Assembly (NCBI GenBank): GCA_965261685.1
Contig: CBDHDI010000018.1
Coordinates: forward strand, 13,029 to 77,028
Origin: Dehalococcoidia bacterium
GTDB lineage: Bacteria; Chloroflexota; Dehalococcoidia; UBA2979
Reading direction: 5' to 3'
Length of the DNA: 64,000 nucleotides
The position numbers were made by a program, and so were the translations under genes. Numbering within the stretch: the first letter of the stretch is position 1; each line of letters opens with the position of its first letter. The notes under the pieces were generated by a model. It saw nothing but the letters and a program-made list of their open reading frames with translations. It did not search any database and was not told the origin of the DNA. This document shows positions 1 through 64,000 of the stretch, one piece after another.

Positions 1-525
1 TGGCTGCCGGGCGGCGCGGATGTCGCCGAGACGACCTACACGCCGTTCCAGCACAAGGAGGATGCCACCGCGGTGCGGCTCATCGTGCGGCGCGTCAAGC
101 CGACGCCCGGCTCACAGCTCGCGCTCTTTGCGAACTATAGTTACCACGCCTTCATCACCGATCGCGCCGGGGAGCTGCTGGAGCTGGAGGCCGACCATCG
201 CCGTCACGCCGAGATCGAGAACACGATCCGTGACCTCAAGTACGGCGTCGGGCTGAACCATCTCCCCTCGGGCCGCTTCGGCGCGAACGGGGCGTGGCTC
301 GCGGTGCAGGTGATCGCGCACAACCTCGCCCGCTGGACGGCGCGGCTCGGGCTCGGCGAGGGGATCGTGACGACCAGGACGCTCAGGCGGCGCTACTTCG
401 CTCTCGCCGGACGGCTCACCCATTCTGCACGGCGCTGGACCCTGCACCTCGCGAAGCGCTGGCCCTGGGCTGGCCAGTGGGCAGCCGCCCTGGCGCGGTT
501 ACGGGCGTTACCGCTCCCGGCCTGA
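1..525 (+). CDS. IS1380-family DDE transposase, C-terminal part
   Basis: HRRHAEIENTIRDLKYGVGLNHLPSGRFGANGAWL motif; identical to the C-terminus of 59369-60694. Confidence 0.92.
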   Translation, partial: WLPGGADVAETTYTPFQHKEDATAVRLIVRRVKPTPGSQLALFANYSYHAFITDRAGELLELEADHRRHAEIENTIRDLKYGVGLNHLPSGRFGANGAWLAVQVIAHNLARWTARLGLGEGIVTTRTLRRRYFALAGRLTHSARRWTLHLAKRWPWAGQWAAALARLRALPLPA

Positions 526-746
526 CGCTCGCTCACAGCGCCAACACGGGTCCGAGGCTCGCGCCAGCATGCCCGCGCACGCCTCGCGCACCCTCGCGCC
601 GGCGCCCTCAGCGCCCCCGAGCCGCGCTGAGCGACGCTGAGCGACGGCTCCTCGCTCCGGCACCGCCCGGCGAACGCCGGCACGCCCGCCGAACGCTCCG
701 GCAGCCCGGCAGCCCGCCCCTTCAAGCTTCGATCGGTGGATTCGAG
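1..746 (+). mobile_element. IS1380-family element, copy 1 (5' part outside the window)
   Basis: Near-identical to the 3' halves of the three full copies. Right end ...TCGGTGGATTCGAG at 746, followed by GTAAG. Confidence 0.9.
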
Positions 747-976
747 GTAAGGTTCCTCACTGGCCGACTCACTTCCCCGCCGCGACCGAGGGCCTTTACG
801 CTACCGCAGAGGGCGAGCGCCCCTCGGAGCCTTCCTCCGAGCAACTTCCGGGGACCAGGGCCGAAGCCGGTTGTCATTCCGAGCGCGCCTTCGCGGAGGA
901 GCGCGCGTAGGCGCGGGAGGGTTGTTACTGCCCTCGAGGCTCCGTCGCCGGAGGTTGGGCGAGAAGGGACTGACGC

Positions 977-3900
977 ATGCCTTCCGACTACGCGCGGATC
1001 AGCCGAGAGAACGAGAGAAAGTACGGGACCGACATCGGGCGCATCGGGCCGACCCTACTCGGGAATCGCTATGCCGACCGTACTCACTTCGTGTTCGAGT
1101 TGCTCCAGAACGCCGAGGACGCGCGAGGGCGGTCGAACGGGCGCGCGGGCTCGCGCCGGGTGCGGTTCGCCCTGGCGAACGGTGCCGTTCGCTTCTCGCA
1201 CTTCGGGGAACGGTTCACGCCCAAGGATGTGCGGGCGATATGCGGCATCGTCGAGGGCACAAAGGAAGACGATCTCACGGCGATTGGCCGCTTCGGCATC
1301 GGCTTCAAATCGGTCTACGCTGTCGCAGACCTCCCGGCGATCCACTCCGGCGATGAGCACTTCGAGGTCAGAGACTACGTCCACCCTCGCGCCGTTGCGC
1401 CGATCCCGCTGGATGACGGCGAGACTGTCATCGCGCTCCCGCTCCGGGAGCGCGACGCTGATGCGCCCGGCGAGGTAGCCGAGCAGTTCGAGCGCCTCGG
1501 AGAGGCGCGGACGCTGCTGTTCCTTCGCGAGATCAGCGAGATCGAGTGGTCGGTCGAGGATGGGCCGTCCGGCTGCTGCCGACGCGAAGAGACCGTAGAG
1601 GGCGAAGGCGTGCGTCGGGTCAGGCTGCACAGCGAGATCGCCGGCGAAGACCCCCTGGAAGAGTCCTGGCTCGTCTTCTCTCGCAGCGTACAGCACGACG
1701 GCAAGTCGGCCGGGTACACCGAACTTGCCTTCAAGCTCGCGCCGGATGGCTCCGGCGAGGACGTGATCGAAACGGTCGATCGTTCGCGCCTCGCGGCCTT
1801 CTTCCCGACGGAGATTCGGACGGACCTCGGGATACTCGTTCAAGGGCCGTACCGGACCACACCGAACCGGGAGACCATCCCCTGGGCCGACGCCTGGAAC
1901 CGCCACCTGGTGACGGAGACCGCGACTCTGCTGGTGGACGCCCTCTGCTACCTCCGCGACCGCGGCCTTCTCGGAGTCCACGTCTTCGACGCGCTCCCGC
2001 TCAACCGGCGTCGATTCTCCGGCCACTTCTTCGAGCCCATGTTCGACGCTGTGCATGAGGCGATACGGTCGGAGCCACTGCTGCCGGCCCACCGTGGCGG
2101 CCAGGTGGCCGCATCGCAAGCCTGGCTGGCGCGTGGGCAGGGTCTCCGCGAACTCATTTCAAGAGAGCAACTGGCGACACTGGTCGGCGCGGACGCGCCT
2201 GTCTCGTGGCTCTCGGACGACATCACTGCTGATCGGGCGTCACGGCTCCGCAGCTACCTGATGGACGAGCACGACGTGAGGGAGATCGAGGCTGGGAGTC
2301 TGCCACCGCTCCTCGACAAGGACTTCCTGGAGGCCCAGAGCGACGAGTGGATCCGGCGGCTGTACGAGTTCCTGAGCGGACAACCCGCTCTCCGCCGCCG
2401 CTTCGCGAGCGCGCCCCTCATTAGACTTGACGACGGGACGCACGTCACGCCGAAGATCGGCGGGGAGCCTGTAGCGTACCTTCCCGTGAAACCGCCCTCC
2501 GGCTATCCGACGGTTTGCCGCCCGGCGTGTGCGTCCCGGTTGGCGCTCGCATTCCTCAAGTCGCTCGACCTGCGGAGGCCCGACCCAGTCGATGAGATCG
2601 TGAACCACGTCCTGCCGCAGTACAGGGAGACGGACTTCACCGCCTCCGGGGGCGAGTATGAGCAGCACCTGCAACGCTTCCTCCGAGCGTTCGGAACCGA
2701 CTCGAGGGAGCGGCGCGAGCGGCTGATCGAGGCTCTTAGCGACACTTCCTTCGTCCGCGTCGTGGACGCTGGAACCGGCGAGCGGTCGTTCATCCGCCCG
2801 GAGGACGCGTACCTCGCGACGAGGCGACTGCGTGATCTCTTCAAAGGCGTGCCGTCCGTCCTGCTCGTCGACGAGCCGCTGCGCCGCGATGAGGTCACAA
2901 GGTTGCTCGAAGCCTGCGGGGCTGTGCGGGGGTTGTATCCCGTGAGCTTATCCGAGATTGAGGACTGGGATCCCGAACAACTCGGGGAGATGCGCAAGGA
3001 GGCCGGGGAGGAGCGCATCACGCGCTCGCGCGCGGAGAGCTTAACCAACTGGGAGTTTCGGGGACTGGACCAACTGCTCGAGTATCTCCAGACGTTGCCT
3101 CCCGAAGACGCTTCGGACAGGGCTGGCCTGCTGTGGGAGGCTCTACGGAAGGCCGCATCGCGTCCCGGCCAGCCCGGGTTCAGGGCACGCTACGAGTGGT
3201 TCTACACGACGAATCGGTCGTATAAGTTCGACTCCACGGCCGTGCAAACGCTGAACTGGGAGGCTTGGGTGCCGGACGGGTCCGGCGGCCTACAGCCGCC
3301 CAGTCGTGTCGAGTTCGCGAGCCTCGGTTGGAGGCGGGGCGAGTTTCCCGAATCGATCATCAAGTTCCGGCAGCCTAAACGGCCGTCGCCGTTTGTCGAA
3401 TTTGCAGAGGCGCAAAAGATCGACCCGGAAGTTCTTGCCGCTGTCATCGACGCGACGCGGGAAGGGGATCTCAGCGCTGACGAGCTCCGCGAGGCCGTGC
3501 GTGAATACAAGGCGAGCCGTGCCTCCACTGATTCGACCTCTCGCGATGCGCACAAATGGGGAGCTGTTTCGATCACATCCGGCGTCGGTGACGCTGGGAA
3601 CACGGGCGGTGGGCCGACAAGCGGCGGCGAGCGCGTCTTTGAGACGTACATCCGCGTGGAGAGAGAGTCGGTCGGGACAGCCGAGGGCGGTCCCGAACAC
3701 GGGCGGCGGATGGGCGTCGAGGAAGCGGCGATCGCGCTGATCCTGGATCGGGAGCCCTCGCTTAAGCGGACCCCGCCGAACAATCCCGGCTTCGACCTCT
3801 ACGAGGTCGGCGAGGACGAATTACCGGTGCGCTGGATCGAGGTTAAGGCGCTGGCGGAAGGGTGGGAGTCGCACCCCGTCACCCTCACGCACACGCAGTT

Positions 3901-4072
3901 CGAGTACGCCCGCGAGAAGGGCGAGGCGTACTGGCTCTACGTCGTTGAGCACGCTGGCACGGACCACACCGCGATCGTGAAGATCAACGACCCGGCGGGC
4001 AGGGCGTCCACCTACACCTTCGACAAGGGTTGGCGCGTAGTGGCTGCTCCTGCGGCCCCGCCTCTGCCGTAG
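977..4072 (+). CDS. Sacsin/NOV-like GHKL ATPase with C-terminal DUF3883 (PD-(D/E)XK-like) nuclease domain
   Basis: N-terminal FELLQNAEDA and GRFGIGFKSVY GHKL motifs. C-terminal NNPGFDL...WIEVKA...VTLTHTQFEYA...YWLYVVE. AAGGGA RBS-like sequence upstream. Confidence 0.85.
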   Translation: MPSDYARISRENERKYGTDIGRIGPTLLGNRYADRTHFVFELLQNAEDARGRSNGRAGSRRVRFALANGAVRFSHFGERFTPKDVRAICGIVEGTKEDDLTAIGRFGIGFKSVYAVADLPAIHSGDEHFEVRDYVHPRAVAPIPLDDGETVIALPLRERDADAPGEVAEQFERLGEARTLLFLREISEIEWSVEDGPSGCCRREETVEGEGVRRVRLHSEIAGEDPLEESWLVFSRSVQHDGKSAGYTELAFKLAPDGSGEDVIETVDRSRLAAFFPTEIRTDLGILVQGPYRTTPNRETIPWADAWNRHLVTETATLLVDALCYLRDRGLLGVHVFDALPLNRRRFSGHFFEPMFDAVHEAIRSEPLLPAHRGGQVAASQAWLARGQGLRELISREQLATLVGADAPVSWLSDDITADRASRLRSYLMDEHDVREIEAGSLPPLLDKDFLEAQSDEWIRRLYEFLSGQPALRRRFASAPLIRLDDGTHVTPKIGGEPVAYLPVKPPSGYPTVCRPACASRLALAFLKSLDLRRPDPVDEIVNHVLPQYRETDFTASGGEYEQHLQRFLRAFGTDSRERRERLIEALSDTSFVRVVDAGTGERSFIRPEDAYLATRRLRDLFKGVPSVLLVDEPLRRDEVTRLLEACGAVRGLYPVSLSEIEDWDPEQLGEMRKEAGEERITRSRAESLTNWEFRGLDQLLEYLQTLPPEDASDRAGLLWEALRKAASRPGQPGFRARYEWFYTTNRSYKFDSTAVQTLNWEAWVPDGSGGLQPPSRVEFASLGWRRGEFPESIIKFRQPKRPSPFVEFAEAQKIDPEVLAAVIDATREGDLSADELREAVREYKASRASTDSTSRDAHKWGAVSITSGVGDAGNTGGGPTSGGERVFETYIRVERESVGTAEGGPEHGRRMGVEEAAIALILDREPSLKRTPPNNPGFDLYEVGEDELPVRWIEVKALAEGWESHPVTLTHTQFEYAREKGEAYWLYVVEHAGTDHTAIVKINDPAGRASTYTFDKGWRVVAAPAAPPLP

Positions 4073-4591
4073 AGGAGTCCCCCTCCTGCCCAGACACCAG
4101 TTAGCCGGGGGGGGCCCCAACAGGCCGGCGTGCTCCCGAAACCATGGCCGCCGGGATGGCAGGCTGCGGGCCCCAAGCGCAACTCGCGAGCACATTACCC
4201 AGCGTGGCGACGGCGCGGCGGGTGTCCTGGTCGGAGTCGGTCACGATCAGCGTGACGCGAGGCCGCACGCCGTAAACCCATGCGTTCGCTGGGCCTGATG
4301 CGGTAGCGCATGTTGGCGGTGCTCAACATCGGCCCCTGCCGCACCCCGCTAGAACGTGCCGCCTCGGTCACCGTCGCGATACCGCACGACGATGTTGCTC
4401 GCCTCTCCCTTCCGCGTGTTCTGGACGATCACCCGGACTGGCGTCAGTCCGCCGATCGTGGAGTTCACCGTCCCGCGAGGATCCTGTTCTTCGCCGTCAA
4501 GTTGGCGACGGGTTAGGCGGCCCGGCTCAAGCCATCACCGGAGGGCTGTGATGACCACTCGTCGCCACACGCGCCGGCACGGAACTGCGGC

Positions 4592-5063
4592 ATGACGGGC
4601 GAGGCCTGCGAGGTGTGCGGGGGAGAGCTACGCCCCTCCCTATCTGGCGGGACGTACTGCTTCACCGAGTGATACGCACAGAGGGTTGAGCAGCACGTCC
4701 CGGTGTCCGAGCGCGGCGAGCCGGATCGGACATGCCCGATCTGCCTGCACCGCCTCGCCGACGGCTCGCACGAACCCTCGGTCTGGTTCGCTCCGCGCTG
4801 CGGCCACCAGTGGATGCTCCCGGACTCGCCCCTCGGGAGGGGGGACCGGGCCACGGCTGAGTGACCTGCAGCCAACACAGGAGCAGGTGCGCTACCTCGA
4901 CGCACTGATGGCGCGCCACGGCTACGCGGGGGACTTCGACCGCCTGGTGGCGGACGCCGCCGCGGCCGGCCGCTGTGAGGCCGGGCTCGATCCCAGCGCG
5001 CCGCTGTCCGATCACCGGTTGTGCGGTCAGCTGATCGGCTGGCTGAAAGACTGTGGTGAGTAG
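4592..5063 (+). pseudogene. Degenerate small Cys-rich (Zn-ribbon-like) ORF and adjacent hypothetical ORF
   Basis: MTGEACEVCGG...YC followed by a stop, then CPICLH...CGHQW. Followed by LSDLQPTQEQVRYLDALM... Confidence 0.3.
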
Positions 5064-5941
5064 GAGGCCTGCCATGAGCACGGAACACAGTCACGAGCTC
5101 GGGCGACCCGTGCGCCGTGCGCACTATGCAATCCGTCGCAACGACGAGTCCGTGCGACTGGACGGCTGGCGGCTCGTCGGGCCGCCCGGCCGCGCCGCGG
5201 TCGTCGCGCGCGAGCTGGCGGCTGCGGAGCGCCGCGCCGCGCGCGCGTTGGGGTGACCTGCAAGCCCTTCGAGACGGGGCGCGATCTCGTCTCCGAGGAG
5301 CTGGCCCGGATCCACCGTGCCTGCGCCGCTCACTGGGAGCGCGAGCAGCAGCACCACGAGGCCCTGCTCGACGAGGCGGCCGGGCCGGCGTGAGGGCGTC
5401 GCTGCCGGCGCGGCCCGCCCCGCCGACGGTCATGATCTCGGGCAGCTCGGTGCCGCGCTCGGAGAGGTACTGTGCGGTCCCCGGCGCAGCGAGTGCCCGC
5501 GGTAGCGCGGTGAGCTGATCGGCTGGCTCACGCCGCGCGATCGCGAGTAGCGCGATGGCAACGGAGGCGGCCGACGGGATGCAGGCTGCGCGAACCGGCT
5601 GATGGCCTTCGGCTGCGCCCTGATGCTCATCGGCCTGCTCATCCCCGTGTTCGCGATCGTGGTCACGCTCGGCCTTAAGCTCCTCGACTACGGCCGCGCT
5701 CGCGAACTCGGCCGTGCACCAACTCCGCACCTCTGAGCACGAGTTGGACCGGCTCGGTGCGGAGCGCGAGCGCGAGGGCTGGTGGACATCCGACCTCTCG
5801 CCGTTGGCGTTGGGCGCGGGCAGGATGGCGTACGCGCTCGCAAGCCGATGGCCGTGTGACCGGCTGCGATCGCGCCTCTACGAGCTGGACGGCGACGCGG
5901 AACTCGAGGGGCAGTGGGCGCGTACCTTGAAGGAGCACTAC

Positions 5942-6124
5942 TCATGCGCTGCGGTCGGGACGGATGCGCTCGCGTTGCGTCCCGTCCGTCCGCATCCTCG
6001 GCGTGGGGCCGGCGGGAGGGCGGGAGTCAGCGAGCGCGCGGCGCGCGATGATGCGCGCGAGGGCGCGCAAGCCCTCGATGCGAATCCGCTCCTGCTCGTC
6101 GCTCAGCGCTCGCTGGGTCCTCAC
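5942..6124 (-). CDS. Small hypothetical protein, 'GLRxLARII' family, copy A
   Basis: RALSDEQERIRIEGLRALARIIARRAL; paralogous to 31591-31788, 42783-42986 and 50575-50775. GTG start inferred from the alignment. Confidence 0.6.
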   Translation of the reverse strand: MRTQRALSDEQERIRIEGLRALARIIARRALADSRPPAGPTPRMRTDGTQRERIRPDRSA

Positions 6125-6484
6125 CGCCGCCCCGTCTCCCGGCGGGCGCAGCGCCCGCCTCGTTCCGCCGCCCTGCGTGCGCAGGACGGATGTTCTTCCG
6201 GCTCCAGCGTCGGTGATCGATAACGGCGTGACCATCCCCTATAAGGGGATATCGCGCGTGAAGTCCCCCTGCCGGGGGCTGTGGCCCATGCCTGGGGCGG
6301 ATTTCCATGTCAGCGGGCTGTACAGAGGACAGACGTTGGTAACGATGGGGCAGTCGTCCCCGAAACCCCAGTGGCGCCAACGGAACGAGCGCCCCTACAG
6401 GTGGGGCAGGCCGATCAGTTCTTGTACAGTCCCCGTTCCCACGGGGTTGGGGCGGGAAATGGGGCAGATGAGGCAGCCCCGAAG

Positions 6485-6727
6485 TGTCGTCGGTCAGCGA
6501 CTCCGTCAGTAGCTAACGATTCTGTCCTTCCATGAAGGAAGTGACATTGCACCAGCAGGAACAGGCACGGCTCCATGTACTCAACAGCGTCCTCGCCGAG
6601 GAGATCACGATCGGGCAGGCGGCGGAGTTGATGGACCTCAGCGAACGCCACGCCCGCCGGCTCCTGGCCGCCTACCGCGAGCTCGGCGCGGGGGCGCTCG
6701 CCCACGGCAACCGCGGCCGCCGCCCCC
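6485..6727 (+). mobile_element. Truncated ISNCY/IS1202-like element (left end plus transposase N-terminus)
   Basis: Starts TGTCGTCGGTCAGCGA. ORF MKEVTLHQQEQARLHVL is near-identical to the start of 41093-42637; homology is lost after ...HGNRGRRP. Confidence 0.85.
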
Positions 6728-7112
6728 GCGGTCGTCACGGCCGCGAGCCTGCCCGAGGGCTACACGCGCTTCTACCTGCAGCGGAGCCCGCTGGAGACGC
6801 CCTCGCCGGTGAGCCGGGAGCGGCTGGTCCCACCGCTGGGGACGACCTACACGTTCACCACCGCGCTGGACGAAGCCGGCGCCACGCTCATCACCTTCGA
6901 CCTAACGGCGGCCCGACCGCCTTCCCGGCCGAGGCCGGGCGTGAAGCCCGAGCTCGGCGACGTCGTGGTCACGACCGTGTTCTCGGTCGCGACCACGGCC
7001 CCGCGATACAGCACGTACGACACCACTGGCGCAGTGGCGACGCCGGGCAGCTACGCGTTCCTTTCCGACCCCGACGACACGACGACCGCCGTCACCACCT
7101 ACGAGGCACTCG
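6728..7112 (+). pseudogene. Internal fragment of a surface protein
   Basis: VVTAASLPEGYTRFYLQR...PLGTTYTFT...LITFDLTAARP...KPELGDV; homologous to about 26170-26430 of the LRR protein. Confidence 0.7.
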
Positions 7113-7266
7113 TTACCCATATCCAGCCTCCCCCAAAACGCAATCTGAGTGACACAGCGATGCTTACCGCACTGGGAGCATTGGTACTTCAGCTTTCTAC
7201 AGATAGGACACAGAGGATCAGTTTCATTCAGATCCCAGTCATGTCCTCCCTGCGTGCTCTCGTGCT

Positions 7267-8034
7267 TCATTCGTAAGATACAGGAGCATTGTAGAAGTCT
7301 GGGTAGTCGATGCACCTATCAACAGTATCCCAAGCACCTTCTGTAAGGAGTCTCTTCGTGTCGGCTAAAGAGTTTACATCCGCGCCCTGTGTTCTCACTA
7401 CGAGTCCTTGGGCAATATTGTAGTATCTTGCTTGACACCGCTCCCCGAATGGCTCTAGTTGGGTATGGTACCAGTAAAACTCAGGATACCTCGCAGCCAA
7501 ACCGCAGCCTGTATCAAAAGGCTGTTGGTTGCAGCGGATTTCAGTCCAGTCCTCTGAGACTGGTACTATCTCTGTTCTGTCTGAATACCTTTCATAAGTA
7601 TATATGAAGAAGTCGAAACTTGACAATACGACCAGCTTATTCTGACCCGTACCTGTACAGTGATCTACGTGAAAGTTGTACCGGGTGATCCCGTTGCTGT
7701 TTGTCTTGTTGACGTGATGTGTCCCTGCAGGACAGTAGCTTTCAGGCATTGGCGCGATCGGTCCTTCTGCAGGTGTAGCAGAGGGAGTAGCAACAGGCTC
7801 AGGAGTCGGGGTTGGCGTTGGGACCGCAGTAGCTTCCGGTGTAGGGATGGCAGTCGCCAGCGGCGTAGGTGACTGAGTAGCAACCACGTATTCGGTAGCT
7901 GTAGGTACAGGAGTTGACCGAACTGCAGCAACCGACTCACCCTCAGGGTCGGGACTCAGTGCCAGCAACCAGCCAGAACAGTGACCGACCATGAACGAGA
8001 CGACAACCAATATGATCAGGCGGTGTTTGCGCAC
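7267..8034 (-). CDS. Hypothetical exported/membrane-anchored protein with Pro/Thr-rich linker
   Basis: Hydrophobic N-terminus, PTPTPTPEP linker and Cys-containing C-terminal domain. Lies in a clearly lower-GC segment. Confidence 0.7.
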   Translation of the reverse strand: MRKHRLIILVVVSFMVGHCSGWLLALSPDPEGESVAAVRSTPVPTATEYVVATQSPTPLATAIPTPEATAVPTPTPTPEPVATPSATPAEGPIAPMPESYCPAGTHHVNKTNSNGITRYNFHVDHCTGTGQNKLVVLSSFDFFIYTYERYSDRTEIVPVSEDWTEIRCNQQPFDTGCGLAARYPEFYWYHTQLEPFGERCQARYYNIAQGLVVRTQGADVNSLADTKRLLTEGAWDTVDRCIDYPDFYNAPVSYE

Positions 8035-8036
8035 GA

Positions 8037-8372
8037 TCAGTCAGTCTTCTTAGGAGTTCCCGCCAGAGAACCGAGGACTGCAACCGCTTTCAGACCAGCA
8101 CCAACTGCGATTGCGAGTAAGCCAACTAAGAACGCGAGGCCCGACAGAGCAGCAACAGCAGTGCTCGCCTCTGCAGTTCCAGTATCACCTACAAGAACAG
8201 CTCCCAAGCCACCGCTCAAGGCGATAAGACACACCGGAAAAGTGACCAGAAGGAGTGCTAGTCCACCCCACAGAAGCAAATGTGCGATCTGATTCGTTAG
8301 TGCGACATCCTGGGTAGTGACGAGGTGCCCCCTTGCGGCTTGGAACGTGAGCTCCTCGCCACGAGAAAGCAA
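8037..8372 (-). CDS. Small two-TM membrane protein
   Basis: Two long hydrophobic stretches; stop is 2 nt from the start of 7267-8034. Start uncertain. Confidence 0.55.
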   Translation of the reverse strand: MLSRGEELTFQAARGHLVTTQDVALTNQIAHLLLWGGLALLLVTFPVCLIALSGGLGAVLVGDTGTAEASTAVAALSGLAFLVGLLAIAVGAGLKAVAVLGSLAGTPKKTD

Positions 8373-8589
8373 AGTCCACAGGTAAGCAGCAAGAGGGCAT
8401 GAAAGCCCACGCTCGCTCTACCTATGGAATGCAACCCGTGGCGAGGTCACCTTCAACGGTACATCCGCCGTCAAGTCGATTTGGAGAAGTCGGGTAAACG
8501 AGTTAGCCTTTGAGGTGAGGGGTGGAGCCGAGAGTTTTTATAGTTGCACCGCAAGCCCACAAGGCTCCACCCCGCCCGCACCCGAAAGG

Positions 8590-8954
8590 AGGTGATGTTC
8601 TCTACAGCTTCCCCCGCCTCGAGCGACAGGGATGATGTGATCAAACATCGGCACCGCAGCGCACGCAGCGCCCCTCGTCCCGCTGCCAGACGAACATCCG
8701 CACTTCATCCGGGATGCGGTCGCGGCGCGCCTCACAAGGTCGGCGTCACGAGCCTCGATCTTGCGCAGGCGATCGACTTCTGTTGCCGCTTCCGCTCCCG
8801 GTCGTACAGGGTCACGCACTTCCTCGGCCGACATGCCCTCGTCGTCCTCGTAGTACTCGTCGCGGTACCACCAGAGCGCCGTGGAGCAGGGGCAGCAGCG
8901 CCACGGGCGCGGTGGCCTGTGTCCGCTGGCTCGTACTCTGCGAGGCGGACGTAC
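8590..8954 (-). pseudogene. HNH endonuclease pseudogene
   Basis: Joining frames gives ...RDRIPDEVRMFVWQRDEGRCVRCG...FDHIIPVARGG...ENI. Several frameshifts; 5' end cut by IS21. Confidence 0.7.
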
Positions 8955-9044
8955 TGATTGAAGAGCGCTCGGATAGTGATCCAATCAGCGCCCGATCCAT
9001 CCCAGCATCTCCGGCGACGGGGCCGCGGAGACTGGGGGGAAGGG

Positions 9045-10508
9045 ATGCTCCGAGTGGAAGACGTGCACGTGTTGCGACACAAGGTGCTGGTCGAAGGTCT
9101 GAGCCGGCGGCAGGCGGCCCGGGAGATGGGGATCAGCCGCAACACCGTGCGGCGCTACCTGAGGCTGCCCGAGCCGGTGCGGGTCGAGCGTGAACCGCGG
9201 CGGAAGCCGGTCCTCGAACGGGTGCAGCCGCGGCTCGACGCGCTGCTGGAGGAGTGGTCGGGGCGGACGACGGCGAAGCAGCGGCTGACGGCGACGAGGC
9301 TGCACCGCCAGCTGCGCGAAGAAGGCTACGAGGTCGGCGAGACGCTGGTACGGAGCTACCTGCGGGAGTGGCGGCGCCGGCGCGCCGAGGTCTACGTGCC
9401 GCTGGTGCACCGCCCGGGCGACGAGGCGCAGGTCGACTTCTTCGAGGTCACCGTCGAGGTGGGAGGCGAGCGCCGCAAGGCCTGGAAGTTCCTGATGCGG
9501 CTGATGTACTCGGGGCCGCGACTTCGTCCGGCTCTACGACCGCCAGGACCAGGTCGCCTTCCTCGACGGCCACGTGCGGGCGTTCGCCCACTTCGGCGGG
9601 GTGCCCGCGCGCATCGTCTACGACAACCTCGCAGCGGCGGTGCGGCGCGTGCAGTTCCCCCGGCGCCAGCTCACCGAGCGCTTTGAGGCGCTGGTGAGTC
9701 ACTACCTGTACGAGCCGTGCTTCGCGCGGCCCGGCGAGGGCCACGATAAGGGCGGGGTCGAGGGGCGCGGCAGGGGGCGTGCGGCTGCAGCACCTCACGC
9801 CGATTCCCCGCGGCGACTCGCTGGCCGAGCTCTCGGACTGGCTGCAGGGGGAGGTGGACCGCCACGCCGCGCCGCGGGTGCATGAGCGCTTCGCCGAGGA
9901 GCGGCCGCTGCTGCGCCCCGGGCCCGGCGTCGCGTTCGAGGCGCGGCGGGTGCAGCCGGTCTCGGTGAGCCGCAGTGCGCTGGTGCGCGCCGAGGGGGCC
10001 TGGTACTCGGCGCCGAGCCGCTGGGCGGGCCTGCGGGCGACGGCGCTGATCGGCACCGACGAGCTGACGCTGCGCTGCCGCGGCGAGGAGGTCGTACATC
10101 CCCGACAGCCCTTCGGCGGCCGCCGGGTGGACTACCGGCACTACCTCGGCGAGCTGGCGCGCAAGCCGCAGGCGGTGCGGCAGGTGGCGCCGGAGCTGGT
10201 CGCGGCGCTGGGCGAGCCCTTCGGGCGGCTCTGGACGCGGCTGGAGCGCGAGCAGGGCGCTCAGGAGGGGGCGCGCACCCTTGCGCGGTTGCTGCGGGCC
10301 GTCCACGAGCACGGCGAGGAGCGCGTGCGCGACGTCCTGGAGCAGGTCCTCGAGCAGGAGCGCTTCGACGAGCTCGCCGTGCAGCGTCTGCTCGCCTCGG
10401 CCCGGGCGCCGGAGGCAGTGACGGTGCCGGAGCCGCTGCCGCGGCTACGAGGTCGAGAGCGTCTCGGCGGCCGTCTACGACCGCCTGCTCGCGGCGGCGG
10501 CGCCGTGA
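9045..10508 (+). pseudogene. istA: IS21 transposase with three +1 frameshifts
   Basis: HTH, QVDFFE, YDNL and HDKGGVE motifs across three frames. Extra bases at about 9516, 9775 and 10439 relative to the paralogues at 28230-29087 and 58158-59195. Confidence 0.85.
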
Positions 10509-11254
10509 ACAACGCGGCTCGCGCGGCCGTGCTCGAGGCGCACTGCCGCGAACTCAAGCTGCCCACGATCCGCCGCGAGTACCCCGCGCTGGTGCGCCAG
10601 GCCACGCACGACGGGTGGGACTACGAGGAGTTCCTCGTGCAGTTGCTCGAGGCAGAGGTGCTGGCCCGCCGCGATAGCGCGGTCGCACGCCTGCTGCGCC
10701 AGGCGCGCTTCCCCGACATCAAGACCTTCGAGCAGCTCGACTGGGACGCGCTCGGGGGCGTCGAGCGGCCACAGCTCGCACAGCTCGCGACCTGCGAGTA
10801 CATCGAGCGCGCCGACGACGTCGTCATCGCCGGGCCGATCGGCACCGGCAAGACGCACCTCGCGATCGCGCTCGGCGTCGAGGCCGCCCGCCGCCGCCAC
10901 CGCGTCGCCTTCATCCGCGCCGCCGACCTCGTGCGCGAGCTGGTCGAGGCACGTGACGAGCTCACGCTCTCGCGGCTCCATCAGCGTTACCTGCGGGTCG
11001 CGCTGCTGATCGTCGACGAGCTCGGCTTCGTGCCCTTCGAGCGCACCGGCGGCGAGCTGCTGTTCAATCTCCTCGCCGACCGCTACGAGCGGCGCTCGAC
11101 GATCGTCACGACCAACCTCGCGTTCAGCGAGTGGGTGCAGGTCTTCGGCGACGAGAAACTCACCACGGCGCTGCTCGACCGCCTCGGGCACCACGCCCAC
11201 ATCCTCACCACGCGCGGCGCTTCCTACCGGACGCGTCACAGAACACAGACCTGA
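10505..11254 (+). CDS. istB: IS21 helper AAA+ ATPase
   Basis: GPIGTGKT Walker A, LLIVDELG Walker B, TTNL, ALLDRL. GTGA overlap with istA. Confidence 0.93.
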
Positions 11255-11552
11255 CCAACGAAGGACTCAGCACCAAGAACGTCAGCAGCGATCGTGGCGC
11301 CGGAGTGGATCAACATCCGAGCGCTGACCTGGATCGCTATCCGAGCGCTGTTGACACCTGTCAAGGGGCGGAACGAGCTTCTGCAGGCGCGACTGGCTTA
11401 GCACCACCGCGACTACCGGCTCGTTCGCGATCAGATTCTCCTGTCTGCCATAGTCGAGTACGAACGCCCCGTGGTCGTCCAGGTCATCCTCTCGCGTGAC
11501 GGACACGCGGCCGGTCACCCGCCGGAGGGTCATGTTCCACCTCCTGCACGCC

Positions 11553-13010
11553 GCCGGCTGACTAGACCGTATGGAGTGACCGGCTCCGAGTTCGCAAACT
11601 CGCGGGTTACAGACGCGAGGCATGCAGAGCCGCATGCGAAAGGAGCCGGTCAGGAAGATGACTACCACATATGCAGGGATGGATGCACACGCGCGGGCGA
11701 TCCACGTGGCGGTGCTGGCACCGGGGGCGGAGCGGCCCGAGGAGTGGCAGCTGGCGAACGAGCCGAAGGCGGTGAAGCGGCTCGCGCAGCGCCTGCGGCG
11801 CATGGCGCCGGGGCCGGTCGTGGCCTGCTACGAGGCCGGGCCGGGCGGCTTCGCGCTGCAGCGCCAGCTCGAGGCCGAGGGCATCGAATGCCAGGTGATC
11901 GCGCCGGCGCTGATCCCCAGGCGGCCCGGCGACCGCGTCAAGACGGACCGCCGCGACGCACGGAAGCTGGCGGAGCTGCTGCGCGCGGACCTGCTCACGG
12001 CGGTGCATCCTCCGACCATCGATCAGGAGGCGGTGCGCGACCTCTGCCGGGCGCGCGAGGACGCCGTGACCGACCGCACCCGGGCGCGCCACCGCCTGGC
12101 GAAGCTGCTGCTGCGGCGCGGCATCGCCTACGACGGGCGGAACTGGACGCTGCGGCACCGCCGCTGGCTGCTGACGCTGCGCTTCGAACACCCGGCCGCG
12201 CAGGCCACCTTCGACGACTACCTGCGCGCGCTCGAGGGCGTGGAGGAGCGGCTGCGCACGCTGGAGCAGGAACTGGCCGCGTGTGCCGCCAGCGCCGACT
12301 ACCGCGAGGCGGTGGGGTTGCTGCGTTGCTTCCGCGGGGTCGACACGGTGACGGCGATGACGGTGCTGGCCGAGCTCGGCGACGTCACGCGCTTCGGCAG
12401 CGCCCGGCAGCTGATGTCCTACCTCGGGCTCACGCCGAGCGAGTACAGCAGCGGCGCCCGTCAGCGGCGGGGACCGATCACGAAGACAGGGAACAGCCAC
12501 GTGCGCCGCATCCTGGTGGAGAGCGCGTGGCACTACCGCCACCCGCCGCGGGTGGGGGCAGCGCTGCGCAAGCGCAGGGAGGGCCAGCCGGGCTGGGCCG
12601 TGGTGCTGGCCGACCGGGCGCAGACCCGGCTCTATCGCCGCCACCGGCGGCTGGCCGCTCACGGCAAGCCATCGGTGGTGGCGAACGTGGCCGTCGCCCG
12701 CGAACTGGCGGGCTGCCTGTGGGCGGTGCTGAACATCGGCGCCCGGCAGCAGGCGGCGGCCTGATACAACGCGCCCGGTCCGCGGCGAAGGCGGAGCTGG
12801 CGATACGCCGTTCCGGAGCAGGAGGGGGTGGATGAGCGAGGGCAGGCTCAGGAGGACGCGCGGTACAGCTATGCGGCAGCGGCGCCCGGCGCCGCCAACC
12901 CGCGACTCTAGACGGCGACCCCTCCCGGCGAAGCACGGTCATGCGGCAAGGCCTCGGGCAACCCGCGAATATCAGAGTGACACGTCGTCGAAGCAGCGCC
13001 CTCGTTCGTC
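11553..13010 (+). mobile_element. IS110-family element with long 3' non-coding region; right end apparently deleted
   Basis: Transposase 11658-12764 followed by about 240 nt of non-coding DNA. No inverted counterpart of the left ATGGAGTGACCGGC found; flanks belong to unrelated ORFs. Boundaries approximate. Confidence 0.65.
11658..12764 (+). CDS. IS110-family DEDD recombinase/transposase
   Basis: YAGMDAH, CYEAG, KTDRRDA and LGLTPSEYSSG...ITKTGN motifs. Confidence 0.93.
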   Translation: MTTTYAGMDAHARAIHVAVLAPGAERPEEWQLANEPKAVKRLAQRLRRMAPGPVVACYEAGPGGFALQRQLEAEGIECQVIAPALIPRRPGDRVKTDRRDARKLAELLRADLLTAVHPPTIDQEAVRDLCRAREDAVTDRTRARHRLAKLLLRRGIAYDGRNWTLRHRRWLLTLRFEHPAAQATFDDYLRALEGVEERLRTLEQELAACAASADYREAVGLLRCFRGVDTVTAMTVLAELGDVTRFGSARQLMSYLGLTPSEYSSGARQRRGPITKTGNSHVRRILVESAWHYRHPPRVGAALRKRREGQPGWAVVLADRAQTRLYRRHRRLAAHGKPSVVANVAVARELAGCLWAVLNIGARQQAAA

Positions 13011-13402
13011 GGGTCGGCGCCGGCGTCGAGCAGGTCGTCGTCGCGGAAGGAGCGCAGCGGCACGTACTCGGGGCCGCCCGAGCGCAGCGTCAGCGACCAC
13101 GCCTGCTCGTCCCCGGTAAGCAGCAGCGGGTCCTCGTCGGGCGGTACCTCGTGGATGCGCGCCTGCGGGTAGCGGGTGGCGATCTGCCCGCGCACGACCT
13201 GGTCGCTCTCGCAGCGCGCGAGCAGCGTCACGCCGTCGGCGTCGCCCACCAGTTCGAGCGCGAAGGGCTCGGGCACGGCGATCGAGCCGAGCAGGTTCTC
13301 GACTGCGAGCAGCGTGCGCTCACCCGTGCGCGGCGGCGTCAGCGCCAGCAGCGTCGGCGGGTCGTTTCGGCGCCTGAACAGGCGCAGGGGGTTGAATCGC
13401 AC
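13011..13402 (-). pseudogene. N-terminal fragment of a putative T4SS coupling/ATPase-type protein
   Basis: VENLLGSIAVPEPFALEL...QIATRYPQARI...EYVPLRSFRDDDLLDAGADP, truncated at the IS110. Family assigned from recollection of ICE genes; no ATPase motif remains. Confidence 0.45.
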
Positions 13403-13512
13403 GTTGTCTCTCCATTCCCTACCGGTCCGTTCCGGGTGTCTGCGCCGCGCGCCCGTAGCTCGCGGCGTCAACGATCGAGTGTGGCCGCCGGGCGTCCGCC
13501 TTTGAATGGCCT

Positions 13513-13542
13513 GCAAGGGGGCCTGTCGGGAGGCCCCCTTGC
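13513..13542. promoter_or_regulatory. Perfect 12-bp hairpin in a divergent intergenic region
   Basis: GCAAGGGGGCCT-gtcggg-AGGCCCCCTTGC, with no U-tract. Confidence 0.5.
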
Positions 13543-13882
13543 GGGGCCTCTACGTCGCGGCGCCGATCGTGCTGAGATCGGTGGTGTGGCGCTGTGCGGA
13601 CGTTCGGGGCCTGTACAGGGAAAGGCGTGGATTCCCGCAAAGGGAAGCGCCGTCGCGAGTGTTGCGTCGCAAGGTGAAAACGGGTGTCGGGGGCGGCCGG
13701 CTGCATCACAGCAAGCACTTCGGTGTTCGGCCGTGTTCCGGGCCACGCGGACAGAAGTGCCCACGGAGGGAACCCCGATTCGGGGCGGTTGCGCAGGGTT
13801 GGCCTGCTCCTTCGCAGCACCTGATGGGCGCAGAACCGGGCCGTGGCCGGGGGTGGGCGCGGGCAGCCCGGGAGGCAGGGGC

Positions 13883-14734
13883 ATGGAAGAGCAGCACCTG
13901 GACGACAACAACGGACTGGACGCCGCCATGCGGCGCGAGCTGCGGCTGAGCGCGCTGCTGCGCGACCTCGTGGACGAGCGCGGCCGGCTGGAGGCAGCAG
14001 CCGTGCTGGGGGTCAACTACAAGACCCTGGCGCGGGCCGTGAAGCCGGGCCGGTTGACGTCCCACATGAGCGACGCACTGGCGCGGCTGGAGCTGTCACG
14101 AGAGGAGCGCACCGAGGCGGCGGAGCCGGAGCGCGCCACGGAGCTGGAGCAGCGCGTGGCGCAACTGGAGGCCGGCATCGAGTCGCTGACCGGGGAGCTG
14201 CGCGACGGGCTCGCTGAACTCCGTGTCGGCCTCAATGAACTGCGCGAGGCCGTGCGGGACGGGGCGCGGAGCGCGGGCGCGGCCCGGCCACTGGTGGCCG
14301 CTCCGGCCGGGGAGCGAACCGTCGCGGATGGGAGGCCGGCGCTGCCGGGGCTACCGCCCCGGAGGCCGCCGGCGCTGCGGCGTGCGTTCCCGGACGTGGT
14401 CACGGTGGCGCCCGCCGACGATGATGCTGCGGTCTACGGCGATGCGTGGCCGCTCGTGGAGGAGTGGCGCAGGCTGCGGGCCGGTCATCCCACCGAGGGC
14501 CGAGGCGTGCGCTGGCTGGAGACCGAGGAGCGCATCCTCGTCCTGGCGCTGGCCATGCTTGAGGAGCACGGGCTCACGCTGCCGCCCGAGACGCAGCCGC
14601 TGCGCGGCTTCGCGCGCAAGGGGCCGACGACCTGGCGCAGGACGGCGCTCTACGACACGCAGCGGGCGCTCGTGTGGGCGAAGCTGCGGCGCTGGGTGCG
14701 GCGGGTGCTCACGCTGGGGCTGTGGTGGAACTAA
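13883..14734 (+). CDS. Hypothetical HTH/coiled-coil protein, 'RRVLTLGLWW' family
   Basis: GRLEAAAVLGVNYKTLARA HTH-like segment, coiled coil, then LTLPPETQPL...RRVLTLGLWWN. Paralogue at 29107-29976. Confidence 0.75.
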   Translation: MEEQHLDDNNGLDAAMRRELRLSALLRDLVDERGRLEAAAVLGVNYKTLARAVKPGRLTSHMSDALARLELSREERTEAAEPERATELEQRVAQLEAGIESLTGELRDGLAELRVGLNELREAVRDGARSAGAARPLVAAPAGERTVADGRPALPGLPPRRPPALRRAFPDVVTVAPADDDAAVYGDAWPLVEEWRRLRAGHPTEGRGVRWLETEERILVLALAMLEEHGLTLPPETQPLRGFARKGPTTWRRTALYDTQRALVWAKLRRWVRRVLTLGLWWN

Positions 14735-14735
14735 G

Positions 14736-16384
14736 CCGGGATCCACCGAAGAAGAGCGCATGAGCGGTTGCGGTTGGGTGCTCCGCTGTAGCTGGGACAA
14801 TGGTTTTGTACGAATCACGTACCAGCGACAGGGAGCACCCATTCGATGCTACCAACGAGCGACCCCGACCGGATAGACATCGCCTTCGACGACGACCGCC
14901 TGGTGGCCGATGCGGGGCTGCTCCTCCCGGCCACGCTCGCCCAGCATCTCGGTTTGCAAGAGCTCGCCGACAGCTACCTCGACCTCGGTGACGCGCCGGG
15001 CCGGGCGAACGCCGGCGACAAGCTGCTGACCCTGGTCGCCTCGGCGCTCGCGGGCGGCGAGTGCATCGACGACGCCGCTGCGTTGCGCGCCGGCGGGACG
15101 GCGAGCGTGCTCGGTTGCACCGTCAAGGCGCCGTCCACCCTCGGGACCTTCCTGCGCAGCTTCAGCTGGGGCCACGTCCGCCAGCTCGACCGCCTCAGCC
15201 GCGAGTTGCTCGCCCGCAGCTGGGCGGCCGGAGCGGGCCCGGGCGCGGCGCCGTTCACGATCGACCTCGATTCGACGATCTGCGAGACCTACGGCCTGGC
15301 GAAGGAGGGCGCCCGGCAGCACGGCTACACGGGCGTGCGCGGCTATCACCCGCTGCTCGCCGTTGCGGCCGGGACGGGTGAGGTGCTGATGGCGCGGCTG
15401 CGCGAGGGCCGCGCCAATACCGCCCGCGGCGCCGCCCACTTCCTGCGTGAGACGGTGGCGCGGGTGCGCGACGCCGGGGCGAGCGGGCAGCTCACGGTGC
15501 GCGCCGACAGCGGCTTCTACAACCACGCCGTCGTCGCCGTCTGCCGCAAGCAGGATGTCCGCTTCTCCATCACCATTCGCCAGCAGCCGAACGTACGCAC
15601 GCTGATCGAGGCGATCCCGGAAGAGGACTGGACGCCGATCCCGTACTGGCTGCCGGGCGGCGCGGATGTCGCCGAGACGACCTACACGCCGTTCCAGCAC
15701 AAGGAGGACGCCGCCCCGGTGCGGCTTATCGTGCGGCGCGTCAAGCCGACGCCCGGCTCACAGCTCGCGCTCTTTGCGAACTATAGTTACCACGCCTTCA
15801 TCACCGATCGCGCCGGGGAGCTGCTGGAGCTGGAGGCCGACCATCGCCGTCACGCCGAGATCGAGAACGCGATCCGTGACCTCAAATACGGCGTCGGGCT
15901 GAACCATCTCCCCTCGGGCCGCTTCGGCGCGAACGGGGCGTGGCTCGCGGTGCAGGTGATCGCGCACAACCTCGCCCGCTGGACGGCGCGGCTCGGGCTC
16001 GGCGAGGGGATCGTGACGACCAGGACGCTCAGGCGGCGCTACTTCGCTCTCGCCGGACGGCTCACCCATTCTGCCCGGCGCTGGACCCTGCACCTCGCGA
16101 AGCGCTGGCCCTGGGCTGGCCAGTGGGCAGCCGCCCTGGCGCGGTTACGGGCGTTACCGCTCCCGGCCTGACGCTCGCTCACAGCGCCAACACGGGTCCG
16201 AGGCTCGCGCCAGCATGCCCGCGCACGCCTCGCGCACCCTCGCGCCGGCGCCCTCAGCGCCCCCGAGCCGCGCTGAGCGACGCTGAGCGACGGCTCCTCG
16301 CTCCGGCACCGCCCGGCGAACGCCGGCACGCCCGCCGAACGCTCCGGCAGCCCGCCCCTTCAAGCTTCGATCGGTGGATTCGAG
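14736..16384 (+). mobile_element. IS1380-family element, copy 2
   Basis: IRs CCGGGATCCACCGA and TCGGTGGATTCGAG; 5-bp TSD CTAAG at 14731-14735 and 16385-16389. Confidence 0.95.
14846..16171 (+). CDS. IS1380-family transposase
   Basis: IDLDST, GYHPL, LREG, VRADSGF and EIEN motifs. Confidence 0.95.
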   Translation: MLPTSDPDRIDIAFDDDRLVADAGLLLPATLAQHLGLQELADSYLDLGDAPGRANAGDKLLTLVASALAGGECIDDAAALRAGGTASVLGCTVKAPSTLGTFLRSFSWGHVRQLDRLSRELLARSWAAGAGPGAAPFTIDLDSTICETYGLAKEGARQHGYTGVRGYHPLLAVAAGTGEVLMARLREGRANTARGAAHFLRETVARVRDAGASGQLTVRADSGFYNHAVVAVCRKQDVRFSITIRQQPNVRTLIEAIPEEDWTPIPYWLPGGADVAETTYTPFQHKEDAAPVRLIVRRVKPTPGSQLALFANYSYHAFITDRAGELLELEADHRRHAEIENAIRDLKYGVGLNHLPSGRFGANGAWLAVQVIAHNLARWTARLGLGEGIVTTRTLRRRYFALAGRLTHSARRWTLHLAKRWPWAGQWAAALARLRALPLPA

Positions 16385-17135
16385 CTAAGGCCGCCTCTCC
16401 GCCTTGCGGACACGCGCCGGGGGAACCGCATCCACGCGACAGAGGGGGAGCGCGCACGCCCGTTCAATCGTCGTAGCCGGGCGAGCAACCGTTCGATCTC
16501 CCGAGTCTGGACATCAAGAACGGCACGATCCTTGAGAACGTCTACATCGGGAACCATGACCACGCCGGCGAACCTCGACCGGCGGTTGCCCCCCAGGCGA
16601 ACCACTCGCGCCCTCACCAGTTCGGTGACCCCGGCCGCTGCGGCTGAGCGCGACCTCGTAGTGAGGTGGGCAAGGTCCTGCTGCCTGACCGCCGGTGCTG
16701 CGATCCTTGGCGTGATCGGCACCCAGGAGTGCCGGCCGGGAAACAAGGCCGCCGCCACAACGTGAGTGAGGGCTGCCGCTGATCGCCAGCGATCTCCGAT
16801 AGAAGCGTGATAGGCACCGCATCACTCGCGCCCGGTCACCGGGGCAACAGCGTCACCATCGTTATGTAGCGCCTCGCCCCGACTAGAGGTTAGGGACCAT
16901 CGTTTGTGTTTGCAGAGCGCACATCATATCTGTCGCAGTAGCAGATTCACTCTCCAAGAGAGCAAACAAATTGCCATTCCAATTGTGGCGTTTGGCACTT
17001 GGCAGAATGCTGGGACTCTGTAGCATTCTTGCGGGTACTGACGAATCAATGAATAAGCGGAATCACTGGGAGCGGCGATAGAAAGCGCGTTGCACCCACC
17101 GAGAGCAGGGGACGGATGTTGGCGGCAGGCCGATC

Positions 17136-20100
17136 ATGATGCTCAGCCGGGCGGCGATCGCACTGGTGTTCGCCGTAGGCGCCCTCTGGTTCGCCACTGC
17201 CGCGTCCGCGGCTGACAGTACTGGAAGGACTGGGGTTGGCTTCGCTCCCGAAGGCGTGAGCTACCACAGCGTGGGGAGGGCCGGGCCGCCGGACCAACGA
17301 CGGCCCGGCCAAACGACGACTCAGCCGTCCGCGCCCAGCGACCTGACCGTCGATCCTCTCCCCAAGCGTCGCGCGAAGCTCAGTTGGGCATACCCGGCGC
17401 CACCAACCGACCGCGCCGACTCTTACACGGTCCAGCTCCGAAATGCGTCCGGGAGCTGGGACCCCAAGCAGACCGCCACTGCGTTGCTGACCTCCTACGA
17501 AGTCAACCTGGACAGGATCGTCGGCGACGCGGGCCTGGTCCAGAACACGCAGTACCAGTTCCGCGTGAGGGCGACCGTGGGAGGCCGCGATAGCGGCTGG
17601 AGCGAGACGATCTCGATCATCGACAGTCCGTTGCTGCAGAGCAACGCCTACGCCTACGTCGGTGAGCGCGATTCAAGCGTTTCCCCAGCGACGGTGACGG
17701 CATTCCTGCGCTGGACCCCCGTTGCGGGGGCCAGCTACGAGGTCCGGTACCGGGAGGTCCGCGGCGATCACTGGGACACCGACTGGACGCCGGCGAACAG
17801 CGGCCCCTGGCTGACCGCCGGGGTCCGCGTCGGCGAGCAGAAGTCGTCGGGTCAGAAGCTGGCAACGATCAGCGGACTAGCCGACAACGGCGACCTCTAC
17901 GCGGTGCAGATCAACTACGAGACGGCTTCCGGAGAGAAGGTGTTCTCGGGGAGGGACGCCTACATCTGGGCGTCCTCGCAGAAGCCCGACCGTGGAGGCA
18001 GTTCGAAGCAGCGCGTGGCCACCTTCCCGTACCACGGCCACTTTGCGAGCAAGACCTACCTCTACAGAGTTTGTGCCAACGAATTCCCGCCAATGACGAA
18101 CCCGGACGCCTGGATCAGCATGATCGACGGGGCCATCGAGACATGGCAGACCGCCACAGCCGGCCAGGTGAGCACCACCCGCCTCGGCAACCGCTGCGAC
18201 CGCCCTGTTTGGGCTGATGTCGACATTCCCAGTTCGGGATTCGAGTGCGATGTGAGAACGGGTGTCATCCTGGGGCTGATCGAACGTATTCCCATTATCG
18301 GCCCGATTGTCGACGCTGCGTTGGGGGTTGCAGAGGATGTCTGCGAGGCAGTGAACGCCATTGGGGACTTCAACCAGAAGGTGCTGACGATCTTCGCGAT
18401 CTCCGAACAGAGCGATGATGTTGTCGAGAACATCTACCGCTTGCTCCAGGGGAACGAGGGTGATGCGGAGATGAGCGAGGTCCGCATCATCGACGATCCA
18501 ACCGGCAATGACCGCGAGTTCATCACGAGCATCTACAAGCTCTGCATTGTGAGCGATGCCGGCGGGTGCACGGTCTCGCCCGCGTACGCCAGCGACCAGA
18601 GGGGCGGAGTTCCGGCAACGTCTGCTGACATCTACCTGAACTGGGAGAAGATCAAGGACAGGACCGGAGCTGCGACAACCATCGCCCCGGCCTCCGCGCA
18701 GTTCAACGCCTGCATATGGCCGCACGGCACCACCAGTTTGAGTTCGTACGCGTGGAGATTGGTGGTCCACGAGGCGGGGCATGCGCTGGGTATGTCCGGG
18801 GCGTCCGTTGAACGAAGCGCGCTCGATGCCGTTCTGGGCGCGCTCGAGGAGAGCGATGTCGCGGGCATCAGCGCGATTCCCGACATCGTTGCGGCAATCG
18901 CTGGGCCTGATCTGGACTACGCCACATCGCATCCCACAATCGCCTCGTCGGCATTGAACTACGATAGCCGGGTCGCGGGGGCAGCGGATGAGCCGGACTG
19001 CTTCCCCCATCCTCTGGACGTGCTGGCTGTCAACGCTCTCTATCAGGATCAGTACACCGATCCGTTCTTTGGCCCATTCGAGATAGAGACCACGATCTCC
19101 GGAACCGGTCAGATTACGAGGTCACCCAGCCGCACGACGTACCCCGACGGCACGGAGGTGACCCTGACGGCGAGCTGGAACAACGCCACGCATACCTTCG
19201 ACGGCTGGGGCGGAGACTGCGAGCACCGCGCGACACTCACGACCTGCCAGTTGACAATGGACGCGGGCAAGTACGTTTCTGCCGTCTTTGGCGGGAGGGA
19301 ACCGGACACCTCGCCGTCGTTCGGCGCGACTCGCACGTTCACTCTGAAACGCGCGCCCGGGGCGAGCTTCAGCCATATGGGCCTTCCGACCGCGAGCGGC
19401 GGCAACGCTCCGCTCTCCTACGCCCTTCCCAACAGGCCAGATTGGCTTGCTTTCGACCCCGACCCACCGCGGATCTCGACTACCGAACGGATCCCCGCGA
19501 GCGCCGCCGGGAACACATACGAGATGACGCTTACGGTCAGCGACTCCGACGGCGACACAGACACGCTGGCCGTCGCTGTCGAGGTCGAGGCGATCAGCGG
19601 GAGGTTCGATGTCACCGGTACCGGTTCATCGGAGTCCGCAGCTCGGACTGCGGCAGGCAACGCGGCCGGGGTCCGGGCCGAGCAGTTGGACGCCGTCGCG
19701 TACTGGCGCACCGCAGACTCAGTCGAGTCTGAGACAACCACGATGGGCTTCAGTACCGCTTCCGGCTCGTACACATGGTCGCTTGAGCAGACACTGCGGC
19801 ACGACGGCGTCGGGCCGTACGACAACGCAGCGGACGCGGAGACTGCCGCTAAGGCCGCCGCCCGCGCGGCGATTCCGCAGGGCGCGACCGTCGTGAGCGT
19901 CACCATCTACGCCACGGAGAACTATCCGTTCCTCGGCGGTTATTTCTCGGGCGCCGACGTCACCTATAGCCAATCGGGTTCACTGACGGCAAGCGGCACG
20001 GGCAGCACTAGCGCAGCGGCGGAATCCGCTGCCTTGGCTGACGCCCAGTCCCAGGCACCGGCCGGCGCGGTCGTGAGCGTCGTCTCAGTCACCACCGCTG

Positions 20101-20642
20101 AGAACACTTCGACGACCTACACCGCGACGCAGACCTGGACCTGGAATGCCGACCAAGACATTCGGCCGAACCAGGTGACGATCAGATTAGCGGTCCGCGA
20201 CTGGAACTACACCGTGGTGATCTGGCCGGTCGCGACGGCGGCCGTCGAGACGGTCACGCAGGGTGTTCCGCTTCACGCCATCTGGTACTACCGCGCCGCG
20301 GACGACGAGTGGGATGTCTACATACAGGGCGCGCCGGACTTCGTGAACTCGCTGGACGAACTCGTGCGCGGTCGGCACTACTACACGAGGGTTACCGCTG
20401 CGCACGCCTGGGTGATCAGCACTGCGGCGGCGGCGAGCAGCCGTACGGCGGACGACACTGACGGCACAGCCACGTCTGCCTCGGGGTGGTCAGCGCTCGT
20501 CACCTGCGACGCCGGTCCAGGTTCTGTCCGCCTCGCGACGGCACCCACCGAAGCGAAGGCCATCAGCGCCGCCCAGTGGTTCATCAGTTCTGCGCAGGGT
20601 TGCGGTGGCGCGGGCACCTACACGGTCTCGTCGAGGCCCTGA
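17136..20642 (+). CDS. Secreted FN3 / zinc-metalloprotease-motif / InlB-B-repeat / Ig-like protein
   Basis: Signal peptide, FN3-like domain (YQFRVRA), HEAGHALG zinc-binding motif, EVTLTASWN...GWGGDC repeat and an Ig-like domain. Confidence 0.8.
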   Translation: MMLSRAAIALVFAVGALWFATAASAADSTGRTGVGFAPEGVSYHSVGRAGPPDQRRPGQTTTQPSAPSDLTVDPLPKRRAKLSWAYPAPPTDRADSYTVQLRNASGSWDPKQTATALLTSYEVNLDRIVGDAGLVQNTQYQFRVRATVGGRDSGWSETISIIDSPLLQSNAYAYVGERDSSVSPATVTAFLRWTPVAGASYEVRYREVRGDHWDTDWTPANSGPWLTAGVRVGEQKSSGQKLATISGLADNGDLYAVQINYETASGEKVFSGRDAYIWASSQKPDRGGSSKQRVATFPYHGHFASKTYLYRVCANEFPPMTNPDAWISMIDGAIETWQTATAGQVSTTRLGNRCDRPVWADVDIPSSGFECDVRTGVILGLIERIPIIGPIVDAALGVAEDVCEAVNAIGDFNQKVLTIFAISEQSDDVVENIYRLLQGNEGDAEMSEVRIIDDPTGNDREFITSIYKLCIVSDAGGCTVSPAYASDQRGGVPATSADIYLNWEKIKDRTGAATTIAPASAQFNACIWPHGTTSLSSYAWRLVVHEAGHALGMSGASVERSALDAVLGALEESDVAGISAIPDIVAAIAGPDLDYATSHPTIASSALNYDSRVAGAADEPDCFPHPLDVLAVNALYQDQYTDPFFGPFEIETTISGTGQITRSPSRTTYPDGTEVTLTASWNNATHTFDGWGGDCEHRATLTTCQLTMDAGKYVSAVFGGREPDTSPSFGATRTFTLKRAPGASFSHMGLPTASGGNAPLSYALPNRPDWLAFDPDPPRISTTERIPASAAGNTYEMTLTVSDSDGDTDTLAVAVEVEAISGRFDVTGTGSSESAARTAAGNAAGVRAEQLDAVAYWRTADSVESETTTMGFSTASGSYTWSLEQTLRHDGVGPYDNAADAETAAKAAARAAIPQGATVVSVTIYATENYPFLGGYFSGADVTYSQSGSLTASGTGSTSAAAESAALADAQSQAPAGAVVSVVSVTTAENTSTTYTATQTWTWNADQDIRPNQVTIRLAVRDWNYTVVIWPVATAAVETVTQGVPLHAIWYYRAADDEWDVYIQGAPDFVNSLDELVRGRHYYTRVTAAHAWVISTAAAASSRTADDTDGTATSASGWSALVTCDAGPGSVRLATAPTEAKAISAAQWFISSAQGCGGAGTYTVSSRP

Positions 20643-20698
20643 CCGGGGATGCGGAGTGTGCTGATGGACCAGGGATCAGTTCGCAGCGGTGGCTGCTG

Positions 20699-21973
20699 AT
20701 GTTCGCAAGTGCGTCCGCGCTGGCGGTGGCGGCCGCCGTGGCGGCCATGATCGCACTGCCGGTCCTGTCCCCGGACTGCGGCGGCGAGAGGACCCGCAGC
20801 CAGAACTTCGCCGCCGAGCCCGTGAGCCTGGCCAACTGGGGCTCGGAGTGGAACGCGCAGCACGGTCACTACGGTCCGGCCTGGGGATACGACGGCGACG
20901 ATCTCGTGATCGTCTTCCGCTGGTCCGAAGGGCGCCGCACCCGCGGGGGAAGCCTCTACACGGTTCGTGAGGACGGGACGAACCTGACCCTGCTGAGCCC
21001 GTCTGTCGGCGACGGCAACGGCATTGGGGGCTCACGGATCGCGTACGACACGTCGCCCGCGGTCTCCCCGGACGGGACGCGTGTCGCTTACGCCACGCTG
21101 CGCCACAGCGTGTCGGAGGGACGACTCGACATCGTGACCGCGGCACTCGACGGTACGGAGCGCGAGCAGCTTACGCGGGATCGCGAGTCACAGCACGAGC
21201 CGTCCTGGTCCCCGGACGGGGCGCGCATCGCGTTCCTGTGGCGTGGCGCCCTGCACACGATGGCGGCAGACGGCTCGGATGTCCGCAACCTCGCGGGGGA
21301 GTTGTGGGCCGTCCCGGAGCCGCCACCGTGGTCGCCGGACGGAACGCGGCTGGCCTTCCGGGAGTCGGTGACCGAAGACCTGTACGTCGTGGGGGCAGAT
21401 GGCTCGAACCTGACACGGGTCGCGGAGGGCCCGCTTGGGCGGCCGGCCTGGTCCCCGGACGGACGGCTCGCATTCGTCACCGGGGTGGAGGTTGGCGAGG
21501 GGCGGTTCGTGGTCCCGACGGTCCCGCCCGCGAACCCGGTCCCCCGCGGCGAGAGGTCCATTGTTGTGATGGATGCTGATGGCAGCAACAGGGAGGTCCT
21601 GCTCGAGGGCGGCTACCCGCCGTTGCTGTGGTCTCCCGATGGGACCGAGGTTCTTGCCAAGTACATCGTCCAACGTGAGGGGCCAGACGCGATCGGCGTG
21701 TATGCGATCTCCGTCGACGGGGAGCACGCGATGCGTCTCGTCGCAGAGACGGGTATGAACGAAATCCTGCGTATGGCCTGGTCTCCGGACGGCACGCGAC
21801 TCGCCCTGTTGATGAGCCCGTCCCTGTACGCCAGCGGGGGTCGCCGCACAATCAACAACCTCGATGCCGACGTTGTGCTCTACACGATCAAGCCTGATGG
21901 CTCGGACCGGCAGGTGCTGGTGCGTGAGGATCGGGAGGGCAAGCTGGAGGCAGCAGACGGGAAACGGCCATGA
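20699..21973 (+). CDS. TolB-like (PD40) beta-propeller protein
   Basis: Repeated P(A/S)WSPDG.R(I/L)AF motifs; hydrophobic N-terminus. Start uncertain. Confidence 0.85.
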   Translation: MFASASALAVAAAVAAMIALPVLSPDCGGERTRSQNFAAEPVSLANWGSEWNAQHGHYGPAWGYDGDDLVIVFRWSEGRRTRGGSLYTVREDGTNLTLLSPSVGDGNGIGGSRIAYDTSPAVSPDGTRVAYATLRHSVSEGRLDIVTAALDGTEREQLTRDRESQHEPSWSPDGARIAFLWRGALHTMAADGSDVRNLAGELWAVPEPPPWSPDGTRLAFRESVTEDLYVVGADGSNLTRVAEGPLGRPAWSPDGRLAFVTGVEVGEGRFVVPTVPPANPVPRGERSIVVMDADGSNREVLLEGGYPPLLWSPDGTEVLAKYIVQREGPDAIGVYAISVDGEHAMRLVAETGMNEILRMAWSPDGTRLALLMSPSLYASGGRRTINNLDADVVLYTIKPDGSDRQVLVREDREGKLEAADGKRP

Positions 21974-24900
21974 GGTCGCGAGGCGCGCTTGCGCTCGGAG
22001 TGGTACTGGGACTGGTTCTGCTCCTCGGCGGCTGCCGCAACGATCCCGCCGGGACGGCTACTCGCGCGCCCGCAGCGGGCACGCCTGCCTCGCTGGTCGC
22101 CGAAGCCAGAGTGAACTCACCGGCCGCCGAGGCGCCGGGCGACCCCATCGGAGTAGTGGAGCCCGCGGCCGAGGCCAAGCCCTGCGCCGACCCCGGCGCG
22201 TGTGTGCCGCGAAACGTGCACGCCCTGGATCCGTTCAGGACGATTCCGTTGTTCACGCCCGTACCCGCCGGCGTGTCGATGTCGAGTCCCGAGAAGGCCA
22301 GCGTGGAAGACGTGCTGGAGCAGGGATTGCGGCTGACGGAGTCCTCGCCTGTACACCTTGCCTTCCGGGGGACCGCCGCCAGCGCCTCGGTGCGTTGCGA
22401 GTGGCGCGGGATCGCCCGTACGGCGGCGCAGCGCGAGGCAACCATCCGCTCCTGGCTGGGCCTCGACGAGTCCCTGCCGCTGCCCGCGCCGGCGAGCATC
22501 GAGCGGCTGTTCCTCGCGATCTTGAACGCCGCTGACCTCGTGGACCCGGAGAGCGCGCGGGCGAGCTTCCGCGCGCTGGCGCGCGGAGGCGTGAACCACG
22601 ACTTCCAGTTCCTCGCCTGCTACGTCGACTACACCGTCAGCGAGTACGTGCTGGGCGCGGGTCCGACGACGCTCACGGTGGTGTACGACCGGATCGCGGA
22701 GAGCACGTCCTACGACCTCTACTGGCGCGCGCACGCGGCGGGCGAGTACGGGACAGAGGCGCTGCTGACCGAGGCGCAGCACGAGGCAGGCAGGGAGGCG
22801 CTGGTCTGGGCGGCGGAAGAGGGGCTGGCCGCCCTGCTGGGCGATCGCGAGGCGTTGCTCTTCGTAGCGCCGTTGGGCGCCCACAACGCGATCGCGGTCG
22901 AGGCCTGGCAGGTCGTGGACCAGTGGGACCTGCAGACGGTGGACGGCACGGTCAACGCCGTCCGCTACGGGGCCCTTGAGGGCGACCCGGAGCACACACA
23001 GACCTTGGCCGCGCTGAAGACGCGCATCACGAGGGCCGCAGCGGCCGACGCCTTCGCCAATGACCGCATCACGAACGCCAGCGGGCTGAGCGGCGCTTAC
23101 CGGACCATGGGCGCCTACGGGGACATTGACCCAAGCGACGGGGCTACGACGACGTTCACGCCTGCGCCGCCGCCGGCGGCGCTGACGTGCGCGAGCGGCA
23201 CAGCTGTGACGGACCCGGATGAGCATCGCGCGCTTGTGCGCGACTGCGAGGTGCTGCTGGACGGCAAGGCCGCGCTGGCCGGCACGGCCACCCTCAACTG
23301 GAGCGCGACCACCGCCATCGCTGGCTGGACCGGAGTGACGACGAGTGGGACGCCCGAGCGCGTGACGGGGCTGGCGCTGTCCAGCAAGAGCCTGAGCGGG
23401 AACATCCCGGCGGGACTGGGCGGGCTCTCCGCGCTGACGACGCTCAACCTCTCGAGCAACAGCCTGACGGGGGCGATCCCGGCCGAGCTGGGCCTGCTGC
23501 GGAACCTGACGGAGGTGAGGCTCTCGGGGAACAGCCTGACGGGCTGCATCCCTGCGGCGCTCAAGTCGGTGGCGACGAACGACCTGAGCTCGCTCTCGCT
23601 GCTCTACTGCTCGCCGCCCGCGCCCGCCACCCCTGCGGCCGGCACGACGGCGGAGGACAGCGTCGCGCTGAGTTGGACGGCGGTCTCGAGCACGAGCAAG
23701 TACCGCGTGGAGTACCGCCACGACCTGAACGACCGCTGGACCGAGGACAGCGCCAGCGTGACGGGCGCCTCCCACACCGTGGACGGACTGCGCTGCGAGC
23801 AGACCTACGCGTTCCGCGTGAGCGCCTACGGGAGCGGGACCACCTACACGGCAGCGTGGAGCGCGCCGTCGCTGCCGCTGCGCCATACGACAAGCACCTG
23901 CATGCCGCCCGTCTTCGGCGCCGAGTCCTACAGCTTCACGGTCGCCGAGAATGCTGCGACCGGCGCGGCGGTCGGCACTGTCGTGGCCACCGATCCCGGC
24001 GGCGTGACGTACGGGATCAGCGAGGGCAACGCCGAGGGCACGTTCACGATCGACGAGAGCACGGGGGCGATCACCGTGGCGGGCGAGCTGGACCACGAGA
24101 CCGTACCCAGCCTCTCGCTGACCGTGGCGGCGTGGGACGCCGCGGGCGGCGTGTCCAGTGTTCCCGCGACCGTCACAGTCACGGACGTGAACGAGGCGCC
24201 GGTCGCCGAGGACGACGTGGCCACGACCAGCACGGGCACGGCCGTGGCCATCGACGTGCTCGCCAACGACCGCGACGAGGACGCCGGCGCGACCCTGTCG
24301 GTCACGGCGGTGACGCAGCCCGCCAACGGAGCGGCGACCATCAACGCCGACGGCACAGTCAGCTACACCTCAGAAGTGGCCTTCGTCGGAGCGGACGCCT
24401 TCACCTACACGGTGTCAGACGGTGCGCACTCCGCGGACGGCAGCGTGACGGTCACGGTGACCTCCTTCTGCCTGAACGGAATCGTGGTGCCCGACCCGGC
24501 CGCCAACCCCGGGCTCGTCGCCGACTGCGAGATCCTGCGGGCGGCGAGGGACACGCTGCGCGGCACCGCGACGCTCGACTGGAGCGCGGACACCGCGATC
24601 GCGGACTGGACGGGGATCACGGTCGACGGTACGCCACAGCGTGTGACGCGCGTGAGGCCGACGCGCCAACGACTCAACGGCACCATCCCGGCACAGTTGG
24701 GCGGCCTCAGCAAGCTCGAGGACCTGCAGCTCTCCGACAATGCCCTGACGGGCCCGATCCCCGCAGAACTGGGGATGCTGAGCGAGCTGGATATCCTCTA
24801 CCTGTTCGATAACGAGCTGAGCGGCGCGATTCCCGCGTCGCTGGGAAACCTCGCCAAGCTACGCTTCCTCGGGCTCCGCGACAACCAGCTCACGGGGCCG

Positions 24901-27312
24901 ATTCCGGCCACGTTCGCGACGCTCTGGGAGCTGCAGGACCTGCTCCTGAACAACAACCGGCTCACGGGCGCGATCCCGGCCGTGCTGGGCGACCTCGGCC
25001 TGCGGAGCCTCTACGTGGCGGGCAACAGCGAGCTGACGGGCTGCATCCCCGCGGCCCTGAGCAGCGTCACGAACAGCGACCTCGCGACGCTCGGACTGGA
25101 CGACTGCGCGGCAGAGCCGACGCACACGCTGACGACCTCGTCGAGCGGGAGCGGGTCGATCTCGCCGCGGCCGGGGACGCACAGCTACCGCAGCGGGGCG
25201 CTGGTGCGGGTGGTGGCGAGCGCGGGCAGCCTGTTACGGGTGGCGTCGTGGGGCGGCGACTGCGCCGCCATCCCCGTCACGGAGCCGGCGTGCGTGCTGA
25301 CGATCGACTCCGACAAGACGGTGAGCGTGACGTTCGAGCGGATCACGTACACGCTGACGGCGATGGCGACGGGCGGGGGGAGCGTCACCCCCGACGGGGC
25401 GACGACGCACGCCGAAGACCGTGAGGTGACGCTGACCGCGAGTTGGGATGCGGCGACGCACTCCTTCATAGGCTGGGGCGACGACTGTGCCGCCAGCGGC
25501 ACCGAGCCAACCTGTACGCTCACGATGGACGCGAACAAGACGGTGACGGCGACGTTCGCGCGCACGACCTACACGCTCACGACCTCGGCGGGCGCGAACG
25601 GGAGCATCTTGCCGGCCCCGGACACACACACCTACGCGAGGGGCACGAGCGTGACCGTGACGGCGACACCCGACGAGGGCTACCGCGTCGCCGCGTGGGG
25701 CAACGACTGCGGCGACAGCGGCAGGGCCCCGAGTTGCGTGCTCACGATGGACGCAGACTGGACGGCCAGTGTCACCTTCGAGCCCGTCGAGCGCACCTTG
25801 ACGGTGACGGCCACGGAGGGCGGCAGCGTCGAGCCGGGCGGGACGACCGCGCACGACAACGGAGCCGAGGTGACGCTGACGGCGAGTTGGAACGACGCCA
25901 CGCACAGCTTCACGGGCTGGAGCGGCGACTGCGCCGACAGCGGCACGGCCTCGACCTGCGTGCTGACGATGAACGCGGACAAGACGGTGACGGCGACCTT
26001 CACGGCGCTGCCGGCGGACCGCTGCGCGACGCCGTCGGACGCGGACTGCATCCGCGCCGTCTACGTGGGCGCGCCGGGCGACTACGCCCAGGTGACCAAC
26101 ATCCCCGCCGGCGTGCTCCTCGCGCCGGGCGGCGACGGCCGCTACCCCGTCGAGCGCGGGCAGCGGATCACGGTCGTCACGGCGGCCCCGCTGCCGGAGG
26201 GCTACACGCGCTTCTACCTGCAGCGGCGGCCGTCAGAGGGCCCCGCGCCGACGACCCACGAGCAGCTGATCGCGCCGCTGGGGACGACCTACACGTTCAC
26301 GGTGACCGCCGACGCGGCCGCGGCCTCGCTGATCACCTTCGACCTGACGGCGGCACGGCCGTGGCCGTTGCCGAGACCGGGCCAGAAGCCGGAACTCGGA
26401 GACGTGACCGTGACCGCCACGTTCGCCACCGGGGAGGTGGCGGCAGAGCCCAACAGCCTTGCCACGGGGGCGCCTGCCATCACCGGGACGCTCCAGGTGG
26501 GCGAGACCCTGACGGCGGACACGGCGGGTATCGCCGACGCCGACGGGCTCACCAACGTTTCGTACAGCTACCAGTGGCTGGCTGACGACGCGAACATTCA
26601 GGGCGCGACGGACCCCACCTACACCCTCGGCGAAGACGACGAGGGCGAGACCATCAAGGTGCGCGTGTCCTTCACCGACGACGCGAACAACGAGGAATCG
26701 TTGACCAGCGCCGCAACGGATGCAGTGGCGGCCCTGCCGGTGCCCGGCCGGCCGCTAGACCTGGACGGCGAGGCCACGGCTCAGGGGATGGAGCTGACCT
26801 GGTCTGCGCCTCCCGGCGACACCGTTGTCGAATACGTGATCTATCGGGCCGAGCTCCAAAACGGCCAACTCCACGGACGACCAATGACGAAGTACGCCAC
26901 CATCGATGCGACCGGCGCGGGCATGGCCTACACCGATGCTGACGTGGAGGCGGGCGTGGAGTACCGCTACAGGGTGGCGGCGGTGAATTCCGCCGGGGAG
27001 GGCAAGAAGTCCACCTGGCTCGATATAGCGGCGCAAGATTCTTCATCGTCGCCACGATGGATCGGCGGGACGCCTCTGCGCGGAGCGGCTCAACGGCGTC
27101 GTCGGGGGCCCCGGCCAACGCAAGAGCCCGCACACATGGAAGTCGGGGCGGGATCGGCATCCCACCCGACTCTCCCAACCCGTGGGAGCGGACAGGCGAC
27201 GGAGGTCGGGCTCCTCGCCCCCGGCGGAGTCCAGATGCCAGACGGGCTCGGTGCTCCCGCAGAAGGGAGTACTGACCCGCTCTGTGGGCGCCACACCTCG
27301 ACAGCGCGCTGA
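21970..27312 (+). CDS. Large LRR / FN3 / cadherin / Ig / InlB-B-repeat surface lipoprotein
   Basis: LLGGC lipobox-like sequence, plant-type LRRs (LSSNSLTGAIPAELG), cadherin motifs (VAEN...LDHE...DVNEAP), DVLAND Ig domain and four GW.DC B-repeats. The last ~90 aa look like read-through. Confidence 0.88.
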   Translation: MRSRGALALGVVLGLVLLLGGCRNDPAGTATRAPAAGTPASLVAEARVNSPAAEAPGDPIGVVEPAAEAKPCADPGACVPRNVHALDPFRTIPLFTPVPAGVSMSSPEKASVEDVLEQGLRLTESSPVHLAFRGTAASASVRCEWRGIARTAAQREATIRSWLGLDESLPLPAPASIERLFLAILNAADLVDPESARASFRALARGGVNHDFQFLACYVDYTVSEYVLGAGPTTLTVVYDRIAESTSYDLYWRAHAAGEYGTEALLTEAQHEAGREALVWAAEEGLAALLGDREALLFVAPLGAHNAIAVEAWQVVDQWDLQTVDGTVNAVRYGALEGDPEHTQTLAALKTRITRAAAADAFANDRITNASGLSGAYRTMGAYGDIDPSDGATTTFTPAPPPAALTCASGTAVTDPDEHRALVRDCEVLLDGKAALAGTATLNWSATTAIAGWTGVTTSGTPERVTGLALSSKSLSGNIPAGLGGLSALTTLNLSSNSLTGAIPAELGLLRNLTEVRLSGNSLTGCIPAALKSVATNDLSSLSLLYCSPPAPATPAAGTTAEDSVALSWTAVSSTSKYRVEYRHDLNDRWTEDSASVTGASHTVDGLRCEQTYAFRVSAYGSGTTYTAAWSAPSLPLRHTTSTCMPPVFGAESYSFTVAENAATGAAVGTVVATDPGGVTYGISEGNAEGTFTIDESTGAITVAGELDHETVPSLSLTVAAWDAAGGVSSVPATVTVTDVNEAPVAEDDVATTSTGTAVAIDVLANDRDEDAGATLSVTAVTQPANGAATINADGTVSYTSEVAFVGADAFTYTVSDGAHSADGSVTVTVTSFCLNGIVVPDPAANPGLVADCEILRAARDTLRGTATLDWSADTAIADWTGITVDGTPQRVTRVRPTRQRLNGTIPAQLGGLSKLEDLQLSDNALTGPIPAELGMLSELDILYLFDNELSGAIPASLGNLAKLRFLGLRDNQLTGPIPATFATLWELQDLLLNNNRLTGAIPAVLGDLGLRSLYVAGNSELTGCIPAALSSVTNSDLATLGLDDCAAEPTHTLTTSSSGSGSISPRPGTHSYRSGALVRVVASAGSLLRVASWGGDCAAIPVTEPACVLTIDSDKTVSVTFERITYTLTAMATGGGSVTPDGATTHAEDREVTLTASWDAATHSFIGWGDDCAASGTEPTCTLTMDANKTVTATFARTTYTLTTSAGANGSILPAPDTHTYARGTSVTVTATPDEGYRVAAWGNDCGDSGRAPSCVLTMDADWTASVTFEPVERTLTVTATEGGSVEPGGTTAHDNGAEVTLTASWNDATHSFTGWSGDCADSGTASTCVLTMNADKTVTATFTALPADRCATPSDADCIRAVYVGAPGDYAQVTNIPAGVLLAPGGDGRYPVERGQRITVVTAAPLPEGYTRFYLQRRPSEGPAPTTHEQLIAPLGTTYTFTVTADAAAASLITFDLTAARPWPLPRPGQKPELGDVTVTATFATGEVAAEPNSLATGAPAITGTLQVGETLTADTAGIADADGLTNVSYSYQWLADDANIQGATDPTYTLGEDDEGETIKVRVSFTDDANNEESLTSAATDAVAALPVPGRPLDLDGEATAQGMELTWSAPPGDTVVEYVIYRAELQNGQLHGRPMTKYATIDATGAGMAYTDADVEAGVEYRYRVAAVNSAGEGKKSTWLDIAAQDSSSSPRWIGGTPLRGAAQRRRRGPRPTQEPAHMEVGAGSASHPTLPTRGSGQATEVGLLAPGGVQMPDGLGAPAEGSTDPLCGRHTSTAR

Positions 27313-27483
27313 CCACAGTGGCCCCGGCCAACACGGCACGTGACCGAGACTTGCCGCCTGTCGGCTGTGCGGCAATTGTCAACAGCGCTCGGATAGCGAT
27401 CCAGATCAGCGCTCGGATGGTGATCCACTCCGGCGCCACGATCCCTGCTGACGTTCTTGGTGCTGAGTCCTTCGTTGATCAGG

Positions 27484-28233
27484 TCAGGTCTGTGTTCTGT
27501 GACGGGTCCGGTAGGACGGGCCGCGCGTGGTGAGGATCTGGGCGTGGTGCCCGAGGCGGTCGAGCAGCGCCGTGGTGAGCTTCTCGTCGCCGAAGACGCG
27601 TACCCACTCGCTGAAGGCGAGGTTGGTGGTGACGATCGTCGAGCGACGCTCGTAGCGGTCGGCGAGGAGGTTGAAGAGCAACTCGCCGCCGGTGCGCTCG
27701 AAGGGCACGAAGCCGAGCTCGTCGACGATCAGCAGCGCGACCCGCAGGTAGCGCTGGTGCAGCCGCGAGAGCGTGAGTTCGTCGCGCGCCTCGACGAGTT
27801 CGCGAACGAGGTCGGCGGCGCGCACGAAGGCGACGCGGTGGCGGCGGCGGGCAGCCTCGACGCCGAGCGCGATCGCGAGGTGCGTCTTGCCGGTGCCGAT
27901 CGGCCCGGCGATGACGACGTCCTCGGTGCGCTCGATGTATTCGCAGGCGGCGAGCTGGGCGAGCTGCGGCCGCTCGATGCCCTGCAGCGCGTCCCAGTCG
28001 AGTTGCTCGAGGGTCTTGAGGTCGGGGAACCGCGCCTGGCGCAGCAGGCGTGCGACCGCGCTATCGCGGCGGGCCAGCACCTCTGCCTCGAGCAGCTGCA
28101 CGAGGAACTCCTCGTAGTCCCAGCCGTCGTGCGTGGCCTGGCGCACCAGCGCGGGGTACTCGCGGCGGATCGTGGGCAGCTTCAGCTCCCGGCAGTGCGC
28201 CTCGAGCACTGCCGCGCGAGCCGCCTCGCTCAC
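27484..28233 (-). CDS. istB: IS21 helper ATPase
   Basis: GPIGTGKT and LLIVDELG; near-identical to 10505-11254. Confidence 0.93.
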
Positions 28234-29087
28234 GGCGCCGCCGCCAGGAGGAGCCGGTCGTAGACGGCCGCCGAGACGCTCTCGACCTCGTAGCCGCGCA
28301 GCGCCTCGGGCACCGTCACCGCCTCCGGCGCCCGGGCCGAGGCGAGCAGGCGCTGCACGGCGAGCTCGTCGAAGCGCTCCTGCCCGAGGACCTGCTCCAG
28401 GACGTCGCGCACTCGCTCCTCGCCGTGCTCGTCCACGCTGCGCAGCAGCCGTGCGAGGCTGCGCGCCCCCTCCTGCGGGCCCTGCTCGCGCTCCAGCAGC
28501 GCCCAGAGCCGCCCGTAGGGCTCGCCCAGCGCCTCGACCAGCTCCGGCGCCACCTGCCGCACCGCCTGCGGCTTGCGCGCCAGCTCGGTGAGGTAGTGCC
28601 GGTAGTCCACGCGGCGCCCGCCGAAGCGCTGCCGGGGATGCACGACGTCCTCGCCACGGCAGCGCAGCGTCAACTCGTCGACGCCGATGTAGGCCGTCGC
28701 CACAAGCCCCGCCCAGCGGCTCGGCACCGAGTACCAGGCCCCCTCGACGCGCACCAGCGCGCTGCGGCTCACCGAGACCGGCTGCACCCGCCGCGGCTCG
28801 AACGCGACAGCGGGCTCGGGGCGCAGCAGCGGCCGCTCCTCGGCGAAGCGCTCCCAGACCCGCGGCGCGGCGTGGCGGTCGACCTCCCCCTGCAGCCAGT
28901 CCGAGAGCGCGGCCAGCGAGTCGCCGCGGGGGATCGGCGTGAGGTGCTGCAGCCGCACACCCCTGCCGCGCCCCTCGACCCCGCCCTTGTCATGGCCCTC
29001 GCCGGGCCGCGCAAAGCAGGGCTCGTACAGGTAGTGGCTGACCAGCGCCGTGAACCGCTCGGTGAGCCGGCGCCTGGGGAACTGCAC
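28230..29087 (-). pseudogene. istA: IS21 transposase, C-terminal half
   Basis: HDKGGVE motif and Mu-C-terminal-like YSVP; N-terminal half missing. Confidence 0.85.
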
Positions 29088-29106
29088 CCGCTGCAGAGCG
29101 GGACTG

Positions 29107-29976
29107 CTACCGCCACCACAGGCCGAGGGTGAGCACGCGGCGCAGCAGGCGCAGCCGTTCGGCGCGCACGCGCTCCCCGTGCACGCGCCGGAGCGTCACG
29201 CGGCGCCAGCGCAGCTGATCGTCGCGGCGGGAGGGATGGAGCGGTTCCGTCTCGGGCGGCAGCGCGAGCCCGTACCTGGCGATCAACTCGATCTCGATCT
29301 CCCAGCGACGCTCCTCGGCGCGTGCCCGCTCGACCGCGCTGCCGCGCTGGGCGTCGTCGCCCCGCAGGCGCCGCCACTCGGCCACGAGCGCGGCGGCTCC
29401 GCCGAGAACGGCCTCTTCGCCCTCAAGTGGCTCCAGCGTGACCACGCCGGGCCGGTGCGTGCCGGGGTCATCGTGTGCCGGGGCAGGAGCCCGTGAGCCG
29501 TCAGCGTCCGGCTCCTGCTCCCGGTTCGGCTCTCCTGCCTGCGACCCTGGCTCCGGTTTACCGGGAGGCTGCTTCGTTCTCGGCTCGCCGGCCTGCTGCT
29601 CCTCCAGCGACGCCAGCCGGCGCTCCAGTGCATCCGCCCGCTAGCGCTCCTGTGCAAGCGCGTCGAGCGTGTCCGCAAGCTGAGCCTCCACCGCCTCGAC
29701 CCTCCGCGCCAGCTCCTCGCCCGTCACCGCTGCCGCCTCGGCGTCCGCGGCCGATTCGGCGTGGTGCGCGGCCAGCAGCGCTTCCCGCACGACCCGTGAG
29801 AGCGTCTGCTCGTCGAGTGCCCGCGCCAGCGTGCGGTAGTTGAGGCCGACGTCCCGCGCCGCTTGGACCCGCCCGCGGGCCTTCGCGATCTCCCCGGCCC
29901 AGCGCAGCAGCTCCTCGTCAGAGACCGGCTCGCCACCACCGTCGCCACGACGCTTGGGCTGTTCACCTGCCTCCAT
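29107..29976 (-). pseudogene. 'RRVLTLGLWW' family paralogue with one in-frame TAG
   Basis: GRVQAARDVGLNYRTLARAL, TAG at 29641-29643, then the same frame continues to LALPPETEPL...RRVLTLGLWWR. Confidence 0.75.
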
Positions 29977-30390
29977 GCCGCCCTTGCGATAGCAGGACAG
30001 AGACCTCATTGATCCCAAAACACGCCTCCCGGTACGGTCGTATGTGAGCAAGTCGGAAGCAGGTGATGGAGAATGGATGGCGACACTGTACCGGTGGGAC
30101 AGGACGGCCCGCGAGTGGCTCGACCACCGCAACGGGCCTTGGGCACCCCTTCTCGGCTGTCCCGTGGCGAGACTCTTATTCGCCCGAGGAGACTTCACCC
30201 AGAGCGACGCCGCGTGACTTATCGTGCTGGAGGTCGGGGAGCGCGGAGGCGCGGCCTACTCTGTTAGACCGTGACCTCAGGATCGTGACGCTGTTGGCCA
30301 ACAGACCCAGCAGCGGCGACCTCCTATGAGAACGGCCGTGTCTACGTCACCTGCGGCGGGAACCTTGTCCTCGCCAGAAAGTAGCTGTAG

Positions 30391-31185
30391 TTGAAACTCC
30401 AGGAGTTTCGAGACGACCTGAAACGCAGGTTCGAGGAGCGCCCAGAACCGGATGCTCCCGGGTACCACAGCTACACTGTGTCCGCAGCGACATTGCTCCG
30501 AACGATTTGCGGCGCTTTGGAAACGAGCGACCTCTCCCTGAGAGACACACGGACGGGTGAATCTCATACGCTCTCTACTATTCTAGGAACGATGATCCAC
30601 CTTGAGCACTTCATCCTAGGAGAGCAAGACGTCGATGAGATCCAGATCGCTTCGGATCGGAAGGGACCGTTCCATCTGAAGTCGAGCGAGTATGAGCAGA
30701 TCGTCGAGTCCATTGCATCTGACGATTTGTTTGTCCTTGACCGATTGATTCGCAAGGCCATAGCAGGGCTCAAGAAGGTGCTGATAGACGAACAAGACAG
30801 GGACCTCTACCACACCCTCGATCAGATATGCTATGTACTTGCCATGATTAACACCATGACTAAGGCTGGACAGATTCCCGAGCTGCCAGAAGATATTGAG
30901 GTCGAAGGCGAGCGTATCGACTACACAGCAGTTGCTGACCCGCACAATAGAATCTACCCGGTGGCGCTCCCCCTGCGTTGGATCGCGACTGGATACGGGG
31001 TAATCTGGATTCCAATACAGTGCGCGCGGAACGAGAAGTCTGGTGATCTTGCGTTGGCGATGTCTGAGATCACTATGGGAAGTCTCCTGACTAAACAGCC
31101 TAACGTTGTGTTCTATCGTCTGTCCTCATGGCTGGGTGCATTTGAACGGTCGCACAAGTCCCTGTTTTGTTTCACTGAGAGTTGA
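30391..31185 (+). CDS. Hypothetical protein (lower-GC cargo)
   Basis: 264-aa ORF with globular composition in a lower-GC segment; no motif recognised. Confidence 0.65.
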   Translation: MKLQEFRDDLKRRFEERPEPDAPGYHSYTVSAATLLRTICGALETSDLSLRDTRTGESHTLSTILGTMIHLEHFILGEQDVDEIQIASDRKGPFHLKSSEYEQIVESIASDDLFVLDRLIRKAIAGLKKVLIDEQDRDLYHTLDQICYVLAMINTMTKAGQIPELPEDIEVEGERIDYTAVADPHNRIYPVALPLRWIATGYGVIWIPIQCARNEKSGDLALAMSEITMGSLLTKQPNVVFYRLSSWLGAFERSHKSLFCFTES

Positions 31186-31590
31186 AACAAACATCACCTT
31201 CTGCCTTTTCTCGATCACAGGGAGATCGGTTGCGGCAGCATTGTCCCTCCCCACATCCGGGCGAAGAGTGCGTCGAGCGCCCGACTGCGCCCTCGGGCCG
31301 GAGTCGTTGCTCGAGCTGTCCCAAACGGGCCACGTGCCGCCAGGCATCAGGGTGCGTCATCCTGCGGCCATGACGGGGCCGCGCTCGGTGCGTTCAGCGA
31401 CGGTCAGTCAGCGGGCTACTGCTACCAGAGCCAGAGCGTGAGGATGCGGCGGGCGGCGCGCTGCTGCCCCGCGTTCGGCGTGGCGCCGGTGACGCAGTGA
31501 CTGCGAGGCGCTGAGATTGACCACGGGCCGTTGCCGCCACCCCCCCTGCGGTCCCAGCGAGCCGGACCGGCGATGCGCGCCGCACGCGCC

Positions 31591-31788
31591 TCATGCCGCG
31601 TCGTCTCCGCGGGCTCGCTCGCCGGCCGGACGGAGACGCCCGCTCCGCGGCGCAGCATGGCCCTCCCCCGGCGACCGGCCCGCACCGGGCCCAGGATGAG
31701 CGAGCGCGCGGCGCGCGATGATGCGCGCCAGGATGCGCAGGCCCGCGAGGCGCGCCCGCTCGTGCTCGTCGCTCGGTGCTCGTCGCAT
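31591..31788 (-). CDS. Small 'GLRxLARII' family protein, copy B
   Basis: MRRAPSDEHERARLAGLRILARIIARRALAHP. Confidence 0.6.
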   Translation of the reverse strand: MRRAPSDEHERARLAGLRILARIIARRALAHPGPGAGRSPGEGHAAPRSGRLRPAGERARGDDAA

Positions 31789-31926
31789 CGTCACGCTCGT
31801 CTTCCCCGAGGAGCACCGCGCCGTCTGCCGATCGCGAAGTGCCCCGCTCCTCGGACTCCAGCGTGGCCGGGCGAGGGGCGGAGCACAGTCCCGTGAATCG
31901 GACTTCATTGGTGAAAGCTGTCTCAG

Positions 31927-33576
31927 CTCGAATCCACCGATCGAAGCTTGAAGGGGCGGGCTGCCGGAGCGTTCGGCGGGCGTGCCGGCGTTCGCCGGGC
32001 GGTGCCGGAGCGAGGAGCCGTCGCTCAGCGTCGCTCAGCGCGGCTCGGGGGCGCTGAGGGCGCCGGCGCGAGGGTGCGCGAGGCGTGCGCGGGCATGCTG
32101 GCGCGAGCCTCGGACCCGTGTTGGCGCTGTGAGCGAGCGTCAGGCCGGGAGCGGTAACGCCCGTAACCGCGCCAGGGCGGCTGCCCACTGGCCAGCCCAG
32201 GGCCAGCGCTTCGCGAGGTGCAGGGTCCAGCGCCGGGCAGAATGGGTGAGCCGTCCGGCGAGAGCGAAGTAGCGCCGCCTGAGCGTCCTGGTCGTCACGA
32301 TCCCCTCGCCGAGCCCGAGCCGCGCCGTCCAGCGGGCGAGGTTGTGCGCGATCACCTGCACCGCGAGCCACGCCCCGTTCGCGCCGAAGCGGCCCGAGGG
32401 GAGATGGTTCAGCCCGACGCCGTACTTGAGGTCACGGATCGTGTTCTCGATCTCGGCGTGACGGCGATGGTCGGCCTCCAGCTCCAGCAGCTCCCCGGCG
32501 CGATCGGTGATGAAGGCGTGGTAACTATAGTTCGCAAAGAGCGCGAGCTGTGAGCCGGGCGTCGGCTTGACGCGCCGCACGATGAGCCGCACCGCGGTGG
32601 CATCCTCCTTGTGCTGGAACGGCGTGTAGGTCGTCTCGGCGACATCCGCGCCGCCCGGCAGCCAGTACGGGATCGGCGTCCAGTCCTCTTCCGGGATCGC
32701 CTCGATCAGCGTGCGTACGTTCGGCTGCTGGCGAATGGTGATGGAGAAGCGGACATCCTGCTTGCGGCAGACGGCGACGACGGCGTGGTTGTAGAAGCCG
32801 CTGTCGGCGCGCACCGTGAGCTGCCCGCTCGCCCCGGCGTCGCGCACCCGCGCCACCGTCTCACGCAGGAAGTGGGCGGCGCCGCGGGCGGTATTGGCGC
32901 GGCCCTCGCGCAGCCGCGCCATCAGCACCTCACCCGTCCCGGCCGCAACGGCGAGCAGCGGGTGATAGCCGCGCACGCCCGTGTAGCCGTGCTGCCGGGC
33001 GCCCTCCTTCGCCAGGCCGTAGGTCTCGCAGATCGTCGAATCGAGGTCGATCGTGAACGGCGCCGCGCCCGGGCCCGCTCCGGCCGCCCAGCTGCGGGCG
33101 AGCAACTCGCGGCTGAGGCGGTCGAGCTGGCGGACGTGGCCCCAGCTGAAGCTGCGCAGGAAGGTCCCGAGGGTGGACGGCGCCTTGACGGTGCAACCGA
33201 GCACGCTCGCCGTCCCGCCGGCGCGCAACGCAGCGGCGTCGTCGATGCACTCGCCGCCCGCGAGCGCCGAGGCGACCAGGGTCAGCAGCTTGTCGCCGGC
33301 GTTCGCCCGGCCCGGCGCGTCACCGAGGTCGAGGTAGCTGTCGGCGAGCTCTTGCAAACCGAGATGCTGGGCGAGCGTGGCCGGGAGGAGCAGCCCCGCA
33401 TCGGCCACCAGGCGGTCGTCGTCGAAGGCGATGTCTATCCGGTCGGGGTCGCTCGTTGGTAGCATCGAATGGGTGCTCCCTGTGGCTGTGACGTGATTCG
33501 GTCAAAAACCATTGTCCCAGCTACAGCGGAGCACCCAACCGCAACCGCTCATGCGCTCTTCTTCGGTGGATCCCGG
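31927..33576 (-). mobile_element. IS1380-family element, copy 3
   Basis: Same IRs as copy 2. Flanks CTCAG and CTAAT are not a duplication. Confidence 0.93.
32140..33465 (-). CDS. IS1380-family transposase
   Basis: Near-identical to 14846-16171. Confidence 0.95.
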   Translation of the reverse strand: MLPTSDPDRIDIAFDDDRLVADAGLLLPATLAQHLGLQELADSYLDLGDAPGRANAGDKLLTLVASALAGGECIDDAAALRAGGTASVLGCTVKAPSTLGTFLRSFSWGHVRQLDRLSRELLARSWAAGAGPGAAPFTIDLDSTICETYGLAKEGARQHGYTGVRGYHPLLAVAAGTGEVLMARLREGRANTARGAAHFLRETVARVRDAGASGQLTVRADSGFYNHAVVAVCRKQDVRFSITIRQQPNVRTLIEAIPEEDWTPIPYWLPGGADVAETTYTPFQHKEDATAVRLIVRRVKPTPGSQLALFANYSYHAFITDRAGELLELEADHRRHAEIENTIRDLKYGVGLNHLPSGRFGANGAWLAVQVIAHNLARWTARLGLGEGIVTTRTLRRRYFALAGRLTHSARRWTLHLAKRWPWAGQWAAALARLRALPLPA

Positions 33577-33636
33577 CTAATATATGTCACGGTCTGTCAT
33601 CATACCGGGGCGGCGAGAGAAGGGAGCGGAACTCCA

Positions 33637-34593
33637 ATGGCAGGTAGTCAATCCATCAGCGAGCAAGCGTGCGCTCGCGGCCGGGCAATCGTCCCAGGCT
33701 CGAGCCAGGCGAGAGAAATGGCGCGCGCGGCCATCGGCACCACATGGCATACAGCAGAGGATCTGGCGGTGCGGGCGTTGGCCACCGATGCGCCGATTTG
33801 GCCCGAGTATCCGCACCCATCGGCGTGGGGGTGGCTCTCGAACAAGCGTGGACGTGAGCGGGTCCGCCCCATCGTCATTGAGGCCCGCAAGCGCGATGGC
33901 GAATGGCACTACCGCGCCAGCGGGCCTGCGGACCCCCTGCCAGGCGGCCATGTCTTGGTGAGAGATGTCAAGCGCAGGCTCGACTTCGCTATCGAACACC
34001 TGTCCAAGAGATGCGACGGCGGCACACACCCGAACGGACATACGATGGCCGCTCTCGAGGCCGTGCCCAGCATCACGGCGGCTCGGAGGTGGCTGGCCGA
34101 ACGAGAGATCCCATACGCGGTGCGTATTGGCGAAAGCGACCTGGTCGATGGGCGGGAGGGTGCCGATCCCGATAAGCCGGGACCGCCGCCGCGACAACGC
34201 GATCAAGCACGAAAGGATGCAATCGAAGACCGCGCGATAAAGGAAGCCGAGCGGTACTTCAAGGCCCAGGGATGGCGCCCGGAGGATGTCTCCAAGTGCG
34301 GACTGGGCTACGACATCCGCTTCACCCGTGGCCGCGAAGAGCGCCATGTCGAGGTGAATGGCACCACTGGCAGCGGTGCTGTCGTGAACCTCACGCACAA
34401 CAACGAGGTCGTCCACGCACGGGAGTGCGCCGACGCAGTTCTTTTCGTGCTGTCGCGCATCGAAGTGTCTTATGACGACGACGGCAATCCCATCGCTGGC
34501 GACGGGATGAGCAACGTGTTCGATCCGTGGGTCATCGATGACGGCGAACTGACACCACTCGCCTACTCTTACCGCCTGCCAACGCGAGACTGA
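33637..34593 (+). CDS. DUF3883 (NOV C-terminal) domain protein, possibly inactive
   Basis: IEDRAIKEAERYFKAQGW...GLGYDI...HVEVNGTT...NLTHNNEV; the expected EVK lysine is N. The 5' end may be cut by IS1380. Confidence 0.7.
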   Translation: MAGSQSISEQACARGRAIVPGSSQAREMARAAIGTTWHTAEDLAVRALATDAPIWPEYPHPSAWGWLSNKRGRERVRPIVIEARKRDGEWHYRASGPADPLPGGHVLVRDVKRRLDFAIEHLSKRCDGGTHPNGHTMAALEAVPSITAARRWLAEREIPYAVRIGESDLVDGREGADPDKPGPPPRQRDQARKDAIEDRAIKEAERYFKAQGWRPEDVSKCGLGYDIRFTRGREERHVEVNGTTGSGAVVNLTHNNEVVHARECADAVLFVLSRIEVSYDDDGNPIAGDGMSNVFDPWVIDDGELTPLAYSYRLPTRD

Positions 34594-34761
34594 TGGCGAG
34601 CGGCTGATCTCATGGATGAACGGCAAGAAGCTTCTGCGGGACTTCATTCGAACTCGGCCACGACATCATGCCCCGGAACCGCCGCGAGGCGTATGGCCCA
34701 CACTGGAGCCGGGTCGCGGTTCTGTCTGTAACGCACGCGCGCCCCGGAGGTGGGGCGCTGT

Positions 34762-34927
34762 GGTCTCCGGGAAGGAGAGATGATCGTGAGCGACGCTCAG
34801 GAAGTGGCGGGCAGTGAGCTATCCATCGAGATTCAGGTCCACCCGGTCTCCGGGAAGGAGAGATGATCGTGAGCGACGCTCAGGAAGTGGCGGGCAGTGA
34901 GCTATCCATCGAGATTCAGGTCCACCC
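34762..34927. repeat. Perfect 83-bp tandem duplication
   Basis: GGTCTCCGGGAAGGAGAGATGATCGTG...GTCCACCC at 34762-34844 and 34845-34927. Confidence 0.92.
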
Positions 34928-35489
34928 GGCCAACAACGCCGTTGCGAACTGGCTCGCCGGCGTTCTGGCCGTGGATATCGCCGCATCGCAAGATGCGAGT
35001 GCCAGCAGCACCGATCGCGAAGTAGGCACGATGGCGGAAGCACTCAGGGCTAGCCTGCGCCCCGTGCTGGTCCGCGGAGGGTCGCTGGCGCGCATCCCGT
35101 ATCTCAGCTCGGAGGCACGCCGGCAGCTTGCTGCCAGGCTCGACCGACACGGGCAGTTCGCCACGACCCAGAACGCTGGCTCCGCCAGCACGCTGGCGCG
35201 TGTCGTCGCAGCAGTGCTCCGGTCCGAGGTCGCTGACCTTGTGCTCGGGCGGGTGGACCCGGGCGGGGTCTTGTTCAACGAGGATCTGGACCCAGCGAAA
35301 GACCTGAACCGGCTGCTCGCGATCGAGAAGATCGTTGAGGAGCAGGTCCGCGCGGTTCTGCCCGCCGGCCGGGTGGTGGATAGAATCGACCGGCCGAGCC
35401 TTTTTCGATTCAGCATCAACTGCGGCGACGGGGGGCTGGACAACCTCGCCGTCGATTACCACGTCGGCGAGTCTTCCGAGGCATCGTAG
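34863..35489 (+). CDS. Hypothetical protein
   Basis: AAGGAG RBS and ATG; 208 aa; no motif recognised. Confidence 0.5.
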   Translation: MIVSDAQEVAGSELSIEIQVHPANNAVANWLAGVLAVDIAASQDASASSTDREVGTMAEALRASLRPVLVRGGSLARIPYLSSEARRQLAARLDRHGQFATTQNAGSASTLARVVAAVLRSEVADLVLGRVDPGGVLFNEDLDPAKDLNRLLAIEKIVEEQVRAVLPAGRVVDRIDRPSLFRFSINCGDGGLDNLAVDYHVGESSEAS

Positions 35490-35559
35490 CCTGGTGTCCG
35501 GCGGCGGGCAGAGTGCGTCGCTCGGCCTCGGCGATCGCGAGGGTGACGGCGGGCGAGGG

Positions 35560-36912
35560 GGCGGTGCGGCCCGAGCGCCAGCGGATCATCGTTCCGCCAC
35601 GCGGGGCAGCTGACCGCCTCGACGCGGCGCTGACTGCTCACCGCAGCCGCCCTGCGCCGGCTGATGCGGGAGGCGGGGCTGGGCGAGCGGGAGCTGTTCC
35701 GTGCGTATCCCATCTCCGCGCGTTGGCGGCGCGTGCTGCTGGAGCGCCTCGACACCGTCGCGGTCGTCTACCGGCTCGCCTCGGCGCTCTCCGGCGCGGG
35801 TGCGATCAAGCGCTTCCGCTGGTACCGCGGCCATCCGCTCGACGTCGCGATCGAGCTCGCGGACGGGCGCACGGCGGGCGTGATCCGGCTGGGCGCGGCG
35901 GTGGAGTGGACGGCCTTCAGCGAGCGCGTCGGGCGGCTGGCGGCGGGCGCCCGCCACGGCGAGGCGATGCCGCGCGCGCTGCTGGCCCTGGTCCCGGACG
36001 CGGTGCGGCTGCGCCGCACGGCCGCGCTGCTGGCGCGCCTGCCCGCTCCCGCCTTCCTCGCGCTCGAGGCCGCAGCGGCCGCAGCGGACGGGCGCGATGC
36101 CGTCTGGCGTGCGGCCTCGTCCCCGGCCCCGCTGAGCCTGCGCGCGGCGGTCTCCGCCGTGCGACCGGGCGGCGCGCTGCCCGCCGAGAGGCCAGAGGCG
36201 AGACCCGCGCTGCCGGACGATGTGGACGTCGGCGCGGGTGCGGCCAGCGCCGAGCACCTAGCTCCCGCCGTCCTCAGGCCCGCCGAGAAGCGTGTCCTCG
36301 ACTGTCTGGCGGACTGGCCGTGGATCGCTCCGGGCGATCTCGGCGCACTGCTGGGCGTCTCCGCCTCGCGTGTCTCACGCCTGCTGTCGCGGCTGGACGA
36401 ACTGGGACTCGTCGTCCGCGTCTCCCTTACCTTACTGGACGCCGCCTCGCGCTGAGCGACCGCGCACTGGCGCAGTTGGCCCGCCGCGACCGCGCCTCCG
36501 TGGCGCTCGCGCGCAGGCGCTGGAGCGTGGAGCCCGGGGGGCGCTGCGCTCCGTCCATCCTGACGCGTTCGGAGTCCTGCGGTGCGGGGACGGCGCGCGG
36601 CCGTTCTTCCTGGAGTGGGAGCGGCGCGCGCTCCACCCCTCCACGATGGCGGCCCGGCTCGCTCCCTACCTGCGCTACTACTCCACGACCCGGCCGCTCG
36701 ACGACCACGGCGCGACGCCCGCCGTCCTCGTGGTCTTCGAGGACCCCGTGGCGCCCGCCCACTTCGTGCGCCTGGCTCGAGACGAGATGGCGCGCACGCG
36801 CGTCAACGCGCCGCTCTGGGTGTCCTCTGCGGAGGCGCTGGACGCTGCCGGGCCGCTGAGTGAAGTCTGGCGCAGCCCCGGTGCGCCAGAACCCACGTGT
36901 GCCTTCGCCTGA
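35560..36912 (+). pseudogene. Replication-relaxation (Replic_Relax)-like protein, truncated and frameshifted
   Basis: wHTH segment LGALLGVSASRVSRLLSRLDELGLV and C-terminal HPDAFG...FFLEWER...RLAPYLRYY...VLVVF. Frameshift near 36430; no start codon. 5' boundary approximate. Confidence 0.7.
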
Positions 36913-37026
36913 CGGAGGGCACGACGTCTGTCAATCGCCAGGGTCTATAGACCACCCGTCGCCACAGTCATTAGACCACCCGGGCAGCCGGTAGGGCGGC
37001 TTGGTATCAGTGAGCAGTACGTCTCG

Positions 37027-37800
37027 TCAATCAGCTCCTTCCTGCGTCTCGAGCAGCGCGCGGTGCGGTGAGAGTCGCTGGCGGTAGCTCTCGCCCTCGA
37101 TCACGATCTGGTAGCTGGCGTTGGCGAGCCGGTCGAGTGCGCTGTTGCCGAGGATCGGGTCGTCGAAGAGGCCGAGCCACTCCTCGACGGCGCGGTTCGA
37201 GGTGATGACGAAGCTGGAGCTGCGGTGGCGCCCGATAATCAGCTCGTAGAGGTCGATCGACTGCTGTGCGCTGAGCCGGTGCAGCCCGAGGTCGTCGAGG
37301 ATCAGCAGGTCGGGGGCGAGGAAGCTGCGGAAGGCCTTCTCGGTGGAGTGGTCGACCCGGGCCTGCGCCAGCTCGCGGAAGTACTGGTCGGCTGAGACGA
37401 AGCGCACGCTGCGCCCGGAGCGCACGGCGGCGTAGCCGAGCGCCTGGGCGAGGAAGCTCTTGCCGACGCCGACGGGGCCGACGAGCAGGACGTGCTCGCG
37501 GCGGTCGAGGAAGCGCAGCGAGCAGGCGGCGTCGAGCAGCCTGCGGTCGAGCCGGATGGAGGCCGACCAGTCGAAGTCCTCGAGCCTGCAGAGCTGCTCG
37601 AAGCCGGCCTGGCGGAGGCGCAGCTCGAGGCGCCCGTGGTCGCGGCGGCTCACCTCGTCGGCGAGGACGATCTGCAGGAAGTCGGCGTAGTCGAGCCCGT
37701 CGCGGCGGGCGAGGGCGATGCGCTCGGGCAGGGTGTCGAGCATCGGGCCGAGCTTGAGGCGCTTGAGCAGCGGGCGCAGCTCGGCGGTCGTGGCGGTCAT
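37027..37800 (-). CDS. istB: IS21 helper ATPase
   Basis: GPVGVGKS, LLILDDLG, TSNR and SALDRL. ATGA overlap with istA. Confidence 0.93.
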   Translation of the reverse strand: MTATTAELRPLLKRLKLGPMLDTLPERIALARRDGLDYADFLQIVLADEVSRRDHGRLELRLRQAGFEQLCRLEDFDWSASIRLDRRLLDAACSLRFLDRREHVLLVGPVGVGKSFLAQALGYAAVRSGRSVRFVSADQYFRELAQARVDHSTEKAFRSFLAPDLLILDDLGLHRLSAQQSIDLYELIIGRHRSSSFVITSNRAVEEWLGLFDDPILGNSALDRLANASYQIVIEGESYRQRLSPHRALLETQEGAD

Positions 37801-39377
37801 CGTGAGGCTCCTGTCGTGGTCTGCGTGGCGGTCAGTGCAAAGACGGCGCCGGGGCGGGCGAAGCGGCCCGGCGGCGGCGGCAGCGGCTGCGACGGCGCCG
37901 TGGTCTCCTGCTCGAGGGCCTCGACGAGGATGCGCTCGACGCGGCGCACGTCGACGAGGTCGACCTCGAGCGCGCGGCGGCAGGCGGCGTCGAGGCGGGC
38001 GGGGGAGTAGCGCTCGGCCAGGCGCAGCAGCTTGTGGCCCTGCCGCAGCTTCGCCCAGGGCAGCGGCCCCTCGAAGAGCCGCTCGGCGAGTGCGCCCACA
38101 GCCTCGCCCAGCTCGGCCGCGCGCCGCTGCAGCTGCTCGGGCGCACGCAGCGTGTAGGGGCTGAGCTCGGCCGGGTAGTCGTTGGGGTCGGTGGCGCGCC
38201 CTCCGCGCTGCTGGCGCGGGTGGACCTTGAGCAGCGCGCCGCGGTGGTAGATGCGCACCAGCTTCGCGCCGAGTTGCACCTCCACCTTCTGCCCCGGCGG
38301 GCAGAGCTCCGACGGCACCGAATAGAGTGCGTACTGGCAGGCGACGTGGTGGTCGGCGTGGACCGTCGCCGTACGCCAGTCGGGGACCTCGTAGGGCTCC
38401 CCGTCCCAGGGGGCGAGCAGCGGGCGCTCCTCCTCCTCGAAGACCTCGAGCGGGCGTTTGCGGGTCGTCCCGTGGATGCGTTGCCCCGCCACCTCGAGCG
38501 ACCAGCGCCGGGCGGCGTCGCGCAGCTCGGCGAGGTCCCGGAACTGCGCGCCCTTGAAGAGGCGCTCGCGCACGTAGGGGACGCTGCGCTCGACCCGAGG
38601 CTTGTCGCGAGGCTTGCGCACGCGCGCGGGGTCGCTGATGAAGCCACGCTGGCGGGCGTACTCCAGGAAGCCCCGCGTGAAGCGCGGGTGCAGCGCGTCG
38701 GCCCCGGCCACGGCGGCCGGGAAGTTGTCGATCACGAGGTAGCGGGGCACGCCCTCGAAGCACGCCCAGGCCGCCTCCAGGCCCTCGACCACCGCGTGCA
38801 GCGTCTGGCTGGTGGTGGGCCAGACGAAGCAGTGCCGCGAGTAGCGCCAGACCACGATCAGCGCCCAGACCGTGCGGCGCCGCCCGCTCTCGGGGTCCGG
38901 GATGAGGCCGAGCCGGCCGAAGTCCAGCTCCGCGACCTCACCCGGCGGCCCGTCCTCCATGCGCACGGTCACCGGCTGCCGGCGACCCCAGCCGCGGCGG
39001 GCGATGAAGCGCCGCAGCGAGCTGTAGGAGACCTCGCAGCCGCGCTCGGCGAGCAGTTCATGGATCCGCGTCACCTGCAGGCGCTCGGCCTGCAGCCAGC
39101 GCTCGATCTGCTCCGCCCAGGGCGAGAGCAGCTGCTCGCTCGGTACCTCCGCGCGGCGCGGGCCGGTGCGGCTCAGCGTCGCCAGCTGGGCGAGCTGCTG
39201 CTCACTCGGCTCGGGGCCACCTGGCTGGAGCCCGGCCGCCTCGGCCGCCGCGATGTAGCGCCGCACCGTCACGCGCGACAGCCCCGTGCCGCTGGCGATG
39301 CGACGCTGGCTGAATCCCGCCTGCCAGCGGCGGATGATTTCCCTGCTCTCCACTCGATGCACCTCCCGGTAGGCCAT
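37797..39377 (-). CDS. istA: IS21 transposase
   Basis: HTH, AELDFG, VIDNF, PRDKPRVE and YSVP motifs. Confidence 0.93.
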   Translation of the reverse strand: MAYREVHRVESREIIRRWQAGFSQRRIASGTGLSRVTVRRYIAAAEAAGLQPGGPEPSEQQLAQLATLSRTGPRRAEVPSEQLLSPWAEQIERWLQAERLQVTRIHELLAERGCEVSYSSLRRFIARRGWGRRQPVTVRMEDGPPGEVAELDFGRLGLIPDPESGRRRTVWALIVVWRYSRHCFVWPTTSQTLHAVVEGLEAAWACFEGVPRYLVIDNFPAAVAGADALHPRFTRGFLEYARQRGFISDPARVRKPRDKPRVERSVPYVRERLFKGAQFRDLAELRDAARRWSLEVAGQRIHGTTRKRPLEVFEEEERPLLAPWDGEPYEVPDWRTATVHADHHVACQYALYSVPSELCPPGQKVEVQLGAKLVRIYHRGALLKVHPRQQRGGRATDPNDYPAELSPYTLRAPEQLQRRAAELGEAVGALAERLFEGPLPWAKLRQGHKLLRLAERYSPARLDAACRRALEVDLVDVRRVERILVEALEQETTAPSQPLPPPPGRFARPGAVFALTATQTTTGASR

Positions 39378-39629
39378 CGCTGCTCCCTCCCCTGGGGATA
39401 CAGCCGATGGTGGCCCTACCGGCGACCGGGCTGGTCGCGATGCCCTGGCGGGGGCGGATCAATGATCCTGGCGAAGTGGTGTCGACGGTCAGCGATTTCG
39501 TCAGTAGCTAACTGGTCAGATTGGCATGAGGGCCGGTCTCCTCCTCAGGGGGATACTCGTCCCCGAAACAGCGGCCTCGATTGGGCCAGTAGCGGCTCTG
39601 CGGAGCCTTGACGAGGTAGGAGACCGGCC

Positions 39630-40718
39630 ATGCAGCAGGATATCGCAACGACGCGGAGCATTGAGGGCAGGGAAGGGTCAGGGGTCACCATCGGCCTCGA
39701 CGTGGGCGACCGCTACACACACATCCACGCCCTCGGCGCCGGCGGGGAGGTGATACGCGAGCGGCGCGTCCGCACCACGGCGGCGGCGCTGGGCGCAGCG
39801 CTGACCGGCCTCCCCCCGGCGCGGGTCGTGCTCGAGGCGGGGCCGCGCTCGCCGTGGCTGAGCCGCGTCATGGCGGACCTCGGCCACGAGGTCATTGTCG
39901 CCAACCCCCGCCAGGTCGCGCTGATCGCCCGCAGCCAGCGCAAGACCGACCGCCTCGACGCCGCGTGGCTGGCGCGGCTGGGGCGCTTCGACCCGGAGCT
40001 GCTCGCCCCGATCCGCCACAGGAGCGAGCAGAGCCAGTATGACCTCGCTGTGGTGCGCGGCCGCGACGCGCTCGTGCGCTCCAGGACGCTGCTCATCAAC
40101 CACGTGCGCGGGGCCGTCAAGGCCTGCGGCGCCGCGCTGCCGTCATGCACGGCCCGGGCCTTCCACCGCAAGACGGCGGAGCACATCCCTGACGGGCTAC
40201 GGGCGGCGCTGCTGCCGCTGGTGGAGGCGATCGGCGAGCTCACCGCGCACATCGCGCGGGCCGACCGGGAGATCGAAGCACTGTGCGAGGCTCGCCCCGA
40301 GACCGCGGCGCTGCGCCAGGTCAGCGGCGTGGGGCCGATCACCGCGCTCACGTTCGTGCTGACGATCGAGGATCCAGGGCGCTTCCCGAAGAACCGGGAG
40401 GTGGGGGCCTACCTCGGACTCGTGCCCCGGCAGCGCGAGTCAGGAGAGCGCGCGCCGCAGCTCGGCATCAGCAAGAGCGGCGACGCGGGCCTGCGGCGAC
40501 TGCTGGTGCAGGCCGCGCACTACATCCTCGGCCCCTTCGGGCCCGACACCGACCTGCGCCGCTGGGGTGAGCGCTACGCGGGAACAGGGGCGGGCAACGC
40601 GAAGAAGCGCGCGGTCGTGGCCGTCGCGAGGCGGCTGGCGGTGCTGCTGCTCGCGCTGTGGAAGACAGGCGAGGTCTACGAGCCGCTTCGCCACGCCGCT
40701 GTCCGGGAGGCCGCGTAG
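39630..40718 (+). CDS. IS110/IS1111 DEDD recombinase
   Basis: IGLDVG, VLEAG, KTDRLDA and LGLVPRQRESG...ISKSGD motifs. Confidence 0.95.
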   Translation: MQQDIATTRSIEGREGSGVTIGLDVGDRYTHIHALGAGGEVIRERRVRTTAAALGAALTGLPPARVVLEAGPRSPWLSRVMADLGHEVIVANPRQVALIARSQRKTDRLDAAWLARLGRFDPELLAPIRHRSEQSQYDLAVVRGRDALVRSRTLLINHVRGAVKACGAALPSCTARAFHRKTAEHIPDGLRAALLPLVEAIGELTAHIARADREIEALCEARPETAALRQVSGVGPITALTFVLTIEDPGRFPKNREVGAYLGLVPRQRESGERAPQLGISKSGDAGLRRLLVQAAHYILGPFGPDTDLRRWGERYAGTGAGNAKKRAVVAVARRLAVLLLALWKTGEVYEPLRHAAVREAA

Positions 40719-40830
40719 CGGGGAGCGGCTGCCGCAGGCGGCACCGCTAGCGACGACCGAGACCGAGCGGAAAGCGGCAACCCGGACAGGAGCGAAGCGT
40801 TCGAAGCCTTGCGCGTGATGCCGAACCACC

Positions 40831-40963
40831 GGGCGACTGCGAAGATTCGCTTGTCCCATCGAGGACGTTGGTCAGCTGGCAGCGCCCCCTGGAAGCAGGA
40901 TGTGCCTTCATGCACCGGGCCCGATGCGCGGCCCACGGAGAGTGCGGATAGAAGCTCGGCACA
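40831..40963 (+). ncRNA. Predicted bridge/seekRNA core (target- and donor-binding loops)
   Basis: Stem GGGCG(A)CTGC/GCAGCGCCC encloses AGATTCGCT, a GTCC/GGAC hairpin and TGGTCAGC, matching both target strands. A second stem TGTGCC/GGCACA encloses ATAGAAG, matching the donor end. Confidence 0.72.
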
Positions 40964-41092
40964 GGCTCCGCTCCCGGACATCACGAGCAGCTCAGCATGG
41001 ACCAAGTGTCGCGCCACGGCGCCACGCCGGACGAGGCCGCCACGTCGGCCTTGCAGAAAGACCGTCCCTCATAGAAGCGATTCTGTCCTTCC

Positions 41093-42637
41093 ATGAAGGA
41101 AGTGACATTGCACCAGCATCAACAGGCACGGCTCCACGTACTCAACAGCGTCCTCGCCGAGGAGATCACGATCGGGCAGGCGGCTGAGTTGATGGACCTC
41201 AGCGAACGCCACGTCCGCCGGCTCCTGGCCGCCTACCGGGAGTTCGGCGCGGGGGCGCTCGCCCACGGCAATCGCGACCGGCGCCCTCACAACGCCGTCC
41301 CCGAGGCCGTCGCGGCTGCCGTCGTGCGCCTCGCCGCCACGCGCTACCCGGGCGCCAACCACACCCACCTCACCGAGCTGCTCGAGGAGCACGAGGACCT
41401 CGCCCTCAGCCGCCCCACGGTGCGGCGCATCCTGACGCGGGCCGGCATGCCCAGCCCGAGGCGGCGCCGCCCGCCACAGCACCGCGTGCGGCGCGAGCGC
41501 ATGCCACGGGCGGGGATGCTGCTCCAGGTCGACGGCAGCCATCACGCCTGGCTCGAGCAACGCGGCCCGCGCTTCGCCCTGCTGCTCGCCGTCGACGACG
41601 CCACGGGCGCCGTCGTGCACGCGCTGTTCCGCCCCGCCGAGGACGCCCGCGGCTACTTCCTGCTCATGGAGCAGGTGCTGCGCCGCTCAGGCATCCCGCT
41701 CGCCCTCTACAGCGATCGCCACGCCGTCTTCCGGGCCTCCGCCCAGCAGCGCGCGGGAGGCGAGGCGTCGACCCAGTTCGCGCGGGCGATGGCGGAGCTG
41801 GGGGTCCGCCTGATCTTCGCCCGCTCACCGCAGGCCAAGGGCCGGGTGGAGCGCATGGCGGGCACGTTCCAGGACCGCCTCGTGACCGAACTGCGCCTCG
41901 CCTCAGCATCCACCATCGGCGAGGCGCAGGCCGTGCTCGAGCGCTTCCTGCCGCGCTTCAATGCGCGCTTCGCCGTCGCCGCCAGCCAGCGCGAGCCGGC
42001 CTGGCGGCCGCTCGACCCGGCACTCGACCTCGGCGCCATCCTCGCCTTCCGGCACACCCGCAGCGTCGCGCGCGACAACACCGTCAAGTACCACTGGCGC
42101 ACGCTGCAGCTGCTGCCCTCAGCGCAGCGGCCCAGCTACGCCGGGGCGCGCGTGGACGTGCTCGAGCGCCCAGGCGGCGAGCTCGCGGTGCGCCACCGGG
42201 GGGAGACCATCCCTTCGCGGCTCGCCCCGCCCCGCTCAGGCGTGCTGCGCGAGCGCCGCTCCGAGCTGGCGCGCGACCCGGCGCTCGAGCGCCTCGCTCT
42301 GGGCCTCGGCTCCGGGGTGGCCCCGCCCGACCAGCCGGAGCTTCCTGCCGCGGCGAACGGGACCGCCGCCAACGGTGCCTCACGGCAGGCCCGGGTCAAG
42401 CCGCTGCGCCCGCCCACCCCGCGCCAGCAGACGCTCTGGAAGGCCATCCGCCAGGCACAACTGCAGGGGCTCTCGATGCGCGCCACCGCCCGCGTGCTGG
42501 GCATCTCGCGCAACACCGTCCGCCGCTATGTGCTCGCCGGCGGCCCACCCGGACGCCAGGGTGCGGCATCATCTACCGAGCAGCGACCAGCGCGAGAGGA
42601 CATTTTCGCTGAACCGTTAAGCGGACAAAGTCGCTGA
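41093..42637 (+). CDS. ISNCY/IS1202-like DDE (rve) transposase
   Basis: LQVDGS, AVDDATG, YSDRH and SPQAKGRVER motifs; C-terminal HTH. Confidence 0.93.
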   Translation: MKEVTLHQHQQARLHVLNSVLAEEITIGQAAELMDLSERHVRRLLAAYREFGAGALAHGNRDRRPHNAVPEAVAAAVVRLAATRYPGANHTHLTELLEEHEDLALSRPTVRRILTRAGMPSPRRRRPPQHRVRRERMPRAGMLLQVDGSHHAWLEQRGPRFALLLAVDDATGAVVHALFRPAEDARGYFLLMEQVLRRSGIPLALYSDRHAVFRASAQQRAGGEASTQFARAMAELGVRLIFARSPQAKGRVERMAGTFQDRLVTELRLASASTIGEAQAVLERFLPRFNARFAVAASQREPAWRPLDPALDLGAILAFRHTRSVARDNTVKYHWRTLQLLPSAQRPSYAGARVDVLERPGGELAVRHRGETIPSRLAPPRSGVLRERRSELARDPALERLALGLGSGVAPPDQPELPAAANGTAANGASRQARVKPLRPPTPRQQTLWKAIRQAQLQGLSMRATARVLGISRNTVRRYVLAGGPPGRQGAASSTEQRPAREDIFAEPLSGQSR

Positions 42638-42782
42638 CCGTCGACAGAAGTGGATCAATGACCCTGGCGATCTCGCCGTTTTCCGGTCTATAGATCCTGG
42701 TGATTCACAACGTCAGCTACCTGCTGCGACACTGAGACCACCGTCACTTGGCGTACACCTGTTCTGGCAGCGCAGGCAGGCC

Positions 42783-42986
42783 TCATGCTATGCCGTCCCT
42801 TCGGATTCGCTCTCCGACGGGCTGCACCCGTTCGTTCGGCGGCGCGTCAGGCCACTCCTCGGGCGAGTGGTCGGCGCAGCGGCCCGGGTGCGTGAGTGTG
42901 CGGCGCGCGATGATGCGTGCCAGGACGCGCAGGCCATCAAGGCGGATCCGTTCCTGCTCGTCGCTCAGTGCTCGCTGCGTCTTCAC
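42783..42986 (-). CDS. Small 'GLRxLARII' family protein, copy C
   Basis: MKTQRALSDEQERIRLDGLRVLARIIARRTLTHP; AGGA upstream. Confidence 0.65.
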   Translation of the reverse strand: MKTQRALSDEQERIRLDGLRVLARIIARRTLTHPGRCADHSPEEWPDAPPNERVQPVGERIRRDGIA

Positions 42987-43322
42987 GCTCGTGTCCTGCG
43001 GACGCGACGCGTCCGCCCTCGATCGCCACTATCATCGCAGAACGCCTGTTCCGCCTGACTCCAGCGTCGGAGATGTAGGACGGCGAGACAATCCCTCCGA
43101 GGGGACTTCATCCGTGAAGCTGTCTCGGAAGACGGGTGGATCGCGGGTCAGCGCGCGTGCGCGCTCGGCTCAACGTCGTGCCGCCGAGTTTGTGAACCTT
43201 CCGCCGCCGCTGCGTCGGAGCGATTGGAGGAGGTGCGGCTGCCCGCCAACAGCGATCGGATCGGCGATCGGACGAGGGTTCAGGCGTTGGTCGCGGTCAC
43301 GATGCTGGACCTCGCGCCGGAA

Positions 43323-45767
43323 CTACTCTATCTGTAGTGCCTGGTAGAACGCAGCGTTGACCTCGAACGACACGTCCCCCCAACCCCGCTCTTCGGCAAG
43401 ATGTTTCGAAACCTCGCGAAGCATGCGCCGCGCATTCTCGTCATCCGAAAATGTATATCCGGTAGCTGTCTGGATCCCCAAGAAATTCACATCACACAGA
43501 AGGTCCAGGTAGAATTCTACGTCCTCCTCTGGGACTTGGGCCCTCTCGATCCGCGATCGCACGTCCGTCTCACTAAGTACCCTGGGTGCACCAGCGAATT
43601 CGAACAGGACCTCCTCCATCCTCTTCCGTTGCGGGTCATCCTCCGCCAAAACGGAACCGAAGACGTAACGAGAATACTTGGTACGCGCTTCCAGCATATC
43701 TTCTGCCGTTACCGCTTCGTGGCTTCTATTGACTGCTGTAGCGATGGCCTCTTTGGTCAGAAAGATCACGTCCCGTGGCCTCGCGAGGGTATTCTTGAAA
43801 ATGAACTCCTTTGCGCTGAGTCCAACCACGCTCTGCGGGAACATGTTCGCCCACACCTCGTCCGCCTCGACTCGCGAACGCCCACCACGAGCCAGTCGCT
43901 CATCAATGACCCGAACCAGTAGGTCGCGGTCATTCCATACGACTCGACGTATTGGCCACTTGTCTTGCTCGCTAGCGAGTGGCGCAATGTATGCAAATAT
44001 GTCACTTCTTATGAAGATAGTCAGAGAGAGATTGACTTTTCTTTGTCGTTGCCTCTCAGCTTGAAAATCGTCAACGATGCTGTTAGTCATTCGCAGCAAT
44101 CCCAAAAGCAGCTCAGAAAGGACTGTCGTTCCTTTGCCAGCGCTCCATTGGTCATCAAGATTATCGATCAGTACTGCGACGCGCTCCTTTTCTGCCAGGA
44201 CCGCGCCTAACATGCGCCGCAGTGGCCCTAGGTGGTTTATGTGGAGATGTTCACTAATCCGAGCACGCTGCTGCTCCACATCGCTTAAGTCGGCGGTCCC
44301 AGAGAGTGCGCCTACGGCGCGATTGACTCGCTGGGAGAAGGGGGATAAGAATATGTCGCTGTTACCTTCGACGTGCTGAACGAACCGCTCCTCATCGTCG
44401 GTTTGCGGTAAGTGAACCGGCCTGCTACGGATCGAACTCAAGACGCTGGCTGCAAGTTCACTGTATAACAGAAACTTCCATAAGCTCTCGATGAGAAAAC
44501 CATGCTCGGCCGTCCGCCAATCCTCGGACAAGAGTCGGATCAGGCCGTCGACTTCGTAACCGACAGGCTTTATCGTGCAGACATGGTTCCGGGTGGAGCG
44601 TCCGAGGGCCTCTTCGAGCGCGATGAAGGCCGCCGTCTTTCCAGTACCGCGGCGTCCGACGAACACAGAGACATCGGACTCCAGCGCGTCGTAGAACGCC
44701 CGTGTCTCCACAAAGTAGTCATCCAGACTCGACCGTTCGTTCTCCGCGACTGGTTCGCCGAGCGACAGGTCGCGGAGCTGTAGGGTTGGCGAACCAGGGA
44801 CGCTTGCGTCCGCCGGTCGTCGCGGACGCCTACGCGGGGGCGCCATAGTGTCTAGCCATGCCTGGAAATGACCAACGGCCTGGTGGGCCGTCTGATGGGA
44901 CTTGAGTAGGGCTTGGTAGTCGGTCGGACACGTGAATGGCGTGTGGGCTAGCATGAGAACGGGCTTTTGCATGCCATGGGCTAGCCCTGCAACGAAGGAT
45001 GCTTTAGCGTTGTGGTTGGACGATTCCACCTGATCGTCCGACAGAAGGTGGATCAGAACTGCATCCGCGTGGCTAATCTTGTCGGCGTACCACTCCAAGG
45101 TTGCGCCGGCGTTCTCTCGAGGATCGTCTAGTATGAGAGAATGGGAAAATACGGATGAATTGATCGCCTCCCGGATAGAGATAACAGATTCAGTATCATA
45201 GCTGGGCTTGACATACAGAAGCGTTGGGAATTCAGAGAGCGGTGTTTGGGCGCGGTACGTCTCAGCGAGCAAGAACTGCTCGGGAGTTGCCCACGGCCGA
45301 TCGCCCAAGAATGCCCGGGCGAGACCCTGATGATTCTCGTATCCGGCGTAACCTGCCCCGAGCATTCCCGTGTATCTGTGGTTGTAGTCTATGGTCGCAT
45401 TGTGAATGGATGTGTCGAGAGATATCCATATCCTCTTGAAGCGGGCTATCGCGTAGCCGAGTTCGAACGCAACGTTGTCGTTGAGATAAGTCACATCACA
45501 GGCGAACATCTGCGCGCGGTCGATATTGCTCGTGATTTCGGGAAGTAGACGCATGCCTGACACATACATGTCTGGCCATGGTCGGAACCGCAGGTTCGCG
45601 GCTTTGACTTGCTGGGAGGAGTTGAGGTCAGCGATAGCCGCGCTGATTGTCTCTGGCAGTGCGAGTGGCTGCGACGGGTAGGCGTAGAATACGTTCTGCC
45701 GCTTCCGAGCCCCCTGCGACGCTTGCCGGCGTTGCGTGCGGGAGCGGCCTCGCCGTCGTTTTGTCAT
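43323..45767 (-). CDS. P-loop ATPase (Sll1717-like) with two N-terminal nucleoside-deoxyribosyltransferase/TIR-like domains
   Basis: VFYAYPS...ACDVTYLNDNVAFELGYAIA; second unit ADAVLIHL...SFVAGLAHGMQKPVLML; Walker A GRRGTGKT; Walker B VLIDNLD; RPRD. Lower GC than flanks. Confidence 0.8.
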   Translation of the reverse strand: MTKRRRGRSRTQRRQASQGARKRQNVFYAYPSQPLALPETISAAIADLNSSQQVKAANLRFRPWPDMYVSGMRLLPEITSNIDRAQMFACDVTYLNDNVAFELGYAIARFKRIWISLDTSIHNATIDYNHRYTGMLGAGYAGYENHQGLARAFLGDRPWATPEQFLLAETYRAQTPLSEFPTLLYVKPSYDTESVISIREAINSSVFSHSLILDDPRENAGATLEWYADKISHADAVLIHLLSDDQVESSNHNAKASFVAGLAHGMQKPVLMLAHTPFTCPTDYQALLKSHQTAHQAVGHFQAWLDTMAPPRRRPRRPADASVPGSPTLQLRDLSLGEPVAENERSSLDDYFVETRAFYDALESDVSVFVGRRGTGKTAAFIALEEALGRSTRNHVCTIKPVGYEVDGLIRLLSEDWRTAEHGFLIESLWKFLLYSELAASVLSSIRSRPVHLPQTDDEERFVQHVEGNSDIFLSPFSQRVNRAVGALSGTADLSDVEQQRARISEHLHINHLGPLRRMLGAVLAEKERVAVLIDNLDDQWSAGKGTTVLSELLLGLLRMTNSIVDDFQAERQRQRKVNLSLTIFIRSDIFAYIAPLASEQDKWPIRRVVWNDRDLLVRVIDERLARGGRSRVEADEVWANMFPQSVVGLSAKEFIFKNTLARPRDVIFLTKEAIATAVNRSHEAVTAEDMLEARTKYSRYVFGSVLAEDDPQRKRMEEVLFEFAGAPRVLSETDVRSRIERAQVPEEDVEFYLDLLCDVNFLGIQTATGYTFSDDENARRMLREVSKHLAEERGWGDVSFEVNAAFYQALQIE

Positions 45768-45960
45768 GAACGATGACCCCCACTCGAGAGGGCGGGCAAG
45801 GCAAGCGCCGCAGCGCTCGAGCGCCCGCACGCACCGCGCCCTGCTCGTCTTGACAGGATATCGGCGAGTGGCAGTGTATTGTAGCCCGAGACAGGCCGCA
45901 TCTGAGGATAGCCTGGACATGCCGGATCCGGACGAGGGCGTCGGGTAGCCGGGAGCGCGG

Positions 45961-45992
45961 GGCGCCGTGGGCGCCGTGGGCGCCGTGGGCGC
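45961..45992. repeat. 9-bp tandem repeat (GGCGCCGTG)x3.5
   Basis: Directly upstream of TAGAAT (45995-46000), in the divergent intergenic region. Confidence 0.75.
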
Positions 45993-46024
45993 GCTAGAAT
46001 GGAGCGGCGCGGGAGCGAGCGGAC

Positions 46025-46603
46025 ATGACGACGACGACCGAGGCGAAGCTGCTGACCGCCGCCGACCTGCTGCGGCTCGACGGCGAGGGCGTGCGCGGCG
46101 AACTGATCCGGGGAGTGCTCTGCGAGACCATGCCGACGGGACAAGTGCACGGCAAGATCGTGACGCGCCTCGTGATCGAACTGGGCGCCTTCGTTGAGCC
46201 AGATGGACTAGGGACGCTGGTCGCCTCGGACTCGGGCGTCTGGCTGGAGCGCGACCCGGACACGGTGCGTGAGCCAGACATCGCCTTCACGTCGGTGGAG
46301 AAGCTCCCTCTGGACGCGTGGAACACGGGCTACGCCGAAGTCATGCCCGACCTTGTGGTCGAGATCGCCTCGCCAAGCGACAGCCGCCGCGAGGTGCACG
46401 ACAAGGCGCGGATGTGGCTCAGTCACGGCGTGCGCCTGGTGTGGGCGGTGCACCCCGGGACGCGCACGGTGGACGTGCACCGGACCGACCACGTCGCGGC
46501 GACGCTCGGCGATCAGGACTCCCTCGACGGGATGGACGTGCTGCCGGGCTTCACCTGCGACGTGAGCGCCGTCTTCGGTCGTCCCGCCCCAGAGCAGTCT
46601 TAA
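46025..46603 (+). CDS. Uma2-family (DUF820) endonuclease
   Basis: ELIRG...H...EPDIAF...PDLVVEIASPSD...K...W...GVRLVW...LPGF. Confidence 0.92.
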   Translation: MTTTTEAKLLTAADLLRLDGEGVRGELIRGVLCETMPTGQVHGKIVTRLVIELGAFVEPDGLGTLVASDSGVWLERDPDTVREPDIAFTSVEKLPLDAWNTGYAEVMPDLVVEIASPSDSRREVHDKARMWLSHGVRLVWAVHPGTRTVDVHRTDHVAATLGDQDSLDGMDVLPGFTCDVSAVFGRPAPEQS

Positions 46604-46614
46604 CAGGAACTAGC

Positions 46615-47043
46615 ATGACCGCGAGCGCGACTGACCCGCCGCTGGCAAGCCAGGGCCGCAGACTTGCCGGGGCCGTGCTCGACGGCCTGATCTTCGTCCT
46701 CACCCTCGGCATCGGCTGGATCGTCTGGTACCTGGTCGCGGCGCGCGGTGGCCAGAGCCCCGCGAAGCGGCTCCTGGGCACGCGCGTCATCCGCGAGGAC
46801 GGCGCGGTGGCCAGCCTGGGCTGGATGCTCATCCGTGACCTCGCAGTGCGTGTCATCGCCTTCGGCGCGGTCAACCGCGTGTTGGTGGCCGTGCTCGGCG
46901 AGGAGGCGGGCGGGGCGATCTACGGGCTCGCCTTCGTCGCAGCGACGCTGTGGTGCGTGTCGGACGCGAACCACCAGTGCCTGTGGAACAAGATCGTGTG
47001 GACGCGCGTCGTGTACGGCCAGCGCGCCCCCGCCAGCGCCTGA
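46615..47043 (+). CDS. RDD-family membrane protein
   Basis: LASQGRRLAGAVLD...GQSPAKRLLGTRVI...QCLWNKIVWTRVV. Confidence 0.85.
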   Translation: MTASATDPPLASQGRRLAGAVLDGLIFVLTLGIGWIVWYLVAARGGQSPAKRLLGTRVIREDGAVASLGWMLIRDLAVRVIAFGAVNRVLVAVLGEEAGGAIYGLAFVAATLWCVSDANHQCLWNKIVWTRVVYGQRAPASA

Positions 47044-47207
47044 GCGGGCCGCCGCAGGATCCTGCCCGATCTCCCGGTATTCGCTGGGATCCCTTCGGCG
47101 CTTCGGCGTACACTTGTTCTGACAGCACACCGAACCTCGCCGAGCCTGTAGGCGAGCAGCGCGGCAGGGCGGCGCCAGTCCGGCCGCGAGACAAGGAGTC
47201 CGAACCG

Positions 47208-48866
47208 ATGACCGAACGCACCGACCCCACCCCGGCAGCCCTCTACGCCCGCGTCTCCAGCGACCGCCAGGACGTCGACCTCTCCGTCGCCGCCCAGCTC
47301 CGCGCGCTCCGCGACCACGCCGAGAAGAACAACTACCTCGTCGTGCGCGAGTACGTGGACGAGGCCGAGAGCGGGCGCGTCGCCGACAGGCCCCAGTTCC
47401 GCAAGATGCTCGACGAGGCGAGCGGCCCGGAAGCCCCGTTCCACGAGATCCTCGTCTGGAAGTTCTCGCGCTTCACCCGCAAGCGCGAGCACGCCGTCGC
47501 CTTCAAGTCGATGCTGCGCCGCCGCGGCGTGCGCGTCGTCTCCATCACCGAGCACGCCGACGACTCCCCCACCGGGAAGCTCATGGAGGCGATCATCGAG
47601 AGCGTGGACGAGTTCTACTCGGACAATCTCGCGGAGGACGTCGTGCGGGGCATGCGCGAGGCCGCCTCGCGCGGCTTCTTCCTCGCCTCGCGCGCGCCCT
47701 TCGGCTACACGCGCGTCAAGGTCTCGGACGGAGCGAAGGAGCGTCCCACCCTCAAGGTCGACCCGGCCGCCGCCCCAGTCGTGCAGGAGGTCTTCGAGCG
47801 CGCGCTGCGCGGGCAGGGCCTGAAGGAGATCTGCCGTGACCTCAACGAGCGCGGCGTCACCAACCGCGGCCGGCGCTGGCAGAAGAACGCCCTCCACTAC
47901 CTGCTCAACAACGAGGCGTACACGGGGACCGCCGTCTGGGGCAAGACGAGCAGGACCGGCAAGACCCCCGACCCGGTGCGCGTCGAGGACGCGTGGGAGG
48001 CGCTCGTCTCCCGGGAGCTGTTCGACCAAGTGCGGCAGGCGCTCAGGAGCCGCGCGCCGGCCATCCAGCGCCCGGCGCGCGTCGGGAGCAAGTTCCTGCT
48101 GAGCGGTCTGCTGCGCTGCGGGCTGTGCGGGAAGGCCTACGTCGGGCAGGGCGCGAAGAGCGGCAAGTACGGCTACTACGTCTGCGCGACGCTGCACCGC
48201 GAGGGCGCGGGCGCCTGCGAGGCGCGCTACCTGAACGCGGAGCGGGCGGAGGGCTTCGTCGTGGAGAAGATCCGCGAGCGCATCCTGACAGACGAGACGA
48301 TTACCGAGCTGGTGACGCTCGTGGCCGAGGAGATCGACGCCATGGCCGGCGAACTCGGCGGGAAGCTGCAGGCGATCGAGGCGGAACTCGCCGACGTGCA
48401 GAGCCGGCTGCTCAGGCTCTACGAGGCGCTGGAGAAGAGCGACCTCACGCTGGAGGCGCTGTCGCCGCGCATCCTCGCGCTCAGGCAGCGCGAGGACCAA
48501 CTCGCGGCGGCGCGGGAGGATGCGGCCAAGCAGCTGACGCAGCGCAAGGTGGAACTGCCAACGAGCGAGGAGATCAAGGCGTACGTGGCGGACTTCCGCA
48601 GCTTCCTGGAGGAGGGGACGTTCCCCGAGCGCAAGGCGCTGATTCGCAACTTCGTGCAGGGCATCGAGGTGACGGGCGACGAAGCCGAGCTGAGCTACAC
48701 GATCCCGATGCCGGCGGGCGGCGTGACGAGCGAGCGGGCGGCGGTTCTTCATTTCGTCCAGTCAGGCCCACCAGACTTGACGGTAGACAGTACCGGGCCG
48801 CCGAGGGCTACCTCCTCGGCCTTCCCGCCGCGCAGGCGACTGTCCTCGGGCATCGGGATCGTGTAG
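47208..48866 (+). CDS. Large serine recombinase 1
   Basis: ALYARVSS catalytic motif, SRFTR, recombinase domain, Zn ribbon CGLCG...YYVC...C and coiled coil. AAGGAG RBS. Confidence 0.95.
   Translation: MTERTDPTPAALYARVSSDRQDVDLSVAAQLRALRDHAEKNNYLVVREYVDEAESGRVADRPQFRKMLDEASGPEAPFHEILVWKFSRFTRKREHAVAFKSMLRRRGVRVVSITEHADDSPTGKLMEAIIESVDEFYSDNLAEDVVRGMREAASRGFFLASRAPFGYTRVKVSDGAKERPTLKVDPAAAPVVQEVFERALRGQGLKEICRDLNERGVTNRGRRWQKNALHYLLNNEAYTGTAVWGKTSRTGKTPDPVRVEDAWEALVSRELFDQVRQALRSRAPAIQRPARVGSKFLLSGLLRCGLCGKAYVGQGAKSGKYGYYVCATLHREGAGACEARYLNAERAEGFVVEKIRERILTDETITELVTLVAEEIDAMAGELGGKLQAIEAELADVQSRLLRLYEALEKSDLTLEALSPRILALRQREDQLAAAREDAAKQLTQRKVELPTSEEIKAYVADFRSFLEEGTFPERKALIRNFVQGIEVTGDEAELSYTIPMPAGGVTSERAAVLHFVQSGPPDLTVDSTGPPRATSSAFPPRRRLSSGIGIV
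48742..48795. other. Putative attP-like recombination site at the convergent recombinase junction
   Basis: 26-bp imperfect inverted arms (17/26 identical) around a CC dinucleotide at 48768-48769. Confidence 0.6.
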
Positions 48867-50353
48867 CGGATCGTGGCGGCGCCGGGGGCGACGGCGATCT
48901 CCTTCACGAACGAGTGGATGAAGGCCTTCGACTCCGTCAACTCGCTCGTCCCGAGGAATTCCCGCATGTCCTCCGCGTAGGCCGTGATCGTGTCCACGTC
49001 GTCGAGCACCTCACGCCGCTCCGAGAGCGCGGCCCGAGCCTCCGAGGCCGCCCGCTCCAGCCGCTCGCGGCGTTCCTTGTGTTCACGCACGCGCGGGAGC
49101 ACGTCGCTGATGTCCAGCTCGGTCGTCTCCATGAGGTGGTAGAGGCGGTCGAGGCGGCGGCGCACGTCGGCCAGCTCGGACTCGATCGTCTCGAGCTGCT
49201 TGCGGCGCTCGTGCGCCACGCCGTCCATCTCCTCGCCGACGAGGCGCACGAGGTCACGGATGTTGGACTCGGTGAGGACGTTGGCGCGGAGCTGGTCGAC
49301 GACGAGGCGCTCGAAGCGCCGCGCGTTGAGCCTCGGGGCATCGCAGGCGCCCCGGCCGCGCTTCATGAGCGACTGGCAGACGTAGTAGGAGAACTTGCCG
49401 CTCTTGGAGTCCTGCCCGGAGAGGGCGCGGCGGCAGCTCCGGCACTTGACGAGCCCGCTCAGCAGGTAGGTGCTGCCGACGCGGCGCGGGTGGGCGCGCT
49501 TCGGCGCGCGGGAGCGCATCAGCGACTGCACGCCCGTGAAGAGCTCCTTCGAGACGATCGCCGTGAAGGCGTCCTCGATGCGCACCGGCGGCGCGCCGTC
49601 CTTCGCGCCCACGCCCCACAGCAGCGTGCCCGTGTAGACGACGTTGGTGAGCAGGATGTGGACGCCGTTCTTGGACCAGGGGCGTCCGGTGGGGTTGGCG
49701 ATGGCGTCGGCGTTGAGGGTGCGCGCGATCTCGGTGATGCCCTTGCCCGCCTCGGCGAGGGCGAAGATGCGCTCCACGACGGGGGCGGTGTCGGAGTCGG
49801 GCTCCAGCCGGGGGCGCTTCTTCGCGCCGTCCTGCACGTAGACCTTCGTGTAGCCGTAGGGGGTGCGGCTGGCGACCCAGAAGCCGCGTGAGGCGGCCTC
49901 GCGCATGCCGCGGGCGACCTCCTGCGCAAGATTTTCCGAGTAGAACTCGTCGACGCTCTCGATGATCGCCTCCATGAGCTTGCCGGTAGGGGAGTCGTCG
50001 GCGTGCTCGGTGATGGAGACGACGCGGATGCCGCGCCGGCGCAGCATCGACTTGAAGGCGACGGCGTGCTCTCGCTTGCGGGTGAAGCGCGAGAACTTCC
50101 AGACGAGGATCTCCTCGAAGGGCGCGTCCTCGGCGCTCGCCTCGTCGAGCATCCTGCGGAACTGTGGGCGGTCGGCGACGCGCCCGCTCTCGGCCTCGTC
50201 GACGTACTCGCGGGCGACGAGGTAGTTGTTCTTCTCGGCGTAGTCGCGCAGCGCGCGGAGCTGGGCGGCGATGGAGAGGTCGACATCCTGGCGGTCGCTG
50301 GAGACGCGGGCGTAGAGGGCGGCGGGGACGGGGTCGGGGCGCTGCTCGGGCAT
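48749..50353 (-). CDS. Large serine recombinase 2
   Basis: ALYARVSS, CRSCR...YYVC...C and coiled coil. N-terminal catalytic domain nearly identical to recombinase 1. Confidence 0.95.
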   Translation of the reverse strand: MPEQRPDPVPAALYARVSSDRQDVDLSIAAQLRALRDYAEKNNYLVAREYVDEAESGRVADRPQFRRMLDEASAEDAPFEEILVWKFSRFTRKREHAVAFKSMLRRRGIRVVSITEHADDSPTGKLMEAIIESVDEFYSENLAQEVARGMREAASRGFWVASRTPYGYTKVYVQDGAKKRPRLEPDSDTAPVVERIFALAEAGKGITEIARTLNADAIANPTGRPWSKNGVHILLTNVVYTGTLLWGVGAKDGAPPVRIEDAFTAIVSKELFTGVQSLMRSRAPKRAHPRRVGSTYLLSGLVKCRSCRRALSGQDSKSGKFSYYVCQSLMKRGRGACDAPRLNARRFERLVVDQLRANVLTESNIRDLVRLVGEEMDGVAHERRKQLETIESELADVRRRLDRLYHLMETTELDISDVLPRVREHKERRERLERAASEARAALSERREVLDDVDTITAYAEDMREFLGTSELTESKAFIHSFVKEIAVAPGAATIRYTIPMPEDSRLRGGKAEEVALGGPVLSTVKSGGPDWTK

Positions 50354-50574
50354 CGGTCACTTTCCCTTCTGGAGCGGGTCTCGCTCACATGGTAACGCAC
50401 CCAGTCACATAGTTGTCGGCTTCCTGTCGCATGGCAGTAAGTGATTTCGGAGATTCGCTGCGGAAGGGGGCTGAAACACGTTGAAGGGCCTCGCTTGCGC
50501 TGCTACGTTTCAGCGGACCAGAACGGTCGTACTCACCCGGTAGCGAGTACCCCTCCCACTACCCGGATAGAGCG

Positions 50575-50775
50575 ATGCGCAGCCGATCCGCAGACCCCCG
50601 ACGCCACCTCACCAAGGAGCAGGACGAACAGCGCCTGCGCGGACTGCGCGCCCTCGCGCGGCTGATCGTGCGCGCCCACCTCGCCGCCGGCGCCGGCGGC
50701 GAGGCGTCCCCCACCGGCGCGCGCGCCGAAGCCGAACCCGAGCCGACCGCGGAGGAGGACCGCCATGCCGAGTAA
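50575..50775 (+). CDS. Small 'GLRxLARII' family protein, copy D
   Basis: LTKEQDEQRLRGLRALARLIVRAHL; first gene of the HTH operon. Confidence 0.65.
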   Translation: MRSRSADPRRHLTKEQDEQRLRGLRALARLIVRAHLAAGAGGEASPTGARAEAEPEPTAEEDRHAE

Positions 50776-51004
50776 GACGGCCCGCTCGACGGTGGAGGTC
50801 AAAGCGCAGGCGGTCTGGGAGCGCATGGCGCGCCTCAGCCTCACCCAGAACGCGCTCGCCCGGCTGCTCGACATCACGTCCGGTCACCTCTCGCTCATCC
50901 TGAGCGGGCGCAGGCGCCCCTCCGCCGCGCTGCGCGCGCGGATGCTGCGCCTGCTCCGCGCCTCCTTCGACGATCTCTTCTACGTGGTGCACCCCGATGC
51001 GTAG
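50765..51004 (+). CDS. XRE/Cro HTH protein
   Basis: LTQNALARLLDITSGHLSLILSGRRRPS...FDDLF; GGAGG RBS. Confidence 0.85.
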   Translation: MPSKTARSTVEVKAQAVWERMARLSLTQNALARLLDITSGHLSLILSGRRRPSAALRARMLRLLRASFDDLFYVVHPDA

Positions 51005-51290
51005 GGCGCCGGCAGCCCCCGAGACGGCCTTCCCGCCCGGCGTGGCGCTCCTCCCGGAGGACTTCGCGGCGCGGCTCGTGGCGGTCAAGGAGCGCACCGG
51101 CCTGCCCTGGGAGCGGATGGCGGTCTGCATGGGCGTGGATCCCCGCCAGCTCTGGCGCTGGCGCCAGGGCGCCTCGCCCGGCGGCGGCGCGATGCTCTCG
51201 CTCGTGCGGCTCGCGACGCTGGTGCCCGGAGGTCTGGCCGCGCTGCTGGGCGAGGAGCTGATCGTCGTGCGCCCGGAGCGGAGGCGCTGA
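50997..51290 (+). CDS. HTH protein
   Basis: LPEDFAARL...GLPWERMAVCMGVDPRQLWRWRQG. Confidence 0.75.
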   Translation: MRRAPAAPETAFPPGVALLPEDFAARLVAVKERTGLPWERMAVCMGVDPRQLWRWRQGASPGGGAMLSLVRLATLVPGGLAALLGEELIVVRPERRR

Positions 51291-51604
51291 TGGGACGCCG
51301 TCAGCAGCACGTCTACCACACCGAGCCGGCGCGCTTGCCGCCGGACTTCCCCGAGCGCCTCGATCGCCTGCGCCGCGAGGCGGGGCTGAGCTGGCGGGGG
51401 CTGGCGCGGGCGCTGCGCGTCGACGTGCGCACGCTGCGGCGCTGGCGCAACGGCACGGCGCCCGGCCCCGGCCATCTCTACGCGCTGATGGTCTTCGCAC
51501 TGGAACGCGGCCTCCTGCACTGCCTGCTGCCGGGCGCGGCGCTGCTCGTCGACGAGGCCGAGGCGGTACCGCCGCGGCTGCTCCCGAAGGGCGACACCCC
51601 GTGA
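51290..51604 (+). CDS. XRE HTH protein
   Basis: DFPERLDRLRREAGLSWRGLARALRVDVRTLRRWRNG; paralogue of the preceding gene. Confidence 0.8.
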   Translation: MGRRQQHVYHTEPARLPPDFPERLDRLRREAGLSWRGLARALRVDVRTLRRWRNGTAPGPGHLYALMVFALERGLLHCLLPGAALLVDEAEAVPPRLLPKGDTP

Positions 51605-51891
51605 GCGCCTCGAGGCGGCGGCGCGAGCGGATGCGCGTGCTGGTCGGGGCGATCGCCCGCTACCGGGCCAGGCACGGCTATGCGCCGAGCATGCGCGAAC
51701 TGATGAGGGCGACGGGGCTCTCCTCCACCTCCAACGTGGCGTACTGGCTGGACGCGTGCGAGCGCGCGGGCCTGATCGTGCGTGCGCCCCGCCTGGCGCG
51801 CGCGGTGACCCTGACGGCGGCGGGAGAGGCCATCGCCGGACCGGCCGCGGAGGAGGCAGCGCCGCCCGCGGCCCAGGGGCGTGCGGCGTAG
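51601..51891 (+). CDS. Stand-alone LexA-type winged-helix DNA-binding domain
   Basis: HGYAPSMRELMRATGLSSTSNVAYWL...GLIVRAPRLARAV; no S24 peptidase domain. Confidence 0.85.
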   Translation: MSASRRRRERMRVLVGAIARYRARHGYAPSMRELMRATGLSSTSNVAYWLDACERAGLIVRAPRLARAVTLTAAGEAIAGPAAEEAAPPAAQGRAA

Positions 51892-51922
51892 CGGCGGCCC
51901 CGCGCGCGGGGCTGCGCCCGGT

Positions 51923-52291
51923 TCAGCTCCCGGCGCGGCGTTGCCTGCGCCGCTCCGACTTCACGAAGCGGATGTAGTTGCGGATCGACTCGATGTCCTC
52001 CATGGGGAGGCCGCTGACGGCGTCGCGGAATGAGACTTCGGCTTCCCTGAGCATCTCCGCCTCCGCCTCGTCGCGGCCCTCGAGCGCCGCGACGCTCGTC
52101 GCGCAGTGGTAGGCGATCGCGGCGAGGTTCGCGTGGTTGGGCTTCATCCGCCCGGCCTCCCAGCACCAGACGCTGTGCGGGCGCACGCCGACGAGCTCGC
52201 CGAGGCGCTTCTGCGTGAAGCCGGCGCGCTCGCGGGCCACGCGCACGCGCGCGCCGAACTCCTTCCAGCGGTAGCCGCCCGCTGCTGTCAT
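51923..52291 (-). CDS. XRE-family repressor
   Basis: FGARVRVARERAGFTQKRLGELVGVRPHSVWCWEAGRMKP; GAGGAG RBS. Confidence 0.88.
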   Translation of the reverse strand: MTAAGGYRWKEFGARVRVARERAGFTQKRLGELVGVRPHSVWCWEAGRMKPNHANLAAIAYHCATSVAALEGRDEAEAEMLREAEVSFRDAVSGLPMEDIESIRNYIRFVKSERRRQRRAGS

Positions 52292-52729
52292 CCGCTCCTC
52301 CTCGGGCCGCTCCCCGCCCGCTTCATGATAGAAAGTCCGTTCTCGCTGTTGCGATGGCATGCAGCGCATAGCGTAGACCGCAGCCACGGGGCTGCTCGCG
52401 TCCGTGCCTGCGGGCGCCCGCGTGACGGCCGATCGGCGTGGCGCCGGACGACCCGGAAGGCGGCTGCGGGCAGGCGCTCTCGCAGCGGCCTGCGCGGCTC
52501 GGCGAAGTGCCGCGGGGCGGGCGATCCGCTCCGCTACCCGATCCAGTATGCAATATCACAGAACGTGCGTGCTATCATGACTCCGCTCCGCCCGGGGGCG
52601 GTCGCGATCGGGTATACGGGGACGTGACCATGCGGGTGGCGGCGTTGTCCGTCGAGAGCGCCGCCGGCGTTCGCCGTGAGCTCCGTGATCACCGCGAGCA
52701 CGCATGGCAGACCAGCCAGGAGGAGAGCC

Positions 52730-53941
52730 ATGCAACGAGACCACGAGGCGGAGGATGACCGCCGCTCACCCGGGGGCGACGAGTTCCCCAACCTGCTGGA
52801 GACCCTCACTTCAGAGGAGCTGCGGCAGATGCTGGAGCGCGTGAACGCCGACCTCGCGGCCAGCCCCGATGATGTCGATTCGCTCTGCGTACGAGGCCTC
52901 CTCCACCAGCGGCTGGGCGACGACCGCCGCGCGAAGGAGGACTTCGGCAGGGCGCTCCAGCTTGCCCCGGGCAACGCCGAGGCCCACCGCTACCGCGCGC
53001 ACGCCAGCGCCGAGCTGGGGGAGCACCAGACGGCGGTGGGGCACTACGACATGGTCATCCAGCTCGAGGCGGGGGATGCCGTCACGCACTACAGCAGGGG
53101 CGCCTCACTCGCTGAACTGGGCGATATGGCCGGCGCGCTGCGGGACTTCGACAGGGCCATCGAGCTGAGCCCCGACGACCCGGACGCGTACTACAACCGG
53201 GGCTGCACGTACGCCGAGCTGGGCGAGCCGGACAGGGCGGTGGAGGACCTGAGCCGGGCGATCGCGCTCTCGCCCCGGCTCACGCTCGCGTACCACCACC
53301 GGGGTCTCGCCTACCGCGAGCTGGGGGAAGCGGAGCAGGCGATCAGGGACTTCGGGGCCGCCATCGAGCTGGAGCCGGTCAACAACGTCTCGCGCTACGC
53401 GCGGGCGGTGTCCGAGCTGCAGCGCGGCGCGCACGACTTCGCGCTCAGGGACCTCGACGCGGTGCTGGCCGTCGACCCCGACAATGCCGAGGCGCTCCAT
53501 GCTAGGGGGATCACGCTCGGCGCCCTGGACCGGCCCGACGACGCGATCGCGGACTTCGACCGGTCGTTGCTGCTCGATCCCGACAACCCCGTGACCCTCG
53601 CCGCGAGAGGGTTCGCGCACGACAACCTCGGTCAGTACGACCGCGCCGTCGAGGACTACACGCGGGGCATCGCGATCGACCCGGCCGACCGCAGGGTGCG
53701 CTTCGCCAGGGGAGTCGCCCGCATGTATCTCGGCGCCGACGAGGAAGCGATCGAGGACTTCAACGCCATCCTGGAGGTCAACCCCGACGAACCAGGCGCC
53801 CTCTACGCGAGGGGGGTGGCCCGGCAGTCGCTGGGGAGGGACGGCGAGGCGGCCGAGGACTTCGACAGACTCTCCGAACTCGCCCCGGAGGAAGACCCTC
53901 GAGGCGACGCTCCTGGACTCCCGCCCGACGCCGACGCATGA
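52730..53941 (+). CDS. TPR-repeat protein
   Basis: About ten AYYNRG...A..DF.RAIEL.P repeats; AGGAG RBS. Confidence 0.92.
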   Translation: MQRDHEAEDDRRSPGGDEFPNLLETLTSEELRQMLERVNADLAASPDDVDSLCVRGLLHQRLGDDRRAKEDFGRALQLAPGNAEAHRYRAHASAELGEHQTAVGHYDMVIQLEAGDAVTHYSRGASLAELGDMAGALRDFDRAIELSPDDPDAYYNRGCTYAELGEPDRAVEDLSRAIALSPRLTLAYHHRGLAYRELGEAEQAIRDFGAAIELEPVNNVSRYARAVSELQRGAHDFALRDLDAVLAVDPDNAEALHARGITLGALDRPDDAIADFDRSLLLDPDNPVTLAARGFAHDNLGQYDRAVEDYTRGIAIDPADRRVRFARGVARMYLGADEEAIEDFNAILEVNPDEPGALYARGVARQSLGRDGEAAEDFDRLSELAPEEDPRGDAPGLPPDADA

Positions 53942-54069
53942 CTGTCACGCGAGCCTGCCGGCGTTGCAGTCTCCCTACGGCAGGAACAGCCGGCATGCCG
54001 ACGCCGCCTCGCGCGAAAGGGGTGCGCCCGTCCTCCGCGTCGCTCTCGTCCTGAGGCCGGTCGCACCGG

Positions 54070-54170
54070 CGCTCCGACGTGCTGATCGCTGAACCGGGCG
54101 CCGGCAAGACAACGGCATTCGAGTCCGAGACCCGTGGCGTCCGGGGCCGGTTCTCACGCAAGGGCGCCTA
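54070..54170 (+). pseudogene. Relic of a P-loop (NACHT-like) NTPase N-terminus
   Basis: Translates as VLIAEPGAGKTTAFESE; no surrounding ORF. Confidence 0.35.
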
Positions 54171-54309
54171 CGGGTTACCGGACGGCTGGGATCGCGCCGT
54201 GCGACAGCAACGTGCGGAACGACGAGAGGGGCTGTCGTTCCGCACGTCGTAGGGCATCGCGCAACCTCCCCCAGTGCACAGCCGGAAGAGTTTCCCGTCT
54301 TGTCGCCCC

Positions 54310-55956
54310 TTACTGACCCGGCCCGCTGACGGTCATCTCCAGCCTGTTGGACAGCTTCTTGTCGTCCTGCGTGCAGATGGCGCCTGCCGGGGCGCAGTGC
54401 GTGGGTATGGGGAGCACGATGGTCACCGTCCCGTCGCCGTCGGGCTGGAGGGTTATCTCCCATCCGGCGTTCTTGCCCCTCTCAAGCCGCCGTGCCTTGA
54501 TCACCTCGCCTGCGGTGACGTCGAAGGCGTGGTCCCGCAGGGTCTTGTAGCTGAGGCCGAATTCCTCGCTGAAGCGCAGTTCGAAGGTGAAGGCGGCGTT
54601 CCCGTCGTGGCTGGCGGGGACCTGGCTCGTCCGGGCCGTCAGCGCCTCCTGCCGGGCCACGGTGGCCGAGACCGCCCGCGCGAGGGGCTGTTCGTTCGCG
54701 CACACGGCGTTCGCCCCGGCGCAGTCGCGCACGGGAAGCGTGATCGTGACGTCGCCTGCCTGTGTCGGCTCCACCGTCACCTCCCAGCGCTTGCTCCGAT
54801 CGGCGCCGTTCGGGTCCAGCCTCCTCGCCCCGGTCACCTCGCCGCCGCTCACCTCCAGGATGTCGTTGACCACTGTCCTCCAGCTCGTCACCGCCACCTT
54901 GTTGAAGTACAGCTCGAAGGTGAACGCCGTTGCGCCGTCGTGGTGGTCCGGTACGTTCCTGAACTCGGCGGTGAATGGCGTGATGGCCGCCGCCACCGGC
55001 GCCGTCGCCGCGCTGGTGAGAATCTCTGGGTTGCCGGCGTCATCGTCGAAGGTCACCCGGACCTTGACGGCTTGCCCCTGCTCGCTGGACGTGAGGGTGT
55101 GGCTGGACCCGGTGGCGCCGGTGATGTCGGCCGTTCCGGCGATCCACTGGTAGGTGAACGCGGCGTTGGCGGTCCCGTCGGCGTCGGATATGCCGGCGGT
55201 GGATGCGGTCAACGTCCGGCCCACCTGGACAGTGCCGGTGATGGTGGGGGCGCCCGTAGCCGGGGTGTTCGACTGTTGCTGGTTCCCCTGACGTGGGACA
55301 GCGACCTCCACGGCGCTGGACAGCATCCTGCCGTCTGGTGTGCAGATGGCTCCCTGGCCGGTGCAGTTGGTTGTTGCGGGGAGGGACACGGTCACCCCGG
55401 CGTCTCCGTCCGGCTCCACGGTGATTTCCCACCCCATGCTGCTGGGAGGATTCAGACGGCTGGCGTTCACGATATCACCGCCCGTCACCGTGAAGGCATG
55501 GTCCTGCAGCGTCTTGTAGCTGATTGAAAACTCCTCACTGAGGCGCAGCTTGAAGGTGAATGCGGTCTGCCCGTCATGGGAGTCCGGCGCGTCGTGAATG
55601 GTGGCGGTCAGCGGCGGCAGGGCCACCGCGAACGTCGCTGCACTGATGAGCTCCTCGCTGTTGCCCGCGTCGTCGGTGAATCTCACCTTCACCTTGATGC
55701 TCTTGCCCTGCTCGCCGGACGTGAGGGTGTGGCTGGACCCGGTGGCTCCGGCGATGTCTGCCGTTCCGGCGATCCACTGGTGGGCGAAGGTGGCCAGGGT
55801 CAGCCCGTCGGCGTCGGATATGCCCGACGTGTCCGCCGTCAACGTCTCCCCCACCTGGGCCGTGCCGGTGATGGCGGGCGCTCCGGTGGCCGGGCTGTTG
55901 GCGGCCTCCTTGTCCGGCTCCTTCGGCTCGCTGTTCTGCGACCGCGGCCCGGACAC
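54310..55956 (-). pseudogene. 5'-truncated surface protein with repeated Ig-like modules
   Basis: Two ATGAP.ITGT.QVG.TLTA.T.GISDADG modules and three P.SHDG..AFTF.L modules. No signal peptide; abuts the IS1111 fragment. Confidence 0.75.
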
Positions 55957-56004
55957 CGCCTTCCCGGCATGCGAAAGATCGGCGTCTACGCTCGTGGACT
56001 GGCT

Positions 56005-56422
56005 GCGCGCTTCTTCGCGTTCCGTGCTCCTGTTCCCGCGTAGCGCTCACCCCAGCGACGCAGATCGGTATCCGGCCCGAAGGGACCGAGGATGTAGTGC
56101 GCAGCCTGCACCAGCAGCCGGCGTAGGCCTGCGTCGCCGCTCTTGCCGATGCCGAGTTGCGGCGCGCGCTCGCCCGAGTCGCGCTGCCGCGGCACGAGCC
56201 CGAGGTAGGCCCCCACCTCACGGTTCTGCGGGAAGCGCCCCGGGTTCTCGATCGTCAGCACGAACGTGAGCGCGGTGATCGGCCCCACGCCGGTGACCTG
56301 GCGCAGCGCCGCGGTCTCGGGGTGGGCCTCGCACAACGCCTCGACCTCCCGCCCGGCCGCCGCGATGCGCACGGTCAGCTCGCCAATCGCCTCCACCAGC
56401 GGCAGCAGCGCCGGGCGCAGCC
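56005..56422 (-). pseudogene. 3' fragment of IS1111 transposase (partner of 62888-63459)
   Basis: LRPALLPLVEAIGEL...NAKKRA; homologous to 39630-40718. Truncated before the stop and the non-coding region. Confidence 0.88.
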
Positions 56423-58050
56423 TGTCGACGAGCAGCGATTTCGTCAGTGCAAGAGAGCAGCGACTTTGTCAGTCCCGCCGTCTCCGTCGGAGGATGCCGC
56501 GGTGCCGGTCTGGCGTCCAGGCACGCCGTTGGCCCGGACGTAGCTGCTGACGGTGTCGCGGGAGATCCCGAGCAGCCTGGCGGTTGCCCGCATCGAGAGT
56601 CCCTGTAGCCGCGCCTGCTGGATCGCCTTCCAGCGGGCGCGCTGTCGGGGCGTGGGTGGGCGGAGCTGCTTGCTCCCGGGCGCGGGCTTCACGGCGGCCC
56701 CGTTGGGCGCACCCTCCGCCGCCGGGACGGCAGGCGCCACGGGGAGCCGCCGGGGTGCTCCTCCGGAACCGAGCCCTGAGGCGATGCGCTCGTGGTCGGG
56801 GTTCCGGGCCAGCTCGGAGCGCGCCGCCCTCAACACCCCGGCGCGCGGCGGCGCCTCGCGCGAGGCGATCGTCTCCCCCTGGTGCAGGACGGAGAGCTCG
56901 CCGCCCGGCCGTTCCAGCACCTCGACCCGTGCCCCGGCGTAGCTGGTCCGCTCGCGCCCGGGCAGCAGCTGGAGCGTGCGCCAGCGATACTTGACCGTGT
57001 TGTCGCGGGCGACGCTGCGGGGGTGCCGGAAGCCGAGGATGGAGGCGAGCGGGAGCGCGGGGTCGAGCGGGCGGTAGGCCACCGCGGGCTCTGCCGCAGG
57101 GACCCGGAAGCGGGCGTTGAAGCGCGGCAGGAAGCGCTCGAGCACGGTCTGGGCCTCGGCGATGGTGGAAGCCGAGGCGTCGCTGAGTTCGGTCACCAAC
57201 CGGTCCTGGAACGTCCCTGCGGCACGTTCCACGCGGCCCTTCGCCTGCGGTGAGCGGGCGAAGATCTGGGTGATCCCGAGTTCCCGCATCGCCCGTGCGA
57301 ATTGGGTTGCGACCTTCAGGCCCCGCCGTCCGTCGGAGGAGGCTTTGAAGACGCCGTGGCGGTCGCTGTAGAGGGCGAGCGGGATGCCGCAGAGCCGGAC
57401 GATCTCCTCCAGCAGGAGGAAGTAGCCGCGCGCGTCCTCGACGGGGCGGAAGAGGGCGTGCACGGCTGCGCCGGTCGCATCGTCGACGGCGAGCAGCAAG
57501 GCGAAGCGCGGACCGCGTTGCTCGAGCCAGGCGTGGTGGCTGCCGTCGACCTGGAGCAGCATCCCCTCGCGGGGCATCCGCTCACGCCGGACACGGTGCT
57601 CGGGGGGCCGGCGGCGGCGGGGACTCGCGATGCCGGCCCGCGCCAGGATCCGGCGGACGGTCCAACTGCTCACGTCCAGGTCCTCGTGCTCCCAGAGCAA
57701 CTCGGCGAGGTGGGTGTGGTTCGCTCCCGGGTAGCGGGTGCTGGCGAAGCGCACCACGGCCGCGGCGACGGCGGCCGGGACGGCGTTGTGCGGACGGCGC
57801 CCGCGGTTGCCGTGCTCCAACGCGGCGGTTCCGCGCGCACGGTAGGCGGCGAGGAGCCGCCACGCGTGTCGCTCGCTGATGCCCAGGATCTCGGCGGCCT
57901 GCGAGGCCCGCAGATCTCCGGCCATCACCCCTTCGAGTACGTAGCGTCGTGCTTCTTCGGACTGCTGCACCTGTCACCCCCTGCTCGCTGGCTGGGGACT
58001 GACAGAATCGCTGCTCCGTTAACTACTGACCGAATCGCTGCTCAACGACA
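56423..58050 (-). mobile_element. ISNCY/IS1202-like element (second subtype)
   Basis: Ends TGTCGACGAGCAGCGAT and ATCGCTGCTCAACGACA with internal repeats. Confidence 0.92.
56444..57970 (-). CDS. ISNCY/IS1202-like transposase
   Basis: LQVDGS, DDATG, YSDRH and PQAKGRVER motifs. Confidence 0.93.
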   Translation of the reverse strand: MQQSEEARRYVLEGVMAGDLRASQAAEILGISERHAWRLLAAYRARGTAALEHGNRGRRPHNAVPAAVAAAVVRFASTRYPGANHTHLAELLWEHEDLDVSSWTVRRILARAGIASPRRRRPPEHRVRRERMPREGMLLQVDGSHHAWLEQRGPRFALLLAVDDATGAAVHALFRPVEDARGYFLLLEEIVRLCGIPLALYSDRHGVFKASSDGRRGLKVATQFARAMRELGITQIFARSPQAKGRVERAAGTFQDRLVTELSDASASTIAEAQTVLERFLPRFNARFRVPAAEPAVAYRPLDPALPLASILGFRHPRSVARDNTVKYRWRTLQLLPGRERTSYAGARVEVLERPGGELSVLHQGETIASREAPPRAGVLRAARSELARNPDHERIASGLGSGGAPRRLPVAPAVPAAEGAPNGAAVKPAPGSKQLRPPTPRQRARWKAIQQARLQGLSMRATARLLGISRDTVSSYVRANGVPGRQTGTAASSDGDGGTDKVAALLH

Positions 58051-59195
58051 TTCCGATCGCTCTAAAACCCGACCGCTGATCGGTCTAAAACTCGGCCACT
58101 CCAGGGCATGGCCCACCCTTGTGTCGGCGGGAGCCGGACGAGGTTGGGAGGAAGGGGATGCTCGGAGTGCAGGACATCTACGCGCTGCGGCACAAGGTCT
58201 TCGTCGAGGGCAAGAGCCAGCGCCAGGTGGCGCGCGAGATGGGGCTCGCGCGCGACACGGTGCGGCGCTACCTCGCGACGCCGCTGCCGGAGCCACGGAA
58301 GCGCAAGCGGCCGCGGCCGGTGCTGGAGCAGGTGCGGCCGCGCCTGGAGCAGTTGGTCGAGGAGTGGTCGGAGCGCACCACCGCGAAGCAGCGCATCACG
58401 GGCCGGAGGCTGCAGCGGGCGCTGCGCGAGGAGGGCTACGAGGTCGGGCTGACGCTCGTGCTCGAGTATCTGCGCGAGTGGCGCCGCACGCGCGCCGAGG
58501 TCTACGTGCCGCTGGTCCACCGCCCGGGCGAGAGCGCGCAGGCCGACTTCTTCGAGGTCAGCGTCGAGCTCTCAGGCGAGCGGCGCAAGGCCTGGCTCTT
58601 CCTGATGCGGCTGATGCACTCGGGGCGCGACTTCGTCCGGCTCTATGAGCGCCAGGACCAGCTCGCCTTCCTCGACGGTCACGTGCGGGCCTTCGCCCAC
58701 TTCGGCGGGGTGCCCCGGCGCACGGTCTACGACAACCTCGCAGCCGCGGTGCGGCGGGTGCAGTTCCCGCGCCGCGCCCTGACCGAGCGCTTCGCGGCGC
58801 TCGCCAGCCACTACGGCGTCGAGCCCTGCTTCGCGCGCCCCGGCGAGGGGCACGACAAGGGCGGCGTGGAGTCACGGGGCAGGGGCGTGCGGCTGCAGGT
58901 GCTCACGCCGATCCCCCGCGGCGACTCGATGCATGAGCTCTCGGAGCAGATGCAGGGGGAGGTCGACCGCCTGGCGCCGCAGCGGGTCTGGGAGCGCTTC
59001 GCCAGCGAGCAGCCGGTGCTGCGCCCCCTGCCGGATGTGGCGTTCGAGGCGCGGCGGCTGCAGCCGGTCTCGGTCAGCCGCAGCGCGCTGGTGCGCGTCG
59101 AGGGCGCCTGGTACTCGGTGCCGGAGCGCTGGGCGGGGCTCTCGGTCATGGCCTGGGTGGGCGTGGAGGAGGTGACGCTCAGCCTCGGGACGGAG
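58051..59195 (+). mobile_element. IS21-family element, 5' part
   Basis: Tandem GATCG.TCTAAAAC.CG.CC.CT end repeats (terminal TG missing) followed by istA. Confidence 0.8.
58158..59195 (+). pseudogene. istA: IS21 transposase interrupted by IS1111 and group II intron
   Basis: QADFFE, YDNL, HDKGGVE and YSVP motifs; homology stops at ...VTLSLGTE. Confidence 0.87.
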
Positions 59196-59257
59196 ATTCG
59201 CGGTAGGAGCGCCGGTTGCCCGGCGCCCCCCGCACAGATCCGGACGTGCGCGCTAAC

Positions 59258-60915
59258 CCGGGATCCACCGAAGAAGAGCGCATGAGCGGTTGCGGTTGGG
59301 TGCTCCGCTGTAGCTGGGACAATGGTTTTTGACCGAATCACGTCACAGCCACAGGGAGCACCCATTCGATGCTACCAACGAGCGACCCCGACCGGATAGA
59401 CATCGCCTTCGACGACGACCGCCTGGTGGCCGATGCGGGGCTGCTCCTCCCGGCCACGCTCGCCCAGCATCTCGGTTTGCAAGAGCTCGCCGACAGCTAC
59501 CTCGACCTCGGTGACGCGCCGGGCCGGGCGAACGCCGGCGACAAGCTGCTGACCCTGGTCGCCTCGGCGCTCGCGGGCGGCGAGTGCATCGACGACGCCG
59601 CTGCGTTGCGCGCCGGCGGGACGGCGAGCGTGCTCGGTTGCACCGTCAAGGCGCCGTCCACGCTCGGTGTCTTCCTGCGCAGCTTCAGCTGGGGCCACGT
59701 CCGCCAGCTCGACCGCCTCAGCCGCGAGTTGCTCGCCCGCAGCTGGGCGGCCGGAGCGGGCCCGGGCGCGGCGCCGTTCACGATCGACCTCGATTCGACG
59801 ATCTGCGAGACCTACGGCCTGGCGAAGGAGGGCGCCCGGCACCACGGCTACACGGGCGTGCGCGGCTATCACCCGCTGCTCGCCGTTGCGGCCGGGACGG
59901 GTGACGTGCTGATGGCGCGGCTGCGCGAGGGCCGCGCCAACACCGCCCGCGGCGCCGCCCACTTCCTGCGTGAGACGGTGGCGCGGGTGCGCGACGCCGG
60001 GGCGAGCGGGCAGCTCACGGTGCGCGCCGACAGCGGCTTCTACAACCACGCCGTCGTCGCCGTCTGCCGCAAGCAGGATGTCCGCTTCTCCATCACCATT
60101 CGCCAGCAGCCGAACGTACGCACGCTGATCGAGGCGATCCCGGAAGAGGACTGGACGCCGATCCCGTACTGGCTGCCGGGCGGCGCGGATGTCGCCGAGA
60201 CGACCTACACGCCGTTCCAGCACAAGGAGGATGCCACCGCGGTGCGGCTCATCGTGCGGCGCGTCAAGCCGACGCCCGGCTCACAGCTCGCGCTCTTTGC
60301 GAACTATAGTTACCACGCCTTCATCACCGATCGCGCCGGGGAGCTGCTGGAGCTGGAGGCCGACCATCGCCGTCACGCCGAGATCGAGAACACGATCCGT
60401 GACCTCAAGTACGGCGTCGGGCTGAACCATCTCCCCTCGGGCCGCTTCGGCGCGAACGGGGCGTGGCTCGCGGTGCAGGTGATCGCGCACAACCTCGCCC
60501 GCTGGACGGCGCGGCTCGGGCTCGGCGAGGGGATCGTGACGACCAGGACGCTCAGGCGGCGCTACTTCGCTCTCGCCGGACGGCTCACCCATTCTGCACG
60601 GCGCTGGACCCTGCACCTCGCGAAGCGCTGGCCCTGGGCTGGCCAGTGGGCAGCCGCCCTGGCGCGGTTACGGGCGTTACCGCTCCCGGCCTGACGCTCG
60701 CTCACAGCGCCAACACGGGTCCGAGGCTCGCGCCAGCATGCCCGCGCACGCCTCGCGCACCCTCGCGCCGGCGCCCTCAGCGCCCCCGAGCCGCGCTGAG
60801 CGACGCTGAGCGACGGCTCCTCGCTCCGGCACCGCCCGGCGAACGCCGGCACGCCCGCCGAACGCTCCGGCAGCCCGGCAGCCCGCCCCTTCAAGCTTCG
60901 ATCGGTGGATTCGAG
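59258..60915 (+). mobile_element. IS1380-family element, copy 4
   Basis: Same IRs as copy 2; 5-bp TSD CTAAC at 59253-59257 and 60916-60920. Confidence 0.95.
59369..60694 (+). CDS. IS1380-family transposase
   Basis: Near-identical to the other copies. Confidence 0.95.
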   Translation: MLPTSDPDRIDIAFDDDRLVADAGLLLPATLAQHLGLQELADSYLDLGDAPGRANAGDKLLTLVASALAGGECIDDAAALRAGGTASVLGCTVKAPSTLGVFLRSFSWGHVRQLDRLSRELLARSWAAGAGPGAAPFTIDLDSTICETYGLAKEGARHHGYTGVRGYHPLLAVAAGTGDVLMARLREGRANTARGAAHFLRETVARVRDAGASGQLTVRADSGFYNHAVVAVCRKQDVRFSITIRQQPNVRTLIEAIPEEDWTPIPYWLPGGADVAETTYTPFQHKEDATAVRLIVRRVKPTPGSQLALFANYSYHAFITDRAGELLELEADHRRHAEIENTIRDLKYGVGLNHLPSGRFGANGAWLAVQVIAHNLARWTARLGLGEGIVTTRTLRRRYFALAGRLTHSARRWTLHLAKRWPWAGQWAAALARLRALPLPA

Positions 60916-62415
60916 CTAACGCATCCGGCTCCTGCCTTGAGTGTTGACGGCAAATCGCTCCGTCGGCCACGGGTGGAGGATGGTCACGGGGGGCCAGTAC
61001 TCCCGGCGCAAGGCGTCCAGACGTTCCCATGGGTAGCGTGCCCGCTGCGACCTTCGGCGGATAGTCCGCATCCAGAGCCGCCGCAGGGACCACACGAATT
61101 GCGACAGCGACGGGCCGCTTGTGGGCACCGCGTAATAGCCAAGCCATCCGCGAAGCACCCGAGCAAGCCACCGTGCTGTCACCACCGGGTCGTCATGCAT
61201 GCGCCTACGCAACTCGGCCTTGATGGCCTTGAGGGTCCGTCGCATCCGCTTCGGGACCGGTTTCCGGCCCAGACCGAAGCGCCCATTGCGCTTTGTCCGG
61301 CAGTAGTGCGTGAAGCCGAGGAAGCCGAACGTCTCCGGTCGGCCCTCCCCGCGCTCCCTGCGGTTCGCTCTCGCGAACCTGCCGAACTCCAACAGGCGCG
61401 TCTTCTCCGGGTGCACTTCCAGCCCGAACGCTGCGAACCGCTCCCCGACCGCCTCCATGAATCGCTCCGCATCGCTGCGGTACTGAAACCCCAGGACGAA
61501 ATCATCGGCGTACCTCACGAGATACGCCTCGCCCCGGACCTCCCGCGGCCGCCATTCCCGCGCGAACCAGCCGTCGAGCACGTGGTGCAGGTATACGTTC
61601 GCCAGCAGCGGCGATATCACCGCCCCCTGCGGCGTCCCCCTCACCACGTCGACCTCTAGCCCCGCGTCGATGACGCCGGCGTTCAGCCACTTCCGGATGA
61701 GACGCAACACCCGCTGGTCCCCGATACGCATCTCCAGAAACTGCATCAGCTGCTCCCGGTCGATGCTGTCGAAGTACTGGCGGATGTCCACCTCCACTAT
61801 CCAGTTGACCTTGCGCCGCTCCACCGCGTAGGCCAGCGCGTCCAGCGCGTTGTGCGCCGAGCGCCCCGGCCTGAACCCGTAGCTGAATCCGTAGAACTCC
61901 GATTCGTAGATCGGGTTCAGGATCTGCTCCACCACCGCCCGCTGGACGATCTTGTCCTCCAGCGAGGCAATACCCAGCTGTCGCATGCCCCCGTCAGGCT
62001 TCGGTATCTCTACCCGCCGAACAGGGGCCGCCCGGTACGCTCCACGGTGTACGCGACCGTGCAGGTCGAGCAATCGCTCGTCCAGCCCGTCCCCGTACTC
62101 GCGCCACGTCATCCCGTCGGCGCCCGGAGCTGCGTCCCGCTTGAGCGCGAGATACGCATCCCGGAGCGCCTCCGGCGTGATGTGGTGCAGGAGCGCGGTG
62201 AGCCTCTCCCCCGGATTCCTCTTGACGAACTGCCGTATCCGCTCCGCTCCGGGTGACACCGCCCCCCGACTCTGCGTCCGGACCGTGCCGGTGCTTCGCG
62301 GATTCCTCTCGGCCGCGGCCCTTCGCTCCAGTGGCTCCGCCGGGGCTCGCGCCCCCTTGTTCGCCGCCTTCATCGCTACTACGGCCGCGTCAGACTGCTG
62401 CGCGTCGTGCATCAT
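60916..62415 (-). CDS. ltrA: Group II intron reverse transcriptase/maturase (no En domain)
   Basis: APGADG, IPKPDGG.RQLGI, SYGFRPGRS, GTPQGAVISPLLANVYL, RYADD, FLGFT and X domain. Start inferred at MMHDAQQSD. Confidence 0.93.
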   Translation of the reverse strand: MMHDAQQSDAAVVAMKAANKGARAPAEPLERRAAAERNPRSTGTVRTQSRGAVSPGAERIRQFVKRNPGERLTALLHHITPEALRDAYLALKRDAAPGADGMTWREYGDGLDERLLDLHGRVHRGAYRAAPVRRVEIPKPDGGMRQLGIASLEDKIVQRAVVEQILNPIYESEFYGFSYGFRPGRSAHNALDALAYAVERRKVNWIVEVDIRQYFDSIDREQLMQFLEMRIGDQRVLRLIRKWLNAGVIDAGLEVDVVRGTPQGAVISPLLANVYLHHVLDGWFAREWRPREVRGEAYLVRYADDFVLGFQYRSDAERFMEAVGERFAAFGLEVHPEKTRLLEFGRFARANRRERGEGRPETFGFLGFTHYCRTKRNGRFGLGRKPVPKRMRRTLKAIKAELRRRMHDDPVVTARWLARVLRGWLGYYAVPTSGPSLSQFVWSLRRLWMRTIRRRSQRARYPWERLDALRREYWPPVTILHPWPTERFAVNTQGRSRMR

Positions 62416-62778
62416 CGGCTCCGGTTGCTTCCCTTCCCGATGCGGTCCCGGCGTACGACACGCCGGGACGGCGCGCAGCCCTCCCCGGTCCCGGTGTTGG
62501 ACGTGCATGCGTGCGTGAGTTCTTTGACACCGCGGAGCCCGGCGACGGCTCGCCCTGTGGCGCCGTAACCGGTGTTGCCTTCGACCATACCAATAGCCTC
62601 GGCACTCCGAATTGCCCTTTTCGATGCTCGATAGCTCCGCCCGCATACCCCGCTGCCGACGCTTCGCGTGTCGCCTCGCGACGACCCACGCACGGCTCGC
62701 GGAGCGGCATGGAATGGCTCATTCCTTTGCCGCAGAGGACTTCCACCTCCTGCCCATCCACCAGTTAGCCGGGCGCTC

Positions 62779-63459
62779 TGGCATGAGGGCCGGTCTCCTC
62801 CTCAAGGGGGATACTCGCCCCCTGAAACAGCGGCCTCGATGGGCCAAGAGCGGCTCGGAAGAGCCTTGACGAGGTAGGAGACCGGCCATGCAGCAGGATA
62901 GCGCAACGACGCGGAGCATTGAAGGCAAGGATGGGCCCGCCATCACCGTCGGCCTCGACGTGGGCGATCGTTACACGCACGTCCACGCGCTCGGCGCCGG
63001 CGGGGAGGTGATACGCGAGCGGCGCGTCCGCACCGCGGCGGCGGCGCTGGGCGCAGCGCTGACCGGCCTCCCGCCGGCGCGGGTCGTGCTCGAGGCAGGG
63101 CCACGCTCGCCGTGGCTGAGCCGCGTCGTGGCGGACCTCGGCCATGAGGTGGTCGTCGCCAACCCTCGCCAGGTCGCGCTGATCGCCGGCAGCCAGCGCA
63201 AGACCGACCGGCTCGACGCCGCGTGGCTGGCGCGGCTGGGGCGCTTCGACCCGGAGTTGCTCGCCCCGATCCGCCACAGGAGCGAGCAGAGTCAGCACAA
63301 TCTCGCCGTGGTGCGCGCCCGCGACGCGCTGGTGCGATCGAGGACGTTGCTCATCAACCACGTGCGCGGGGCCGTCAAGGCCTGCGGCGACGCGCTGCCG
63401 TCGTGCACGGCCGTGGCCTTTCACCGCAAGACGGCGGACCACATTCCCGACGGGCTGCG
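62779..63459 (+). mobile_element. IS1111 element, 5' half (transposase 62888-63459 truncated)
   Basis: TGGCATGAGGGCCGGTCT left end as at 39522; VGLDVG and KTDRLDA motifs; cut at HIPDGLR by ISNCY. Confidence 0.9.
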
Positions 63460-64000
63460 TGTCGTTGAGCAGCGATTCGGTCAGTAGTTAACGGAGCAGC
63501 GATTCTGTCAGTCCCCAGCCAGCGAGCAGGGGGTGACAGGTGCAGCAGTCCGAAGAAGCACGACGCTACGTACTCGAAGGGGTGATGGCCGGAGATCTGC
63601 GGGCCTCGCAGGCCGCCGAGATCCTGGGCATCAGCGAGCGACACGCGTGGCGGCTCCTCGCCGCCTACCGTGCGCGCGGAACCGCCGCGTTGGAGCACGG
63701 CAACCGCGGGCGCCGTCCGCACAACGCCGTCCCGGCCGCCGTCGCCGCGGCCGTGGTGCGCTTCGCCAGCACCCGCTACCCGGGAGCGAACCACACCCAC
63801 CTCGCCGAGTTGCTCTGGGAGCACGAGGACCTGGACGTGAGCAGTTGGACCGTCCGCCGGATCCTGGCGCGGGCCGGCATCGCGAGTCCCCGCCGCCGCC
63901 GGCCCCCCGAGCACCGTGTCCGGCGTGAGCGGATGCCCCGCGAGGGGATGCTGCTCCAGGTCGACGGCAGCCACCACGCCTGGCTCGAGCAACGCGGTCC
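63460..64000 (+). mobile_element. ISNCY/IS1202-like element (runs off the window; transposase starts at 63540)
   Basis: Inverted copy of the left part of 56423-58050; starts TGTCGTTGAGCAGCGATTC. Confidence 0.92.

Follow-up and report, generated by a model that had tools for sequence, protein, structure and literature searches.

A putative RNA-guided IS1111 element directed at the left end of an ISNCY/IS1202-related insertion sequence in Dehalococcoidia

We describe a 1558-bp insertion sequence of the IS1111 family, here called IS-A, which lies within the left end of an ISNCY/IS1202-related element and whose site of insertion appears to be specified by a putative RNA encoded in its own 3' non-coding region. 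Comparison of guide strands, insertion sites and element ends across a genus of uncultivated Dehalococcoidia makes it highly probable, in our judgement, that an RNA-guided IS1111 element is here aimed at the ISNCY left end, a reading which includes as one of its parts that IS-A is active or has recently been so.

Results

The window, that is, the whole stretch of DNA analysed, comprises 64,000 nt (assembly GCA_965261685.1, contig CBDHDI010000018.1, positions 13,029-77,028 of the forward strand). IS-A and the surrounding element are arranged within it as follows.

39473-39479 and 42647-42653, plus strand: left and right copies of the 7-bp target duplication GAAGTGG, by direct reading
39480-39519, plus strand: outer 40 bp of the ISNCY left end, an inverted repeat starting with TGT, with the first repeat CGGTCAGCGATTTC at 39486-39499 and TGGTC plus AG at 39513-39519
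39480-39502 and 42624-42646: ISNCY inverted repeats, 23 nt, 91% complementary
immediately before 39526, plus strand: IS-A left extension ATTGGC (AGATTGGC with the core counted), by direct reading
39526-39539, plus strand: left subterminal inverted repeat ATGAGGGCCGGTCT, 13/14 complementary to 41059-41072
39630-40718, plus strand: recombinase gene, 362 aa, with a DEDD (RuvC-like) N-terminal domain and a Tnp20 C-terminal domain
41059-41072, plus strand: right subterminal inverted repeat AGACCGTCCCTCAT, followed by the extension AGA and the core AG, to 41077
41093-42646, plus strand: remainder of the ISNCY element, with its transposase gene (41093-42637, 514 aa) and right inverted repeat (42624-42646)

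IS-A occupies positions 39520-41077 or, equally, 39518-41075 with the core AG duplicated; the boundary is ambiguous by 2 nt because AG precedes the left end and also ends the right tip. The left half of the target, TGGTCAG (39513-39519), and the right half, CGATTCT (41078-41084, directly 3' of IS-A), mark a site 39 bp inside the ISNCY end, with the start codon of the ISNCY transposase 15 bp downstream. An initial annotation of this DNA had proposed that excision of 39520-41077 rebuilds TGGTC-AG-CGATTCT, and precisely this is found in the genome: the flanks joined after removal of IS-A are identical at 140/140 positions to an uninterrupted empty site (G000:C27:237448-237587). The window genome, G000, carries four full copies of IS-A, 100% identical, and two damaged ones.

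The same annotation took the element to be of IS1111 type, an assignment that is upheld by its domains, by profile and PDB matches and by the published description of the family (PMC11187229). The recombinase matches PF01548 (1.5e-17), PF02371 (1.9e-20) and the profile NF033542, "IS110 family RNA-guided transposase" (243 bits, cut-off 140), as well as ISCro4 (1.4e-11) and IS621 (1.8e-10) in the PDB; it is about 28% identical to IS5075/IS4321 (over residues 21-300, 77% of its length) and 28-35% identical to other IS110-family entries. IS1111 elements are described as having subterminal inverted repeats usually of 11-13 bp (7-17 bp in PMC11208160), a left extension of 7 (or 6) nt and a right extension of 3 nt, and the longer non-coding region downstream (PMC11187229). 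IS-A shows the corresponding domains, subterminal repeats and asymmetric extensions, a non-coding region of 359 nt on the 3' side of the recombinase gene (40719-41077) versus 110 nt on the 5' side (39520-39629), and, in the C-terminal domain, GLVPRQRESG as its form of the GL-P----S(T)G motif, aligned with GLTPRRYESG of ISCro4 and with the corresponding motif of IS621. With the core counted on the left, the extensions are AGATGGC (7 nt) and AGA (3 nt) in relatives and in the copy of a related genome, G012; the left extension of the window copy, AGATTGGC, is 8 nt long and a one-base variant of the 7-nt AGATGGC. A scan of 39440-41140 for consensus promoters and terminators gave no match.

The interrupted element had been described as IS1202-like, with IS-A in the second internal repeat of its left end, and its profile match, inverted repeats and transposase identity agree with that description. 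The transposase scores 411.5 bits against NF033594 (cut-off 250), shows HTH_23, HTH_29 and HTH_28 matches and an rve_3 match of only 7.7e-4, below the cut-off, and is 37% identical to ISKpn21-type transposases, which have been placed in the ISAba32 subgroup (preprint 10.1101/2022.12.17.520857). Both ends read TGTCGAC, and IS1202-family ends begin 5'-TGT, the transposases of that family combining a helix-turn-helix at the N-terminus with a DDE domain. The target duplication is 7 bp in all three ISNCY-1 copies that retain both original flanks (GAAGTGG, CTGATTG, GGCTAAC); since this length, near the ISAba32 subgroup, falls outside the duplications of the IS1202 family (5-6, 15-17 or 27-28 bp by subgroup), we term the element ISNCY/IS1202-related and not a member of a named subgroup.

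Every IS-A copy found, eight in three genomes, is inserted between TGGTCAG and CGA(A/T)TCT, seven of them in ISNCY left ends and one in an ordinary gene; a survey of further insertions, suggested by the initial annotation, thus returned none at an unrelated target. Among the G000 copies the left junction TGGTCAG-ATTGGC is present in 6/6 and the right junction in 5/6, one copy being truncated at its 3' end, and counts over the whole of G000 agree: there is a single free 14-mer, TGGTCAGCGATTCT, with six left junctions and five right junctions. The G012 copy lies at the corresponding point of an ISNCY element, where CGAATCT matches the guide perfectly, and the copy in a second related genome, G004, sits inside an open reading frame, outside any ISNCY element, between AATGGTCAG and CGAATCTGAC, which together form the same 14-mer. 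Across five relatives the free 14-mer is found only once; one perfect site in G000 and one in G004 are unoccupied. Similar sites are discriminated: a second ISNCY relative has 11 left ends carrying GGAGCAGCGATTCT, all of them empty. Four first repeats reading CGGTCAGCGATTCT are likewise without an insertion. Because the 14-mer is in this genus almost confined to ISNCY, in the subterminal repeat at its left end, IS-A behaves as a parasite of ISNCY.

The 3' non-coding region is predicted to encode an RNA with two internal loops, whose parts are listed here.

40831-40887, plus strand: target-binding loop of a putative seekRNA/bridge RNA, its stems fixed and its loop strands varying among relatives
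40831-40840 and 40879-40887, plus strand: outer stem, GGGCGACTGC and GCAGCGCCC, with one bulged A
40843-40851, plus strand: putative top-strand guide AGAUUCGCU (DNA AGATTCGCT), the reverse complement of AGCGATTCT at 8/9 positions
40853-40866, plus strand: inner hairpin, GTCC (40853-40856) with GGAC (40863-40866)
40869-40876, plus strand: putative bottom-strand guide UGGUCAGC (DNA TGGTCAGC), equal to the target top strand at 8/8 positions
40888-40899, plus strand: linker hairpin CCUG-GAAG-CAGG between the loops, invariant in 14/14 relatives and present in the minimum-energy fold
40900-40963, plus strand: predicted donor-binding loop, from covariation with the element ends
40903-40910, plus strand: candidate right-donor guide UGCCUUCA, proposed as the second donor guide
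40912-40915 and 40942-40945, plus strand: donor-loop inner stem, GCAC with GUGC
40917-40921 and 40930-40934, plus strand: donor-loop hairpin, GGGCC with GGCCC, three pairs showing compensatory changes
40948-40955, plus strand: putative left-donor guide AUAGAAG(C), in which ATAGAAG (40948-40954) equals 41071-41077, the right end plus core

The target loop had been recognized in the initial annotation from its outer stem and the GTCC/GGAC hairpin around an internal loop, and from the 8/9 and 8/8 matches of its two strands. Direct reading bears out the structure, both stems being invariant in 14/14 aligned relatives in which the loop strands vary, and the matches become closer on comparison: AGAUUCGCU is perfectly complementary to AG plus CGAATCT, the right target half at the G012 and G004 insertions, so that CGATTCT in the window represents one mismatch, at +4, which recurs at every G000 target. 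In the target the two guide strands overlap by the 3 nt AGC, a layout repeated in all 12 guide types. The outer stem and the inner hairpin both recur in minimum-energy folds, yet these folds are not more stable than those of shuffled sequences (z -0.31 and +0.15), and thermodynamics lends no support either way to the RNA fold. Of the five scaffold stems, four are the same in all 14 aligned relatives and, being invariant, are likewise uninformative either way. A scan of 39000-42000 against Rfam returned no family; its one sub-threshold match, to Twister-sister (E 0.45, inside the recombinase gene), was set aside as chance. Three RNA libraries contained 4-10% of sampled words, and their contigs, 90-99% alike, fell on recombinase-gene parts of relatives, leaving 40742-41046 uncovered; as all of the runs were contigs, the libraries are evidence neither of expression nor of silence.

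Guides and targets were compared over five related genomes of the genus, in which 12 guide variants occur on an invariant scaffold, and each pairing was scored at 13 non-core positions. The 50 guide/site rows collapsed to 29 distinct combinations of 12 guide types; loops were collected with a strict pattern, an earlier loose regular expression having yielded mostly false loops, and the scored set excluded elements lacking one flank and six IS-B copies with an intron-interrupted left end. Sites matched their own guide at a mean of 9.93/13 positions, with scores of at least 8 in 25/29 combinations and at least one such site for every one of the 12 guide types, whereas mismatched pairings (n=319) averaged 4.75/13 and reached at least 9 in just 5/319. 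The guide-target match thus exceeds chance, guides and flanks covarying across 12 types, and the proposal that the loop strands are target guides gains 12 natural variants that track their own flanks.

In the six IS-B copies the apparent left flank is unlike the guide; here a group II intron separates the left end from its flank, and the flank proper, GGCGAAGCAG, agrees with the guide, the site of the IS-B subfamily being GGCGAAGCAG followed by CGGCTGAC. Four of the 29 combinations (L014, L036, L048, L072) are misfits to their own guide. L014, with B guides at a foreign site, is a mosaic in which the ends match IS-B exactly and the middle differs by 10-12%; an E-type guide was considered as the explanation of its site and rejected, scoring just 7/13. 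The other three match the guide of a co-resident subfamily at 11/13 positions versus 3-4/13 for their own.

Support for the donor loop comes from one to two independent changes on each strand. In the L subfamily AUGGAAG replaces AUAGAAG in step with the right end, a single compensated change on the left-donor strand; on the 5' strand, GCC becomes CCC in the D and J types, where the left end changes from ATGGC to ATGGG, and a G-U pair is seen in L. The candidate right-donor guide UGCCUUCA matches at 6/8 positions and needs a bulge in the window copy; the left ends in G000 and G004 have one extra T relative to it. The initial annotation had placed ATAGAAG within a second stem, TGTGCC/GGCACA. The identity of ATAGAAG with the right end plus core stands, but the stem is not supported, its helix being broken in 5/14 aligned relatives with no compensating change. 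That annotation had also resolved no second donor guide; covariation with the left end now suggests one at 40903-40910, and the strand assigned to the TGTGCC/GGCACA stem is probably better read as this missing guide.

Discussion

Taken together, the observations are most easily accommodated by a model in which the recombinase would be guided by an RNA from the 3' non-coding region, spanning roughly 40831-40963 and presenting two internal loops on a conserved scaffold. AGAUUCGCU would pair with the top strand over the core AG and the 7 nt to its right, and UGGUCAGC with the bottom strand over the core, the 5 nt to its left and one further base, the two together specifying the 14-bp site TGGTC-AG-CGAATCT. 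The donor loop would read the joined ends of an excised circle, AUAGAAG the right end and UGCCUUCA the left, and recombination at the AG core would bring the element in with one orientation. We infer the production of this RNA and its binding by the recombinase, the chemistry of strand exchange, and an effect on the ISNCY element.

The constancy of the insertion site could in principle have arisen without targeting, if IS-A had entered a single ISNCY element and multiplied thereafter as a passenger of the composite, the shared position then being uninformative. The composites in the window contig (C18) and in contig C26 would suit this history, since their 1569-bp ISNCY bodies show 100% identity and each composite is flanked by its own 7-bp duplication; because the bodies are identical, this pair could represent one event carried by ISNCY, and there is precedent in six copies of an IS21-like element that carry the same nest of IS-B plus intron. 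However, the five ISNCY bodies found beside IS-A show 100, 100, 95.9, 90.7 and 89.8% identity to the window copy although their IS-A copies share 100% identity, left-end haplotypes differ among the occupied copies, and the G004 copy lies at the same 14-mer in a gene and not in ISNCY; gene conversion would have had just 40 bp of homology to work with on the left side. Identical IS-A copies in diverged ISNCY elements argue for independent insertions, and passenger multiplication, which we regard as very improbable, is on these comparisons refuted as a whole explanation by the ISNCY divergence and the G004 copy. Still less credence, next to none, is given to recognition by protein alone, in which the ISNCY repeat would be recognized by the recombinase itself, with the matches in the loops due to chance or to a captured copy of the target. 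The window by itself, which offers matches of 8/9 and 8/8 within 359 nt and a fold of ordinary stability, would be compatible with it; against it stand recombinases 86-91% identical to that of IS-A at very different sites, each spelled by the element's own loop strands, and a scaffold that is invariant where the loops are variable.

A more restricted alternative accepts the target loop as a guide and regards the supposed donor loop as scaffold, the recombinase reading the element ends through the subterminal repeats and the AUAGAAG match being a by-product. It draws on published accounts of seekRNAs as short (82-96 nt) and defined by target matches (PMC11187229), and of long subterminal repeats in IS1111 elements that are absent from the IS110 group (PMC11187229; PMC11208160), as well as on the 6/8 match and the bulge of the right-donor guide in the window copy. 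Yet in the L subfamily this strand and the right end have changed in concert, AUAGAAG giving way to AUGGAAG; in D and J the 5' strand follows the left end in its change from ATGGC to ATGGG, with the alternative partner strand GGCACA unaltered in J; and two-loop bridge RNAs are predicted for 93% of IS1111 elements (PMC11208160). On balance we consider a target loop acting alone unlikely, and prefer a guide RNA that would address both target and donor.

IS4321/IS5075, which target Tn21 repeats (by titles cited in PMC11187229 and PMC11208160), already provide a known case of an IS1111 member directed to a terminal repeat of a different transposon. They share with IS-A the DEDD recombinase, the subterminal inverted repeats and the non-coding region on the 3' side, and a copy of IS5075, read as a control, shows the IS-A layout: AAAACGGAA is the complement of the right flank TTCCGTTTT; a hairpin comes next, and after it a strand that reads as the top strand over the junction. 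IS-A differs in its target, an ISNCY/IS1202-related insertion sequence and not a Tn3-family transposon, in its site, which is confined to the second (subterminal) repeat of the left end and has the core AG, and in its host. ISEc11, ISPa11, ISKpn4 and ISPst6, as described by Siddiquee et al. 2024 (PMC11187229), resemble IS-A in their 3' non-coding RNA, with the top-strand match 5' of the bottom-strand match and overlapping it, in the GL-P----S(T)G motif and in extensions of 7 nt and 3 nt (8 nt on the left in the window copy); transposase binding and reprogramming of their RNAs were shown experimentally, whereas for IS-A both would follow by analogy, and the targets differ. IS621 (Durrant et al. 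2024, PMC11208160; 8WT6 and others) shares with IS-A a homologous recombinase (E 1.8e-10), target and donor loops, a dinucleotide core common to both and guide-DNA covariation. According to the same paper, its RNA comes in contrast from the 5' (left) end, with opposite strand order, a CT core and subterminal repeats of 2-3 bp, and its wild-type right target guide covers 4 nt versus core plus 7 nt in IS-A. In the initial annotation this class of target was not known to have been described, and the literature searched yielded no IS1111 or IS110 element aimed at ISNCY/IS1202 ends; the supplements of PMC11187229 and PMC11208160 might still list targeting of one insertion sequence by another. The broader proposal of that annotation, an RNA-guided parasite of IS1202-type ends, accords at the level of sequence with the covariation and the independent insertions.

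The IS1111 elements of this genus are themselves invaded. An IS110-group element and a group II intron insert in turn into them. A tentative interpretation, to which we assign somewhat less than an even chance, envisages a stack of mutually aiming elements acting mostly by base-pairing (IS-A upon ISNCY, and two others upon IS1111 at two fixed points, the intron homing into the left end), together with borrowing of guides in trans among IS1111 subfamilies. Under the borrowing hypothesis, a D-type RNA used with an F-type donor would correspond to the site TTTTTCAG followed by CAGCCTGCT.

The mechanism itself was published in 2024, and IS-A is in this sense no surprise and is best viewed as a clean new example. 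Its relatives provide a natural series of reprogramming, in which one scaffold carries 12 guide pairs with observed sites in six closely related genomes, and from these genomes a rule can be read: 5 nt, the AG core, and 7 nt. They also speak to the tolerance of mismatches in vivo, a U-T at +4 being tolerated in six recent insertions while sites with two or three mismatches are empty, and they hint at guides common to several subfamilies. Recombinase, putative RNA, 14-bp target and donor junction make up a complete candidate set from the less-studied IS1111 branch, in a GC-rich Chloroflexota host. From the perspective of conflict among mobile elements, what would be an RNA-guided element is almost entirely confined to the end of another insertion sequence, and is itself the target of two more.

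The IS1111-family element and its ISNCY host

Direct reading of the sequence agrees with the initial annotation's description, in which an insert (here IS-A) interrupts the second internal repeat in the left end of an IS1202-like transposon, the ISNCY element, whose sequence then resumes. AG is present before the insert and recurs as its last two bases on the right, which leaves a 2-nt ambiguity in the boundary; AG is the core shared by element and target.

Features of IS-A, its predicted guide RNA and its host element (window coordinates; rows 1 to 4 and the resumption at 41078 by direct reading)
39480: start of the ISNCY-type element, TGTCGAC...
39486-39499: first ISNCY repeat, CGGTCAGCGATTTC
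39513-39519: TGGTCAG, left half of the target
39520-41077: IS-A insert, 1558 bp
39630-40718: recombinase gene, 362 aa, sole gene of the insert
40831-40840 / 40879-40887: outer stem GGGCGACUGC / GCAGCGCCC, closing an internal loop in the 3' non-coding region of IS-A
40843-40851: target-loop 5' strand AGAUUCGCU, complement of AG+CGAATCT
between the two target-loop strands: hairpin GUCC...GGAC
40869-40876: target-loop 3' strand UGGUCAGC, identical to top strand TGGTC+AG+C
40888-40899: linker hairpin, with the second loop 3' of it
40903-40910: putative donor-loop 5' strand UGCCUUCA, complement of G-A-x-G-G-C-A in core plus left end (AGATGGCA in relatives)
40948-40955: putative donor-loop 3' strand AUAGAAG(C), identical to the IS-A right end plus core
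from 41078: ISNCY sequence resumes as CGATTCTGTCC
41093-42637: ISNCY transposase gene, 3' of IS-A (NF033594 'ISNCY family transposase', 411.5 bits)

The recombinase carries DEDD_Tnp_IS110 and Transposase_20 domains and scores 243 bits against NCBIfam NF033542 'IS110 family RNA-guided transposase' (cut-off 140). The structurally solved recombinases of IS621 and ISCro4 are homologues and share its GL-P----SG motif (GLVPRQRESG). The ISNCY right end, at 42646, repeats the left end in inverted orientation, and a 7-bp duplication, GAAGTGG, lies on both sides of the element. The earlier label 'IS1202-like' holds loosely for this host: the ends begin with TGT, and the transposase combines helix-turn-helix and DDE parts and is 37% identical to ISKpn21-type transposases, which belong to the ISAba32 subgroup, but the 7-bp duplication falls outside the ranges of the three subgroups.

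The predicted guide RNA and its natural variants

According to Siddiquee et al. (PMC11187229), IS1111-type seekRNAs, the guide RNAs of these recombinases, have a top-strand match 5' of a bottom-strand match, the two overlapping in the target, and the target loop predicted from the DNA of IS-A has this layout. The remaining family features named there are also found in IS-A: subterminal inverted repeats matching at 13/14, terminal extensions of 8 + 3 nt in the window copy and 7 + 3 nt in relatives (7 and 3 nt by definition), a long non-coding region 3' of the gene, and the SG motif. The same search on a plasmid-borne IS5075 copy, as a control, recovered AAAACGGAA, which complements TTCCGTTTT in the right flank, followed by a hairpin and then by a strand with the junction-spanning sequence of the top strand. 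Three observations do not favour the reading: no Rfam family matched the guide region, folding energies of the non-coding region were unremarkable, and no RNA was observed, the contigs of three RNA libraries leaving 40742-41046 uncovered.

Close relatives of the recombinase occur in 7 of the 41 genomes searched, the window's own included, and in 5/18 of the same genus. Loop strands and flanks, taken from the returned loci plus 20 further regions, revealed an invariant scaffold with variable loop strands, comprising 12 guide types in 29 distinct guide/site combinations. Scored over the 13 non-core positions, guides matched their own flanks at a mean of 9.93 (at least 8 in 25/29, at least 10 in 20/29), compared with 4.75 for 319 mismatched pairings (at least 9 in 5), the 29 sites being partly non-independent because some guides are common to several; none of the 12 types lacks a site with a score of at least 8. 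The comparison with homologous non-coding regions that had been proposed thus supports the earlier reading of the loop strands as target guides, each variant tracking its own flanks (9.93 vs 4.75 of 13).

Four of the 29 sites speak against this reading, as the element's own guide fits them poorly. Two, L036 and L048, in one related genome (G017), are matched at 11/13 by the guide of the D subfamily, and a third, L072, in another (G015), at 11/13 by that of the K subfamily; D-type and K-type elements are co-resident in the respective genomes. As bridge RNAs function in trans in E. coli, according to PMC11208160, these matches suggest that such elements may borrow a co-resident subfamily's guide RNA. 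The fourth, L014 (G000:C27:61369-62890, in the window's own genome), is a mosaic whose ends are identical to the IS-B subfamily and whose middle is 10-12% diverged; the E-type guide, tried as an explanation, matches its site at only 7/13.

Variation in the putative donor loop is sparser. The L subfamily has ATGGAAG in both donor loop and right end. Across the other strand, subfamilies D and J pair a left end ATGGG with a donor-loop strand CCCC, and in L the corresponding pair turns into G-U. The TGTGCC/GGCACA helix proposed initially is not supported, being broken in 5/14 relatives with no compensating change; compensatory changes affect three pairs of the neighbouring hairpin GGGCC/GGCCC, and the remaining four stems do not vary. 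From this covariation and the broken helix, 40903-40910 may be read as the other donor guide, which the initial annotation could not resolve, with moderate confidence because independent changes are few; in the window copy the left end has one T more, which the pairing would have to accommodate as a bulge.

Insertion sites and their history

Whole-genome search recovered four full-length copies of the 1558-bp element, 100% identical and including the window's, together with two damaged ones (one ending at position 1504, another interrupted at 1432) and diverged copies, eight at 88% and one at 76% identity. The left junction, TGGTCAG|ATTGGC, is the same in 6/6 IS-A copies, and the right junction, CATAGAAG|CGATTCT, is visible in 5/6. 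The joined flanks occur uninterrupted on another contig (C27:237448-237587, 140/140 identical), a real empty site that matches the boundaries and restored sequence first proposed and therefore fixes them.

That empty site is the only free occurrence of the 14-mer TGGTCAGCGATTCT in the genome. Two other unoccupied ISNCY left ends have changed sites: one reads TGGTCAGGGAATCT; the other, a relic in the window (~6484-6616; G000:C18:19512-19644) followed by only ~209 bp of ISNCY body, lacks exactly TGGTCAGC, the stretch read by the bottom-strand guide, and is therefore untargetable. Among related genomes, the G012 copy occupies the same ISNCY left-end position with right flank CGAATCT, a perfect guide match, and the G004 copy sits in the open reading frame of an ordinary gene, at AATGGTCAG|CGAATCTGAC, also a perfect 14-mer; the single free 14-mer across five relatives is in an unoccupied ISNCY left end of G004. 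The proposed survey of further insertions thus places 7/8 copies in ISNCY ends and 8/8 at the 14-mer, so that the feature recognized is the sequence, not the ISNCY context. Targets in the window's genome each carry one guide mismatch, T for A at +4, a site type used at least five times. Near-matches left unoccupied are of two kinds: four first repeats reading CGGTCAGCGATTCT (13/14 against the used site, two mismatches against the guide), and GGAGCAGCGATTCT, which a second ISNCY relative carries in eleven of its left ends; this fits the low double-mismatch tolerance reported for IS621 in PMC11208160.

Relative to the window copy, the ISNCY bodies beside IS-A show identities of 100, 100, 95.9, 90.7 and 89.8%, a sixth being partial, and left-end haplotypes vary, while the IS-A copies are mutually identical; IS-A is therefore far younger than the ISNCY copies carrying it. 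On these comparisons the insertions are independent events rather than hitch-hiking. The C18/C26 contig pair could nonetheless represent one insertion followed by movement of the composite, since only there are the bodies identical, each with its own 7-bp duplication.

Contigs of one public run (X1) span the empty site, with loose ends at window 39519 and 41076, and include the GGGGCTAAC left-end haplotype, occupied in both of its copies in this assembly; these contigs hint at a filled/empty polymorphism in the community.

The ISNCY left end has two GGTCAGCGA-N4-GTC repeats, the second of which is split by IS-A, and the right end has two similar ones; these repeats are likely transposase-binding sites. 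The insertion also moves the transposase start codon (41093) 1.56 kb away from the terminal repeat. Insertion probably impairs the ISNCY element, or subjects it to read-through from IS-A.

Elements nested in or beside IS1111 elements

The window region left of IS-A is a pile-up of insertion sequences. An IS21-like pair, IstA-like (rve + Mu-transpos_C_2) and IstB (PF01695, 4.6e-54), lies immediately left of the ISNCY copy (37027-39377, minus strand); istA of such elements is the target of IS-B, at GGCGAAGCAG|CGGCTGAC.

Six IS-B copies with a seemingly wrong left flank have a group II intron in between, antisense in the left end between AGA and TGGCATGAGG (TGGCATG in IS-B; L095:393-2311, G000:C27, ~771342-773260). 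Its reverse transcriptase, 576 aa long, matches RVT_1 at 2.7e-36, and the intron scores 165.6 bits with RF02005 and 33.3 bits, below threshold, with RF00029. The same junction recurs in L007-L010, L012, L013, L039/L090 (G004) and L061 (G012), three subfamilies in three genomes; in the window's genome the intron is carried inside an IS21-like element, in six copies.

A 1281-bp IS110-group element (362-aa DEDD/Tnp20 recombinase, 5' non-coding region, core CT) interrupts an IS-A copy on C19 at GGATAG|AAGC (L096:73-1353; G000:C19:2632-3912), within DNA coding for the putative donor-binding loop of IS1111-type elements. The junction recurs in a relic (G000:C26:18400-19680) and two G004 elements (L050, L090), and the 5' non-coding region holds a stem-closed loop whose strands, read by eye, fit GCTTCT and CTATxCG of the site.

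Two halves of an IS-A relative lie at window 62779-63459 (positions 3-682, 92% identity) and 56005-56426 (672-1093, 89%, opposite strand), each adjoining an end of ISNCY-2 (~63460; 56423-58050), a second such family whose left ends number 11 in this genome. The arrangement resembles the converse case, in which an ISNCY element entered an IS1111 element and a rearrangement followed.

Relation to known systems

The nearest known elements are IS4321/IS5075 and the seekRNA elements of PMC11187229, IS621 being more distant. Their mechanism is the same, and IS-A thus adds an example rather than a new mechanism; it is set apart by its target (the subterminal repeat in the left end of an ISNCY/IS1202-related element), its AG core, its host lineage and its natural series of 12 guide variants. 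A literature search that took in the readable supplements of PMC11187229 returned no account of ISNCY/IS1202-type ends as a target class. The original observation is confirmed and its interpretation supported: IS-A is a natural case of textbook quality, surrounded by an unusual web of mutually aimed elements.

Follow-up and report, generated by a model that had tools for sequence, protein, structure and literature searches.

Two genes encoding large serine recombinases run into one another in a Dehalococcoidia genome, and the question raised by this locus is how two such genes came to overlap and what kind of site lies at the seam between them. The locus was analysed within a stretch of 64,000 nucleotides (the window) that is part of a contig referred to here as C18; C11, C26 and C27 are other contigs of the same genome. 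The gene for RecA (552 aa) lies on the plus strand at 47208-48866 (open reading frame 46950/47208-48866), and the gene for RecB (534 aa) lies on the minus strand at 48749-50353, both assignments being based on the open reading frame call, domain searches and alignment. Both genes are intact and overlap tail-to-tail by 118 bp (48749-48866), as had been described in an earlier note on this DNA, and each stop codon is indeed located past the core of the seam and within the opposite gene. The conserved residues of RecA end at VLHFVQSG, which is followed by a further 30-residue tail that is antisense RecB sequence, and those of RecB end at VLSTVKSG, which is followed by the tail GPDWTK that is antisense RecA sequence.

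RecA and RecB each possess Resolvase, Recombinase and Zn_ribbon_recom domains, all of which score over the Pfam cut-offs. The N-terminal resolvase catalytic domain (PF00239) was detected with E values of 1.9e-32 and 2.9e-33 in the pair, and it is followed by PF07508 and the zinc beta-ribbon PF13408. The two proteins have in common the motif YARVSSDRQ, the first serine of which we take to be the nucleophile. A putative coiled-coil insertion in the zinc-ribbon domain is represented only by a sub-threshold helical match at RecB residues 365-486 (CheZ, 20.3 bits versus a cut-off of 30.7). The best NCBIfam match of both proteins is CcrB (the equivalog NF047343), with scores of 153.8 and 136.9 bits that are far under its cut-off of 900. 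Overall identity between RecA and RecB is 58%, and by segment it is 88% in residues 1-160 followed by 51%, 53%, 38% and 40%, which bears out the earlier description of near-identical catalytic domains with diverged DNA-binding and putative coiled-coil parts.

The seam had been described as a 54-bp pseudo-palindrome that is less GC-rich than its surroundings, and it had been proposed to be an att-type site of serine recombinases. The string at 48742-48795 is identical to the one quoted earlier, its arms are complementary at 17 of 26 positions around CC at 48768-48769, and its GC content is 0.56 versus 0.70 and 0.71 for the 300 bp on either side. Symmetry of at least 17/26 around a 2-bp core is found at 19 of 63,946 positions in the window, and the 17/26 symmetry by itself is a suggestive pointer to an att site rather than a decisive one. 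Part of the symmetry in this region comes from the paralogy of the two genes, as the note had cautioned; a 24-nt inverted repeat outside the att site (48694-48717 and 48844-48867, 92% complementary) is present because RecA and RecB share the codons for YTIPMP. The architecture of the 54-bp site is that of imperfect inverted 19-bp arms with a 14-bp centre, and the site is more than a product of chance since these arms, which are found both coding and non-coding in the genome itself and in five relatives, recur in non-coding DNA. The left arm, armA (GGTTCTTCATTTCGTCCAG, 48743-48761, plus strand), lies within the last codons of RecA. The central 14 bp (TCAGGCCCACCAGA, 48762-48775, plus strand) follow, and armB (48776-48794, minus strand, GGTACTGTCTACCGTCAAG in the minus-strand reading) lies within the last codons of RecB.

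Each of the two arms has a partner elsewhere in the genome. An intact tRNA-Ala(GGC) gene is located at C18:11983-12058, 970 bp left of the window. After it come GA and CTGGACAAAATCGAGAACC, which lies in non-coding DNA and reads as a RecA-type arm in reverse complement. This partner of armA (C18:12061-12079) begins two bases past the tRNA gene and matches armA, as the reverse complement, at 16 of 19 positions. The partner of armB is a non-coding RecB-type arm at C11:20005-20023 that matches at 18 of 19 positions (one mismatch), is followed by TCAGGCCCACCA and then by ACCACCCAACCGC, and adjoins host DNA. Between A and B the arms match at 12/19 positions, a divergence that parallels that of the DNA-binding domains of RecA and RecB. 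The 3'-terminal 12 nt of the tRNA gene (TCAGGTCCACCA) occur as three direct repeats, with DR1 at the tRNA gene, DR2 at the seam (48762-48773, within the central 14 bp) and DR3 at the C11 end. Island A is a segment of 49.7 kb (C18:12059-61796) that begins 969 bp left of the window, occupies window positions 1-48769 in the plus orientation and has armA as its right-end arm. Island B, in the minus orientation, has armB as its tRNA-proximal arm; its proximal part occupies window positions 48768-64000, and it continues past the window and the contig end to a presumed far end at C11:20023. This link between C18 and C11 was drawn from the arm, DR3 and the empty site of a relative (G017, see below), since the right end of C18 is multi-copy IS DNA, and the gap between the two contigs could hold further islands.

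Genomes of the same genus provide both an unoccupied and a singly occupied version of the tRNA site. In G017, the tRNA-Ala end with TCAGGTCCACCA is joined straight to ACCACCCAACCGCAGGC, and from this empty site it follows that C11:20036 onward is true host flank. In G019, the same tRNA-Ala end is joined to AA plus CTTGACGGTAGACAGTACC and to a RecB gene, which represents a B-only state. The RecB of G019 is 95% identical over residues 28-526, and its island is 94.4% identical in nucleotide sequence to island B over 3,741 bp that include RecB and the HTH genes; the bases after ACCA are AA in G019 versus GA in the window. Comparison of the empty site, the B-only site and the three repeats of the genome itself indicates that homology ends at the core, with other DNA beyond it, and confines the crossover to CCACCA at 48768-48773. 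The recurrence of the arms and the break in homology among relatives, the latter being a check that the earlier note had itself put forward, uphold the proposal of an att-type site at or near CC 48768-48769. Within CCACCA, the likeliest cut dinucleotide would be the centre of symmetry, CC at 48768-48769. The repeats narrow the cut to these six bases, and the CC of the CCA end (48771-48772) stays a candidate beside the symmetric CC.

The seam is very probably the junction of two independently mobile islands that were inserted successively in the 3' end of tRNA-Ala(GGC). The earlier note had held a tandem-island junction in reserve as a fallback, and this reading agrees with the possession by each island of both its own arms, with the repeats and with the empty site. 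The anatomy of the locus, the three direct repeats, the pairing of the arms and the existence of relatives with an empty or a B-only site are directly established, and from the sequence we infer the recombination activity and the exact crossover. Each island is enclosed between two inverted 19-bp arms of its own and encodes one large serine recombinase whose last ~8 codons form one of these arms. The recombinase gene of island A is tRNA-distal and points away from the tRNA gene, and that of island B is tRNA-proximal and points toward it. With A lying between the tRNA gene and B, the two genes therefore collide tail-to-tail, each running to the first stop codon inside the other. The 54-bp pseudo-palindrome would then be a hybrid site, the attR of A plus the tRNA-side att site of B, composed of armA, 12 nt that repeat the 3' terminus of the tRNA gene, and armB. 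Each recombinase presumably binds its own two arms and would cut inside CCACCA, with the central CC as the most likely position, and the element would supply the terminal ACCA so that the tRNA is left intact. Island B probably inserted first, followed by insertion of A into a site made up of the tRNA end and the RecB arm, and the odd C-terminal tails of RecA and RecB would be by-products of the junction.

How these recombinases are situated elsewhere was examined in a census of the 80 best RecB relatives, in which adjoining RNA genes were sought with aragorn including its tmRNA search. A tRNA gene is abutted tail-to-tail by 38 of the 80, with 10 amino-acid specificities represented, and a convergent recombinase is faced by 17, of which 14 are RecA-like (one being only a 36-aa remnant) and three are RecB-like. 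Of the remaining relatives, 23 face something else, one is at a contig end and one is without its 3' end. No tmRNA gene was found adjoining any of the 80, and the tmRNA gene of the genome under study is on another contig (C27:722306-722660).

The reading favoured in the earlier note was that RecA and RecB belong to a single element with two integrases, with the seam as its attP, one half-site supplied by each gene, and integration moving the genes to opposite ends of the element. Such an element would account for the convergent pairs with the same junction in 14 of the 80 RecB relatives and for partner identities that drop together (for example, 91%/88% and 76%/74%), and the junctions of two non-coding arms (armB' next to armA') in L095, L109 and L112 could have recombinase genes at their outer ends. 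It is nevertheless highly improbable, given that each island has, at its far end, a non-coding partner of its own recombinase arm, which matches that arm more closely than the arms of A and B match each other, and that the seam lies in the chromosome between tRNA-Ala and host flank, for which an empty site is known. Moreover, RecB stands alone at the same tRNA gene in G019 and at other tRNA genes in the 38 relatives, and RecA-type genes without a RecB-like partner occur in the genome itself (C27a and C26a) and in G006. The accompanying suggestion of an attP in an excised or episomal form does not hold either; C18 is not circular, as its ends are without overlap and its right end is in IS DNA, and the seam is thus not an excised attP. 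For C26a, an intact attP (arm, 15 bp, inverted arm) was considered, and an array seam, in which the recombinase arm meets the non-coding end of a neighbouring element, is the better description.

A chimeric join of two recombinase-bearing contigs might be suspected in a metagenome-assembled genome that is in 28 contigs, has 3.8% contamination and contains the arms in repeated form. The same RecA/RecB junction is found, with its core base-for-base identical, in 13 other assemblies, several of which are single-record chromosomes, and an assembly artefact can be practically dismissed.

Within the tandem-island reading, it is conceivable that A inserted at tRNA-Ala first and that B then inserted at the distal junction of A with the tRNA-like 3' end of the RecA gene as its target. 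In reverse complement, that 3' end looks like a tRNA acceptor/T-arm of the sort seen beside RecB relatives, and the final sequence at all three repeats would be identical; repeat polymorphisms were considered as a guide to insertion order, and both orders predict the same sequences. We consider this order quite improbable in light of the B-only state at the same tRNA in G019, with its 95%-identical RecB and 3.7 kb of common island, and of the finding of no A-only state in the seven other genomes whose tRNA-Ala flank was inspected. The tRNA-Ala flank of G009 carries a different, small A'-armed insert.

Counting against plain accretion is the frequency with which RecA-type ends face RecB-type ends, both in the 14 of 80 RecB relatives and within the genus, where two of four RecA orthologues face a coding RecB end and one faces a degenerate B-type arm. 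This could reflect a non-random association. It is possible that RecA-type islands piggy-back in a directed manner, preferring tRNA sites already occupied by RecB and using the gene-embedded arm of RecB as the second half of attB, or that both enzymes act jointly on the hybrid site. In addition to the frequent pairings, the inner part of armB (CTTGAC) is far closer to that of armA' (CTGGAC) than the virgin flank (ACCACC) is, and whichever island came second, one enzyme must have taken the other's arm as an attB half-site. We view directed piggy-backing as possible but doubtful, however, as RecA-type ends also meet plain host-like DNA (L101 and L149) or tRNA-like fragments (C27a), and the five pair-bearing chromosomes (G001-G005) were selected for having a pair. 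In support of the tandem-island reading, two of these five have a RecA-type island whose terminal non-coding arm adjoins a tRNA gene directly: an island of ~24.3 kb in G002 with its arm against tRNA-Val(GAC), and one of ~18.9 kb in G001, if the record is circular, with its arm against tRNA-Met. RecB-like genes lie directly at tRNA-Val(GAC) in L020 and L068. In the other three (G003-G005), the closest A-type arm in the correct orientation lies at a distance of 24-37 kb and abuts another arm type or unknown DNA, and no tRNA was found beside these far-end arms, which weighs against the tandem-island reading. A more specific proposal is that RecA-type islands are specialised second-comers that land on the tRNA end plus the last codons of a resident RecB-type gene, and that one dimer of each enzyme could operate on a seam built of two attP-type arms. 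This seems unlikely, but if true, two paralogous serine integrases would jointly decide between the exit of one island and that of the whole array. More generally in this family, the C-terminal eight codons of the integrase, which also serve as a DNA site, appear to be under constraint from that site, and the arms show the same conservation in their non-coding copies.

Large serine integrases of the phage type (phiC31, Bxb1, A118/LI) use an attP of ~50 bp with imperfect inverted arms and a central dinucleotide. Their attP is outside the integrase gene, their targets are protein-coding genes or intergenic DNA, and the zinc-ribbon motif is shifted by ~5 bp between attP and attB. RecA and RecB are like these enzymes in their three domains and in an inverted-arm att site with a central dinucleotide, and the zinc-ribbon shift is echoed by a GGTTC motif, which on the tRNA side (attB) lies closer to the centre by 6 bp than it does in the arm (the attP side). 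They differ in that one arm consists of the integrase's own last codons and that the target is a tRNA end. CcrB, CcrC and CcrA of the staphylococcal cassette chromosome are the best-scoring curated families and likewise comprise serine recombinases that mobilise islands, acting at the 3' terminus of a conserved gene, although RecA and RecB score 137-154 bits against the equivalog cut-off of 900, are without a CcrA partner and have another target.

The closest precedent of the seam is the ssrA islands of Dehalococcoides (McMurdie et al. 2011), and the arrangement is of a kind already described there. In that account (PMC3146451), the CcrB-like serine integrase DsiB is associated with tandem islands separated by direct repeats of the RNA gene 3' end, and the integrase gene overlaps attL, with its stop codon only within the neighbouring island. 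The present locus, which is from the same bacterial class, has in common with that portrayal a large serine recombinase of ~540 aa at the island edge whose best NCBIfam match is also CcrB, recombinase 3' ends that overlap the att site with stop codons past the island boundary, and tandem islands between direct repeats (DR1, DR2 and DR3). It differs from the ssrA islands as described in that source in its target, which is tRNA-Ala(GGC) here (10 amino-acid specificities among relatives) and the tmRNA gene there; in the crossover, which here falls within the six terminal bases (acceptor end plus CCA) and there in the T-loop; and in the repeat, which is 12 nt here and 20 nt there. The six-gene integration module of those islands (the small second serine recombinase DsiA, RecF-like, ParB, Mom and others) was not seen near RecA and RecB, and both island orientations occur here, which allows two integrase genes to collide, an event that we did not find described in that text. 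Prochlorococcus tycheposons, as far as presented in the preprint text (bioRxiv 10.1101/2020.12.28.424599), are mostly tyrosine-recombinase elements, with a large serine recombinase in 27 of 937 and with tandem junctions detected. They resemble the present islands in being targeted to tRNA genes and in building islands through repeated insertion, and they differ, as described, from the gene-embedded arms and colliding integrases found here. In the literature searched, we came upon no account of Tepidiformaceae islands that use a serine integrase to target tRNA genes, nor of integrase genes that collide.

As a single locus the seam is ordinary, with a striking overlap that is explained by island accretion at a tRNA gene. 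It offers a clean and fully bounded example in which one tRNA site is found, within a single genus, empty, with one island and with two, and it belongs to a large, undescribed family of Dehalococcoidia serine-integrase islands at the extreme 3' end of many tRNA genes. The 2011 observation on ssrA islands is thereby extended to targets that are tRNA genes and to islands in either orientation. Genome sequences reveal the att arms directly, and the natural attP/attB pairs obtained in this way for many related integrases are useful in specificity studies and in annotation, where gene callers otherwise give variable integrase C-termini and overlapping genes.

Public sequencing runs yielded only short Logan contigs, and among those listed none spans the junction. 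Two Logan contigs of run X1 (~91% and ~95% alike) cease matching at 48762-48772, which agrees with a breakpoint at this position in some relative and has no bearing on excision here. Island A is riddled with IS elements and contains a TmtA-like gene, genes for large surface proteins and a Uma2 gene. The neighbours of RecA are the Uma2 gene and a low-GC gene encoding an 865-aa protein without a match, for which PADLOC gave no result. RecB is followed by four to five small HTH/LexA-DBD genes (50765-52387), and its further neighbours encode one small protein without a match and one TPR protein.

RecA (47208-48866, plus strand, 552 aa) and RecB (48749-50353, minus strand, 534 aa) are convergent ORFs that overlap by 118 bp, and both encode the complete domain set of large serine recombinases with scores above the Pfam cut-offs. 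As the earlier note described, the two proteins are nearly identical in the catalytic domain and diverged elsewhere; overall identity is 58%, with 88% over residues 1-160 versus 51%, 53%, 38% and 40% in the later segments. The best NCBIfam match of both is CcrB, at a score far below the cut-off, and their closest solved relatives are the SPbeta-type and TP901-1 integrases. The 54-bp pseudo-palindrome reported where the genes meet was located at 48742-48795, with arms complementary at 17 of 26 positions about the dinucleotide CC (48768-48769). Its GC content is 0.56 versus 0.70 in the adjoining DNA, and symmetry as high occurs at only 19 of 63,946 window positions. A second inverted repeat (48694-48717 and 48844-48867) is merely the YTIPMP codons common to both genes.

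The window corresponds to C18:13029-77028 of the source genome (G000; 28 contigs, 4.1 Mb), which contains further copies of the family: two full RecA-like genes (C27a and C26a), a frameshifted RecA-like gene at a contig end (C26b), and a decayed RecB-like fragment (approximately residues 362-469 plus the arm; G000:C28:107775-108193) that lies tail-to-tail against tRNA-Lys(TTT). Family members in this genome share the terminal motif V-x-x-V-Q/K-S-G, past which they are completely diverged. The DNA of these paralogs retains a 19-bp arm (GGTTCTTGATTTCGTCCAG and variants), a few bases past which similarity is lost, and the C28 fragment continues directly into tRNA-Lys(TTT) in reverse complement. 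The conserved arm followed by divergence, or by the tRNA, indicates that the att site is embedded in the final codons of the recombinase gene. Judging from these sequences, the DNA beyond the embedded arm is set by the location of the element, and the C28 fragment is a relic of an older island. Among the family members compared, residues 1-160 are 82-94% identical even where other segments are mostly only 38-60% identical. The catalytic domain is thus unusually well conserved, or paralogs have possibly exchanged it.

A tRNA-Ala(GGC) gene (C18:11983-12058) is located 970 bp to the left of the window and is followed by GA and then, in non-coding DNA, by CTGGACAAAATCGAGAACC, a RecA-type arm in reverse complement that matches RecA's own arm (armA) at 16 of 19 positions. 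A non-coding RecB-type arm (18/19) is present on another contig (C11:20005-20023), followed by TCAGGCCCACCA and then ACCACCCAACCGC. The final 12 nt of the tRNA occur in three directly oriented copies, at the tRNA itself (DR1, TCAGGTCCACCA), at the RecA/RecB seam (DR2, 48762-48773, TCAGGCCCACCA) and on C11 (DR3). From left to right the order is tRNA-Ala, the non-coding arm armA', island A (49.7 kb), rightward RecA ending in armA, DR2, armB within leftward RecB, island B, its non-coding arm armB', DR3 and host DNA. Since the right end of C18 is multi-copy insertion sequence (IS) DNA, island B spans a contig gap. By this layout, each island appears to have its own second arm, armA' for A and armB' for B.

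The left (tRNA-side) flank and the C11 flank were each used to search 40 relatives. These flanks adjoin in G017, a genome of the same genus (...CCCCCTCAGGTCCACCA|ACCACCCAACCGCAGGC), representing the empty site. In another genome of the genus, G019, AA and CTTGACGGTAGACAGTACC come after the tRNA end and lead to a RecB that is 95% identical over residues 28-526; identity with island B is 94.4% over 3,741 bp including RecB and HTH genes, and G019 represents the B-only state. The remaining five flanks inspected carry other inserts; in G009 the insert is small and bears an A'-type arm, and in G007 a B-type arm is present. Stepwise accretion would predict empty, B-only and A+B states at one site, and these states favor an order in which B would have arrived first and A would have been inserted between the tRNA and RecB. 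The earlier note had preferred to read the seam as the single attP of a dual-integrase element, a reading that is disfavored by the separate second arms of the two islands and by the B-only state in G019. Its fallback, a tandem-island junction, is borne out by the three copies of the tRNA 3' end and the three states of the site, and its readings of an att site and of a core also hold.

Each enzyme would bind its own two arms. The A and B arms match at 12 of 19 positions, a divergence that parallels that of the DNA-binding domains. Comparing DR1-DR3 with the empty site places a T/C difference to the left of CCACCA and a GA/AC difference to its right, which would confine the exchange to 48768-48773 and agrees with the core proposed previously. 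Serine integrases cut at the symmetric centre of their site, and by this rule the likeliest cut would be at CC 48768-48769. The terminal ACCA of the tRNA would be supplied by the element, keeping the tRNA whole; aragorn predicts an intact tRNA-Ala(GGC). The distance of GGTTC from the core is 14 nt on the tRNA side but 20 nt in armA, a 6-bp shift reminiscent of the way attB differs from attP in phage serine integrases. The enzyme of the later island, whichever that was, would have used the arm of the resident island as one half of the target site, and the C-terminal tails (30 aa in RecA, 6 aa in RecB) would be read-through into the neighbor.

The 80 best RecB relatives, all from Dehalococcoidia/Tepidiformaceae assemblies and many on single-record chromosomes, were sorted by the DNA beyond the conserved end. 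Thirty-eight lie tail-to-tail against a tRNA gene (Met, Ala, Ile, Val, Arg, Gln, Leu, Lys, Ser or Glu), 17 oppose a convergent recombinase (14 RecA-like, one a 36-aa remnant only, and three RecB-like), and 23 oppose host DNA or various kinds of non-coding arm; one is at a contig end and one lacks a 3' end. The tRNA-like centre is oppositely oriented in about 10 of the 80, indicating that orientation has changed among family members. With up to three mismatches allowed, the arm pattern is found 15-38 times in the five chromosomes examined that carry a pair, versus 0-7 times for the reversed control, with coding arms followed by TC(C/A)GGCCCACCA and non-coding arms by TCTGGTGG... in the opposite orientation. 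RecA-type islands terminate with a non-coding arm that lies against tRNA-Val(GAC) in G002 (about 24.3 kb) and against tRNA-Met in G001 (about 18.9 kb, counted through the ends of the record), whereas the closest suitable arm in G003-G005 adjoins other DNA. RecB-like genes at two loci (L020 and L068) are directly at tRNA-Val(GAC). Two of four same-genus RecA orthologues (86-89% identical) oppose a coding RecB end, one a degenerate B-type arm and one other DNA. More speculatively, RecA-type islands may home to RecB-occupied tRNA sites, with both enzymes sharing the seam.

According to McMurdie et al. (2011, PMC3146451), tandem islands occur at ssrA in Dehalococcoides, where the integrase gene overlaps attL and stops only inside the neighbouring island. 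The RecA/RecB islands share this principle, but unlike the ssrA islands as portrayed there, they target tRNAs, exchange at the acceptor/CCA end, have a 12-nt repeat, show no DsiA-type module and occur in both orientations, so that integrase genes collide. Large serine recombinases are possible on tRNA-targeted elements, as in the tycheposons (27/937; bioRxiv 10.1101/2020.12.28.424599). Neither this tRNA-targeting family nor the integrase-gene collision was described in the limited literature searched.

At G000:C26:455723-455775 a RecA-like gene terminates in a nearly perfect palindrome made up of an arm, 15 bp and an inverted arm, past which lies the conserved non-coding end of a different element; this is a seam within an array that only resembles an intact attP. 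Orphan arms, with no recombinase gene, occur at G000:C27:314936-317313 and C27:767209. On C27, an A-type arm abuts tRNA-Met directly, a perfect B-type arm 2.3 kb from it is followed by TTAGGTCCACCA, and another A-type arm is followed by sequence resembling a tRNA end. A third arm type (GTAC..T/A..TGCGAAC, then TTTCGGTGGGAGG; L032, L035, L043, L065 and L123) recurs past RecB-like ends and beside A-type arms, which suggests at least one further element family in the same arrays. L095 (G003:C1:1570967-1571107) is a mini-element of about 70 bp with little beyond a B-type arm, between two tRNA-end repeat copies, with a RecA-like gene end on one side and the next island's arm on the other.

The protein encoded at 977-4072 (plus strand), 1031 aa long and containing Sacsin and NOV_C domains, matches the PADLOC TmtA models (best E 1.9e-63), making its gene a candidate defence gene on island A. 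An 865-aa ORF (43323-45920, minus strand), which occupies a low-GC patch (0.57-0.59 versus about 0.70) and lies three ORFs upstream of RecA, has no Pfam or PADLOC match and is likely foreign cargo. Island A also encodes very large surface-type proteins of 1168 and 1780 aa (17136-20642 and 21970-27312, plus strand) with fn3, cadherin-like, LRR and InlB B-repeat domains. Both islands (window 1-64000) contain many insertion sequences, with several copies each of IS21-type (IstA/IstB), IS110-type and DDE_Tnp_1_4 transposases, and a group II intron-type reverse transcriptase is encoded at 60916-62646. Contigs of the assembly are broken by the same IS copies.

Follow-up and report, generated by a model that had tools for sequence, protein, structure and literature searches.

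IS110/IS1111 elements are RNA-guided recombinases, and the locus analysed here raises the question of what was inserted into the left end of one of them and by which route. The window, a stretch of 64,000 nucleotides from the metagenome-assembled genome of a Dehalococcoidia bacterium, carries an IS1111-group element parted from its target flank. The analysis gives high confidence that an endonuclease-less group II intron retrohomes by means of its EBS1 into the left end of such elements of one subtype (subtype B), an insertion that would disable the IS. The features of the locus, together with an intact relative of the host element, are as follows.

58119..59195, plus strand: istA of an IS21-family element, interrupted by the IS1111-group element (NF033546, 247.9 bits; Pfam rve and Mu-transpos_C_2)
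59194..59196, plus strand: AG core and first IS base (A), which the intron parts from the remainder of the IS (compare GGCGAAGC-AG-CGGCTG at 12 uninterrupted IS21 sites and GCAG-A-TGGCATG in the copy with the IS alone; in a contig of public run X3 the IS21 sequence goes on unbroken beyond 59195)
59197..59251, minus strand: intron positions 1865-1919, where domain V resumes with its 3' half and domain VI follows, ending in CCUACCGCGAA; identical to the tails of intact copies
59258..60914, plus strand: IS1380-family element within the loop of intron domain V, transposase ORF 59369-60694 (NF033539, 329.2 bits; Pfam DDE_Tnp_1_4)
60915..62778, minus strand: intron positions 1-1864, from the GAGCG 5' end through domains I-IV into domain V, whose 5' half is present up to the GTTAGC loop (RF02005; 100% identity over 1863 nt with 7 other copies in the genome)
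60916..62415, minus strand: intron-encoded reverse transcriptase/maturase, 499 aa, YADD, in domain IV (Pfam RVT_1, 2.7e-36; TIGR04416, 350.7 bits, cutoff 300)
62587..62592, minus strand: EBS1 (UGGUAU), carried by the loop of a domain I hairpin that the Rfam alignment shows (covariation of loop and 5' exon)
62779..63459, plus strand: IS1111-group IS110 element, subtype B, with left end TGGC, subterminal repeat ATGAGGGCCGGTC and transposase start, ending after base 684 (Pfam DEDD_Tnp_IS110, ORF 62888-63487)
63460..64000, plus strand: ISNCY-type left end (TGTCGTTGAG CAGCGATTC...), truncating the IS1111-group element after 63459 (NF033594, 145.1 bits, below the cutoff of 250; partial ORF 63540-63998)
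39517..41077, plus strand: intact IS1111-group element, subtype A (AG-ATTGGC-ATGAGGG ... CCCTCAT-AGA-AG), with no intron, in an ISNCY-type end repeat (NF033542, 243.4 bits)

The minus strand of 59197-62778 carries a group II intron: the RF02005 model (group-II-D1D4-6) matched 62743..62518 over its full length (1-225) with 165.6 bits, the gathering threshold being 49. The closest PDB relatives of the reverse transcriptase/maturase were group II reverse transcriptases (7uim at 1e-46 and 6ar1 at 6.4e-46), generic matches that point to no class. RVT_1 was the sole Pfam family in the protein and no endonuclease domain was found in it. The class D C-terminal motif LX3AX3PXLF[V/A]HW was likewise absent from the protein, which has no HW dipeptide at any position and reads ...LDALRREYWPPVTILHPWPTERF... 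at its C-terminus.

Intact copies of the intron are 1919 nt long, and the 3582 bp spanned in the window include the 1657-bp IS1380-family element. The latter has the ends CCGGGATCCACCGAAG and CTTCGATCGGTGGATTCGA, is flanked by a duplication of (G)CTAAC at 59252-59257 and 60915-60920, occurs in about 40 near-full-length copies in the genome and was joined across by contigs of 4 public runs; it had not been described in the earlier note. No match to the domain V model RF00029 was obtained within the window at E<=1, domain V being split there by IS1380; the intact copy L003 gave 33.3 bits (E 7e-4), below the gathering threshold of 40. An intact copy carries the AGC triad of domain V within GAGCCGG, and the minimum free energy fold of its last 95 nt contains the domain V and VI hairpins, the latter with a bulged UA whose A lies 7 nt from the intron end. 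The window copy is a fossil, unable to splice or move, since IS1380 splits its domain V and the ISNCY-type element truncates its host. The intact copies are probably still active, judging from eight identical copies, an open reading frame with YADD and the AGC in domain V. Contigs from RNA libraries covered parts of the intron, a coverage that cannot show transcription or strand.

At its 5' end (GAGCG, 62778) the intron directly adjoins TGGCATGAGGGCCGGTC, with which an IS110-family element begins on the left; the transposase of this element is on the plus strand and the intron lies antisense to it, as had been proposed earlier. Both junctions were fixed by an empty site (G000 C18:81894..80373, GGCGAAGCAGA|TGGCATGAGG), at which the IS is of the same subtype and has the same IS21 surroundings but lacks the intron; this site defines the intron as 59197-62778, GAGCG...CCUACCGCGAA. 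Boundaries shifted by one base, AGAGCG...CGCGA, also fit. At this IS21 site 12 copies without insertion read GGCGAAGCAGCGGCTG, one copy with the IS only reads ...GCAGA-TGGCATGAGG, and six copies with both the IS and the intron read ...GCAGAT-TCGCGGTAGG. The insertion point is thus AGA^TGGC (AGA^TGGC-ATGAGGG...), within the terminal extension of 7 bp on the left of the IS. Its distance is 1 nt inside the AG core or, by the convention of PMC11187229, 3 nt inside the 7-bp left extension.

The analysis supported the central claim of the earlier note, that the left end of an IS1111-group element serves a group II intron as its retrohoming site. The empty site agreed with the non-canonical 5' end GAGCG given there; the 3' ends proposed with it (...CGCGA or ...GAAT) are both impossible with a GAGCG start, the actual end being ...CGCGAA. 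The placement inside the IS end held, though not the exact point (2 nt inside), and the comparison with the IS at 39518 on which the note had relied was wrong, that element belonging to subtype A, which is 88% identical to subtype B and has one extra T on the left.

Group II introns usually have the termini GUGYG...AY. Those established here by the empty-site comparison are GAGCG...CGCGAA, and since more distant members of the family have GUGCG and ...GAC, the GAGCG...AA termini are a variant of this lineage.

The host can be classed from its sequence as an IS1111-type element of the IS110 family, using the features given for these elements in PMC11208160 and PMC11187229. For the IS1111 group the latter describes subterminal inverted repeats of 11-13 bp with extensions of 7 bp on the left and 3 bp on the right. 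The host ends read AGATGGC-ATGAGGGCCGGTC ... GACCGTCCCTCAT-AGA, with 13-bp subterminal repeats matching at 12 of 13 positions and extensions of 7 and 3 bp. The non-coding ends comprise about 108 nt before the start codon and about 360 nt after the stop codon. In subtype B the right non-coding end contains the left IS21 junction, as GCGAAGCAGATGGCAG, and the right IS21 junction in reverse complement, as CAGCCGCTT; subtype A has TGGTCAG at the place corresponding to GCGAAGCAGATGGCAG, matching its own target flank. No Rfam family matched the right non-coding region of the host IS.

In an alignment of 682 nt (query bases 5-684) the window element of subtype B shares 91.6% identity with the intact IS; being truncated, it keeps only PF01548, whereas the subtype A ORF (39630-40718) has both DEDD transposase domains, PF01548 and PF02371. 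The six copies of subtype A are identical and have one left flank in common. Its site is identical in the 5' exon over 25 nt, but the first base of the 3' exon is A instead of T. The intron occupies 7 of 9 copies of subtype B and none of the 6 copies of subtype A, and so the view that the IS at 39520 is an unoccupied homing site is doubtful.

The TGGTAT of EBS1 lies in the loop of the hairpin GGCT-ATTGGTAT-GGTC, and as UGGUAU it pairs, including one G-U, with AUGCCA at the end of the exon. The identification of EBS1 at 62587-62592, already made in the earlier note, was confirmed by covariation of the loop with the last 6-7 exon bases: all 14 distinct intron/site pairs gave 5-7 bp (mean 6.07), in contrast to a mean of 3.54 bp for mismatched, non-cognate pairs, among which 6 bp or more were reached in 11 of 174. 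EBS1 fitted its own site in the five relatives checked (L011, L013, L015, L017-type and L037); the loop of L014 (CUCCAAUU) misfits its own AUGCCA exon. The variable segment that separates the GAGC..GAA helix from the EBS1 hairpin was rejected as EBS2, since it showed no preference for cognate exons (4.73 bp) over non-cognate ones (4.34 bp, n=200; exon -15..-7). For EBS3 covariation has no power, because nearly identical introns differ in the +1 base.

The genome holds eight identical copies of the intron, seven in IS subtype B and one ectopic, and a further copy of 88% identity lies in a diverged IS. The junction of IS end and intron is present on 5 contigs of the 28-contig assembly. Six copies form composites at the IS21 N-terminal site with a common 3580 nt upstream and about 335 nt downstream, beyond which they diverge; the window copy sits at another IS21 site, and the intron is therefore found in at least two independent IS contexts. 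The ectopic copy (C28:720050) lies outside any IS110 match, with the 5' exon CCUCGUACCA as against CCUCAUGCCA and the 3' exon CCU as against UCU; the site is in a 479-aa frame that ends 3 codons past the junction and matched no Pfam family. Where the GC skew of a contig is clear, the intron lies on the G-rich strand, the presumed lagging-strand template, in all four copies, a weak observation given n=4 and MAG contigs; endonuclease-less introns are expected on the lagging-strand template according to PMC4615759.

A survey of homologue flanks, which the earlier note had called for, partly agreed with its expectation of IS1111 ends. The same junction of IS end and intron beside an IS110-family transposase was found in L014 (92.6% nucleotide identity) and L016 (96% over 1123 nt), which are complete-chromosome records of two other Dehalococcoidia genomes from other assemblies. 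The 83% sister introns, on the other hand, have different EBS1 loops and occupy sites in IS1380 or ISNCY end repeats (L017, L018 and L045 in the IS1380 left repeat, L015 in an ISNCY repeat) or in another intron, and eleven metagenome relatives are located elsewhere: the intron 5'-end pattern matched 11 loci in JGI metagenomes, none adjoining an IS1111-type end. A longer junction pattern had no matches in the JGI metagenomes. The 16-nt junction motif CTCATGCCAGAGCGCC matched 6 of 401 genomes of the class, G000 among them; the other five were rejected as true sites, as BLAST found no intron homology there and the match resembles a coding motif.

IS110, IS1380 and IS630 elements in turn sit within introns of this clade. 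An IS110-family insertion is located at about intron position 12 in L012, and another lies in domain VI at CCUA^CCGCGAA in G000 (C27:805570) and in L014. A triple nest, made up of an IS1111-type element, the intron and a second IS110-family element in domain VI, occurs in both G000 and L014, where the IS target sites differ.

Could such a structure be assembled without homing of the intron into the IS? A mis-join or a chance juxtaposition of repeats, which a 28-contig metagenome assembly crowded with repeats might invite, can practically be dismissed. The junction recurs on 5 contigs and in the two complete-chromosome records, and chance is excluded by its eight occurrences in this genome, whose introns are identical or of the 88% variant, and by those in L014 and L016. 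Among the public-run data, which are Logan contigs and not raw reads, a 255-nt contig of run X2 (62527-62781) starts in the intron and reaches 3 nt beyond the junction, and no contig joins 59196 to 62779 as an IS without the intron at the window locus would. The reverse order of events, in which the RNA-guided IS used the 5' junction of a pre-existing intron as its target, draws on the fact that IS110-family elements do enter these introns, as in L012 and in domain VI in G000 and L014. It is nevertheless very improbable: an intron-less IS is found at this very IS21 position, flanked identically left and right, the guide segments of the IS match the IS21 flanks and not the intron, and EBS1 fits the IS end and also the ectopic site but does not fit the stretch of IS21 that this order of events would make the 5' exon.

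A more serious alternative, though one we regard as rather unlikely, is that the intron entered the IS only once or twice and its copies were then multiplied by transposition of an outer element, either IS21 or an IS1111-type element carrying the intron. Six of the eight copies share one composite within a complete IS21 (3580 nt upstream and about 335 nt downstream, differing beyond) and could therefore stem from IS21 transposition; the full identity of all copies and the occurrence of the triple nest at two target flanks in two genomes are in keeping with such multiplication. However, one IS21 copy has the IS without the intron, the window copy is at a different IS21 site and the ectopic copy on C28 is in no IS, so that even this alternative has to assume three or more separate insertions of the intron. 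The sequence AGA-TGGCA, across which the guide of the IS itself reads, is split by the intron.

Repeated retrohoming of the intron is the reading we prefer. In the proposed course of events the EBS1 loop UGGUAU(G) pairs with (C)AUGCCA, the reverse complement of the IS left-end bases TGGCAT, and the intron RNA would reverse-splice between AGA and TGGC, antisense to the transposase. By analogy with RmInt1 we infer that copying is probably primed at a replication fork. The left target flank and the core would then be parted from the IS end that is read by its own guide RNA. It is reasonable to suppose that the intron would in this way disable the IS and block its excision, since in ISEc11 replacement of the target bases flanking the donor abolished circle formation, as reported in PMC11187229. 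The same triple nest at two IS target sites requires either repeated homing or movement of the composite, and if composites were able to move, the intron would not fully block the IS.

A broader and rather speculative view is that the intron clade and several IS families are engaged in reciprocal sequence-programmed targeting, an arms race of two kinds of RNA-guided mobile elements in which the intron acts as a transposon brake. EBS1 would have been re-programmed repeatedly against the recombination ends of unrelated ISs (the IS1111-type left extension and the IS1380 and ISNCY end repeats), disabling these ISs, while RNA-guided IS110-family elements and IS1380 would have gained targets in parts essential to the intron, namely its 5' end, the domain V loop and the branch site of domain VI.

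A literature search found no published case of a group II intron homing into the donor end of an IS110/IS1111 element. If circle formation is truly prevented, the intron would be a natural, sequence-specific inactivator of a bridge/seekRNA transposon. The clade also offers a natural study series, with one intron scaffold and at least five EBS1 loops directed against three IS families, another intron and ordinary genes, and with apparently active introns that have GAGCG...AA termini. Insertion of introns into IS elements and their end repeats is itself established through RmInt1 and RmInt2, and hence the finding extends a known pattern and does not found a new one.

RmInt1 of Sinorhizobium meliloti is described in PMC5894124 as an endonuclease-less intron that homes into the multi-copy ISRm2011-2 (IS630 family) by EBS/IBS pairing and occasionally inserts ectopically where the IBS is similar (oxi1); its preference is for the lagging-strand template, and it is said to keep the IS from spreading. 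The intron studied here resembles it in lacking an endonuclease, in its natural site in a multi-copy IS, in EBS/IBS recognition and in the ectopic look-alike insertion. It differs from RmInt1, a class D/IIB3 intron, in the absence of the class D motif given in PMC4615759 and in its GAGCG...AA termini, and whereas the RmInt1 site lies within ISRm2011-2, the site here is in the 7-bp terminal extension of an RNA-guided IS with a DEDD transposase. RmInt2 of S. meliloti GR4, for which PMC4615759 reports the inverted repeats of ISRm17 as targets and identical copies throughout, is similar in targeting an IS end and in the identity of its copies, a likeness shared by the sister introns L017, L018 and L045 (IS1380) and L015 (ISNCY). 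Unlike in RmInt2, the insertion here is outside the subterminal repeat and next to the recombination core, and because the left and right extensions of IS1111-type elements differ, only one IS end offers a site. Group IIC-attC introns target integron attC sites (PMC3001079), as do IS1111-attC elements (cited in PMC11208160); there too an intron lineage and IS1111-family elements seek the same kind of recombination site, but both target attC and not each other. Finally, the feature recognised by class C introns is a stem-loop, in contrast to the EBS1 pairing of 6-7 bp employed here.

The earlier note's placement of a group II intron against the left end of an IS110-family element was borne out by an RNA model, the encoded protein and the adjoining transposase gene. 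RF02005 (group-II-D1D4-6) was the sole Rfam family matched in the whole 64-kb window, and a 499-aa RT/maturase with a YADD motif is encoded downstream of the match. RVT_1 was the only Pfam family in this protein, which scored 350.7 bits against NCBIfam TIGR04416 (group II intron RT/maturase, cutoff 300) and has group II RTs as its closest solved structures; no endonuclease domain was found. The intron start, GAGCG, ends at 62778 and abuts plus-strand TGGCATGAGGGCCGGTC, followed by an ORF with a DEDD_Tnp_IS110 domain.

Features of the window
62743..62518, minus strand: RF02005 match, 165.6 bits (gathering score 49)
62415..60916, minus strand: intron-encoded protein, 499 aa, RVT_1 and TIGR04416
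59258-60914: IS1380-family element, 1657 bp, within the domain V loop of the intron
59369-60694: IS1380 transposase ORF, NF033539, 329.2 bits
39455-39518 and 63460-63520: ISNCY-type end repeat targeted by subtype A of the host IS

The window corresponds to positions 13029-77028 of contig C18 in a 4.1-Mb assembly of 28 contigs (G000). A search of this assembly returned eight intron copies with full identity over 1863 nt, a further copy at 88 % and a scrap of 50 nt. In the other seven identical copies the 1863 nt continue directly into 56 more bases comprising the 3' half of domain V and domain VI, giving an intact intron of 1919 nt, for example at C27:221737-223655. The window copy is a real intron, but it is split in domain V by the IS1380 element and its host IS is truncated by an ISNCY-type element starting after base 63459. 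The IS1380 element, present in G000 in about 40 near-full-length copies, has (G)CTAAC duplicated on either side. Since it splits domain V, RF00029 (domains V-VI) gave no match in the window at E<=1, whereas the intact copy L003 was matched at 33.3 bits (E 7e-4, under the gathering score of 40). Contigs from four public runs join across the IS1380 element, as expected if intact intron forms exist.

Two further remnants were noted in the window. The 50-nt scrap (4061-4109, minus strand) matches intron positions 6-55 at 86 % identity (..CCCGGCTAACTGGTG..GGGCAGGAGG..), and no intron could be recognised around it. The piece missing from the truncated IS1111-group element (bases 674-1095 of that element, 89 % identical to subtype A) is found some 7 kb upstream and inverted, at 56005-56426 (minus strand), where it adjoins a further ISNCY-type transposase ORF (56444-57970, minus strand). 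Bases 674-684 occur in both pieces, which suggests either a target duplication of about 10 bp with a subsequent inversion between two copies of the ISNCY type or a mis-join.

The host IS occurs as two subtypes that are 88 % identical: subtype A, with six identical copies including the intact one at 39517-41077, and the intron-carrying subtype B, of which one intron-less copy shares the IS21 context of six occupied copies. Uninterrupted IS21 reads GGCGAAGCAGCGGCTGACGG (12 copies), IS21 with the IS but without the intron GGCGAAGCAGA-TGGCATGAGG (one copy) and IS21 with both GGCGAAGCAGAT-TCGCGGTAGG (six copies), so the core is AG, the IS proper is ATGGC-ATGAGGG...CCCTCAT-AGA and the intron separates AGA from TGGC. 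Read on the intron strand, the 5' exon ...CCCUCAUGCCA is followed by GAGCG...CCUACCGCGAA and the 3' exon UCUG.... A boundary shifted by one base (AGAGCG...CGCGA) fits the DNA equally well and was rejected as incompatible with the EBS1 register. A contig of public run X3 goes on past 59195 as uninterrupted IS21, confirming that the joint at this IS21 site of the window is AG. The 3' ends read earlier (...CGCGA with a GAGCG start, or ...GAAT) had to be corrected, because they took subtype A, with one extra T, as the reference; the intron-less subtype B copy, used as the empty site, gives ...CGCGAA.

Termini vary across the intron family, which makes the odd ends a lineage trait. Some members begin with GUGCGCC, others with GAAAGCG, GAUAGCG, GAACGG or GAGCG; every member finishes in ...CCCUACCGCGA followed by a single base, which is C or U in distant members and A in the window intron. 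The existence of eight identical copies whose RT frame is open speaks for functional GAGCG...AA termini. In most members domain V ends ...ACGGAUC instead of ...ACGGUUC, which puts G-A opposite the usual G-U of the AGC triad helix and is marked non-canonical by cmscan; the relatives L033 and L034, with canonical GUGCG starts, have GGUUC.

The host IS encodes both transposase domains (NF033542, 243.4 bits) and has 13-bp subterminal repeats matching at 12 of 13 positions, extensions of 7 bp on the left (AGATGGC) and 3 bp on the right (AGA), and non-coding ends that are short on the left and long on the right, all of them IS1111-group features in the published passages (PMC11208160, PMC11187229). 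By these sequence features it is an IS1111-group, RNA-guided element. The right non-coding regions of the two subtypes differ exactly where they match their own targets. That of subtype B contains GCGAAGCAGATGGCAG, identical to the left junction at the IS21 site, and CAGCCGCTT, the reverse complement of the right IS21 junction; subtype A has TGGTCAG in the place of GCGAAGCAGATGGCAG, which corresponds to the flank CTAACTGGTCAG on its left, within the ISNCY-type end repeat. These subtype-specific matches imply that the guide reads across AGA-TGGCA, the point split by the intron. All six subtype A copies are inserted after base 38 of the ISNCY-type end repeat (TGTCGACGGTCAGCGATT..CTAACTGGTC-AG); judged from such matches, subtype A is an RNA-guided IS that targets the end repeat of another IS.

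As the guide match spans the split site, and as ISEc11 no longer formed circles once the target bases beside its donor were replaced (PMC11187229), intron insertion would be expected to disable the IS. Against this counts the same triple nest of IS, intron and second IS110 element at two different IS target flanks, which points either to repeated efficient homing or to composite movement.

The hairpin GGCU-AUUGGUAU-GGUC falls at a variable-loop hairpin of the RF02005 model. When the 5' 440 nt of 23 sequences (three G000 copies and 20 genome-collection loci found via the RT) were aligned, the EBS1 loop varied in step with the exon end.

EBS1 loops and exon ends of the window intron and related loci
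Window intron: UGGUAU; AUGCCA, or GUACCA at the ectopic site
L017-type: UGGAUU; GAUCCA or AAUCCA
L011: GUGGAU; AUCCAC
L015: CAGCGA; UCGCUG
L020: UCACUA; UAGUGA
L030: UAAGCG; CGCUUA
L033: ACCACG; CGUGGU

Over 14 distinct intron/site pairs the longest cognate pairing was 5-7 bp (mean 6.07), against a mean of 3.54 for non-cognate combinations, 11 of 174 of which reached at least 6. The proposed pairing of EBS1 UGGUAU with the exon end is upheld by this covariation. The exception is L014, 92.6 % identical and in the same IS end, whose loop CUCCAAUU mismatches the exon; there (L014:2638-3000) the hairpin is replaced by GACC-CUCCAAUU-GGUU, which may have come from recombination with another intron. 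The comparison of cognate and non-cognate exon pairing found no placement for EBS2.

Seven of the nine subtype B left ends in G000 carry the identical intron, and the 88 % copy lies within a diverged IS. None of the six subtype A ends is occupied, nor is the single more distant relative (76 %). Over 25 nt of the 5' exon the subtypes are identical, but the first base of the 3' exon (+1) is A in subtype A (CAUGCCA^AUCU) and U in subtype B (CAUGCCA^UCU), so the end at 39520, previously taken for an unoccupied homing site, is probably ill suited as a target and not a site still awaiting the intron. The six occupied IS21 copies are one composite type (IS21, IS and intron), with flanks of 3580 nt and about 335 nt in common before they diverge, and may go back to six separate homings or to a single one that IS21 then multiplied. 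The independent insertions are at least the IS21 composite context, the window's different IS21 site, the ectopic site on contig C28 and the 88 % lineage.

The same IS-end/intron junction was found in two Dehalococcoidia chromosome records (L014 and L016); the junction motif had no true occurrence in 400 other sampled genomes of the class and none in JGI metagenome contigs. The expectation that relatives would sit in IS1111-type ends held for these two loci, but the 83 %-identical relatives from other Dehalococcoidia records have different EBS1 loops and different sites, including IS1380 and ISNCY ends. In L017, L018 and L045 the intron occupies the left end repeat of an IS1380-family element whose transposase follows directly (..CCUGAUCCA^CCGAAGAAGAG), and the window's IS1380 copy at 59260, GGGATCCA-CCGAAGAAGAG, is an empty site for this type. 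L015 splits an ISNCY-type end repeat after its base 10. L011, L019, L037 and an L012 fragment share a 14-nt IS1380-end-like motif, with no IS1380 body detected there, and L013 has a site outside these groups. At the eleven metagenome loci that share this intron start the exons are diverse and gene-like, none of them an IS1111 end. More distant relatives (53 % protein identity) occur in heptamer repeats of a deltaproteobacterial MAG; all nine copies (L020-L027 and L038) are in 7-nt repeat runs (GGTGAAT/AGTGAAT), where exon end UAGUGA fits EBS1 UCACUA.

Mobile elements have also entered the introns. An IS110-family element is present at CCUA^CCGCGAA in domain VI on G000 contig C27 (at 805570) and in L014; it measures about 1.45-1.53 kb and lies beside the branch A (C27:805570..802100, L014:4546-6090), its outer flanks differ between the two genomes, and the true intron end CCGCGAA/TCTG comes after it. 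L016 has an IS630-family element at intron position 1123. The second intron of L012 lies within another intron in a twintron-like arrangement (958-2660), the inner one (EBS1 CUACUG) at about position 122 of a related intron with exon end CGGUAG, and carries at about its position 12 an IS110-family element 73 % identical to the window's IS.

Ordinary EBS/IBS-guided retrohoming by an endonuclease-less intron is the best reading. All four copies on contigs with a clear GC skew (MAG contigs, n=4) are on the G-rich strand, a location consistent in this small sample with lagging-strand-template priming, which the published passages report for RmInt1/2 (PMC4615759). No title or abstract start among the full-text matches listed describes a group II intron homing into an IS1111/IS110 end; the points of interest are the IS1111-type target and the reciprocal insertions of ISs into introns. 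The position of subtype A in the ISNCY repeat resembles that of IS4321/IS5075 in Tn21 ends. According to published passages, RmInt1 has its homing site in ISRm2011-2 and RmInt2 targets the inverted repeats of ISRm17; neither has an endonuclease domain, and insertion at ectopic sites with a similar IBS is on record (PMC5894124, PMC4615759). The window intron would work like RmInt1 and RmInt2 as described there, but without the class D C-terminal motif, which was absent from its RT/maturase when the translation was inspected.
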